A stretch of DNA of 32,000 nt, taken from Erysipelotrichaceae bacterium OH741_COT-311 (GTDB lineage: Bacteria > Bacillota_I > Bacilli_A > Erysipelotrichales > Erysipelotrichaceae). Position numbers and translations under genes: made by a program. Shown here one piece after another: positions 1 through 32,000 of this stretch. The notes under the pieces were generated by a model, which was given only the letters and a program-made list of their open reading frames with translations, did no database searches and had not been told where the DNA came from. The stretch lies in NCBI GenBank assembly GCA_003858585.1, contig RQZE01000006.1, forward strand, positions 96,823 through 128,822. The letters run 5' to 3'. The number at the start of each line of letters is the position of its first letter. Positions within the stretch are counted from its first letter, which is position 1.

Positions 1-660
1 GGTTTTATATCAAAGGATACTGTAGAAATAAGGATAGATGATATCGATATAAAATTACAGCTAAAAGAATTTACACCTTTAAAAACAAGTCTGTTTAATC
101 CCTCTATCATGGGGTTCTTTGAATATCTTCCTATGCCATGTTTTCATGATGTGATTAGTATGAATCATGAAGTAGTAGGAAAGGTAAAGATGCAAGAGGA
201 AACGATAGCTTTTAAAGGAAAAGGCTATATAGAAGCAGATCGAGGGAAAAGTTTTCCAAAGTATTATCTTTGGGCACAATGTAATCATTTTAAAAAAAGT
301 AATGCTTCTTTGTTTCTTTCCGTTGCGGATATTTCTACAAAGTTTTTTAAGTTTTTAGGGCATATTGCAGTGTTTTATTATGAAGGGAAAGAGTATCGTT
401 TTGCGTCTTATCTTGGTAGTAAAGTAACAGTTGAAGTATCAAAAGATAAACAAAATGCGAGTGTATGTTTTTCAAATCGAAAGCATACATTACGCTGTTA
501 CATTGAATTAAAGGAAGGAAATACACTTATTGCACCAATGCATGATAAAATGGATTTTAAAATTAAGGAACAAGTGAAGTCATATATTCAGATTGAGTTT
601 GATGACTATCAAGATGAAAGTTCCTTTTGTGCAAGTGAGTTAGTAAATTGGAAGGGATAA
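1..660 (+). CDS. tocopherol-cyclase-like family protein (5' end cut by window edge)
   Basis: Frame 1 is open from nt 1 into ORF 109..660. The string IMGFFEYLPMPCFHDVISMNH...GKGYIEADRGKSFPKYYLWAQCNHF matches my recollection of the conserved core of bacterial tocopherol-cyclase-like proteins (MEC.H..S...GY.EKDWG.SFP..W.W.Q.N.F). Confidence 0.55.
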   Translation, partial: GFISKDTVEIRIDDIDIKLQLKEFTPLKTSLFNPSIMGFFEYLPMPCFHDVISMNHEVVGKVKMQEETIAFKGKGYIEADRGKSFPKYYLWAQCNHFKKSNASLFLSVADISTKFFKFLGHIAVFYYEGKEYRFASYLGSKVTVEVSKDKQNASVCFSNRKHTLRCYIELKEGNTLIAPMHDKMDFKIKEQVKSYIQIEFDDYQDESSFCASELVNWKG

Positions 661-668
661 ATTTTAAA

Positions 669-1433
669 ATGGATAAACAAGCATTATACAAAGTATGGAA
701 AGAAGAGGAAACTCAAGCACATATCAAGGGTTGGGATTTTTCGCACATATATCATCGCTATAAGGAAGAAAATGATCTTCCTTGGGATTTTAAAACCATT
801 ATTCACACCTATTTAAAGGATGACATGAAACTTTTAGATATGGAAACAGGTGGTGGAGAGTTTCTACTTTCTTTAAATCATCCTTACAACAATACTTCTG
901 CTATTGAAGGATATAAGCCCAATGTAGAATATTGTAAAGAGGTATTATTACCATTAAGGATTGACTTTAAAGAAGCCGATGGAGAAGAGATCTTGCCATT
1001 TGAAAAAGAGTCATTTGATCTTATTACGAATCGTCATGGTGCATATAATATTGCAGAATTAACTAGAGTGTTAAAGAAAGATGGATTGTTTATTACCCAA
1101 CAAGTTGGAGCAGAAAATGACAAAGAACTGATTCATCTTCTTCAACCCGAACTTACTACATTTGCCTATTCTAAGCATTATTTAGATTTTCAAAAACAAG
1201 AGTTTATAAATCACGGTTTTGAAATTATAGAATGTGGGGAAACATTTCGACCCATCTATTTCTATGATGTTGGTGCCTTAGTTTGGTTTGCAAGAATCAT
1301 TGAGTGGGAATTTCCAGGATTTTCCGTGGATACACATTTAGAGAATTTATACAAAGCTCAAGAAATGTTAGAGAAACACGGTTTTATTGAAGGAAGCATC
1401 CATCGTTTTTATATCGTTGTGAAAAAGAAGTAG
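669..1433 (+). CDS. class I SAM-dependent methyltransferase (small-molecule type)
   Basis: Motif I LLDMETGGGEFLLSL and a post-I acidic / FDLITNRHG pattern. The ATG at 669 is preferred over the TTG at 648. No DNA-methyltransferase motifs (DPPY/NPPY or PCQ..ENV) were seen. Confidence 0.7.
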   Translation: MDKQALYKVWKEEETQAHIKGWDFSHIYHRYKEENDLPWDFKTIIHTYLKDDMKLLDMETGGGEFLLSLNHPYNNTSAIEGYKPNVEYCKEVLLPLRIDFKEADGEEILPFEKESFDLITNRHGAYNIAELTRVLKKDGLFITQQVGAENDKELIHLLQPELTTFAYSKHYLDFQKQEFINHGFEIIECGETFRPIYFYDVGALVWFARIIEWEFPGFSVDTHLENLYKAQEMLEKHGFIEGSIHRFYIVVKKK

Positions 1434-1685
1434 AGATTCTTTGTTATGCTATCTTGTTTCTAATAGATAGAAAAGTAGAATGTAAGTGAATATTGATGAA
1501 TATTAAATTAATATATTTAAGGAAAGGAATAAAAGAAAAATGATAGTTAATATAAGCCTACAATGATATAATAGCAACATATAAAGGACTAATTTAAAAT
1601 ATATAATATTGATAAAAATGTATATAATTAATTACAAAAGATGAATACTATAGATTTACCCAAAATTTAAGGAGGGGGAATAAAC

Positions 1686-2738
1686 ATGTACAAGTCTCAG
1701 GCAAGAGGTCAATTACTTGAAATTGTTTTAGAAAAACTTATTGAAGTAAATGGATATAAAGTTATTAATGAAGGAGAAGATGTTGAGGAACAGAATAATG
1801 GCTTGAATGTTAGAGGACGTGGAGGCTTTCACCAATGTGACTCTCTTGGAGAATTTAAAATTACGCCACCATTCATGTATCCATTAAGATTATTCGTTGA
1901 AGCTAAATTTTATGAAAAGGAAAAAGTTGGGATTGAAAAGGTAAGAATGGGTATTGGGATTCTACAAGATGTAAATACTAATTATTCTACCTGTGACATG
2001 GATTATAATCAGCTAAATTTAACTAGATATGATTATCATTATGCGTTGTTTTCTACATCGGGATTCACGTTTCCTGCTCAAAGAATGGCTCTTGCACACA
2101 AAATAGGTTTAATTGATTTAAGTAATGGTCAACTTAGCTTTATAAAATCATTAATAAGAGACATTGTAAATTTATTATTTGATAATGTTAATATTAGCGA
2201 GGGCGTGTTTAATCAATTTAAAAAAATTTTTAAGAATATTATAAATAACCATTTTGAAGACTATTCATGCAAATTATATGAAATGTCTCGATTATTGGAA
2301 GATTCGTATTTTTTAAGTGATTTAGAAAGGTTAATAAATGATTTGGTTAATCAAATTCAAAATCAATCTATTTATCTTGCCAGTATAAGAAGTTCTCAAA
2401 TAATAGCACTTATTCCAAAAAATAATGAAGATTTTAAATTGTCTCTTAAAAGAAATCCACATCAAAGCGTATCAATTAATTGGGAAGACCATAATGGTGA
2501 TTGGATTGTGAGACCAGAAGATCAATCGTATGAGTTAATTTTTAAATTACCTGAACTATTAGTTAGGGAGCTAAGTCAGAATTTAGAAAATATTGAAGCA
2601 AATTCAATGGCAATGAAAGAATCAGTACTAGCTACCATGAGTTTTGTTGCATACCTTGATAATCAAAATCCTACTTTATGTACATTAAAATTTGATAAAG
2701 AAATGACACTGGGAAATATTAATCGATTTAATACTTAA
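1686..2738 (+). CDS. Mrr-like PD-(D/E)xK restriction-endonuclease-fold protein with uncharacterised ~200-aa C-terminal region
   Basis: Strong RBS AAGGAGGGGG upstream. The N-terminal ~150 aa follow the Mrr_cat pattern: GQLLEIVLEKLIEVNGYKV, D52 (HQCDSLGEF), E72-A-K74 (LFVEAKF), then YALFSTSGFTFPAQRMALAHKIGLIDL. I cannot assign the C-terminal half to any family. Confidence 0.6.
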   Translation: MYKSQARGQLLEIVLEKLIEVNGYKVINEGEDVEEQNNGLNVRGRGGFHQCDSLGEFKITPPFMYPLRLFVEAKFYEKEKVGIEKVRMGIGILQDVNTNYSTCDMDYNQLNLTRYDYHYALFSTSGFTFPAQRMALAHKIGLIDLSNGQLSFIKSLIRDIVNLLFDNVNISEGVFNQFKKIFKNIINNHFEDYSCKLYEMSRLLEDSYFLSDLERLINDLVNQIQNQSIYLASIRSSQIIALIPKNNEDFKLSLKRNPHQSVSINWEDHNGDWIVRPEDQSYELIFKLPELLVRELSQNLENIEANSMAMKESVLATMSFVAYLDNQNPTLCTLKFDKEMTLGNINRFNT

Positions 2739-3099
2739 CAAATTTTAATAATATATAAAATGTTGTCTCAACTTCTAATGAGTTGTAATTAAAATGATAT
2801 ATAGCCTAAAAGATAGATGAAATATTCTTTTTGTATATAATTTGTTAGCGTATTTTTTAAAATGTATAAAGTAATTAATTATAAGTTCATGTCTTATCAT
2901 TGAAACTTGTGTAATTATGAAGAATAATAATCATTAATAAATTTAGATGAGTGTGGTAGCTCTTATTGCAACAGGTATTGCTTATGGGATTATTGTGTTT
3001 TTCTGTTAGTTTAAAATCAAAGATAATTATATTTTAAGTAAAGAATATTTTTTATAATAGAATTATTTTATGAAAGAAGTATTGTCTTAAGGAGTTATT

Positions 3100-3564
3100 A
3101 TGGTTCATTTAAAAGAAATTACAAAAGATCAAGAACAAGTTTTATTTAATATTATGCAGAAATATTTATATGAAATGAGTCAATACTACGCTAAATCAAT
3201 GGATGAACAAGGGAATTATCCTTATAAATATTTACCTTGTTATTTCACTGAGGAAGATCGGCATGCCTATTTTATCTATGAAGATACATTGTTAATTGGA
3301 TTTGTATTAGTGAATAAACACTCTTTTACAAAGGAGGAAATAGATTGTTGTATTGCAGAGTTTTGCATCTTTCCAACTTTTAGAAAGAAAGGTTATGGCT
3401 TAGATGCGGTAGAAGCAATAAGAAGGCTTCATCCCGGAAGTCTTCAATTAAAATATTCCAAAGCAAACACATTAGGTATGGCTTTTTGGAAAAAGGTATG
3501 TAAGAAATATCAAGGAATTGAAATCGTAAGCGATGATGAAATCATAGTAACCATCCATTCATAA
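3100..3564 (+). CDS. GNAT family N-acetyltransferase
   Basis: RBS AAGGAG 6 nt upstream. Acetyl-CoA motif A-like IAEFCIFPTFRKKGYGLDAV. Confidence 0.7.
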   Translation: MVHLKEITKDQEQVLFNIMQKYLYEMSQYYAKSMDEQGNYPYKYLPCYFTEEDRHAYFIYEDTLLIGFVLVNKHSFTKEEIDCCIAEFCIFPTFRKKGYGLDAVEAIRRLHPGSLQLKYSKANTLGMAFWKKVCKKYQGIEIVSDDEIIVTIHS

Positions 3565-3572
3565 AATAGATA

Positions 3573-3602
3573 AAAACGACTAAAAAGACTTAGCCGTTTT
3601 TT
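3573..3602 (+). terminator. rho-independent terminator
   Basis: AAAACGACTAA / TTAGCCGTTTT stem with one mismatch, followed by a T-run, directly after the stop of 3100..3564. Confidence 0.6.
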
Positions 3603-3646
3603 AATAGGATAAGAGTGTGATAAAATAGGGATATAGAGGTAACGAT

Positions 3647-3982
3647 ATGGCATCAAGCAAAGAATACTTAGAGTTTATTTTGGAACAACTTTGTGATTTA
3701 GAAGATGTTAGCTATCGTTTTATGATGGGTGAATATGTTTTGTATTACAAAGGTAAAATTTTTGGTGGCATTTATGATAATCGCTTTTTGGTAAAACCAG
3801 TGCCAGCTGCCATTCAATATGTCTCAAAGATAGAGTATGCCTTACCTTATAAAGGTGGTAAAGAGATGTTGTTGGTGGATAATATAGATGATAAAACATA
3901 TTTAGGTGGGCTAATAACTGCTATGTATGATGAGTTACCTGTTTTAAAAATAAAGCAACGTGAAAAAAAGAGAAATGATTGA
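3647..3982 (+). CDS. TfoX/Sxy N-terminal domain protein
   Basis: KEYLEFILEQL...VSYRFMMGEYVLYYKGKIFGGIYDNRFLVK matches the TfoX_N pattern as I recall it. RBS AGAGGT. Confidence 0.6.
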   Translation: MASSKEYLEFILEQLCDLEDVSYRFMMGEYVLYYKGKIFGGIYDNRFLVKPVPAAIQYVSKIEYALPYKGGKEMLLVDNIDDKTYLGGLITAMYDELPVLKIKQREKKRND

Positions 3983-4010
3983 GACGTGTCAAAGTATTGG
4001 GTGGTGAGGT

Positions 4011-4574
4011 ATGAATACATATATTGATATTACAGATGTTGTGCTTAAGACAAATCGTTTAACACTTCGTCCTTTTCATCAAGAGGATTTAGAAGATTTC
4101 TATCAGTATGCTTCTGTGGATGGAGTAGGACAAATGGCGGGATGGAGACCTCATTCTAGTAAAGAAGAAACACAGGCTATACTAGATTCTTTTGTAAAGA
4201 AGAAAAAAACATTTGCTTTAGAATATCAAGGAAAGGTGATCGGATCACTTGGGATTGAAGAATATAATGTAGAAAAATTTCCCGAATTTAACGATAAAAA
4301 ATGTCGACAACTTGGTTTTGTTCTTGCGAAAGAACATTGGGGGAAAGGATTTATGGTAGAGGCGGTAAATGAAGTTCTGTGCTATCTTTTTGAAGATATT
4401 GGATTAGATCTCATCTTATGTGGGTATTTTTTAAAAAATAAACAGTCACAAAGAGTACAAGAAAAATGTGGGTTTCAACCATATAGAAAGAGTATGCATC
4501 AAACTGAGATGGGTGATATTGAAGAAAGCGTGGATAATATATTACGTAAAGAGGAATGGAAACAAAATAACTAG
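4011..4574 (+). CDS. GNAT family N-acetyltransferase (RimJ/RimL-like)
   Basis: TNRLTLRPFHQEDLEDFYQY N-terminus and the HWGKGFMVEAV motif are typical of the Acetyltransf_3/RimJ-RimL class. Confidence 0.75.
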   Translation: MNTYIDITDVVLKTNRLTLRPFHQEDLEDFYQYASVDGVGQMAGWRPHSSKEETQAILDSFVKKKKTFALEYQGKVIGSLGIEEYNVEKFPEFNDKKCRQLGFVLAKEHWGKGFMVEAVNEVLCYLFEDIGLDLILCGYFLKNKQSQRVQEKCGFQPYRKSMHQTEMGDIEESVDNILRKEEWKQNN

Positions 4575-4674
4575 CTTGTTTCAATCATATTGATAGAACT
4601 GGAAAAATGAATTTAAAATGAGAAGAAATCATAGGAAATGCATTTCTATAACATAAGTATATATGGAGGTAATT

Positions 4675-5298
4675 ATGAGAAGTGGACATGTTATTTATAA
4701 AGTAAATGATTTACAACAAGCGGTGCAAGAGTGGAGAAGCAAAGGCTTTGAAGTTGAGTATGGAAGAAAGAAAAATCCGATTAATGCAATCATATATTTT
4801 AGTGAAGGGGCTTATATTGAACTGCTACAGAATACCGGCATGCCTAAAATTGTAAAGTTGTTAAGTAAAATTTTTGGTTCAAATAAGAAAATGGAACGCT
4901 TTCATTACTGGGATACATGTAAAGAAGGGTTATGTGGATTTTGTATTGAAAAGGATTTTGGAAGTTTAGATGAAGAAGTGGCATTTTTAAAGAAAAATGG
5001 TATAGATGGAGTATTATTTAATCATTTAAAACGCATTGATACAAAAGATAGAGAATTACAATACAGATGTTTTTTTCCGGAGGGCATCGATTTTCCTTTT
5101 TTAATGAGTTATTTTAGTGTTGATCCTAAACCGAAGAATTTTATACATCCAAATGGAGTGAAAAAAATCAAGAAGATTGTTTTTAAGATCGATGAACATC
5201 ATGCGAATATTTTAAAACAATTGGTAAAAGATGATACTCTTGAAATTATAGCTGATGAGAAAGAAAAAGGCATTGTCCATATTGAATATGAAAAGTAA
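4675..5298 (+). CDS. VOC / glyoxalase-like domain protein
   Basis: The ATG at 4675 is preceded by GGAGGT, so the ORF-track start at 4663 lies inside the RBS. HVIYKVNDLQQAVQEWRSKGFEVEYG...YIELL resembles the Glyoxalase_3 pattern. Confidence 0.6.
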   Translation: MRSGHVIYKVNDLQQAVQEWRSKGFEVEYGRKKNPINAIIYFSEGAYIELLQNTGMPKIVKLLSKIFGSNKKMERFHYWDTCKEGLCGFCIEKDFGSLDEEVAFLKKNGIDGVLFNHLKRIDTKDRELQYRCFFPEGIDFPFLMSYFSVDPKPKNFIHPNGVKKIKKIVFKIDEHHANILKQLVKDDTLEIIADEKEKGIVHIEYEK

Positions 5299-5329
5299 AT
5301 AGGGAGGGTAAGGATAGGGGATAAAATCA

Positions 5330-5956
5330 ATGTTTAATATTAAATACATGGGATATTATAAGGAAGAGACTCAATTAATAAATGGTGCCGCACTTCCTAT
5401 TAACGCAGTACAATTTAAAGAGGGAGATAACTTAAGTAGTATTTTTATTTTTGGTGCTATGGTAGGAATGCCATTTATATTAAGTATGATTCTTTTCGCT
5501 TATTTTAAAATGAAAGAAGTAAATTATGGATATACCTTTGAGCTAAATAGTGTAACTATTATAACCTATCTTGTAACATGTTTTTTAATGGTTGCCTTGT
5601 TGTTTGTCCATGAGTTTATTCATGCTATTTTATTTCCTTTAAAAGCAGAGAAAACAATATGGTTTTATCCTCAACAAGGAGCTTTGTTTGTCTATTGCAA
5701 TGCCTTGGTAAGTAAGATAAGATTTATTGTTATTTGTCTTGCGCCTGCGATGATTTTAGGTTTGATTCCCTTTGTGCTTTGGTATGTGTTTGCTAAACAT
5801 ATACAGATGCCCTATAGTTACGCTATAGTGGTTATATCTATTACAAATGTAGTGGCTTCTGTTGGAGATTTTGCAAATGTGTATAATGCGATTCGACAAG
5901 TTCCTAAAGGGGCATACATATTTAACTATGGATTTCATTCTTTTTGGTTGAAATAA
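5330..5956 (+). CDS. DUF3267-like integral membrane protein (putative zincin-like HExxH)
   Basis: Multiple hydrophobic segments. HEFIHAILFP motif located at a membrane helix end. Confidence 0.55.
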   Translation: MFNIKYMGYYKEETQLINGAALPINAVQFKEGDNLSSIFIFGAMVGMPFILSMILFAYFKMKEVNYGYTFELNSVTIITYLVTCFLMVALLFVHEFIHAILFPLKAEKTIWFYPQQGALFVYCNALVSKIRFIVICLAPAMILGLIPFVLWYVFAKHIQMPYSYAIVVISITNVVASVGDFANVYNAIRQVPKGAYIFNYGFHSFWLK

Positions 5957-6024
5957 TTAAGGGAAATAGAATTGTAATATCAAGAATGAGTAGACATTGG
6001 AAATTGAAAGTTTGGTAAGAAAAT

Positions 6025-6261
6025 ATGAATTGGACAATAAGAAATGTAATAAGTGGTGATGAAAAAGAGCTGGCTTATATACAAACAGAGAGTTGGAAGG
6101 AAGCCTTTAAACATATTCTTTCAGAAGAGTTACTTAAAATATATACAGATAAAAATCGTTCTATGAAGATGTACAAACGCTTAATCGATGAAGGTATTGG
6201 ACATGGATATATCTTAGAAGTAAACGGTAATCCTCATTGTATTGCATGGTGGGTTGCATAA
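6025..6261 (+). pseudogene. GNAT acetyltransferase, 5' fragment (gene interrupted by mobile element)
   Basis: 76 native residues ending ...GNPHCIAWW, then VA-stop read from element DNA. The missing acetyl-CoA-binding half is found in frame at 12008..12283. Confidence 0.8.
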
Positions 6262-6262
6262 T
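6257..6262 (+). promoter_or_regulatory. -10 half (CATAAT) of a promoter completed only in the excised circle
   Basis: CATAAT lies 4 nt inside the left end and ~48 nt upstream of the recombinase ATG. Joined to the right end, it lies 17 nt from TTGACA (11989-11994). Confidence 0.45.
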
Positions 6263-6310
6263 ATTAACTGAACAGGAGTGATATATAGACACAAAAAGGA
6301 GGATAAAGCA

Positions 6311-8149
6311 ATGATGGAATATGCAACCAAAATCACTGCGCTATACTCCCGCCTTTCAGTTGGTGATGAGGATAGGGATGGTGGGGAAAGCAACAGTATC
6401 GTTAATCAAAAGGCATTCTTAGAACGGTATGCAAAACAGCATAAGCTGATGAACATTCGCCACTATATCGACGATGATGAAAGCGGTCGCTTCTTTGACC
6501 GTAATGCTTACACACAGATGATAAGCGATGTGGAAAACGGTAAAATCGGCATAGTCATTATGAAAGATATGACAAGGTGGGGACGAGATTATCTTCAAGT
6601 TGGGAACGCTATGGAGATATTCAGAAGAAACAATGTACGCTTTATTGCCATCAACAACGGCATTGACAGCAAAGACCAAAATACATTGGAATTTGCCCCT
6701 TTTATCAATATTATGTCGGAGTGGTACGCAAGGGATATCAGTAAGAAAGTCAAAACAGGCATTAAGACCAAAGGAGCAAGCGGAAAGCCTGTCGCAACAG
6801 AAGCCCCGTACGGCTATATCAAAGACCCTGAGAACAAAGATTATTGGATCGTCGATAAAGAAGCTGCCGAAGTGGTAAAACTCATTTTTACGCTTTTTAT
6901 GGAGGGGAAAAATAGAAATCAGATAGCCGTTTATTTGAAAGAAAAAGAAATACTAACCCCAACCTTTTATATGAAACAGCAAGACAGAGGAACCGCAAAA
7001 AGCAGAACACTCAATGAAGAAAATCGCTATAACTGGAACAAAGCAACCCTAACACGCATACTGCAAAGGCAGGAGTATTGTGGCGATGTAGTCAACTTCA
7101 AAACCGAAAAGCATTACAAAGACAAGCGAAACCACTATGTCGATAAAGATAAGTGGCAAATCACCCCCGATGTGCATGAGCCAATCATCGACCGAGCCAC
7201 CTATGAAAATGTACAGCGGATATTAAAAAATGCACCGGTAAAAAGACCGAACGGAGATGGAGAAATCCACCCATTATCGGGATTGATGTACTGTAAAGAT
7301 TGCGGTACGAAAATGCACATTCGCACCATACACAAGAATAATAAAATACAGCATGTAACCTATTGTAGCGAATATGCCAAAGGCAAAGCCAAGCACCCGA
7401 AATGCCATTCCCCACATCGCATTGATGTCGATGATGTCATGGAAACGCTCAAAGAGATTTTACGAAAGATAGGCAAGTTTTCATTCACAAACAAATCAGA
7501 GTTTGAAGCATTGGTAAAAAACAGTCTTGCCAAAGAACAGACCGAAGAAGTAGGGAAACAAAAAAATCGTATCCCACAAATCACAGATAGATTGGAACAG
7601 ATAGAAAGAGTGATGAATAAACTGTATGAAGATAACGCACTGGGAAATATCGAGCCGAAACGCTATGAACAACTATCGGGGAAATATGCAGAAGAATATT
7701 ACAGCTTAAAAGCGGAACAGGAGCAAATAGAAGAACGCTTATCCGAATTTGAAAATGCCAACCAAAGAGCCAAGAATTTTATAAGGCTTGCTGAAAGCTA
7801 CTCAGACTTTGAAGAACTTACCCCCACTGCTATCAATGAATTTATCAGTAAAATAGTAGTGCATGAGCGAGATGTCAAAAGAGCAAAATATGCCGTTCAG
7901 CGAATCGAAGTCTATTTCAACTATATCGGAAAATTTGAAAATGAACTCACAAAACAGATCGAGCCGACAGAACAGGAAATGATACAGATGAGAGAAGAAA
8001 TCGAAGAAGCTAAGAAAGAAAAAGCACGAGCATATCGTAGGGAATATTACAAAGAATACCGAGCCAAAAATATTGAAAAATGCCGAGAGTATGAAAAAGT
8101 AAAGGCAAGAGAGTATAGAGCAAAAAAGAAGCTACAAGCAACAACCTAA
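6311..8149 (+). CDS. large serine recombinase (TnpX-like)
   Basis: AGGAGG at 6297-6302, 8 nt before the ATG at 6311. N-terminal resolvase catalytic pattern ALYSRLSVGDED...NQ. Recombinase domain, Cys-rich zinc-ribbon region (CKDCGTKMH...YCSEY...KCH) and a long coiled-coil C-terminus. Confidence 0.9.
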   Translation: MMEYATKITALYSRLSVGDEDRDGGESNSIVNQKAFLERYAKQHKLMNIRHYIDDDESGRFFDRNAYTQMISDVENGKIGIVIMKDMTRWGRDYLQVGNAMEIFRRNNVRFIAINNGIDSKDQNTLEFAPFINIMSEWYARDISKKVKTGIKTKGASGKPVATEAPYGYIKDPENKDYWIVDKEAAEVVKLIFTLFMEGKNRNQIAVYLKEKEILTPTFYMKQQDRGTAKSRTLNEENRYNWNKATLTRILQRQEYCGDVVNFKTEKHYKDKRNHYVDKDKWQITPDVHEPIIDRATYENVQRILKNAPVKRPNGDGEIHPLSGLMYCKDCGTKMHIRTIHKNNKIQHVTYCSEYAKGKAKHPKCHSPHRIDVDDVMETLKEILRKIGKFSFTNKSEFEALVKNSLAKEQTEEVGKQKNRIPQITDRLEQIERVMNKLYEDNALGNIEPKRYEQLSGKYAEEYYSLKAEQEQIEERLSEFENANQRAKNFIRLAESYSDFEELTPTAINEFISKIVVHERDVKRAKYAVQRIEVYFNYIGKFENELTKQIEPTEQEMIQMREEIEEAKKEKARAYRREYYKEYRAKNIEKCREYEKVKAREYRAKKKLQATT

Positions 8150-8174
8150 AACCAAATATCAACCAAGCAAAAGA

Positions 8175-8203
8175 GGTTTCCGAAGTACAGGAAATCTTTT
8201 TTT
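8175..8203 (+). terminator. rho-independent terminator after recombinase
   Basis: GGTTTCC-8nt-GGAAATC stem with one G:U pair, followed by TTTTTTT. Confidence 0.55.
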
Positions 8204-8225
8204 GTGCAAGTAAAAGGAGGATTAA

Positions 8226-8408
8226 ATGACCGAAAAACAAAAACCACAGACCAACGAAGAACAAGCGACACACCGAAAACCTGATGGCATTCTAACAAAA
8301 AAGATGAATGGAAAGACCTTTGTAACAGAAATATATTTTGATAAAAAGAGCAAGGATACCTTTCAAGATAAGCTGTTAAAGATAGTGCAAGCCCAGCGGA
8401 AAGAATAA
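8226..8408 (+). CDS. TnpW-like small transposon-encoded protein
   Basis: RBS AAAGGAGG. GKTFVTEIYFDKKSKDTFQDKLLKIV resembles the TnpW family pattern (..TTY.V.V.FS..SKET..DKL.RLI) as I recall it. Confidence 0.5.
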   Translation: MTEKQKPQTNEEQATHRKPDGILTKKMNGKTFVTEIYFDKKSKDTFQDKLLKIVQAQRKE

Positions 8409-8494
8409 ATAAAACAAACACTTTGTATTTTGCTTCTCCGTGCTTTTCAATCTGTTCCTATGAAAAACACGAAAGCAAGCAGAAAATCCGACAG

Positions 8495-8523
8495 TGGAAA
8501 AAATGCCCTCAAAATGGTATAAT
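8495..8523 (+). promoter_or_regulatory. extended -10 promoter of cargo slot 1
   Basis: TGGAAA - 17 nt - TGgTATAAT (TG at 8515-8516, TATAAT at 8518-8523). The same 12-mer ATGGTATAATAT recurs at 11270-11281. Confidence 0.5.
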
Positions 8524-8587
8524 ATTGATAAACAATTAGAGAAACAAGTTTGAATTTATTGAGATGAACTTTGGGAGAGGTATTAAG

Positions 8588-9109
8588 ATGGGTGGGGTTT
8601 GGCTATTGCTAATATTCTTAACTGTAAGATTTGGTTTGTTTTCTATCATAAAAAAAGAAGCTATACAGCGAGCAGGATATTTTGCTCCAATACAAAAATC
8701 TGAAAAAGTAGCATATTACATCTACCAAGTATCTAATATAGCATTATTAATATGCGTGATGGTATCATCAGTAAAAATTGATTTTTCTCTTCAATTTTAT
8801 TTAGGCTTATCGCTCTTTTTGGTAGGTATATTATTATGTGCAATTTCAGTTGTGTGTTTTGCTTTCCCGAATGATGAGGGGTTAAATACCAATGGTATTT
8901 ATAAATTTTCAAGAAATCCGATGTATGTGGCTTATTTTGTTTGCTTCTTAGGGATGTCTTTATTAATACAGTCATTAATCATGTTGGTAATGGTGTTAAT
9001 CTTCCAGATTTCTGCTCATTGGATTATTGTATCGGAAGAAAGATGGTGTTTAGAAAAGTTCGGAAAAAGCTATGAAGATTATACAAAAAAGGTTCGACGA
9101 TACATTTAA
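8588..9109 (+). CDS. isoprenylcysteine carboxyl methyltransferase (ICMT/PEMT)-like membrane protein, cargo 1
   Basis: Polytopic membrane protein with FSRNPMYVAYFVCFLGMSL and SEERWCLEKFGKSYEDY motifs typical of the ICMT/PEMT-like family. The ATG at 8588 follows GGGAGAGG; the alternative start at 8564 has no RBS. Spot GC 27% (line 8601-8660). Confidence 0.6.
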   Translation: MGGVWLLLIFLTVRFGLFSIIKKEAIQRAGYFAPIQKSEKVAYYIYQVSNIALLICVMVSSVKIDFSLQFYLGLSLFLVGILLCAISVVCFAFPNDEGLNTNGIYKFSRNPMYVAYFVCFLGMSLLIQSLIMLVMVLIFQISAHWIIVSEERWCLEKFGKSYEDYTKKVRRYI

Positions 9110-9156
9110 ACTATCTCCTCGTTTGTTGGAGTGAAGTAAACAAAAGCTATAACATG

Positions 9157-9217
9157 ACAATTCACGAAACAGTAAATTAAATCGGTTTACTGTTTTTTTA
9201 TTGCTCAAAATCAAGAA
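9157..9217 (+). repeat. ~60-nt direct repeat copy A (contains terminator)
   Basis: Hand alignment with 11903-11963 gives ~49/61 identities: ACAATT...GAAACAGTAAAT...GGTTTnCTGTTTTTT..TTGCTCAA. Confidence 0.7.
9167..9199 (+). terminator. rho-independent terminator of cargo slot 1
   Basis: Perfect 10-bp stem AAACAGTAAA / TTTACTGTTT with a 9-nt loop and a T-run. Confidence 0.7.
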
Positions 9218-9232
9218 GAAAGGACAAGGAAA

Positions 9233-9553
9233 ATGAAAAATATAGAAGAAAAGATTTTAATGGCAGAAGAAGAAATCAAGCAGTTACGAAACAAAAGAAA
9301 AAAGCTCATCAGTCAGCAGAAAGAGGAGGAACGAAAAAAGAGAGATAGACGGCTTTATGAAAAAGGAGGAGTATTTGAAAGTATCTTTACTGAAAGCAAA
9401 GAATTAACCAAAGATGAATTTTATCAGCTCATAAGTTCTCTAAATCATAAAGAAGAAATCCGACAAAAAATCAAGAAAATCATAGCTAAGCGAGAAGAAA
9501 ACGAAAACCAAAATATAGAAACACAAGAGGAAGTAACGGACATCGGGGAATAG
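9233..9553 (+). CDS. DUF3847-like coiled-coil protein (relaxase-associated accessory)
   Basis: EEEIKQLRNKRKKLISQQKEEERKKRDRRLYEKGGVFESIF matches the DUF3847 pattern (..ERKARTRRLIERGAILESL..) that I recall upstream of Mob genes in Clostridia. Confidence 0.55.
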   Translation: MKNIEEKILMAEEEIKQLRNKRKKLISQQKEEERKKRDRRLYEKGGVFESIFTESKELTKDEFYQLISSLNHKEEIRQKIKKIIAKREENENQNIETQEEVTDIGE

Positions 9554-9554
9554 T

Positions 9555-9664
9555 CCCTTGTTTACAAGGGTGCACTTATACACCCTAAAGGGTGTGTGCG
9601 TTCTCCGAAGGCTCTTGCAGAGAGCATATCAGCTAAACGCTGATACAGGGGAGCTACACTCCCC
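9555..9664 (+). promoter_or_regulatory. candidate oriT (four hairpins plus MobQ-like nic core)
   Basis: Inverted repeats: CCCTTGT/ACAAGGG (9555-9570), ACACCCT/AGGGTGT (9580-9595), TATCAGC/GCTGATA (9627-9645), GGGGAG/CTCCCC (9648-9664). GTGCGTTCTCC (9596-9606), just 3' of the second repeat, resembles the RSF1010/R1162 nic region GTGCGCCCTCC (from memory). Confidence 0.5.
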
Positions 9665-9794
9665 TACGGAAATAAATTTCCTACCCCTTGTGTACTTCCC
9701 AAAAGAAATCGGATAAAAAGCAATTCGATTTTTTTAGGAAGTCTTATCCATCGCCACATCAAAGTATCAGAACAACGAAAGGGGGTTTTCTCTT

Positions 9795-11255
9795 ATGGCA
9801 ATATATCATCTCAGTATCAAAATTATCTCAAGAGGCAAAGGCAAGAGTGCAGTTGCAGCTTCCGCCTATCGAAGTGGCGAAAAGATAAAAAATGAGTATG
9901 ACGGCATAGTCCATGACTTTACAAGAAAAGGAGGAATCGCCCATACCGAAATTCTATTACCACAAAATGCACCACAGGAGTTTTTGGACAGGGGAACATT
10001 ATGGAATAGCGTGGAGAAAATCGAAAAAAGTAAAAACTCACAGCTTGCAAGAGAAATAGAAATCGCCTTACCCAAAGAATTAAACCGAGAAAAACAGATA
10101 GAACTTGTACGAGAATATGTAAAAGAAAATTTTGTGAAAGTCGGTATGTGTGCCGATATTGCCTTACACGACAAAAATGACAGAAACCCACACGCACATA
10201 TCCTATTAACAATGCGACCGTTAAACGAAGATACAACATGGGGAGCAAAATCAAAAAAAGAATATATCCTTGATGAAAACGGAGAAAAAGTAAAACTCAA
10301 AAATGGCAATTACAAAACCAAAAAAATCAATATAGTCGATTGGAATGAGCAAGAAAAAGCGGAAGAGTGGCGAAAAGCATGGGCAGATATTACCAACAAA
10401 TATTTGGAAGAAAACAATATACAGGAAAAAGTGGATCACCGTTCTTATCAAAGACAAGGAATAGAACAAATACCGACTATTCATTTAGGAGTATCGGCAA
10501 CACAAATGGAAAAGAAAGGCATAGACACAGACAGAGGAAATATCAACAGAGAAATCAGAAAACAGAATAGGCTATTACAGGAAATAAAGTTAAGAATAAA
10601 AGCCTTACTAAATTGGATAAGAGGAATTGGAAAAGAAGAAAAGGCAGAAACTGAAAATATCAAATCAGCCCTCCCATCCAAAGAAAATCTATTGTCAGTT
10701 TTTGAAAATCTTATCCGTAAAAATGCAGATAACCATAATACAGATTTAGAGCAATACATCGAAAGCTATCAATTCTTAAAAGAGAACAATATCATTTCTG
10801 TATCTGAACTGAAAGAAAACATAGTTACTTTAAGAGATAAGAACTACAAGACCACAAGAGCTATTAAAGATACTGAAAAGCAGATTGATGATAGAGTACA
10901 GCTTATCGACCACGCCGAAAAATATTTGAAGCATAAAGACACCTATAAAGCCTATATCAAGCTGAAGAAAAACAAACAAGATATTTTCTACAATGAACAT
11001 ACCGCAGAGATTATTTTATTTGAAAGTGCGAAGAAATATTTGAAAGAACATTTAGGAGAAAGCAAGTCCTTAACTATATCTAAATGGAAATCGGAAGTAA
11101 CCGCCTTGAAGAAAGAAAAAGACAGTCTGTATTCTCAAATCATAGACCTACGGAAAGAAGTGGAACAAGCAGAAAGTGTAAGAAGCTGTATAGAGAAATT
11201 ACAACAAGAAAACAGAGAAATAACACAGGTTAAGAAGCAAGAATTAGACCTGTAA
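9795..11255 (+). CDS. MobA/MobL (MobQ-type) relaxase
   Basis: Canonical N-terminus MAIYHLSIKIISRGKGKSAVAASAYRSGEKI (catalytic Tyr). Histidine triad region HDKNDRNPHAHILLT. Coiled-coil C-terminal half. Confidence 0.9.
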   Translation: MAIYHLSIKIISRGKGKSAVAASAYRSGEKIKNEYDGIVHDFTRKGGIAHTEILLPQNAPQEFLDRGTLWNSVEKIEKSKNSQLAREIEIALPKELNREKQIELVREYVKENFVKVGMCADIALHDKNDRNPHAHILLTMRPLNEDTTWGAKSKKEYILDENGEKVKLKNGNYKTKKINIVDWNEQEKAEEWRKAWADITNKYLEENNIQEKVDHRSYQRQGIEQIPTIHLGVSATQMEKKGIDTDRGNINREIRKQNRLLQEIKLRIKALLNWIRGIGKEEKAETENIKSALPSKENLLSVFENLIRKNADNHNTDLEQYIESYQFLKENNIISVSELKENIVTLRDKNYKTTRAIKDTEKQIDDRVQLIDHAEKYLKHKDTYKAYIKLKKNKQDIFYNEHTAEIILFESAKKYLKEHLGESKSLTISKWKSEVTALKKEKDSLYSQIIDLRKEVEQAESVRSCIEKLQQENREITQVKKQELDL

Positions 11256-11279
11256 AACTAATTGAAAATATGGTATAAT
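11251..11279 (+). promoter_or_regulatory. extended -10 promoter of cargo slot 2
   Basis: TGTAAA - 17 nt - TGgTATAAT (TATAAT at 11274-11279). Same geometry and 12-mer as the promoter at 8495-8523. The downstream leader shares AAACAA(A)TTAGA with slot 1. Confidence 0.5.
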
Positions 11280-11312
11280 ATAACAAACAGCGAGTAAAAC
11301 AAATTAGAAGTT

Positions 11313-11873
11313 GTGGAGGTGAAAATTATAGATACTTCAAAATTCTCATGGAATGAGTTTGAACAAAATTTGTTTCAAGATGGAAAGTGGGAAATACCAT
11401 CAAAGTACAAAATTAAAATAAATGATTCATCAGAGAAAAGATACAAATTAGAGATGATTTTATATAAGATGTCTCACAAATATGTAGCAAGATGGGCATT
11501 AGAAAATGCTCAAGCGTTCTTATCTTTTATAGAGATTGGTGATAAAGAGTTAAAGGAATCAATCATGTGTGAAACAACAGCGGTATTAAATATGCGTATT
11601 GACGGGAAATCAAGTGCGTATAAACTGAGAAACGCTGGATTTTTAGCGAATAAATTAGGACAAATGTCAATTAATGATTTAAGTAAATATTCTGCAAGAG
11701 TATTTGCACAATCCATAGCAACTGGTCATATGAGAGGACATGCTATTGTATCATCTGATTATGCTATTAAAGTTATTAATATTTTATTCCCTAATGATAA
11801 TTTAAAAGTCGAAGAAGAAAGAAATCGGCAAATTGAATTAGCGAATAAAATTATAAAGGAATATGATATTTAA
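11313..11873 (+). CDS. hypothetical helical protein, possibly Imm-5-like putative immunity protein, cargo 2
   Basis: ARVFAQSIATGHMRGHAIVSSDYAIKVI resembles the conserved helix pair (A..HM..HA...A.YA.KA) of a family I recall being annotated as putative immunity protein. The start is ambiguous: GTG 11313 lacks an RBS, while GGAGGTG (11316-11322) is followed only by ATT 11325 or ATA 11328. Spot GC 22%. Confidence 0.4.
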   Translation: MEVKIIDTSKFSWNEFEQNLFQDGKWEIPSKYKIKINDSSEKRYKLEMILYKMSHKYVARWALENAQAFLSFIEIGDKELKESIMCETTAVLNMRIDGKSSAYKLRNAGFLANKLGQMSINDLSKYSARVFAQSIATGHMRGHAIVSSDYAIKVINILFPNDNLKVEEERNRQIELANKIIKEYDI

Positions 11874-11902
11874 ACAACTCCCGGTTTGTCTAATTGAATA
11901 TA

Positions 11903-11963
11903 ACAATTTGAGAAACAGTAAATCAAAAAGGTTTGCTGTTTTTTGTTGCTCAATTTTCAAAAA
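11903..11963 (+). repeat. ~60-nt direct repeat copy B (contains terminator)
   Basis: Pairs with 9157-9217 at ~80% identity by hand alignment. Confidence 0.7.
11913..11944 (+). terminator. rho-independent terminator of cargo slot 2
   Basis: AAACAGTAAA / TTTGCTGTTT stem with one G:U pair, a 9-nt loop and a T-run. Confidence 0.65.
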
Positions 11964-11988
11964 ATCGTCCATAAATATAAACAGGCAC

Positions 11989-11994
11989 TTGACA
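11989..11994 (+). promoter_or_regulatory. -35 half (TTGACA) of the circle-junction promoter
   Basis: Consensus TTGACA lies 10 nt inside the right-end TGGG and faces outward. In the integrated state there is no -10 at proper spacing downstream. Confidence 0.45.
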
Positions 11995-12007
11995 AAACGC
12001 TCTCTGG

Positions 12008-12283
12008 GATAAAGCGCGAGATGAAGATATGTTTGGTTATGCGGAATTGATTTGCATTCATAGTATTTGTAATCAATGGAGAAAAGGCTATGGCACTAAA
12101 TTAATGAGAAAAGTATTAGAGGATATGAAAGCGAAGGGGTATGATAAGGTACTACTTTGGGTATTTAGGGATAATTATCAAGCACGTATGTTTTATGAAA
12201 AACTTGGCTTTTGTACTTTTGGTAAGATGAAAACCTATTTAAATACCGAAGAGATTTGTTATGAGAAAAAGTTAACTCTTTAG
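12008..12283 (+). pseudogene. GNAT acetyltransferase, 3' fragment
   Basis: The frame is open from 11993. From 12008 it reads DKARDEDMFGYAELICIHSICNQWRKGYGTKLMRKVL..., the GNAT motif A (Q/RxxGxG/A) half. It is in frame with 6025..6252 once the element is removed. Confidence 0.8.
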
Positions 12284-12316
12284 CTGAAAATATAGAGATA
12301 AAATTGGAGTCATTGT

Positions 12317-12835
12317 ATGGATGAAGTAAGATTGAAAAAATTACAACGTTATATTGGAAAAAGGTCACAGGGACAAAGTGATGAACAGGTTATGGCACAT
12401 ATTGAAAAAGAAATTGCAAAGTATGGCATTACACCGGAACAGTGGGCGAAATTATTGTTTCCACTTTGTGCCAATGCGGAATATCCCTTTTTTCTTTCAT
12501 TATCTAAAAAAGCCAATTTAGAAGATATGGCAGAAACGTTAATCAGTCATACCGTACGTTTTCGTCAAAACAACATGGAAAAAGAACAGAATCAAGTGGC
12601 TATTGTAAAGCATCTTCTAAGTTATATTCCTGAAAAATGTAAACAGGAAGTGATAGATAGAGCACTTGGAACCTCTGCTTGGTTTGCAGAATATGAATTA
12701 ACAAACTATCTTATCGAATGTGGGGCAAGCCTTCAAATGGTTTCCAATGGTCGCAGTTTATTAGAACTTGCAGAACATGGCAAGAATCAATTTGAAGATG
12801 ATAGAGTGTATAACTACATCAAAGATCGTATGTAG
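12317..12835 (+). CDS. hypothetical protein (C-terminal ankyrin-repeat-like segment)
   Basis: RBS TTGGAG. LTNYLIECGASLQMVSNGRSLLELAEHG loosely resembles an ankyrin repeat. No family assignment. Confidence 0.5.
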   Translation: MDEVRLKKLQRYIGKRSQGQSDEQVMAHIEKEIAKYGITPEQWAKLLFPLCANAEYPFFLSLSKKANLEDMAETLISHTVRFRQNNMEKEQNQVAIVKHLLSYIPEKCKQEVIDRALGTSAWFAEYELTNYLIECGASLQMVSNGRSLLELAEHGKNQFEDDRVYNYIKDRM

Positions 12836-12904
12836 TTGTTTGCTTATTTGACTATTTTGTATATTGGTGTTAGATTAAGGGTTAGTAGGAAGGAGTGATG
12901 ATTT

Positions 12905-12967
12905 ATGGATGAGATACCTAAGTCGATAAATACAATCATTACTTTTATACTACGGCTTAATGAATGA
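12905..12967 (+). CDS. candidate 20-codon leader ORF in the mgtE leader (MDEIPKSINTIITFILRLNE)
   Basis: AGGAAGGAG at 12887-12895, 9 nt before the ATG. The ORF ends 22 nt before the attenuator hairpin. Confidence 0.3.
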   Translation: MDEIPKSINTIITFILRLNE

Positions 12968-12989
12968 TTCCTTAAGTATTTTTAATTGA

Positions 12990-13015
12990 GCTGTCGTATA
13001 AACGATGGCTTTTTT
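12990..13015 (+). terminator. leader terminator/attenuator upstream of mgtE
   Basis: GCTGTCG-TATAAA-CGATGGC stem with two G:U pairs, followed by TTTTTT. The mgtE RBS AAAGGAGG begins immediately after. Confidence 0.5.
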
Positions 13016-13030
13016 AAAGGAGGAATAGGC

Positions 13031-14362
13031 ATGGATATTAAAGAAATAAACGCTTTATTGCATCAAAAGAAATATAAAGAGGTGCATCAATTAACGTTAG
13101 ATAGTAATCCTGTTGACTTGGCTGAATTACTAAATGAACTTGAAAAAGAAGAGCGTGGCTTATGTTTTCGTTTATTGGAAAAAGATAAGGCTGCAGAAGT
13201 TTTTTCGTATATGGATAATGATATAAGAAAGGCATTGTTAAAAACCTTATCCAGTCAAAATGTTGCGGAGTTATTTGAAGAGATGTATGTGGATGATGCG
13301 GTTGATTTTTTAGAAGATATGCCTAGTAATGTTATTACGAATTTATTAGATAACGTGGATATGAAAACACGTAATCAAATCAATCAATTATTGCATTATT
13401 CGAAAGATAGTGCCGGTAGTATTATGACGGTTGAATTTATTGAATTATATCCAACGATGAGTGTAAAACAAGCACTTGATAAAATTCGTCGTGTAGGAAT
13501 AGATAGTGAAACCGTATATACTTGTTACGTGGTTGAAAAGCGTAAGTGTTTAGGGATTGTAACAGCAAAGGACTTAATGATTCATGATCCTGAAACAAAG
13601 ATTGAATCGCTGATGAAGAAAGAATTTATTTATGCTCATACCCATGATGATCGAGAAGACATTGCCAATAAATTGCGTAAATATGGGCTAATCGCGATTC
13701 CTGTATTAGACGCAGAAGGGTGTATTGTGGGTATTGTAACTTTCGATGATGCGATTGATGTCTTAACAGATGAAACAACAGAGGATATGCAAAAGATGGC
13801 AGCGATGATGGCTAATGATAAACCATATCTATCAACAAGTGTCTTGCAACATGCGTATAATCGCATCGGTTGGTTGTTGATTTTAATGTTATCAGCTACC
13901 ATAACCGGAAGTATTATCAGCCGTTATGAACATGCGTTTGAGGTATTACCAATCTTGGTGTCATTTATACCGATGTTGATGGATACCGGAGGAAATTGTG
14001 GATCACAAAGTTCAACCTTAGTTATTCGTGGTTTAGCCATCGATGAAATTAAATTTAAAGATATTTGGAAAGTGCTTTTTAAAGAATTTCGTGTTTCATT
14101 AGTTGTTGGTTGTGCTTTGGCATTGGCAAATGGTTTGCGTATTTTCTTCATTTACAAAGATCTTTCGCTGGCGATTGTAGTGGCAGTTTCATTGATGGCA
14201 ACCATCGTAATTGCGAAAATTATTGGATGTTGCTTACCAATCTTAGCCAAGAAATTAAAGTTGGATCCGGCGATTATGGCTGCACCATTAATTACAACAA
14301 TTGTGGATACTTGTTCTATTATGGTGTACTTTAGTATCGCTACGATTATTTTTAAGATATAA
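13031..14362 (+). CDS. mgtE: magnesium transporter MgtE
   Basis: MgtE N-domain, tandem CBS region and a C-terminal membrane domain with PMLMDTGGNCGSQSSTL. The ATG at 13031 follows AAAGGAGG; the track start at 12986 lies inside the terminator. Confidence 0.9.
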   Translation: MDIKEINALLHQKKYKEVHQLTLDSNPVDLAELLNELEKEERGLCFRLLEKDKAAEVFSYMDNDIRKALLKTLSSQNVAELFEEMYVDDAVDFLEDMPSNVITNLLDNVDMKTRNQINQLLHYSKDSAGSIMTVEFIELYPTMSVKQALDKIRRVGIDSETVYTCYVVEKRKCLGIVTAKDLMIHDPETKIESLMKKEFIYAHTHDDREDIANKLRKYGLIAIPVLDAEGCIVGIVTFDDAIDVLTDETTEDMQKMAAMMANDKPYLSTSVLQHAYNRIGWLLILMLSATITGSIISRYEHAFEVLPILVSFIPMLMDTGGNCGSQSSTLVIRGLAIDEIKFKDIWKVLFKEFRVSLVVGCALALANGLRIFFIYKDLSLAIVVAVSLMATIVIAKIIGCCLPILAKKLKLDPAIMAAPLITTIVDTCSIMVYFSIATIIFKI

Positions 14363-14470
14363 GGAGTGGATAAAATGAAACGAAAAGTAATTATTATGTT
14401 TGTTGTGATTTTAATGATGTTAACCTTAATTTCACCATTATTTAGAATGTAGAATAGATGGTTGTTTTAT

Positions 14471-14746
14471 ATGGCACAGATATTAGTGATTGGGATTATT
14501 TTTTCAGTGGTAATGCTTTTTTTGGCTATATTTAAGTTTAAGCAACATTCTATTGCACTAGAATCAAGACTTGATGAATTTGAAAAGAAGTATAAGCGAA
14601 TGCATGCAGATTATCTTACTAAAGAAGAAATTGAATATTTAAAAGAATTAAAGCAAAATGGACAGACGATACAGGCGATTAAGGAGTTAAGAAATCTAAC
14701 ATTTATGTCTTTGCTTGAAGCAAAAGAATATATAGATTATTTATAA
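14471..14746 (+). CDS. single-pass membrane protein with L7/L12 C-terminal-domain-like tail
   Basis: N-terminal hydrophobic helix. C-terminal GQTIQAIKELRNLTFMSLLEAKEYIDYL resembles KVAVIKAVRxxTGLGLKEAKDLVE of bL12. Confidence 0.5.
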   Translation: MAQILVIGIIFSVVMLFLAIFKFKQHSIALESRLDEFEKKYKRMHADYLTKEEIEYLKELKQNGQTIQAIKELRNLTFMSLLEAKEYIDYL

Positions 14747-15210
14747 GAAAATTTGAGAAGGGAAAAGCCCAAAAACCAGTGATATAATAGAGTTATAAAG
14801 AAGAGATTAATCATGAATCTTATGATTATAACGATATGCATCGTTTTACTTGGTGCTTTTTTCATGTTTTTAGGAGATGTCGTTGTATTAAGGTAAAGAT
14901 GGATTTGATGTTATAAATGCCAAAACTTCTATTATTGAAATCATGAAAAAAGTAGGAACAAAACGTTTATATAGGAGGATTATTAGATTCTTCCTTTTAC
15001 AAGGGGAGCATATAGACTATTGGTATTTATTTGCTTTCTGGTGCTTTGCTTGGGAAAGCGTGTAAGTATTTTGTAAAAAAATTACCACATAAAAACAGAT
15101 TATTATAAACTTTTACCATCCTAGTGCCCAAAGACTGAAACCTGAAGAATTATTTGATCTTTTCTTAGAAATAATAAAGGATATAAAAAAATTAGAAAAT
15201 ATAAAATAAC

Positions 15211-15241
15211 AAAAAAGCCACGTATAACGACATACGTGGCT
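15211..15241 (-). terminator. rho-independent terminator of the antiporter operon
   Basis: Perfect 10-bp stem AGCCACGTAT / ATACGTGGCT. On the minus strand it is followed by TTTTTT and starts 8 nt after the stop codon. Confidence 0.75.
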
Positions 15242-15248
15242 TTCTGTT

Positions 15249-16421
15249 TTAATGATGACTTGCAATTTCTTGTGCTTTTTGTAGTGTTACTTTTGTGATG
15301 TATGGTCCAACTAATTCATAGATTAGCGTGGCACATAGTATGATGGCACGAATGGTTTGTCCATGACTTGGTACTGCAGCTTGAGCGATGAGTGATAGCC
15401 CGATTGCAACCCCGGCTTGCGGGATTAAGCATGGTCCTAAGTACTTGCGTACATTTTCAGGGGCTTTGGTTACTACTGCTCCGGCATAGGCTCCAAGGTA
15501 TTTTCCAATTACACGTGCAATGATGTAAACACTGCCTAATACACCAATGGTTGGGATAATGGCAGGATTTAACTCTGCACCGGATAATACAAAGAATAAC
15601 ATGAATAATGGTGGGGTCATTTCATCAACCAACTGCATCACTTTTTCCGATGTAGTGGATAGGTTACAATATACCGCTCCAAGTACCATACATACTAATA
15701 GTGAAGAAGCATGGAAGATGACAGATAAACCTAATGCAAGTAGGATAATCGCAATGACTAAGCTATTGCGATTTGCGTTATCTTTAAAGTAACGAATGAC
15801 ATAAGATAATAATAATCCTAAAGCTAAACCAATCACTAAGGAAACAATAATTTCAATAAAAGGACTTAATAACATTTCCAACATATTACTGTTTGCGTTG
15901 TTTAAATTGTTTGTGATTGCTAGTGCAAAGCCAAAACAGATTAAGGCAGCGGCATCGTCGATGGCGACAACACTTAGTAACGTTTCACTAACAGGTCCTT
16001 TGGCTTTGTATTGACGTATTACCATAATGGTTGCTGCTGGGGCAGTGGCTGAGGCGATAGATCCAATCATTAAAGAAAACGATAAATCATTGCCTAGCAG
16101 TAACATAACACCTGTTACAATCATAACGGCTCCAACGGCTTCTAAAAAGGCGATGACAACTGGTGTTACACCTACTTTTTTAAAATAGCTAATCTTGAAT
16201 TCACTTCCGATAGAGAATGCAATAAAACCAAGAGCGATGTTTGAAAAAACCATGAGTGTTTCTAATGTATGATGATTGACAAGGTTTAAAACATTGGGTC
16301 CAACCAACAAACCACCTACTAAATAACCGGTTACAGATGGAAGTTTTACTTTTTTAGCTAAAAGTGAGAACAGTAAACCGGTTGCAAATAAGAGTGCAAC
16401 TTGTAAAAATAAATGATCCAC
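15249..16421 (-). CDS. cation:proton antiporter (CPA2-type Na_H_Exchanger membrane domain, no fused RCK domain)
   Basis: About 12 hydrophobic segments. N-terminus LLFSLLAKKVKLPSVTGYLVGGLLVGP is typical of the KefB/CPA2 family. Confidence 0.85.
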   Translation of the reverse strand: MDHLFLQVALLFATGLLFSLLAKKVKLPSVTGYLVGGLLVGPNVLNLVNHHTLETLMVFSNIALGFIAFSIGSEFKISYFKKVGVTPVVIAFLEAVGAVMIVTGVMLLLGNDLSFSLMIGSIASATAPAATIMVIRQYKAKGPVSETLLSVVAIDDAAALICFGFALAITNNLNNANSNMLEMLLSPFIEIIVSLVIGLALGLLLSYVIRYFKDNANRNSLVIAIILLALGLSVIFHASSLLVCMVLGAVYCNLSTTSEKVMQLVDEMTPPLFMLFFVLSGAELNPAIIPTIGVLGSVYIIARVIGKYLGAYAGAVVTKAPENVRKYLGPCLIPQAGVAIGLSLIAQAAVPSHGQTIRAIILCATLIYELVGPYITKVTLQKAQEIASHH

Positions 16422-16436
16422 AATTAATCCTTCTTT

Positions 16437-16787
16437 CTAATAAGTAAAACATCCACCTTCGATATAATCGCAAGGTATAGTAAAAATAATACCGGTATCC
16501 GGCTTTGATAAGTCTCCTAGTACGGCATGAACGGCTGCTCGTGCTAATAAAACTTGTTCATCTTTCAAGACACAAATAATAGTACGGTTTTCATCACGCT
16601 CAGGATTTAATAGAAAACGTAATGATCCAATAAAACGTTCGGCTTCATTACGATGACCATTAAATAAATGATGTGCCATACCTGTACTATTTAAAATAGT
16701 AGCTCCTTGAATCCCATTATCTCCAAGTTTTGTTAATAGCTCATCCAACTTATCAACGTTGTTCAAGATAATAAACATACATTTCAT
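16437..16787 (-). CDS. PII-like (GlnB-fold) small regulatory protein
   Basis: The ATG at 16787 follows GGAGGA; the track's TTG start lies inside the RBS. The beta-alpha-beta pattern KCMFIILNNVDKLDELLTKLGDNGIQGATILNSTG ... GIIFTIPCDYIEG parallels PII proteins. It ends 15 nt upstream of the antiporter start. Confidence 0.5.
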   Translation of the reverse strand: MKCMFIILNNVDKLDELLTKLGDNGIQGATILNSTGMAHHLFNGHRNEAERFIGSLRFLLNPERDENRTIICVLKDEQVLLARAAVHAVLGDLSKPDTGIIFTIPCDYIEGGCFTY

Positions 16788-16883
16788 AATGTTTTCCTCC
16801 AATAATAAAAACTATAAAACTTTTGATACAGTTTTTCAATACTTAGTCTTGAAAAATGCTATACTTATAAGGCGAGGTAGAAT

Positions 16884-17645
16884 ATGAATAAACAAGATCG
16901 TATCCTTCATTTAGCAACCTTAACCGGATTTTATTTGCTGGAAAGTGGTGGGGAAACATATCGAGTCGAAGATACCATTTGTCGTATCTTACAAAATTAT
17001 GGTATGAAAGAAGTAAGTGCCTTTACTTCTCCTACCGTCATTATTTCATCATGTATGGATGACGAGCGATCTTATAGTAAAGTATTAAGAGTGAATCGTA
17101 GTAAGGCTAATTTACAGCGTATTGATTTGTTAAATCAATTATCACGTGATTCCGATAAACTCTCTGTTGATGAATTTGAAGCTCGTTTACAGCATATCAT
17201 TCAACAACCTACTTATCCAGCTTGGATTGAAATTGCATGTGCAGGTATTATTGCATTGGGATTTACACTGTTTTTTGGTGGAAAAGTATGGGATGCGTTA
17301 GCAGCTTTCGTGATTGGTTGCTTTGTATATGCGTTACATGGAGTGCTTGTAAAACATGCGTTAAATCCGTTTGTTAAAGTTGCGATTCAGTCGTTTGTGA
17401 TTGCTTTTTTGGCAATGGTGGGATATAAGTATCACATTGTTATGGATTATAATCTTGTCATTATCAGTACGATTATGTTATTGGTACCGGGATTAGCGAT
17501 TACCAATGCTATTAAAGACTTTTTATCCGGTGATTTGGTATCCGGAACGACACGTGGTTTTGAGGCTTTCTTAATTGCGATTTTTGTGGCATTGGGTTCC
17601 GGGATGGCTTTAACGATTTGGTTAAGGCTAGGAGGTCGCTTATGA
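16884..17645 (+). CDS. threonine/serine exporter family protein (ThrE/DUF1212-type subunit)
   Basis: LESGGETYRVEDTICRIL motif and C-terminal membrane helices. Confidence 0.8.
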   Translation: MNKQDRILHLATLTGFYLLESGGETYRVEDTICRILQNYGMKEVSAFTSPTVIISSCMDDERSYSKVLRVNRSKANLQRIDLLNQLSRDSDKLSVDEFEARLQHIIQQPTYPAWIEIACAGIIALGFTLFFGGKVWDALAAFVIGCFVYALHGVLVKHALNPFVKVAIQSFVIAFLAMVGYKYHIVMDYNLVIISTIMLLVPGLAITNAIKDFLSGDLVSGTTRGFEAFLIAIFVALGSGMALTIWLRLGGRL

Positions 17646-18070
17646 TTGTTCGTATATTAGGCTCTTTACTGGCTGCTTTAGGATTTGGAGTATTGTTTAA
17701 TCTTAAGCAACATAAGTTGATATACGCATGTCTTGGTGGAGGGATTGGTGCCTTAGTACATGAATTTACTATGTATCTGGGACTTTCTTCCGTATTATCT
17801 TTACTGATAGCATCCATGGTTATTACTATGTATAGTGAGATTATGGCACGTAAATTAAAGACACCGGTAACTAGTTTTATGGTCGTGGCGCTGATTCTTT
17901 TGGTGCCAGGTGGCGGAATGTATTATACGATGTTGGAAGTCATTTTAAATCGTACGGATAATGCTATAATAATAGGTGTTGATACCTTAGCAAAGGCAGG
18001 AGCTTTGGCATTAGGAACATTTGTTTCTACAACAATTAGAAAGTTATTATTTTTCAGGGGGCATCAATAA
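17642..18070 (+). CDS. threonine/serine exporter family protein (DUF3815-type small subunit)
   Basis: The ATG at 17642 overlaps the upstream stop (ATGA). Four hydrophobic helices. This is the typical partner of the DUF1212 subunit. Confidence 0.75.
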   Translation: MIVRILGSLLAALGFGVLFNLKQHKLIYACLGGGIGALVHEFTMYLGLSSVLSLLIASMVITMYSEIMARKLKTPVTSFMVVALILLVPGGGMYYTMLEVILNRTDNAIIIGVDTLAKAGALALGTFVSTTIRKLLFFRGHQ

Positions 18071-18972
18071 TGCAAAATAAAAGGGCAATTTCACCAATTA
18101 TCATTGGTATTATATTTTTAATCCTTACACGCTTGTTTGGATTTATAAGTTTTATCTTTTTGGGTTTTATTCTCAGCTTGTTTTTTGCAAATAAAAAAGA
18201 TCAGAAACAAACAGCGATGGAGAAACGTCATCATAAGTATAAAATAAAACTTACCAAGAAAAACGAAGAACAGATTAATCATAAATTAAAGGAGTATTTT
18301 ACGGATAATGATCGTTTGATTGTTATTGATGGAATTAGTTTGCGTCCGTTAAAAGGGAGTTATGAAAATTTAAAGAATTTGAATATGTATTACAATGAGG
18401 AGTGCATTGCAACCTTAGATGAATTCGCAAGCAGTTATCCAAGTGTTGCGCAGGAAATTTATGATTTATTAGTGAATTTTGCAAATAAGGAAGTGAAAGA
18501 AAAACCGAAGGTGCAAGAAAGTCCGAAGCGCATAGAGCCTAGTGCAACTTTATATATGAATCGTATCAATCAATTAAATAATGAAATTGAACATGAAGAG
18601 ATTTCAAATGGTTTATATAAAACAGCTTCTTTATTAAAAAACATTGAAGTGATTGAGCAAAAAGATCCAAATAGTAAGGAACAATTAACGAAGTTATATA
18701 GTTACTATATGCCTATTTTGGTGGATATTTTAGAAAAATACAAATCATTGTCGTTGGGTGATGTAAATAATCAAGAGTATTTAAAGAGTGAAGAACAATT
18801 AATTAAGACCATCGTTTTAATTAATGAGGCGTTAAAAAATATTATTAGTACATTAAATGAAGATGATTATATGCATTTGTCGGCTGATATTACTACCTTA
18901 CAGTCTTTGCTTAAGAAAGATGGTTTGGTTGATGAAGGTACTTTGAAAGTAGGTAATGATTATGAACGATAA
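18070..18972 (+). CDS. two-TM membrane protein with long helical cytoplasmic region (XpaC-like?)
   Basis: The start overlaps the upstream stop (TAATG). Two N-terminal TM helices. LTKLYSYYMPILVDILEKYKSL resembles the YYLP...LL..Y motif I associate with the XpaC (5-bromo-4-chloroindolyl phosphate hydrolysis) family. Confidence 0.35.
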   Translation: MQNKRAISPIIIGIIFLILTRLFGFISFIFLGFILSLFFANKKDQKQTAMEKRHHKYKIKLTKKNEEQINHKLKEYFTDNDRLIVIDGISLRPLKGSYENLKNLNMYYNEECIATLDEFASSYPSVAQEIYDLLVNFANKEVKEKPKVQESPKRIEPSATLYMNRINQLNNEIEHEEISNGLYKTASLLKNIEVIEQKDPNSKEQLTKLYSYYMPILVDILEKYKSLSLGDVNNQEYLKSEEQLIKTIVLINEALKNIISTLNEDDYMHLSADITTLQSLLKKDGLVDEGTLKVGNDYER

Positions 18973-19513
18973 GAGAAATAGCATAAAAGACGAAGTGGAA
19001 CATATTTTTGATGCCTTGTATGATGATCTTGCTAAGGATAAGTTAGATATTGATCCCAAGGCCTTTGGGCGTGTGTTTAATAAAGATGAAAATGATGAAT
19101 ATACGCTATTTCGTGATTCTAAGTATGAAAAGTATAGTTATCGTCCGTTATCTCGTCCAATGGTGTTAAAGAGTTATCGTGATTTAACGTTTGATTCTCG
19201 TTATGATTATTTTATTAATTATATTAGTAATGTGGACTATCGTGGGCGTGGACAAGAAGATCCTTATCGTAAAGGTCATATGGCTGCTTTAGAGAAGTAT
19301 TATCATAAGGGACAACAAAATAAAGATAATTTGTTAATCATAGAACCGATCTTAGAAAATGAAATCTTACGTGCAAAGGGGAAAAAGAATCATTATCAAT
19401 ATGATGGTGGTTATTATGATGGCTTATTGTATGTGCGTTTGGCACTGAAGAAAAGTAAATGGAATATGATTGATAAGATTGCAGAAGAATTGAACAAGAA
19501 GTTGAAGAGGTAG
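18962..19513 (+). CDS. hypothetical Tyr/Asp-rich soluble protein
   Basis: The ATG at 18962 lies 7 nt after AGTAGGT and overlaps the upstream gene by 11 nt (alternative start 18956). No recognisable motif. Confidence 0.5.
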   Translation: MNDKRNSIKDEVEHIFDALYDDLAKDKLDIDPKAFGRVFNKDENDEYTLFRDSKYEKYSYRPLSRPMVLKSYRDLTFDSRYDYFINYISNVDYRGRGQEDPYRKGHMAALEKYYHKGQQNKDNLLIIEPILENEILRAKGKKNHYQYDGGYYDGLLYVRLALKKSKWNMIDKIAEELNKKLKR

Positions 19514-19515
19514 TT

Positions 19516-21510
19516 ATGAAGCAAGAAAAACGTGAACAATTGTTGAAAGAGGTATTAGGGAAAAAACGTAGTTTACATAATTTAAATCAAGAAGCAAAAG
19601 AGTTGGTAGATATTACTAATCAAGAGTTATTAAATCTGATACAATCCAATCAACAAGAGATTCTTCAACTATCCAAAGAATTAAATTTTACGGATGAAGA
19701 TTTTGAGAATCTACGTAAGGATATTGAAAAGGATTTTCATGTCAAAGTGGAAGATACAACCATACCGGTAAATCCTAAGGACATTAAAGTGATTTTTCAA
19801 GAAATGGAAGAGAATTTGAATCGTGTCGTATTAGGGCAAGCTCAAGCGATTAAAGATATGATAGTGGCATTAAAAAGACCATATGTAATAGGTAGTCATC
19901 CGGATTATTTAAAGAATACAATTTTAATTCATGGTAATAATGGTACCGGACGTCATTTATTGGTTAAGGAAGTAGCCAATGAATTGCTTAAGCATAAACT
20001 TAGTCCATCCAATGAAATTGCAATCTTGGATATGCAACGTTATCAATCAAGCAGTCAAGAGACTATCTTTCTTCAAGATTTGTATATGGCATTGAATGGA
20101 AATGCTGGTATCATTGCGGTAGAACATATTACAGAGGGATATACAGTGTTTAATCGTATGCTTCAACAATTAGTGGTAGAGAAGCGTATTGTGTTAAACA
20201 AGCGTTATACATTAAAACATGGCTATCTTCAAGAGGCGACAAGTGGCTTAGTCAAGGATGCCATTGATGTGTTGACCGGGAATGGTAAGTTGTTAGTCTT
20301 TCTTACCGATAAGAAAATGTCGGATGTATTGGATACCTATGGAAAACAATTCATTGATACAGTTGTTGATAAGATTGAAACGGTCAAGTTAAATGATGCG
20401 GTGATTGGTGTCATTGTAGATAAGCTTTTAGAGAGTTTATTAAACAAGATGAAGGTTCAGTTAAAGGTACAAGTACAGTTGCATGATAGTGTGAAACAAT
20501 GGTTGCTGTCAAAGTATCAACCAAGTGATGGGATGGATTCGATTACACCATTTATTCAGGTAATTTATAATGCTTTAGTGGATGTGGTCTTAAATCATCA
20601 TGATGTTAGTGGAGTGGAAATACAGTTTGATGAAACATTAATGATTAAGCATCATGAAGAATGGATTAAGGTGGATTTGCGTGATGATTCGGTTGTGGAG
20701 CGTCAAAAAATTCAAGAAGAATTGGATCGTATTGTTGGCTTGGATGAAGTAAAAGAGTATTTACTTTCTTTGGAAGATCATTTAAAGATTACAAACTTGC
20801 GTAAGCAAAAGGGTCTAAAGGTTACCGAAGTAAGTAAACATATGATTTTTACAGGAAATCCTGGTACTGGTAAGACGACGATTGCACGTTTGGTTTCTCG
20901 TTTGATGAAGGTTGCGGGTGTTTTAAAACAAGGACAGCTGGTGGAGGTTACTCGTCAAGACTTAGTTGGTAAGTATGTTGGTCATACTGCACCATTAACA
21001 ATGTCAGTGATTCAAAGTGCTTTGGGTGGTGTTTTATTCATTGATGAGGCATATTCTTTATATCGTGGTAAAGATGATTCGTTTGGTTTAGAGGCGATTG
21101 ATACTTTAGTAAAGGCAATGGAAGATTATCGAGATGATCTGATTGTGATTTTAGCGGGTTATTCGAAAGAGATGAGTGAGTTTTTAACATCGAATTCAGG
21201 ATTAAAATCACGTTTTGCCAATATCATTCATTTTAAAGATTATACAGGGATGCAGTTGTTACAAATTGCTCGTATCATTGCTCAAAGTAAAGAATATAAG
21301 TTAAATATGGCTGTTGAAAAGCCATTGTTAGAGTATTTCTTAAAGGTACAAGCAGATAATAGTCAAACAAGTGGTAATGGACGTTTGGCTCGTAATGTTA
21401 TTGAAGATGCCATTTTAAAACAGGCAAAGCGTATTTTAAAGAATCCTGATGCGGATATGTTGGAGCTTGTTTTAGAGGATTTTGATGTATTAGCACAAGA
21501 CAACGAATAA
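19516..21510 (+). CDS. tandem AAA+ ATPase: degenerate Clp-D2-like domain + SpoVK/CbxX-type domain
   Basis: C-terminal domain: Walker A GNPGTGKTT (20854-20880), Walker B VLFIDEAYSL (21031-21060), LIVILAGY, and the SpoVK/CbxX-style linker GLDEVKEYLLSL. N-terminal domain: VLGQAQAIKDM...ILIHGNNGTGRHLL (19933-19956, no Walker Lys) and IIAVEHITEG in place of DExx. Confidence 0.8.
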   Translation: MKQEKREQLLKEVLGKKRSLHNLNQEAKELVDITNQELLNLIQSNQQEILQLSKELNFTDEDFENLRKDIEKDFHVKVEDTTIPVNPKDIKVIFQEMEENLNRVVLGQAQAIKDMIVALKRPYVIGSHPDYLKNTILIHGNNGTGRHLLVKEVANELLKHKLSPSNEIAILDMQRYQSSSQETIFLQDLYMALNGNAGIIAVEHITEGYTVFNRMLQQLVVEKRIVLNKRYTLKHGYLQEATSGLVKDAIDVLTGNGKLLVFLTDKKMSDVLDTYGKQFIDTVVDKIETVKLNDAVIGVIVDKLLESLLNKMKVQLKVQVQLHDSVKQWLLSKYQPSDGMDSITPFIQVIYNALVDVVLNHHDVSGVEIQFDETLMIKHHEEWIKVDLRDDSVVERQKIQEELDRIVGLDEVKEYLLSLEDHLKITNLRKQKGLKVTEVSKHMIFTGNPGTGKTTIARLVSRLMKVAGVLKQGQLVEVTRQDLVGKYVGHTAPLTMSVIQSALGGVLFIDEAYSLYRGKDDSFGLEAIDTLVKAMEDYRDDLIVILAGYSKEMSEFLTSNSGLKSRFANIIHFKDYTGMQLLQIARIIAQSKEYKLNMAVEKPLLEYFLKVQADNSQTSGNGRLARNVIEDAILKQAKRILKNPDADMLELVLEDFDVLAQDNE

Positions 21511-21523
21511 CGTTGTCTTTTTT
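21499..21523 (+). terminator. rho-independent terminator after the AAA+ gene
   Basis: GACAACG-AATAA-CGTTGTC stem; the stop codon lies in the loop. Followed by TTTTTT. Confidence 0.7.
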
Positions 21524-21532
21524 GGAGGGTGT

Positions 21533-22219
21533 ATGAGTAAGATACAAAAAGAGCTTAAAAAGATGCAGGATCTTGCATATCGTGATTTTAATGCTAAGTT
21601 AATTCCGAATGTAGATGTTTCTACTATGATTGGTGTACGCAGTCCTATGCTTAAGCGTTATGCCAAAGAGATTTCTAAGGATGAAAAGACAAAGAATGAT
21701 TTTTTAAAGAGTTTACCGCACGTTTATTTTGATGAATATATGCTACATATTCACATCATTAATTTAGAGAAAGACTTAGAAATTGCTTTTAAGGAGGTCA
21801 ATAAGTTATTGCCTTATGTTGATAATTGGGCGGTGTGTGATTCTTTGTGTCCTAACATTTTTAAGAAATATCCCGATGAGGTGTATGCGTGTATTTTAAA
21901 GTGGTTAACGAGTGAGCATGTCTATACCAAACGGTTTGCGATTGGTTTATTACTGAGCAATTATCTAGATGAGCATTTTAAAGAAGAACATTTGAGATTA
22001 GTTAGTCAGTTAAATAGCGATGATTATTATTTGGATATGATGATTGCTTGGTATTTCAGTATTGCATTAATCAAGCAGTGGAATTGTACCTTACCATATT
22101 TTACCAATCCTACTATGAAACCTTGGGTTATTAATAAAGCAATAAGCAAGGGGATTGACAGTTATCGTTTAAGTAAAGAACAGAAGGATTATTTACGAAG
22201 CTTAAAAATCAAAAAGTAA
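21533..22219 (+). CDS. DNA alkylation repair protein (AlkD/AlkC-like HEAT-repeat family)
   Basis: AYRDFNAKLIPN...IGVRSPMLKRYAKEI...DNWAVCDSL fits the DNA_alkylation family pattern. Confidence 0.7.
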   Translation: MSKIQKELKKMQDLAYRDFNAKLIPNVDVSTMIGVRSPMLKRYAKEISKDEKTKNDFLKSLPHVYFDEYMLHIHIINLEKDLEIAFKEVNKLLPYVDNWAVCDSLCPNIFKKYPDEVYACILKWLTSEHVYTKRFAIGLLLSNYLDEHFKEEHLRLVSQLNSDDYYLDMMIAWYFSIALIKQWNCTLPYFTNPTMKPWVINKAISKGIDSYRLSKEQKDYLRSLKIKK

Positions 22220-22249
22220 AATATGGTAAAATAAGATAGAGGGTTGGAT

Positions 22250-23695
22250 ATGAAAACAATAACAAGAGATTTATCACTATTGATGGATTTTTATCAATTG
22301 ACCATGGCAAACGGTTATTTTAAAGATGGCTTAAAAGATCAAGAGGTTATTTTTGAGATGTTTTTTCGTAGAGTGCCGGATGGCGGTGGTTTTGCGATTA
22401 TGTGTGGCTTGCAACAAGTCATTGAATACATTAATCATTTAACATTTACGGATGAAGATATTACCTTTTTGCGTAATAAGCATCTGTTTGACGAAGCCTT
22501 TTTAGAATATCTAAAAAACTTTAAGTGCACCTTGGATATTTATGCGTTTAAAGAGGGCACACCGATTTTTCCAAATGAACCGATTATTAAGGTTGTGGGG
22601 TCCATTATACAAGCACAGTTAATTGAAACGATGATTTTATTAACTGTCAATCATCAAAGTTTAATTGCGACAAAAGCCAATCGCATTGTGCGTAGTGCCG
22701 AAGGTAAAGTGGTGATGGAATTTGGAGCACGTAGAGCGCATGGGTATGATGCCGCTTTATATGGTGCAAGAGCGGCGTATATTGGTGGTGTAAATAGTAG
22801 TGCTAACGTCTTATCTGATAAGCTGTTTGATATACCATCGGTTGGGACTATGGCTCATAGCTTTGTACAGTTATATCCGGATGAATATACTGCATTTAAA
22901 AAGTATTGTTGGATGTACCCAAATAATGCCAGTTTATTAGTAGATACCTATAATGTGTTAAAAAGTGGGGTTCCAAATGCTATTTTGGTAGCGAAAGAGG
23001 TACTGCATCCAATGGGACAGCGTTTAAAAAGTATTCGTTTAGATAGTGGGGATTTAACTTATTTGTCTAAAAAAGCTCGTAAGATGTTGGATCAAGCCGG
23101 TATGCAGGATTGTAAGATTATCGTGTCAAATAGTTTGGATGAGTATATGATTCAATCATTATTGATTCAAGGGGCTTGTATTGATTATTTTGGGGTTGGA
23201 GAACGTTTGATTAGTGCCAAAAGTGAACCGGTTTTTGGTGGAGTTTATAAAATTGCGGCGGTTAAAGAAAATGGTAAGTTTGAACCACGCATTAAGATTA
23301 GTGAAAACATTGAAAAAATTACAACACCTGCTGATAAAGAGGTATATCGTCTCTATGATGAAAATCATAAGGCAATTGCGGATGTTTTGACCCTTAAAGA
23401 TGAAGTCATTGATACAAGTAAGCCTTATACAATTTTTGATCCAATTAGTACGTGGAAGCGTAAAGAGTTAGTTAACTTTACGGTAGAGCCAATGTTGGTG
23501 CCAATCTTTATTAAAGGAAAACAAGTTTATCAAAGTCCAAGTGTAAGTGAAATACGAGAATACTGTATACAACAAGTTCAAACGTTATGGGAAGAGTCTT
23601 TGCGTTTTGAAAATCCGCATAATTACTATGTTGACTTGTCAAAGCCGTTATGGGATTTGAAACAAGAATTACTGGAAAGTAAGAACCAGCGATGA
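22250..23695 (+). CDS. pncB: nicotinate phosphoribosyltransferase
   Basis: SLLMDFYQLTMANGYF N-terminus, GTMAHSF and RLDSGDL motifs. The ATG at 22250 lies 6 nt after AGAGGG. Confidence 0.9.
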   Translation: MKTITRDLSLLMDFYQLTMANGYFKDGLKDQEVIFEMFFRRVPDGGGFAIMCGLQQVIEYINHLTFTDEDITFLRNKHLFDEAFLEYLKNFKCTLDIYAFKEGTPIFPNEPIIKVVGSIIQAQLIETMILLTVNHQSLIATKANRIVRSAEGKVVMEFGARRAHGYDAALYGARAAYIGGVNSSANVLSDKLFDIPSVGTMAHSFVQLYPDEYTAFKKYCWMYPNNASLLVDTYNVLKSGVPNAILVAKEVLHPMGQRLKSIRLDSGDLTYLSKKARKMLDQAGMQDCKIIVSNSLDEYMIQSLLIQGACIDYFGVGERLISAKSEPVFGGVYKIAAVKENGKFEPRIKISENIEKITTPADKEVYRLYDENHKAIADVLTLKDEVIDTSKPYTIFDPISTWKRKELVNFTVEPMLVPIFIKGKQVYQSPSVSEIREYCIQQVQTLWEESLRFENPHNYYVDLSKPLWDLKQELLESKNQR

Positions 23696-24270
23696 AGGCA
23701 GTTTATGTAGGGTCATTTAATCCCGTTACCTATGGACATTTAGAGGTTGCCACAACAGCTTTGATGTATGCAGAAGATGTTATTTTTGTTCCCGTTTCAG
23801 ATTATTATAATAAAACTAGTTTGACAGTATCCGCTTTGCATCGTATTGAGATGTTAAAAAGAGCGTTAAAAAATCCTAAATTTAAGATTTCAAGAATTGA
23901 AGTGGATAGTACACGCCAATATAAAACCATCGAAACACTAACATTTCTAAAGAATGTTTATCATGAGGAACTAATGTTGGTGATAGGTGCCGATAATTTA
24001 AAGGAAATTAGTCGTTGGTATCAAGCGGAAGAATTGTTAAAGACGTATTACCTTTTAGTATTTAATCGTAATGAAGATTTAAAACAAATTGTACTGACGG
24101 ATCCATTACTGGCGAAATATCAAGAGCGTATCCATTTAGTCAATGATTTTGATAAAGATATTTCAAGTGAACAAGTACGTAAGTTGTGTAAAATGAAGCA
24201 AAGTATTGAAGAATATGTTCCAAATGAAGTAGCATCTTATATTTATGAACATAAACTATATCAGGAATAA
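23692..24270 (+). CDS. nadD: nicotinate-nucleotide adenylyltransferase
   Basis: GSFNPVTYGHL nucleotidyltransferase motif, FVPVSD..NK, YKTIETL and GADNL..ISRW follow the NadD order. The start overlaps the pncB stop (ATGA). Confidence 0.8.
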   Translation: MKAVYVGSFNPVTYGHLEVATTALMYAEDVIFVPVSDYYNKTSLTVSALHRIEMLKRALKNPKFKISRIEVDSTRQYKTIETLTFLKNVYHEELMLVIGADNLKEISRWYQAEELLKTYYLLVFNRNEDLKQIVLTDPLLAKYQERIHLVNDFDKDISSEQVRKLCKMKQSIEEYVPNEVASYIYEHKLYQE

Positions 24271-24279
24271 GGAGTTTGT

Positions 24280-25023
24280 ATGGAGTATTTAAGAGATTGG
24301 AAGCAGGAGATTTTAGATCGTGCAGCATGGATTGCACAATATGTAAGCAATGCCAAGGCAAATGGTGTTGGCTTAGGGTTAAGTGGTGGTAAAGATAGTG
24401 TGATTGTTTCTTTCTTGTGCCATGAGGCTAAAGTACCTATTTTAGGGTGTGCTTTGCCCATTGGAAATGCGAAGGAAGATGAAGAAATTGCAAAGTATTA
24501 TGCGGATATGTTTCAGATTGAGTTTTATAATCTGAATTTGCAAAAGCCTTTTGAAGCGTTAATGAAATGTATGGAAGAAACTGCTATTCAAGTGGAGGGC
24601 TTATCTATGGCAAATATAAAGCCACGTTTGCGTATGACAACGATGTATGCTTTGTGTCAAGCACGTAATTATTTAGTGATTGGTACCGGTAATCTTAGTG
24701 AATATACAACGGGTTATTTTACAAAGTGGGGCGATGGAGCTTATGATTTTAATCCCATTCGTGATTTGACAGTTCGAGAATTAAATGATTTGATGAAGTA
24801 CATTGATGAACACTATGACTATGATTTTAAAACGATTCGTGCTCGTGTTCCTTCCGGGGGGTTATATATTGGGCAAACAGATGAAGAAGAACTAGGTATT
24901 AGCTATGAAAAGATTGATGAGTATATTTTGGGAACTCCGGATCTTGAAACAAAGGAATATTTAGATCGTTTATATCAAAGAACCAATCATAAGCGTACAT
25001 TGCCTCCTGTATATAAAAAGTAA
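24280..25023 (+). CDS. nadE: ammonia-dependent NAD+ synthetase
   Basis: PP-loop GLSGGKDS. TGNLSEYTTGYFTKWGDGAYDFNPI is typical of NadE. Confidence 0.9.
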   Translation: MEYLRDWKQEILDRAAWIAQYVSNAKANGVGLGLSGGKDSVIVSFLCHEAKVPILGCALPIGNAKEDEEIAKYYADMFQIEFYNLNLQKPFEALMKCMEETAIQVEGLSMANIKPRLRMTTMYALCQARNYLVIGTGNLSEYTTGYFTKWGDGAYDFNPIRDLTVRELNDLMKYIDEHYDYDFKTIRARVPSGGLYIGQTDEEELGISYEKIDEYILGTPDLETKEYLDRLYQRTNHKRTLPPVYKK

Positions 25024-25068
25024 CTCACATAATTTTACATAAAGAAAACAAATTATTTCGATAAGAAC

Positions 25069-25096
25069 TTGGTATGATGTATGTACAAGGTATAAT
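25069..25096 (+). promoter_or_regulatory. candidate sigma-A promoter in the nadE-HD intergenic region
   Basis: TTGGTA - 16 nt - TATAAT (25091-25096). Confidence 0.4.
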
Positions 25097-25102
25097 AGAA
25101 GC

Positions 25103-25192
25103 CTTGTAGTACATAGTAATATCCCCTTATTATTCGTACAAAACATTCTATCCCCTTATAAGTTTTAGAAAAAAGGTCTTCGGACTTTTTTT
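25103..25192 (+). ncRNA. candidate ~90-nt sRNA or leader with two CCCC hairpin loops
   Basis: Bounded by the promoter above and the terminator AAAAGGTC-TTCG-GACTTTTT+TT (25171-25192). The 11-nt repeat TATCCCCTTAT occurs at 25120-25130 and 25149-25159. The first CCCC lies in the 6-nt loop of the hairpin AGTAATA/TATTATT, closed by GTAC/GTAC. Confidence 0.3.
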
Positions 25193-25223
25193 CTGTTATA
25201 CTATTAGTATTAGAGGTGATAAG

Positions 25224-26438
25224 ATGTTTACAAAATTAAGTGAAGTAAAAGTCTTAAGAGATCCGATTCATGGATATGTTCACATTGATTTACAAGTGAT
25301 ATGGGAGTTATTAAATACCAAGGAATTTCAACGTTTACGTCGCATACGACAATTAGGGGGAGCTTTTGCGGTCTATCATACGGCTATGCATACACGGTTT
25401 GAACATAGTTTAGGTGTTTATGAAATTGTGCGTCGTATGGTCGTTGAAATTGAGGATTTAAATCGTAGTCTAACAGAGTATGAAAAGGTTTGTGTCATGG
25501 TTGCAGGATTGCTGCATGATGTAGGGCATTTTCCATACAGTCATGCCTTTGAAAGTATTGTAAATTGTAATCATGAAGAATTTACCCAACGTATTCTTTT
25601 AGAAGATACCCAAATTCATTCGATTCTTATGCAGCATCATCCTTCTTTAGCTAAGGATGTGTGTGACATTATAAATCACAGTCATCCAAATAACATTTTG
25701 ACACAGATTATATCATCACAATTGGATGCCGATCGCATGGATTACTTATTACGTGATTCTTACTTTACGGGCACAAAATATGGGCAATTTGATTTAGAAC
25801 GTTTGTTGAGAACCATACGTGTAAAACAAGAGCAATTAGTCATCAAAGAAAGTGGAATGCATACGGTGGAAGATTACATCATGGCTCGTTATCACATGTA
25901 TTGGCAAGTCTATCTTCATCCTGTGGCACGTAGCTTTGAGGTAATGTTACAGTGTTTCTTTGCACGTTTAAAAGATGTGTATCTTCATCAACCGGAAGTA
26001 TTAAAAGGAATTACGATGTTTGATGTCTTTTTGCAAGAAGGTACTATTTCAGTCGAAGATCATTTCCTATTTGATGAGCATGCGTGTAATTATGGCATTA
26101 TGTGTTTAAGGAAGGTAAGCGATCCTATTCTAGCTGATTTAGCGAAGGCTTTATTGGATCGTAAACTATTTGGTTATGTCGATGCCAGTAAAGAGACAAT
26201 GGCGTATTATAAAAAATGTCTTGAAGAAGCAGGCTATGATTCACGTTACTATTTAAGATATGATCAAGCTAGTAAAAAACCATATCAACCATATATCGGT
26301 AGTGATATTTATATTTTGGTAAACAAACAAATTCAGGAGTTATCTCAAACAAGTAACATCGTTAGTGCAATTGTAAAGGCGGAGGTTAAAAAAGAATCTT
26401 TATTGTTTGGTCCCAAAGAATTACTACAGGGTTTCTAA
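25224..26438 (+). CDS. HD-domain phosphohydrolase (dNTP triphosphohydrolase-like, YwfO-type)
   Basis: RFEHSLGV, LLHDVGHFPYSH and DADRMDYLLRDSYFTG motifs. Confidence 0.8.
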   Translation: MFTKLSEVKVLRDPIHGYVHIDLQVIWELLNTKEFQRLRRIRQLGGAFAVYHTAMHTRFEHSLGVYEIVRRMVVEIEDLNRSLTEYEKVCVMVAGLLHDVGHFPYSHAFESIVNCNHEEFTQRILLEDTQIHSILMQHHPSLAKDVCDIINHSHPNNILTQIISSQLDADRMDYLLRDSYFTGTKYGQFDLERLLRTIRVKQEQLVIKESGMHTVEDYIMARYHMYWQVYLHPVARSFEVMLQCFFARLKDVYLHQPEVLKGITMFDVFLQEGTISVEDHFLFDEHACNYGIMCLRKVSDPILADLAKALLDRKLFGYVDASKETMAYYKKCLEEAGYDSRYYLRYDQASKKPYQPYIGSDIYILVNKQIQELSQTSNIVSAIVKAEVKKESLLFGPKELLQGF

Positions 26439-26464
26439 TACATCATCCTATCAATTAATACATC

Positions 26465-26502
26465 AAACTACTAAAGGCATTGTTTCCTTTAGTAGTTTTT
26501 TT
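26465..26502 (+). terminator. rho-independent terminator
   Basis: Perfect 13-bp stem AAACTACTAAAGG / CCTTTAGTAGTTT followed by a T-run. Confidence 0.8.
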
Positions 26503-26615
26503 GTAAACATCTAGATGGATATAGGTTTACAATCCCATTGTTATAGTGGGTGTTAAGTGTATATCGAAAACTAGAATGAATAGAAATAGTAATAAATAAA
26601 GTGGTTTAATAAGTA

Positions 26616-26643
26616 TTGACATTATATCAATAATGGTTATAAT
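26616..26643 (+). promoter_or_regulatory. sigma-A promoter
   Basis: TTGACA - 16 nt - TATAAT. Confidence 0.6.
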
Positions 26644-26670
26644 TCTAGTGGTATTTAGAAAGTGAATACA

Positions 26671-27045
26671 ATGAAGAAAATTAAAGTAGTTCAATATGAT
26701 TTTTTAACCGATACTGCATTTGAGCTATATGACGGTATTGTAGAGTCGATCAAAGAGTTTAAAGTGTTAGAGAAAAGTTCAAGAGCTTCCCTTTATGTGA
26801 AGGTAGAATCAGAGTCTATGAAGATTTTACGTCTTGAGGACAACGAAACCCATCTGGAAGTATCCAAGGATCAAGGGAGTCTTACTATAAAAACACCCTA
26901 TGGACAGTTATCGTTTGAGGTTGAAATTGTTTCTTTTCATAGTTCTGAAAGTGAAGTTGTGTGTCAGTATTATCTAAAGCAAAATCAAGAGATTGTCGCA
27001 CATTTTGAATTTAAAATAATCGTAATTGACAAGATGTTAAATTAA
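26671..27045 (+). CDS. hypothetical protein
   Basis: ORF preceded by a consensus promoter. The ATG at 26671 is preferred over the GTG at 26662. No recognisable motif. Confidence 0.5.
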   Translation: MKKIKVVQYDFLTDTAFELYDGIVESIKEFKVLEKSSRASLYVKVESESMKILRLEDNETHLEVSKDQGSLTIKTPYGQLSFEVEIVSFHSSESEVVCQYYLKQNQEIVAHFEFKIIVIDKMLN

Positions 27046-27056
27046 GGAGAGTACCG

Positions 27057-27398
27057 ATGAGTAAAAAATCAATGACGGATGTGGCTTTTGAAATGTTGTC
27101 AAAGAAGAAGCGCAGTGTTGCGTTTGCAAAACTTTGGGAAGAAGTGTGTGCAAAGATGGGCTTTGATGAAACGATGGCACAAAAGAAGATTGCTCAATTT
27201 TATACGGATATGATGTTGGATAATCGCTTTGCTTCCCTAGAAGATAATAAGTGGGATTTACGTAGCCGTCGCACATATGAAGAGACACATTTTGATACAA
27301 GTAGTATTTTAATTGATGATGATGACTTGTTAGATGAAGAGTTTGAATTTATTGATGATGATGAAGTAACAAGTAAAAATGAAGAGGATGAATATTAA
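27057..27398 (+). CDS. rpoE: DNA-directed RNA polymerase delta subunit
   Basis: HARE-HTH-like N-terminal domain (MTDVAFEMLSKKKRSVAFAKLWEEV...QFYTDMMLDNRFASL..NKWDLRSR) plus an acidic D/E-rich tail. Confidence 0.85.
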   Translation: MSKKSMTDVAFEMLSKKKRSVAFAKLWEEVCAKMGFDETMAQKKIAQFYTDMMLDNRFASLEDNKWDLRSRRTYEETHFDTSSILIDDDDLLDEEFEFIDDDEVTSKNEEDEY

Positions 27399-27425
27399 TA
27401 AGCTTACATTGTAGGCTTATTTTTT
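27398..27425 (+). terminator. rho-independent terminator
   Basis: ATAAGCTTACA / TGTAGGCTTAT stem followed by TTTTT. Confidence 0.6.
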
Positions 27426-27453
27426 GTATAATTTATAAAACAGGAGAAAAACA

Positions 27454-28086
27454 ATGAAGTATATAATTTGGGATTTTAATGGAACGATCTTAGATGATGT
27501 AGATATATGTTTAAAAGCAGAAAATATCTTAAATAAACGTTATCGCATTAATCGTATTGTAAGTAAAGAAGAATATTTGGAATTATTTGAGTTTCCGGTA
27601 ATTCGTTATTATGAAAAGTTAGGTTATAATTTTGATGTCATTGATTATCATGTGCTATCAAAAGAGTTTATTCATTTATATGATCAATATTTTCATGAAG
27701 CAACATTGATGGATGGTTTTATTAATAAGATTGAAGAGTCTATTGCGTTAAATAATCGTAACGTAATTATTTCTGCAAGTCGTAAAGATTTATTGCTGAA
27801 ACAGTGCCAAGAATTAAAAATTGATCATTACTTTGATGAAATTTTAGGTAGTGATAATATTTTAGGTAAGGGTAAGATGGAAGTTGCTATGCAGTGGATA
27901 CAAGACAATAACATTGATGTAAGCAGGTGTTTGTTTATTGGAGATAGTATTCATGACTTGCATTGTGCAAAGGCAATTGATGTTGCGTGTGCTTTGGTCA
28001 GTAAAGGGCATCAATCTAAAAACCAATTGTTAAAGCATACCGAGTGTGTGTTTGATCATCTTAAGGATGTAGATATAAATTTGTGA
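27454..28086 (+). CDS. HAD-superfamily hydrolase
   Basis: Motif I WDFNGTILDD, motif II ISAS, motif III/IV K...GDSIHD. Confidence 0.7.
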   Translation: MKYIIWDFNGTILDDVDICLKAENILNKRYRINRIVSKEEYLELFEFPVIRYYEKLGYNFDVIDYHVLSKEFIHLYDQYFHEATLMDGFINKIEESIALNNRNVIISASRKDLLLKQCQELKIDHYFDEILGSDNILGKGKMEVAMQWIQDNNIDVSRCLFIGDSIHDLHCAKAIDVACALVSKGHQSKNQLLKHTECVFDHLKDVDINL

Positions 28087-28093
28087 GGTAAGT

Positions 28094-28591
28094 ATGTATC
28101 GTATAGGTCAATCAAGTGATATTCATCAGCTGGTAATGGGTAGAGAGTTAATTTTAGGTGGAGTAAACATTCCGTATGAAAAAGGTCTTTTAGGTCATAG
28201 TGATGCGGATGCTTTGTTGCATGCGATTGCAGAGGCGATGTTGGGGGCTTTGGCTTTAGGGGACTTAGGGAAACACTTCCCGGATACCGGCATGCAATAT
28301 AAAGGTGCCAGCAGCTTAATGATTTTAAATGAATGTGGTAAGATGATTCGACAAAGAGGGTATCAAGTAGTTAATATAGATTCCTTAATTATGATTGAAC
28401 GTCCTAAAATGGCTCCTTATATTGATGAGATGCGTCGTAACATTGCCAAGGAGTTGCATCTTTCTTTGGATCAAGTAAATGTGAAAGCTACAAGAGGAGA
28501 AGGTTTAGGGTTTGTTGGTCAAGAATTAGGTGTATTAGCACAGGCGGTTGTTTTACTTGAAAAGCAAGAAGGACATTTTCGGTTAAAATAA
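28094..28591 (+). CDS. ispF: 2-C-methyl-D-erythritol 2,4-cyclodiphosphate synthase
   Basis: YRIGQSSDIHQL...GHSDADALLHAI...LGDLGKHFPD are canonical IspF motifs. Confidence 0.9.
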   Translation: MYRIGQSSDIHQLVMGRELILGGVNIPYEKGLLGHSDADALLHAIAEAMLGALALGDLGKHFPDTGMQYKGASSLMILNECGKMIRQRGYQVVNIDSLIMIERPKMAPYIDEMRRNIAKELHLSLDQVNVKATRGEGLGFVGQELGVLAQAVVLLEKQEGHFRLK

Positions 28592-28670
28592 TGTGAAAAA
28601 TAGATATTCTTACTTTAAAAATCATGAAAAATGAAGTATTATAGTTATGTCATAATAGGAGGACTTTAAA

Positions 28671-29537
28671 ATGGTATTAGTATCTGCAAAAGAAATGATT
28701 GAAAAGGCTCATGCTGGTCATTATGCAATTGGGCAATTCAATATCAACAATTTAGAATGGACAAAAGCGATTTTAGCTGCTGCACAAGAAGCAAATTCTC
28801 CGGTAATTTTAGGAGTTTCTGAAGGCGCTGCAAAATACATGTGTGGATTTAAAACAGTAGTTGCAATGGTAAAGGGTATTCATGATCAAATGGGTATTAC
28901 AGTTCCGGTTGCTATTCACTTAGACCATGGTTCATTTGATGGTGCAAAGAATGCAATTGAAGCCGGTTTTACTTCAGTAATGTTTGACGGTTCTCATTTT
29001 CCAATTGAGGAAAACATTGCAAAATCAAAAGAAATCATTGAGCATGCACACAGCTTAGGGATTTCTGTAGAATGTGAAGTTGGTTCTATTGGTGGTGAAG
29101 AAGACGGTGTTGTAGGAGCCGGTGAGTTTGCAGATCCTCAAGAATGTAAGACAATTTCAGATTTAGGTGTAGATTTCTTGGCTGCTGGTATTGGTAATAT
29201 TCATGGAAAATATCCTGCAAACTGGCCTGGATTAAACTTTGAAGTATTAGGTAAAATCCAAGAGCTTACAGAAGGAAAACCATTAGTATTACATGGCGGT
29301 AGCGGTATCCCTGCTGAACAAGTTGCTAAGGCAATTACATTAGGGGTTTCTAAAATCAATGTTAATACAGAATTACAATTAGAATTTGCTGCAGCTACAC
29401 GTGAATACATCATGGCCGGTAAAGATCAAGAATCTAAGGGATATGACCCTCGTAAATTACTTGCTCCGGGTGCAAAAGCAATTCAAACAAAAGTAGTTGC
29501 AATGATGAATCAATTTGGTTCAGCTAACAAAGCTTAA
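28671..29537 (+). CDS. fba: class II fructose-1,6-bisphosphate aldolase
   Basis: YAIGQFNINNLEW, HLDHG, SVMFDGS, GNIHGKY and LVLHGGSG motifs. Confidence 0.9.
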   Translation: MVLVSAKEMIEKAHAGHYAIGQFNINNLEWTKAILAAAQEANSPVILGVSEGAAKYMCGFKTVVAMVKGIHDQMGITVPVAIHLDHGSFDGAKNAIEAGFTSVMFDGSHFPIEENIAKSKEIIEHAHSLGISVECEVGSIGGEEDGVVGAGEFADPQECKTISDLGVDFLAAGIGNIHGKYPANWPGLNFEVLGKIQELTEGKPLVLHGGSGIPAEQVAKAITLGVSKINVNTELQLEFAAATREYIMAGKDQESKGYDPRKLLAPGAKAIQTKVVAMMNQFGSANKA

Positions 29538-29552
29538 TAAAGGTATTATAGG

Positions 29553-29579
29553 GTGTTATCGAAAGATAACACTTTTTTT
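29553..29579 (+). terminator. rho-independent terminator
   Basis: GTGTTATC-GAAA-GATAACAC stem followed by TTTTTTT. Confidence 0.8.
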
Positions 29580-29605
29580 GTTATAATTATTTCTGAGGTG
29601 ATTTT

Positions 29606-30274
29606 ATGATAAAGGCAATCTTATTTGATATGGATGGTATCTTAATGGATTCAGAAAAGCATTATATGGAAGGCACCATCACTTGGATGAGACGTTTAGG
29701 ATATACGGGAAGCAAAGAATCGGTGTATCGTTTGATTGGTACTTCCATGAAGACAACTTATCAAATGATTTATGATATGTTTGAAGGAAAATATACAATA
29801 GAGGAATTGAAACGAGCGAATGAAGATTATTTTTATCGTGAACATGTCCTTCAAGCGGATTTGTTAATGTTTGATGGAGTCAAAGAAGCATTGGAGGAGT
29901 TAGTATCGGTAGGATTAAAACTCGGTTTGTGTTCAGCAAGTCCTAAGCATACCATTGTTAGAAATTTAGAAGCTATGAACCTTACATCATATTTCGATGT
30001 TGTGTTGTGTGGAGATGATTTCCATGAATCGAAACCCAATCCTGCTATTTATTTAAGTGCAGCAAAAGCATTGCGTGTAGAACCGTGTGAATGTATTGTT
30101 TATGAAGATAGTGAATTAGGTATCATGGCCGGAGTGAATGCGAACATGTTTACTGTGGCTCGTATTGATCAACGTTATGGACAAAATCAACAACAAGCAG
30201 ATTTACTTGTAAAAGATATTCAAAGCTTAGTTACGTATATTAAGCATAATGTGTTACACTTATATGGGCATTAA
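29606..30274 (+). CDS. HAD-superfamily hydrolase (beta-phosphoglucomutase/phosphatase-like subfamily IA)
   Basis: AILFDMDGILMDSE motif I, CSAS motif II, K...EDS motif III/IV. Confidence 0.75.
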   Translation: MIKAILFDMDGILMDSEKHYMEGTITWMRRLGYTGSKESVYRLIGTSMKTTYQMIYDMFEGKYTIEELKRANEDYFYREHVLQADLLMFDGVKEALEELVSVGLKLGLCSASPKHTIVRNLEAMNLTSYFDVVLCGDDFHESKPNPAIYLSAAKALRVEPCECIVYEDSELGIMAGVNANMFTVARIDQRYGQNQQQADLLVKDIQSLVTYIKHNVLHLYGH

Positions 30275-30286
30275 GGAGTTAATTGT

Positions 30287-31555
30287 ATGGAAGATGTAAT
30301 TGTGATTGAAGGTGGACGTAAATTAAACGGTCAAGTGCGTATCAGCAGCTCTAAAAATGCAACGGTTGCCTTAATACCGGCAGCAATTTTAGCTAATGGA
30401 CCTGTAACAATTTGTGATGTGCCAAATATTAGTGATGTAGAATCGCTGAGTGAACTGTTAAGTGCATTAAGTGTAAATGTAGTACGACGTAGTCGAGATC
30501 ATATTGTGATTGATCCAAGTGAAATGAAGAATATACCACTTGATATACCGGCGGTATCTAAGTTAAGAGCTTCCTATTATTTTATGGGTGCTTTACTTGG
30601 AAAATACAAATATGTAAAAATGAAAATGCCGGGGGGCTGTTATCTTGGGCCTCGTCCGATTGATTTGCATCTTAAGGGCTTTGAAGCTTTAGGGGCAAGT
30701 GTTGAATATTCGCATGGCTATTATGAAATAAAAGCGCAAGAGCTTGTGGGAACAAAAATATTTTTGGATATTGCTTCGGTTGGAGCAACGATTAATATTA
30801 TGATGGCTTCGGTGTATGCCAAAGGGCGTACCATCATTGAAAACGCGGCAAAAGAGCCGGAGATTATTGATGTGGCAACCCTTTTAAATAAAATGGGGGC
30901 AAAAATTCGTGGTGCAGGTACAGGATTTATTACCATTGATGGTGTGGAATCCTTATCCGGTTGTTTCCATGAGATTATTCCGGATCGTATTGAGGCAGGA
31001 ACATTTATTATTATGGCAGCGGCTTGTGCAGAAAAGATGACAATTAATAATATTATTCCTCAGCATTTAGAGTCTTTAATTTCTAAGTTAGAGGAAATGG
31101 GGATTCAAATGAGCATTGATGTTGACAGTATTACGATTGAAGAAACAAAAGAGATTAAGGCAGTGGATGTACAAACACTACCTTATCCGGGATTTGCAAC
31201 AGATTTGCAACAACCGTTAACCGCATTAATGACCAAAGCAAATGGAACAAGCAGTGTTCGTGAAACCATTTATCCGGAGCGTTTTAAGAATTGTTTTGAA
31301 TTACAGAAAATGGGTGCAAAGGCAGATGTATATAATGCTTCTTGTACCATTACAGGACCAACGCCTTTATACGGAGAGCTTGTAACGGCAACAGATTTAC
31401 GTTGTGGAGCAGCTTTAGTAATTGCAGGTTTAATGGCACAAGGAACTACAACGATTCGTGAAGTATATCATATTGACCGTGGTTATGATGGCTTAGATGA
31501 AAAATTAAAGGCATTGGGTGCAGTGATATATCGCAAACAAATTGATGAAATCTAG
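30287..31555 (+). CDS. murA: UDP-N-acetylglucosamine 1-carboxyvinyltransferase
   Basis: Full-length EPSP-synthase-fold MurA pattern: G.V.ISSSKNA, PGGCYLGPRPIDLH (catalytic Cys loop), DRIEAGT, YPGFATDLQ, HIDRGY. Confidence 0.95.
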   Translation: MEDVIVIEGGRKLNGQVRISSSKNATVALIPAAILANGPVTICDVPNISDVESLSELLSALSVNVVRRSRDHIVIDPSEMKNIPLDIPAVSKLRASYYFMGALLGKYKYVKMKMPGGCYLGPRPIDLHLKGFEALGASVEYSHGYYEIKAQELVGTKIFLDIASVGATINIMMASVYAKGRTIIENAAKEPEIIDVATLLNKMGAKIRGAGTGFITIDGVESLSGCFHEIIPDRIEAGTFIIMAAACAEKMTINNIIPQHLESLISKLEEMGIQMSIDVDSITIEETKEIKAVDVQTLPYPGFATDLQQPLTALMTKANGTSSVRETIYPERFKNCFELQKMGAKADVYNASCTITGPTPLYGELVTATDLRCGAALVIAGLMAQGTTTIREVYHIDRGYDGLDEKLKALGAVIYRKQIDEI

Positions 31556-31556
31556 C

Positions 31557-31585
31557 TTGTCAAAGTAGTTGGAATGTGCTATATT
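31557..31585 (+). promoter_or_regulatory. sigma-A promoter for rpmE2
   Basis: TTGTCA - 17 nt - TATATT. Confidence 0.55.
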
Positions 31586-31639
31586 ATATAGGCACTTACT
31601 TTAAACACGCAGAGTGATTAAGGCAGAAGGGAGATCAGT

Positions 31640-31888
31640 ATGAAAAAAGGAATTCATCCAGAATATAGAAAAGTGGTATTTATGGATATCACAAGTGGTT
31701 ATAAATTTTTATCTGGATCTACAAAAGCATCAAAAGAAACAGTGGAATGGGAAGATGGAAATACATATCCATTAATCAAAGTGGAAATTAGTTCAGATAC
31801 ACATCCATTCTATACAGGTAAACAACGTTTCGCTGCTGCAGCTGGTAGAATTGAGAAATTCAATAAGAAATTTGGCTTAAAGAAATAA
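31640..31888 (+). CDS. rpmE2: 50S ribosomal protein L31 type B
   Basis: [16 protein letters not shown]...[10 protein letters not shown]. No CxxC zinc motif, and length ~82 aa, consistent with type B. Confidence 0.9.
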
Positions 31889-31908
31889 GAGTTCTACTCT
31901 TATTTTTT
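31885..31908 (+). terminator. rho-independent terminator
   Basis: ATAAGAGT-TCT-ACTCTTAT stem followed by TTTTT, overlapping the stop codon. Confidence 0.7.
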
Positions 31909-32000
31909 ATATAGAAAAACCACGCCATAGTGGCGTGGGTAAAGATGAGCTTAAGCGATGAACAAAAAAGTCCTTCTTATGCTAAACTTTGAATAAGCCA

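Follow-up and report, generated by a model that had tools for sequence, protein, structure and literature searches.

Positions 6252-12006 of the window, the whole 32-kb stretch of DNA that was analysed, very probably represent an intact 5,755-bp integrative and mobilizable element (IME) with a serine integrase and a MobQ relaxase (IME_Class_5 sensu Coluzzi 2017). The element encodes a recombinase related to TnpX of Tn4451, and it belongs to a family that prefers the type of coupling-protein gene designated T4CP, while the present copy occupies a look-alike site in a GNAT gene and would follow the life cycle proposed below. The kind of element has already been described, and this copy is a family member at a secondary site.

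The interrupted GNAT gene and the ends of the element

The GNAT gene is broken at 6252/12008 by 5,755 bp. Its N-terminal ORF (6025-6261) ends in ...GNPHCIAWW followed by VA and a stop codon, while the C-terminal half was placed at 12029-12283 by ORF analysis. In a Pfam scan, GNAT models match the C-terminal half alone and not the N-terminal half alone. Deleting the insert in silico, with 6025-6252 fused to 12008-12283, yields an ORF of 504 nt. The single reading frame anticipated in the first-pass annotation was therefore recovered, although the product is 167 rather than ~168 amino acids in length. A protein search with this rebuilt product identified 1,403 full-length homologues, the best of which (P0001; 98% identity; 167 aa) is encoded on a contig, L001, that is syntenic with the window and harbors an uninterrupted GNAT gene. 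Window positions 3646-6253 align with 6443-9050 of L001 and positions 12005-14986 with 9047-12029, the two alignments sharing exactly four bp, TGGG. The L001 locus is a genuine empty site for the element, and the contiguity of the GNAT halves in this relative bears out the earlier proposal of a gene split by a mobile element with a frame-exact empty site. As the flanks share 96-98% identity with this empty-site relative, the insertion is recent. One other assembly alone has the GNAT insertion (L109); with 100% identity across 13.9 kb, it probably stems from the same isolate.

Similarity to more than 80 related loci starts at 6243-6255 and stops at 12008. The left end is identical or nearly identical in more than 80 loci, immediately 3′ of the target TG, and the right-end motif CTTGACAAAACGCT... 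is kept in both subfamilies of the relatives. The first-pass annotation had raised the possibility that other copies end at different positions; 43 distinct complete relatives, from many Firmicutes and 5.2-10.9 kb in size, could be delimited, all with the same ends. It had also read TGGG, found at both junctions, as a short serine-recombinase crossover core. A serine-recombinase insertion with a short core and without target duplication is upheld, but the length of the core is not, as relatives at other sites (L054, L057, L060 and L032) have TG as the only sequence common to attL and attR. By this comparison the real crossover core is TG, the remaining two G residues being coincidental. The predicted attP joint reads ...TTGACAAAACGCTCTCTGGGTTGCATAAT... 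and the predicted repaired GNAT joint ...ATTGCATGGTGGGATAAAGCG....

Table 1. Features of the element and its insertion site, in window coordinates.
Feature	Position	Strand	Characteristics
GNAT 5′ fragment	6025..6251	+	Reads into the element as ...AWW-VA-stop; stop at 6259-6261
attL crossover dinucleotide TG	6250..6251	+	Codon positions 1 and 2 of the second Trp in ...AWW
Element left end (GGTTGCATAATATTAACTGAACAGGAGTG...)	6252..6310	+	-10 CATAAT (6257-6262); recombinase RBS AGGAGG
Large serine recombinase, 612 aa	6311..8149	+	Pfam Resolvase, Recombinase, Zn ribbon (Zn_ribbon_recom), DUF4368
TnpW-like small protein, 60 aa	8226..8408	+	Pfam PF14202, 42.7 bits (cut-off 25)
Cargo slot 1: PEMT/ICMT-family membrane methyltransferase	8564..9109	+	Pfam PEMT/ICMT
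DUF3847 coiled-coil protein	9233..9553	+	Pfam PF12958, 51.9 bits; upstream of relaxase
oriT-like non-coding region	9554..9794	+	Several short hairpins, 9554-9680
MobQ-family relaxase, 486 aa	9795..11255	+	Pfam MobA_MobL, 340 bits
Cargo slot 2: Imm5-like putative immunity protein, 186 aa	11313..11873	+	Pfam PF21805, 86 bits
Element right end, conserved	11897..12004	+	-35 TTGACA (11989-11994)
attR crossover dinucleotide TG	12005..12006	+	att comparison of relatives; TGGG overlap with L001
GNAT 3′ fragment, acetyl-CoA-binding half	12007..12283	+	Acetyltransf_1, 47 bits; synteny with L001

Gene content, junction promoter and proposed life cycle

The six ORFs of the element are all intact and, judged by their homologues, of full length. 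The start of the recombinase is ATG 6311 rather than GTG 6278, the resulting length being that of all homologues, with which it shares up to 95% amino acid identity. Its putative nucleophile is Ser16, within YSRLS, and its best PDB match is the catalytic domain of TnpX (2MHC; e-value: 3e-29; 54% identity), while it is ~33% identical to proteins annotated as TndX. The TnpW gene lies directly 3′ of the recombinase gene throughout the family (position kept in L002-L011 and L093-L108). The relaxase scores above the NCBIfam MobQ cut-off (286 versus 200 bits), contains Tyr25 and the HxD...NPHAH metal motif, and aligns with NES (4HT4) and MobA (2NS6), Tyr25 and NPHAH included. The DUF3847 protein, kept in 43/43 complete relatives, may be a relaxosome accessory protein. 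The oriT-like region is 83-96% conserved among 28 distinct sequences and has a 203-bp match (84%) on a C. perfringens plasmid. HMM searches matched Resolvase, Recombinase, Zn_ribbon_recom, MobA_MobL, DUF3847 and TnpW, and Pfam and NCBIfam searches found no T4SS or coupling-protein gene in the element. Together with the oriT-like hairpins, this confirms the integration and mobilization kit without conjugation genes that the first-pass annotation had described.

The cargo slots are highly variable across the family. The slot 1 methyltransferase is 181 amino acids in length, or 173 if translation starts at ATG 8588, and its NCBIfam matches all fall below threshold; an identical protein occupies the same slot in two elements (L101 and L103; 94-98% nucleotide identity) at the canonical T4CP site. 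An Imm5-like protein identical to that in slot 2 also adjoins other MobQ and T4CP genes, and in L110 the Imm5-like gene occurs with the same right end, again at the canonical T4CP site. The cargo functions and the role of TnpW are putative. Siblings carry catA or an lsa-type ABC-F gene, and the absence of resistance cargo, previously seen as a distinguishing trait, is thus not one.

In 35/35 attP reconstructions, covering both subfamilies, joining of the ends places a -35 hexamer 17 bp from CATAAT, ahead of the recombinase gene; CATAAT is invariant, and the -35 hexamer is TTGACA in all cases except one (TTGACG). In the integrated copy, the -35 position is occupied by TCATTG, and none of the promoter-like sites within the region exceeds a score of 10 of 12. 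A promoter in the circular form is on record for Tn4451 (Lyras & Rood 2000, as cited in PMC13023037). Since end-joining would create a strong promoter, we propose that the recombinase is expressed mostly after excision, as reported for Tn4451.

In the proposed life cycle, the recombinase would pair attL with attR and exchange strands at the 2-bp TG core, releasing a circle and restoring the target exactly, here a functional 167-aa GNAT gene. The circle would bring TTGACA of the right end and CATAAT of the left end together as the strong recombinase promoter. The MobQ relaxase, probably with the DUF3847 protein, would then nick within the oriT-like region, and the nicked DNA would leave the cell through the T4SS, with its coupling protein, of a conjugative element residing in the same host. 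Once in the recipient, attP would be integrated into attB by the recombinase. The attB preferred by the family is a conserved segment within the gene for the VirD4/TraG coupling protein of ICEs of the Tn1549/Tn5252 type; in the present host, Erysipelotrichaceae bacterium OH741_COT-311, the look-alike site in the chromosomal GNAT gene would have been used instead.

Preferred target and alternative explanations

The search for other copies and their insertion sites, suggested in the first-pass annotation, placed ~75/85 related loci (~88%) at one codon position of the VirD4/TraG T4CP gene, between the W and G codons of EYGSARWG, and ~12% elsewhere. When the element is removed in silico at the T4CP loci, ORFs of 600-612 amino acids with T4SS-DNA_transf, TraG-D_C and TrwB domains are obtained. 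Relatives with 88-95% identical recombinases are located within the VirD4/TraG gene of ICEs, including those of Streptococcus anginosus and S. constellatus, while recombinases of the two subfamilies are 72-74% identical to each other. This T4CP preference is invisible from the window sequence alone.

Secondary sites retain a likeness to the canonical attB (GCA-n-n-TG-G). The GNAT site reads GCATGG-TG-GGATAAAG, compared to GCAAGA-TG-GGGAAAnnnAAAGAT in the canonical attB, and ranks second of 3,285 TG sites when the empty-site window is scored against the canonical attB profile (z=3.3), with a score of -22 versus a median of +57 for true attB sites. Given the preference of the family for traG/virD4 (T4CP) of ICEs, the insertion in the GNAT gene is, on sequence grounds, a secondary-site event at a pseudo-attB. 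The low score suggests that integration here was inefficient; attL and attR, having a non-canonical arm, may also support excision poorly.

The poor absolute match would also suit a stranded copy, which entered a poor pseudo-site once, is unable to leave it and will decay in place. Neither an excised form nor an attP junction of the family was found in JGI metagenome contigs (two patterns) or IMG/VR (first pattern only), no conjugative helper such as a helper ICE was seen within the 32-kb window, and degenerate relatives with a 1.34-kb deletion in the recombinase gene occur in several samples (L099, L100, L102 and L104). The intact, full-length ORFs, two ends that conform to the consensus of the family down to the promoter hexamers, and the recent insertion argue against a stranded copy, and we consider this explanation rather unlikely, if deserving of some weight.

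Considerably less probable is a strict Tn4451/Tn4453-type transposon of low specificity, for which a short core suffices and the GNAT gene is an ordinary target, essentially the framing of the first-pass annotation. It would account for the TnpX-like catalytic domain, the TnpW gene, the promoter formed by the joined ends, DUF4368, which is typical of multi-targeting LSRs, and the related loci outside T4CP. However, the core is TG rather than the GA of Tn4451 (table in PMC5704250), the relaxase is MobQ rather than the MobV listed for Tn4451 (PMC5704250), and a Pfam scan of the element ORFs matched no Tn4451 gene family (TnpV, TnpY) beyond TnpW. The clustering of most related loci at an identical T4CP codon and the resemblance of the secondary sites to the canonical attB likewise point away from low specificity.

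Reversible switches have precedents in the skin element, which controls sigK, and in phage insertions that control comK. A regulated GNAT switch, with excision timed to the need for the acetyltransferase, would be consistent with precise rebuilding of the ORF, with a co-oriented recombinase gene directly 3′ of the GNAT 5′ fragment, which makes read-through transcription possible, and with a similar proposal by Coluzzi et al. for IMEs in traG (PMC5357655), but it is scarcely credible given a site that is not recurrent and is occupied in this isolate only, a family target in the T4CP gene and an intact gene in closely related genomes.

Comparison with known systems

The preferred reading, an intact IME at a secondary site, places the element with IME_Class_5, which combines a Ser_1 serine integrase with a Rel_PF03389/MobQ relaxase, lacks a coupling protein and resides in traG of Tn5252-superfamily ICEs, as in IME_SanC238_traG_site_2 (PMC5357655, Coluzzi et al. 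2017). The MobQ relaxase, previously regarded as a distinguishing novelty, is thus part of a published combination. Both have one large serine integrase, a MobQ (PF03389) relaxase and neither coupling protein nor T4SS, and close relatives of the element lie inside VirD4/TraG of ICEs, the likeness to Ser_1 being judged by description rather than from published sequences. In contrast, this copy is located in a chromosomal GNAT gene and not an ICE gene, is 5.8 kb in size versus 12.2 kb for the named examples, and encodes a relaxase of 486 rather than 544-546 amino acids. Most published members are reported with a replisome-organiser or DnaC-like gene (PMC5357655); Pfam identified no replication- or primosome-type family in the six ORFs.

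The likeness to Tn4451/Tn4453 (Clostridium perfringens/Clostridioides difficile) holds in part, supported by the 54% identity to the TnpX catalytic domain and by TnpW, and limited by the T4CP target of the family. These elements are likewise mobilizable, ~6 kb in size, with a single TnpX-type large serine recombinase, a 2-bp crossover without target duplication and a TnpW gene, and one sibling of the element carries a type A cat gene. Aside from the core dinucleotide, they differ in their Mob/Pre (MobV) relaxase TnpZ, in TnpV, TnpY and CatP, which the element lacks, in having TnpW at the far end rather than right after the recombinase gene, and in the numerous sites reported for Tn4451, as opposed to one strongly preferred target.

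Tn6104, within Tn6103 of C. difficile R20291, has a 2-bp flanking repeat and demonstrated excision to a circle (PMC3158075; review PMC5704250). It resembles the element, by description alone, in its TnpX-related large serine recombinase, mobA/mobL near the right end and insertion in traG (VirD4) of its host ICE. It spans, however, 15.6 kb, and its 21 ORFs encode, among others, a homologue of TnpV, a two-component system, an ABC transporter, sigma factors and a toxin-antitoxin pair. DUF4368 is furthermore a marker of the multi-targeting LSR clade (PMC10083194; Durrant et al. 2022), which includes TndX-like transposases, and the element family shares with this clade both the domain and the use of one main site plus several look-alikes. 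Its specificity is nevertheless much higher than that of the AT-rich, TT-core example of Durrant et al. 2022, and its attB logo is a conserved coding motif.

The interrupted acetyltransferase gene and its empty site

The 5,755-bp insert splits a GNAT acetyltransferase gene. Its N-terminal part (ORF 6025-6261, last residues ...GNPHCIAWW-VA-stop) matched no family in a Pfam scan of this fragment alone, and its C-terminal part (12029-12283) matches Acetyltransf_1, Acetyltransf_7 and FR47. Joining 6025-6252 to 12008-12283 yields a 504-nt open frame, and the 167 aa protein encoded has 1,403 full-length homologues of ~165-167 aa. The best of these, P0001 (98% identity over 100% of its length), is the product of an uninterrupted allele on the syntenic contig L001, where positions 6443-9050 and 9047-12029 align with window positions 3646-6253 (98.2% identity) and 12005-14986 (95.9% identity), respectively. 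The two alignments share exactly four bases, TGGG. In L001, a close relative provides a genuine empty site, and the insertion is therefore real, recent and precise; the repaired joint (attB), with the element removed, reads CATTGTATTGCATGGTGGGATAAAGCGCGAGATG. The first-pass annotation had proposed a GNAT gene split by an insert with an exact empty site, and this is borne out both by the rebuilt ORF and by the uninterrupted allele on L001. An assembly chimera was rejected, because both element ends coincide to the base with the ends found throughout the family. The sole other assembly with the GNAT insertion, L109, has the same junctions and is 100% identical over 13.9 kb; it is probably derived from the same isolate as the source and is therefore not independent support for these junctions. 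The Logan run SRR9701139 yields a 100%-identical contig.

Three GNAT-type genes, the split one among them, lie within 3.5 kb (window 3100-3564, 4011-4574 and 6025-12283) and are surrounded by small glyoxalase-like and DUF3267 genes, and the host may therefore be little affected by losing one paralogue. Besides the insert, three further indels or replacements distinguish the window (1449-2945, 3628-3645 and 14987-15144) from L001 (3940-4458, 5140-6442 and 12030-13101, respectively). A 350-aa ORF of the window (1686-2738), with no Pfam match, replaces a 169-aa ORF of L001, while a 400-aa ORF of L001 and ~0.9 kb of this contig harboring a 240-aa ORF are absent from the window. The remainder of the window is ordinary chromosome, including NAD biosynthesis genes and those for an aldolase, MurA, IspF and MgtE.

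Gene content, ends and crossover core

The insert was annotated with Pfam, NCBIfam and PDB sequence searches.

Predicted genes of the element, with window coordinates and supporting matches
Feature	Position	Evidence
Large serine recombinase, 612 aa	6311-8149	Resolvase, Recombinase, Zn_ribbon_recom, DUF4368
TnpW, 60 aa	8226-8408	PF14202
PEMT/ICMT-family membrane methyltransferase	8564-9109	Pfam PEMT/ICMT
DUF3847 protein	9233-9553	PF12958
MobQ relaxase, 486 aa	9795-11255	NCBIfam MobQ; NES and MobA alignments
Imm5-like putative immunity protein	11313-11873	PF21805

The recombinase, for which the source annotation gives only "DUF4368 domain-containing protein", has an N-terminal catalytic domain of the serine-nucleophile resolvase type (PF00239; 85 bits), followed C-terminally by PF07508 (77 bits) and PF13408 (40.8 bits), each exceeding its cut-off. 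Among PDB sequences it best matches the catalytic domain of TnpX (2MHC; E=3e-29; 62/114 aligned residues identical, 54%), with YSRLS aligned opposite the YERLS of the latter, and it shares ~33% identity with proteins annotated as TndX. Translation starts at the ATG at 6311, downstream of a good ribosome-binding site (AGGAGG), rather than at the GTG at 6278; all homologues are likewise 612 aa in length. The relaxase, annotated in the source as "TraA", matches NF041496 (MobQ; 286 bits, cut-off 200), and its alignment to NES (4HT4) and MobA (2NS6) places Tyr25 and the HD...NPHAH motif. No coupling-protein or type IV secretion genes were detected in the element, with none of its six ORFs matching a T4CP or TcpA family, and this gene content supports the nature assigned to it in the first-pass annotation.

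Thousands of relatives of the recombinase exist. Those with ~87-95% identity include proteins from sources named Streptococcus suis, S. anginosus, Solobacterium moorei, Helcococcus, Criibacterium and Corynebacterium pseudotuberculosis, and from records named Streptococcus, Peptoniphilus, Anaerococcus, Johnsonella, Solobacterium and Ezakiella, among others. Several records are attributed to non-Firmicutes (P0159, P0261, L022, L023, L025, L050 and L051), including C. pseudotuberculosis, Pasteurella canis and Alloscardovia, Riemerella, 'Proteobacteria', Fusobacterium and Desulfovibrio MAGs, with recombinases that are mostly 88-92% identical (79% for L050). Either the host range is very wide, or these attributions are artefacts of binning and contamination.

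Related loci were collected via exact protein look-up (L002-L011 and L093-L098) and a survey of a single genome from each species (L012-L091). Their similarity to the window element begins at 6243-6255 and ends at 12008 wherever the right end is present, while the left end, GGTTGCATAATATTAACTG..., directly follows the target in every locus. Regular expressions for both ends delimited 43 complete distinct elements of 5.2-10.9 kb, all with a common backbone of recombinase, TnpW, cargo slot 1, DUF3847, oriT, MobQ, cargo slot 2 and right end. With so many independent copies sharing these ends and this backbone, the boundaries proposed previously are confirmed. A second DUF3847-oriT-MobQ module is located less than 10 kb from the first in four loci (L029, L036, L037 and L043; e.g. 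L029 18395-20601), and several related IMEs can therefore share one ICE region. In four further loci (L099, L100, L102 and L104), an IME with the same methyltransferase cargo has a ~1.34-kb internal recombinase deletion (~window 6505-7847), with identical end-points recurring across several samples, and retains a 163-aa DUF4368 remnant (e.g. L099 9056-9547); these copies are immobilised derivatives.

The left and right junctions (attL and attR) of the window element have TGGG in common, which had been put forward as a short crossover core. The shortness of the core stands, but its extent is narrowed by relatives at other sites. The left and right junctions read, respectively, ...CTG-TG-AGGTG and ...TTCA-TG-AAATG in L054, CCC-TG-GAG and TCA-TG-CCG in L060, GT-TG-AGG and CA-TG-GGG in L057, and TCC-TG-GGT and ATC-TG-TCC in L032. 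TGGG and GG were thus ruled out as the core, because TG is the sole dinucleotide common to all compared junctions, as anticipated for the 2-bp core of a serine recombinase. The GG that follows the core (TG at 6250-6251 and 12005-12006) is the same in attP, the joined ends of the circle, and in attB by coincidence, the canonical target also having GG. The exact empty site and the TG core together point to a conservative exchange at 2 bp, which would produce no target-site duplication.

Target preference, cargo and the predicted excised form

Approximately 75 of 85 related loci share canonical flanks, ...GAGTATGGnTCnGCAAGA-TG on the left and G-GGnAAnnnnAAAGATATnGAGCC on the right, in a target site containing ..GAGTATGGnTCnGCAAGATGGGGnAA.. 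and coding for ...EYGSARW and then G..KDIEPY, with the element inserted between W and G. Removal of the element in silico from canonical loci restores ORFs of 600-612 aa with T4SS-DNA_transf, TraG-D_C and TrwB_AAD_bind domains, which identifies the preferred target of the family as a VirD4/TraG-type coupling protein (T4CP) of ICEs and not a GNAT gene. The host ICEs, which are often integrated in rumA, harbor neighboring DUF3801, Maff2, TrbL_2, PrgI and VirB4 genes, and an 89%-identical S. anginosus recombinase is encoded inside the traG gene of one such rumA-integrated ICE. The earlier interpretation, made without a preferred target, had missed this location, which is shared by ~88% of relatives. 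In the more distant L053-L091 subfamily, attP is often TG-A, and insertion turns the Trp codon of EYGSARW into a TGA stop exactly at the junction.

The non-canonical loci number ~10 (L025, L032, L041, L045, L050, L054, L059, L060, L076 and L081), and several keep a GCA-n-n-TG-G flavour. At L032 (~850-880), the right flank is non-canonical and the left flank (...GGGAAACCGCTTCCTG/GGTTGCAT, the slash marking the junction) resembles a right end from a different member of the family, suggesting tandem accretion or insertion beside an attR-like remnant. An attB position-weight matrix based on 37 unique canonical sites was used to score every TG of the empty-site window. The GNAT site ranks second among 3,285 TG sites (z=3.3), with an absolute score of -22 that is far below the median of +57 for true sites, and its occupation is best read as the use of a pseudo-attB, as judged from these scores.

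The two cargo slots are highly variable, with 50 clusters among 87 cargo ORFs. Slot 1 harbors a type A chloramphenicol acetyltransferase gene in Kallipyga massiliensis (L038, element 2273-2896; NCBIfam: 324 bits, cut-off 270) and, in Urinicoccus massiliensis (L037, 2264-3742; 798 versus a cut-off of 750), the gene for an ABC-F ribosomal protection protein of the Lsa family. Non-resistance cargo, which the first-pass annotation had taken as a distinguishing feature, is thus no such feature among these siblings. In L003, the cargo includes a block of 6 kb with Crp/Fnr, rubredoxin and hybrid-cluster-protein genes. This locus, along with L004, L009 and L011, contains a 10.9-kb family member (e.g. 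L003 9939-20798) that encodes a recombinase 95% identical to that of the window and a more distant MobQ module (48% amino acid identity). The cargo genes of this member encode a Crp/Fnr regulator, a hybrid-cluster protein (prismane), rubredoxin and ferredoxin-like proteins. Both window cargo genes circulate elsewhere too: the same methyltransferase is found in 94-98% nucleotide-identical elements at the canonical T4CP site (L101 and L103), and L110 has the Imm5-like gene in identical form, together with the same right end, at a T4CP site. Neither cargo protein matched a PADLOC defence model.

The 240-bp gap 5′ of the relaxase gene (9554-9794) contains several short hairpins and is 83-96% conserved among 28 distinct relatives, which would fit an oriT. 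The sequence ...ACTCCCC/TACGGAAAT... may bear some resemblance to nic regions of the RSF1010/pSK41 type, but is not put forward as a nic site. Megablast comparison of the element against the INPHARED phages returned nothing, and against the PLSDB plasmids only a 203-bp oriT-like match (84% identity) on the Clostridium perfringens plasmid pSXP-169 (L092 4001-4207; NZ_CP143493.1 23816-24022). This stretch has a ParB gene on one side and an IS3 element on the other. Neither a MobQ nor a DUF3847 coding sequence was detectable in its neighbourhood, and it may represent an orphan oriT.

When the right end is joined to the left, TTGACA (11989-11994) falls exactly 17 bp 5′ of CATAAT (6257-6262), directly ahead of the recombinase ribosome-binding site. 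The 17-bp spacer and CATAAT recur in 35/35 distinct reconstructions, with TTGACA in 34 and TTGACG in one, and these cover two subfamilies with recombinases only 72-74% identical to each other. The integrated copy has TCATTG at the -35 position and no promoter-like site in the region scoring above 10/12, while the joint promoter would score 11/12. A conserved promoter is thus predicted in the excised form only. In addition, an in-frame TAA is contributed by the left end, and the 5′ fragment of the target therefore stops two codons into the element. The diagnostic attP joint reads ACTTGACAAAACGCTCTCTGGGTTGCATAATATTAACTG. This joint, in excised or tandem form, was not found in JGI metagenome contigs with two degenerate patterns, nor in IMG/VR with the first of these, results that are no refutation of excision, given how rare and transient circles are. 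Three 5-6-kb metagenome contigs (P0153, P0141 and P0177) were considered as assembled circles and ruled out, being integrated copies with T4CP flanks. Excision and transfer of the element are inferred, as are its nic site and the functions of TnpW and DUF3847.

A further reading, that secondary-site insertions represent a functional escape route rather than accidents, appears to us improbable. An IME that normally resides inside, and disables, the T4CP gene of an ICE could by means of a chromosomal pseudo-attB persist in ICE-free lineages, and would there leave an incoming ICE intact as a helper. In the GNAT gene it could moreover come under host control, with transcription from the GNAT promoter entering the recombinase gene, and the family-wide split promoter and invariant TnpW gene might possibly constitute an undescribed directionality control circuit.

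Significance and comparison with known elements

The element is a clean, well-delimited IME with an exact empty site, and offers a way into a very widespread family, some members of which carry the resistance genes catA or lsa. Both the joint promoter of Tn4451 and elements parasitising the coupling-protein genes of ICEs have already been published, and no new biological question is opened here. Practical details are added, namely the TG core, the T4CP attB logo, the two cargo slots and a promoter predicted only in the excised form. These help to annotate elements that appear in GenBank only under the names "DUF4368 domain-containing protein" and "TraA", and could guide the use of the recombinase as a tool.

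Elements combining a serine integrase with a Rel_PF03389/MobQ relaxase and lacking a coupling protein have been described as IME_Class_5, with representatives in traG, maff2 and snf2 of Tn5252-superfamily ICEs, e.g. IME_SanC238_traG_site_2 (Coluzzi et al. 2017, PMC5357655). These elements and Tn6104 are listed as traG-integrating in the review of Guédon et al. (PMC5704250), and surveys of S. suis report IMEs in traG of Tn1549-family ICEs. For Tn6104, excision, a 2-bp repeat and kinship to TnpX have been shown (Brouwer et al., PMC3158075), while DUF4368 has been linked to multi-targeting large serine recombinases, including TndX-like enzymes (Durrant et al., PMC10083194). The MobQ relaxase, previously considered distinctive, is accordingly part of a published combination. 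The window element is like IME_Class_5 in its serine integrase, relaxase type and lack of a coupling protein, but differs in its site, a chromosomal GNAT gene instead of a conserved ICE gene. As the integration site is the usual location of the class rather than its defining trait, the element is still filed as IME_Class_5, and fits a member at a secondary site for which location is the only atypical point.

Tn4451 has a GA core, integrates at "numerous sites" and has a MobV-type relaxase (table of Guédon et al., PMC5704250), and the title of Lyras & Rood 2000 (reference 38 of PMC13023037) refers to the joint-promoter arrangement of Tn4451/Tn4453. Strict membership of Tn4451 fails on the GA core, the Mob/Pre relaxase and TnpV and TnpY: the window element has a TG core and a MobQ relaxase in contrast to the Mob/Pre (MobV) TnpZ, and no Tn4451 gene family other than TnpW, such as TnpV or TnpY, was detected in it. 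With these transposons it shares a 2-bp core, TnpW and, in silico, a recombinase promoter at the circle joint; along with a recombinase that may be of the TnpX type (54% identity, over 114 catalytic-domain residues only), these features would make it work like Tn4451.

Follow-up and report, generated by a model that had tools for sequence, protein, structure and literature searches.

The element and its insertion site

The window analysed here, a stretch of 32,000 nucleotides from Erysipelotrichaceae bacterium OH741_COT-311 to which all coordinates refer, contains an integrative mobilizable element of 5,755 bp (positions 6252-12006) that interrupts a gene for a GNAT acetyltransferase (Table 1). 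All the genes of the element have the same orientation; they encode a TnpX-type large serine recombinase, a TnpW-family protein, a MobQ relaxase and cargo proteins. By its sequence, the recombinase belongs to the TnpX clade, its best match among solved structures being PDB 2MHC, "TnpX" (54% identity over 114 residues, E 8e-31). No match to the TnpV or Mob_Pre families was found among the six element proteins scanned against Pfam, and an Rfam search of the whole window returned no match. The stretch proposed as oriT matches part of a C. perfringens plasmid at 84% identity, in a region that bears no annotation.

Table 1. Features of the element and of the gene it interrupts (window coordinates)
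Feature	Position	Strand	Evidence
Disrupted host GNAT acetyltransferase gene, 5' part	6025-6249	+	ORF list; Acetyltransf_1 across the junction in the rejoined protein
Left TGGG copy, attL core; TG at 6250-6251 is the presumed crossover dinucleotide	6250-6253	+	Empty-site alignment; family comparison
CATAAT, -10 half of the split promoter; lies 5 nt in from the left end	6257-6262	+	Sequence; in 38/38 unique reconstructed joints
AGGAGG, ribosome-binding site; 8 nt separate it from the ATG (6311)	6297-6302	+	Sequence; kept in relatives
TnpX-type large serine recombinase, 612 aa	6311-8149	+	Pfam Resolvase, Recombinase, Zn_ribbon_recom, DUF4368
TnpW-family small protein, 60 aa	8226-8408	+	Pfam PF14202, E 4.6e-11
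Cargo: membrane methyltransferase-like protein (PEMT/ICMT)	8564-9109	+	Pfam PF04191, PF04140
DUF3847 protein, commonly paired with MobQ and upstream of it in such elements	9233-9553	+	Pfam PF12958; gene order same in relatives
Non-coding stretch with two inverted repeats directly upstream of the relaxase gene; putative oriT	9569-9738	+	Inverted repeats
MobQ (MobA/MobL) relaxase	9795-11255	+	Pfam PF03389, E 9e-102; NCBIfam MobQ above its cut-off
Cargo: Imm5-like putative immunity protein	11313-11873	+	Pfam PF21805
Hairpin resembling a terminator (11-bp stem, 11914-11940; then TTTTGTTG), 48 nt before the -35	11914-11948	+	RNA fold, z-score -2.67
TTGACA, -35 half of the split promoter; faces outward, with an A-rich tract before it and the TG crossover 10 nt beyond it	11989-11994	+	Sequence; in 37/38 unique joints
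Right TGGG copy, attR core; TG at 12005-12006	12005-12008	+	Sequence; empty-site alignment
Disrupted GNAT gene, 3' part	12009-12283	+	Sequence; Pfam; empty-site alignment

An intact GNAT gene, 98% identical, is present in another assembly (P0121, locus L098), where it reads ...ATTGCATGGTGGGATAAAGCGCG... Its uninterrupted site consists exactly of the left flank of the window, a single TGGG and the right flank (the empty-site sequence of the GNAT target is GCATGGTGGGATAAAGCG), and this proves both the boundaries of the element and the sequence of the joint that its excision would leave. The boundary call of the original prediction is thus confirmed independently. The rejoined GNAT protein is 167 residues long, with an Acetyltransf_1 match that spans the junction, and the truncated reading frame of the integrated state ends at a TAA (6259-6261) that lies inside the -10 hexamer. 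Of 48 relatives, 47 have a TG at each junction, and TG is all that insertions outside the preferred target have in common; this comparison suggests that the crossover dinucleotide is the TG of TGGG. It is highly probable that a TnpX-type recombinase inserted the element into the GNAT gene at this TG, a judgement that applies jointly to the whole explanation by a split promoter given below.

A probable promoter split between the two ends

At the right end, TTGACA is followed by AAACGCTCTC and then by TGGG; at the left end, TGGG is followed by TTG and CATAAT. Joining the ends through the common TGGG yields TTGACA-AAACGCTCTCTGGGTTG-CATAAT, with a spacer of exactly 17 nt, as had been predicted. 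Since the boundaries are fixed by the empty site, the spacer is 17 nt wherever the exchange falls within TGGG. The predicted circle joint reads ...CGCTCTCTGGGTTGCATAAT..., and a 29-mer spanning it is TTGACAAAACGCTCTCTGGGTTGCATAAT. It matches the sigma-A consensus at 11 of 12 positions, with a -10 devoid of an extended TG motif, and is followed 48 nt downstream by the start codon of the recombinase gene. Sites scoring at least 11/12 number just two in the whole window, both strands included, and a junction-spanning match of at least 11/12 appears in random joins of window sequence with a frequency of 5e-4.

In the integrated state, the hexamer found 17 nt upstream of CATAAT is TCATTG (6234-6239), which agrees with TTGACA at one position in six and is the poor -35 that had been foreseen; the two hexamers, both TGGG copies, the ribosome-binding site and the ATG likewise lie where the original prediction had placed them. 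The left end is separated from the ATG by 58 nt, within which there is no usable promoter-like site. Two candidates at this end were rejected: TTAACT...TATATA has a spacer of 12 nt, and TAGACA-18-AATGAT overlaps the start codon. Judged by its sequence, the joint is very likely a near-consensus sigma-A promoter, present in the excised circle only, from which the recombinase gene would be transcribed. The claim that assembly occurs only in the circle holds for the promoter itself; it does not necessarily extend to all transcription of the recombinase gene, because read-through from a co-oriented host gene can reach it.

Between the last gene and the outward-facing -35 lies the terminator-like hairpin, which would keep transcription that runs round the circle out of the joint promoter. 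A hairpin occupies the same position in 14 of the 33 unique right ends of relatives, versus 3.8% of control windows, in a scan that took all stem lengths, as A-T extension of the stem otherwise swallows the T-run.

Conservation in the family and preferred target

The same split is present in all 48 relatives for which both ends are available (recombinases 72-94% identical). Their joints have a 17-nt spacer without exception and match the consensus at 11 of 12 positions in 47 cases and at 10 of 12 in the other. In the integrated state, the attL hexamer in the -35 position matches at 0-2 of six positions in these 48 elements, and the best site within 160 nt upstream scores 9/12 at most in every one. 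Variation among the 38 unique joints, in which the two hexamers are almost invariant (Table 1), affects the bases next to the hexamers and the 5 nt to the left and to the right of the crossover. Conservation nevertheless extends beyond the hexamers to about 45 nt of each end, and since neighbouring positions foreign to the promoter (AAAAYGC after the -35; GCGTC[CA]ATAA upstream) are equally conserved, conservation within the family cannot separate promoter function from attachment-site function. Indeed, both hexamers lie at most about 25 bp from the crossover, within the expected binding site of the recombinase.

Most family copies (71/81) are inserted, co-oriented, inside traG, the gene for the VirD4-type coupling protein of conjugative elements, and are flanked by a 2-bp repeat. 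The insertion point follows ...EYGSAR, and the rejoined target protein carries the T4SS-DNA_transf and TraG-D_C domains. The window copy is not in traG; it is an off-target insertion at a traG-like site within a chromosomal GNAT gene. If read-through were selected for, off-target copies should all have the orientation of the host gene; this expectation is unsupported, three of ten (L021, L049 and L084) looking anti-oriented. Members of the family occur in streptococci and in Firmicutes of the mouth and gut, among others; a 92%-identical copy resides in a Streptococcus constellatus genome (L006). A protein scan of IMG/VR yielded a single relative, which is left out of these comparisons.

Recurrence in distant lineages of the TnpX clade

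A Tn4451-like element was reconstructed from OY725878.1, where its excision restores an open reading frame of 2,520 aa. Its joint is TTGACG-17-TATACT and its crossover GA, which divides the spacer as 11+2+4, versus 10+2+5 in the family of the window element. In a third lineage, represented by a Campylobacter/Subdoligranulum element, the joint is TTGACT-18/19-TATGCT; its weaker -10 and its spacer of 18-19 nt count against the reading of these ends as a split promoter. End sequences differ among the three lineages, and the split design recurs in the two distant ones. That the Tn4451-like joint keeps its geometry despite a different crossover and register argues that the geometry of the promoter is itself under selection.

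Search for the excised circle

Exact-pattern scans of 80 family loci, of JGI metagenome contigs (two patterns) and of IMG/VR gave no true circle joint, and the 11 metagenome matches to a looser pattern were unrelated promoters or chance matches. Four small contigs (2-6.6 kb) with close relatives were considered as circular assemblies and rejected, being integrated copies with flanks. The 10 places carrying P0001 were all integrated copies, with no circle among them. A 15-kb contig of SRR9701139 carries the element of the window.

Other explanations of the end sequences

TTGACA and CATAAT might be motifs that the recombinase recognizes in the two half-sites, in which case their likeness to a promoter would be incidental and the recombinase would be expressed by other means. 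The conservation of some 45 nt of each end, more than the hexamers, agrees with this, as does a partial dyad noticed by eye: the mirror of TTGACA in the left half-site, read on the other strand, is TTAATA or TTAAGA, identical at four of six positions. However, chance would have to supply, at about 5e-4 to 1e-3, an 11/12 match in the right orientation and with optimal 17-nt spacing, 48 nt upstream of an otherwise promoterless gene. Site recognition alone would not lead one to expect, either, that the Tn4451-like element keeps the -35/17 nt/-10 arrangement with other ends, another crossover and another register. Since the two roles are compatible with each other, recognition does not exclude a promoter, and we consider a purely incidental likeness unlikely.

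Another view is that the recombinase is expressed mainly by read-through, from the host gene when the element is integrated and from the element's own co-oriented genes in the circle, the split promoter being minor. The host gene fragment and the recombinase gene do share a strand, no terminator separates them, every element gene has this orientation, and so do the copies inside traG with respect to their host gene. Yet both in the window and in many relatives a hairpin with a T-run separates the -35 from the last gene of the element, off-target copies are inconsistently co-oriented with host reading frames, and it is left unexplained why the consensus -35 is invariant and the 17-nt distance fixed; read-through as the main source of expression is accordingly quite improbable. 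The outward direction of TTGACA, toward the 3' part of the host gene, also brings to mind the -35 of a hybrid promoter that would serve the downstream host fragment after integration, as in some insertion sequences. This can hardly be the case, as the flank has no -10-like hexamer 16-18 nt downstream (AAGCGC in the window; no site of at least 8/12 in a scan of attR), traG flanks are equally poor, and the fragment to be transcribed is a 3' gene part out of its context.

A proposed cycle

Read toward the crossover, the right end offers a terminator-like hairpin, then an A-rich tract, then TTGACA; the left end continues with CATAAT, a 41-nt leader predicted to be unstructured, a strong ribosome-binding site and, last, the gene for the recombinase. 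Excision would fuse them into TTGACA-17-CATAAT. Once the element has been excised, or has been mobilized into a new cell and has recircularized there, the joint promoter would produce a burst of recombinase, with which the non-replicating circle could integrate. Integration would split the promoter again, turn the recombinase gene off and so stabilize the insertion. The integrated gene would then be reached by read-through from a co-oriented host gene only, which is traG in most relatives. Bound recombinase probably represses the joint promoter as well, because the hexamers sit inside the attachment site.

A wider proposal, which we put forward tentatively, is that a two-state switch operates throughout this widespread family of traG parasites: read-through from traG would serve the integrated state, and the joint promoter would serve the circle, in donor or recipient, and drive reintegration, the geometry being maintained across TnpX-clade lineages in which the crossover dinucleotide and the target have changed. 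A promoterless recombinase gene co-oriented in traG would therefore be transcribed only when the host element turns its conjugation operon on. If this were so, excision and the repair of traG would be timed to conjugation.

No new principle is involved, the mechanism having reportedly been established in 2000 for Tn4451/Tn4453. What is added is that the boundaries and the joint of the window element are proven from an empty site, and that the split does not vary throughout a large family of small mobilizable elements, promiscuous in their hosts and residing mostly in a coupling-protein gene. The -35/17 nt/-10 geometry of a distant Tn4451-like lineage provides comparative support for function. 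In practical terms, the invariant pair TTGACA + 10 nt + TG and TG + 5 nt + CATAAT is a precise delimiter of such elements in genomes, and the joint sequence is a ready assay for excision, by PCR or read mining.

Comparison with known systems

In Tn4451/Tn4453, a promoter at the circle junction is said to direct transcription of tnpX. This precedent (Lyras & Rood 2000, Mol Microbiol 38:588) is cited in passages of PMC13023037, by title, and of PMC9765467. The original prediction had likened the window element to these transposons in its regulatory design, and the likeness is supported by the TnpX-clade recombinase, the TnpW gene, the identical split in all the relatives and the Tn4451-like joint. 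The window element shares with Tn4451 a TnpX-type recombinase (54% identical to the catalytic domain in 2MHC) with a DUF4368 C-terminal region, a recombinase gene situated at the left end and lacking its own promoter, and the layout of a -10 in the left end, a -35 in the right end, a 2-bp crossover and a 17-nt spacer, verified on the OY725878.1 element. Overall, however, the recombinase is only about 36% identical to that of the Tn4451-like copy, and a tblastn search of plasmids with TnpW, intended to locate Tn4451, gave no match. Unlike that of Tn4451, the crossover of the window element is TG, not GA, and is one base farther from the -10; the end sequences are unrelated save for the hexamers; there is a MobQ relaxase in place of TnpZ (Mob_Pre); and TnpV, TnpY and catP are lacking. 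Insertion in the family strongly favours a single traG site; Tn4451, in contrast, goes into many GA sites (PMC5704250, Table 1). Because of its TG crossover, its MobQ relaxase and its preferred target site, the element is a relative of Tn4451 that falls outside the Tn4451/Tn4453 family strictly defined.

Integrative mobilizable elements (IMEs) that target traG by means of Ser_1 serine integrases, such as IME_Sco1050_traG and Tn6104, have been described (Coluzzi 2017, PMC5357655; Guedon 2017, PMC5704250; Brouwer 2011, PMC3158075). Ser_1 IMEs are defined by site-specific insertion in the VirD4-type coupling-protein gene of conjugative elements of the Tn5252 superfamily (Coluzzi 2017, PMC5357655). 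Going by these descriptions, the present family resembles them in its small size, its single serine recombinase, its MobQ-type relaxase and the traG insertion of 71 of the 81 relatives; the window copy differs in occupying a look-alike site in a chromosomal GNAT gene. A junction promoter is unmentioned in the text of PMC5357655, where the word "promoter" occurs 0 times, and in that of PMC3158075.

Promoters formed at the junction of circular intermediates are also known for IS911, IS2, IS30 and the IS110/IS1111 families, and state-dependent int promoters for ICEclc and ICEKp1 (PMC13023037; PMC11187229). In these systems, as would be the case here, strong expression of the transposase or recombinase comes from the excised circle only, excision having brought promoter elements upstream of the gene. 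The enzymes, in contrast, are unrelated, being DDE or DEDD transposases or tyrosine integrases. In ICEclc and ICEKp1, moreover, a complete promoter at the far end is moved upstream of the gene, whereas in the window element two half-promoters are fused.

Limits and gene content of the element

On either side of the element lies one half of the same GNAT acetyltransferase gene; once rejoined, the halves encode a protein of 167 aa in which the Acetyltransf_1 match runs unbroken. A protein search with this reconstruction as query retrieved an intact homologue, 98% identical (P0121), on a contig (L098) with the same neighbours as the window, DUF3267 upstream and MgtE downstream. Because the DNA of this empty site, ...CATTGTATTGCATGGTGGGATAAAGCGCGAGATG..., aligns as the left flank of the window, a single TGGG and the right flank, the element is 6252-12006 (5,755 bp), which bears out the boundaries of the original prediction; the sequence of the joint is fixed, whatever the exchange point within TGGG.

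Features of the element and its ends (window coordinates)
Feature	Position	Strand	Domains or remarks
Hexamer at -35 position, integrated state	6234-6239		TCATTG
TGGG, left end	6250-6253
Element	6252-12006
CATAAT	6257-6262
Predicted leader	about 6270-6310
AGGAGG	6297-6302
Large serine recombinase	6311-8149	+	Resolvase, Recombinase, Zn_ribbon_recom, DUF4368; ATG at 6311
TnpW	8226-8408	+
PEMT/ICMT-like membrane protein	8564-9109	+	Cargo, methyltransferase-like
DUF3847 protein	9233-9553	+
Inverted repeats	9569-9606, 9699-9738
Non-coding stretch upstream of MobQ gene	9570-9772
MobQ relaxase	9795-11255	+
Imm5-like protein	11313-11873	+	Cargo, immunity
Hairpin	11914-11940
Hairpin plus T-run	11914-11948
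TTGACA	11989-11994
TGGG, right end	12005-12008

All genes of this integrative mobilizable element (IME) lie on the + strand. Among proteins of solved structure, the recombinase best matches the catalytic domain of TnpX (PDB 2MHC), with which 114 residues align at 54% identity (E 8e-31). Cargo is very variable among relatives (HTH regulators, Crp-like regulators, methyltransferases), and no toxin gene lies near the Imm5-like immunity gene. Upstream of the MobQ gene, a non-coding stretch with two inverted repeats shares 84% identity with unannotated DNA adjoining a ParB gene on the Clostridium perfringens plasmid pSXP-169, and may be an oriT common to unrelated replicons.

A putative promoter at the joint

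The right end reads ...GGCAC TTGACA AAACGCTCTC TGGG ATAAAGCG... and the left end ...ATTGCATGG TGGG TTG CATAAT ATTAACTG..., with AGGAGG and the recombinase ATG 3' of CATAAT. Fusing the ends through the common TGGG yields TTGACA-AAACGCTCTCTGGGTTG-CATAAT, with a spacer of 17 nt. With the element integrated, TCATTG occupies the -35 position and matches at 1/6. It had been proposed that a -35 at the right end and a -10 at the left end assemble only in the excised circle, into a promoter aimed at the recombinase gene. The window sequence agrees with the motif positions, the spacing and the poor integrated -35 of that proposal, and the split promoter has support from sequence and from comparison. The reconstructed joint matches the sigma-A consensus hexamers at 11/12 positions with 17-nt spacing. 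Only two sites of at least 11/12 with a 16-18 nt spacer occur on both strands of the 32-kb window, and when window sequence was joined at random 200,000 times, a junction-spanning match of at least 11/12 arose at a frequency of 5e-4. Scanning attL and attR, the left and right junctions of the integrated element, for promoter-like sites gave nothing usable.

Past the last element gene, the right end has an A/U-rich terminator-like hairpin (fold z-score -2.67) followed by a T-run (TTTTGTTG); the hairpin ends 48 nt short of the -35, with an A-rich tract in between. A consensus terminator scan did not pick up this hairpin; among the 33 unique right ends from relatives, 14 have a comparable hairpin and T-run in the equivalent position, versus 3.8% of control windows inside elements. 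The predicted leader is unstructured. The layout of the joint would read terminator, A-tract, -35, crossover, -10, leader, ribosome-binding site and recombinase gene.

Invariance of the joint among relatives

Scanning a single genome for each species gave 80 loci with recombinases 72-94% identical (hereafter the family), the hosts being many Firmicutes plus some unexpected bins. Recombinases as close as 87-92% identical are listed for very distant taxa, namely Corynebacterium pseudotuberculosis and Riemerella, Desulfovibrio, Fusobacterium and 'Proteobacteria' MAGs; the host range may be exceptionally wide, or these entries may be artefacts of binning or contamination.

Left-end homology begins at TG + 5 nt + CATAAT upstream of every family recombinase gene, and right ends read TTGACA + 10 nt + TG. 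Both ends were recovered for 48 elements (4.8-8.5 kb), giving 38 unique joints: CATAAT is present in all, TTGACA in 37 (TTGACG in L032), and the spacer is always 17 nt, variation being seen in the 5 nt on both flanks of the crossover and in the bases next to the hexamers. The joint scores 11/12 in 47 of the 48 elements and 10/12 in one; once an element is integrated, the top-scoring site across the 160 nt preceding the ATG reaches 7-9/12, and where the -35 would lie, 0-2 of 6 bases agree with TTGACA. Because attL and attR of off-target insertions (L021, L043, L049, L065) share TG alone, this is the predicted crossover dinucleotide of the family.

The target site

Of 81 family copies, 71 occupy the same spot of a coupling-protein gene, between ...EYGSAR and WG..., and all of these read in the same direction as the gene. 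The rejoined product has T4SS-DNA_transf, TraG-D_C and TrwB domains, and the main target is the VirD4-type coupling protein gene (traG). The left junction lies ~60 nt before the recombinase start (loci L001-L080), and the truncated host ORF always stops at the TAA within the -10 hexamer (..GTT GCA TAA). Read-through transcription of the host gene, which is co-oriented, is a likely source of basal recombinase expression in the integrated state. In the window, the insertion is off-target: its site in the GNAT gene (window 6230-6256 and 12005-12030), GCATGG TG GGATAAAG, matches the traG site, GCAAGA TG GGGAAATG, at 11/16 positions around the core (manual count). In locus L100 (6612-15660), an IME lies behind a truncated 112-aa coupling-protein fragment, with a second DUF3801 gene and an apparently full-length coupling-protein gene further downstream, an arrangement that suggests tandem or rearranged conjugative elements.

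Serine-integrase IMEs in traG of Tn5252-superfamily conjugative elements were already known (PMC5357655, PMC5704250; Tn6104 in PMC3158075). In the two text-searched papers on them a junction promoter is unmentioned: 'promoter' is absent from PMC5357655, and none of its four matches in PMC3158075 concerns a joint.

Comparison with distant relatives and Tn4451

The hexamers might be kept as part of the recombinase binding site. Within the close family these two roles cannot be separated at sequence level, because ~45 nt of each end is conserved throughout; the public contigs searched contained no circle junction of this family. More distant recombinases bear on the question. In a third lineage (42% recombinase identity), the joint is TTGACT-18/19-TATGCT. 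The spacer is 18 nt in the joint inferred from an integrated copy on Campylobacter coli pCC14983A-1, and 19 nt in OY725856.1 (L085), an 8.5-kb circular record whose origin falls exactly at the joint/attachment site; recorded as a 'plasmid' of Subdoligranulum variabile, it is probably the circular form of an IME after excision. Besides the recombinase gene, directly followed by a TnpV-sized ORF (annotated TnpV in the near-identical C. coli copy), it has a MobQ relaxase gene, and it is also integrated in a UV-repair gene on C. coli plasmids (L086, L114). Two copies have non-identical dinucleotides at their two junctions, the one at L086/L114 (attL ..CATA|GGG, attR ..CTCTG|GTA) and L034 (attL TG, attR TA); later mutation, a tolerated crossover mismatch or, in the 42% lineage, a one-base-shifted crossover (GG) are possible explanations.

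A Tn4451-like element of 12.2 kb (OY725878.1, about 149057-161211; junctions at L112 8910-8911 and L113 3812-3813) encodes a recombinase that shares 94.7% identity at its N-terminus with TnpX as given in PDB 2MHC, together with a MobQ relaxase and TnpW. The element splits an ORF at GA, present at both junctions, and its removal restores a single 2,520-aa ORF. Its joint is TTGACG-AAGTCCAGCCC-GA-AGGC-TATACT. The recombinases of this element and of the window are ~36% identical, their end sequences are unrelated except for the hexamers, the crossover is GA instead of TG, and the register within the spacer is 11+2+4 instead of 10+2+5, whereas the 17-nt spacer is common to both. This persistence of the geometry despite a changed attachment site offers the strongest argument so far for selection on the promoter as such.

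The finding is real, as a putative joint promoter supported by sequence and comparison. Its interest lies in its family-wide invariance and, further, in a possible coupling to conjugation via traG insertion. The title of the Tn4451 paper, as cited in PMC13023037 and PMC9765467, names the circular intermediate as the source of a promoter for TnpX; the kind, the circle-junction promoter of the TnpX clade, is already known, and the window element adds a member to it.
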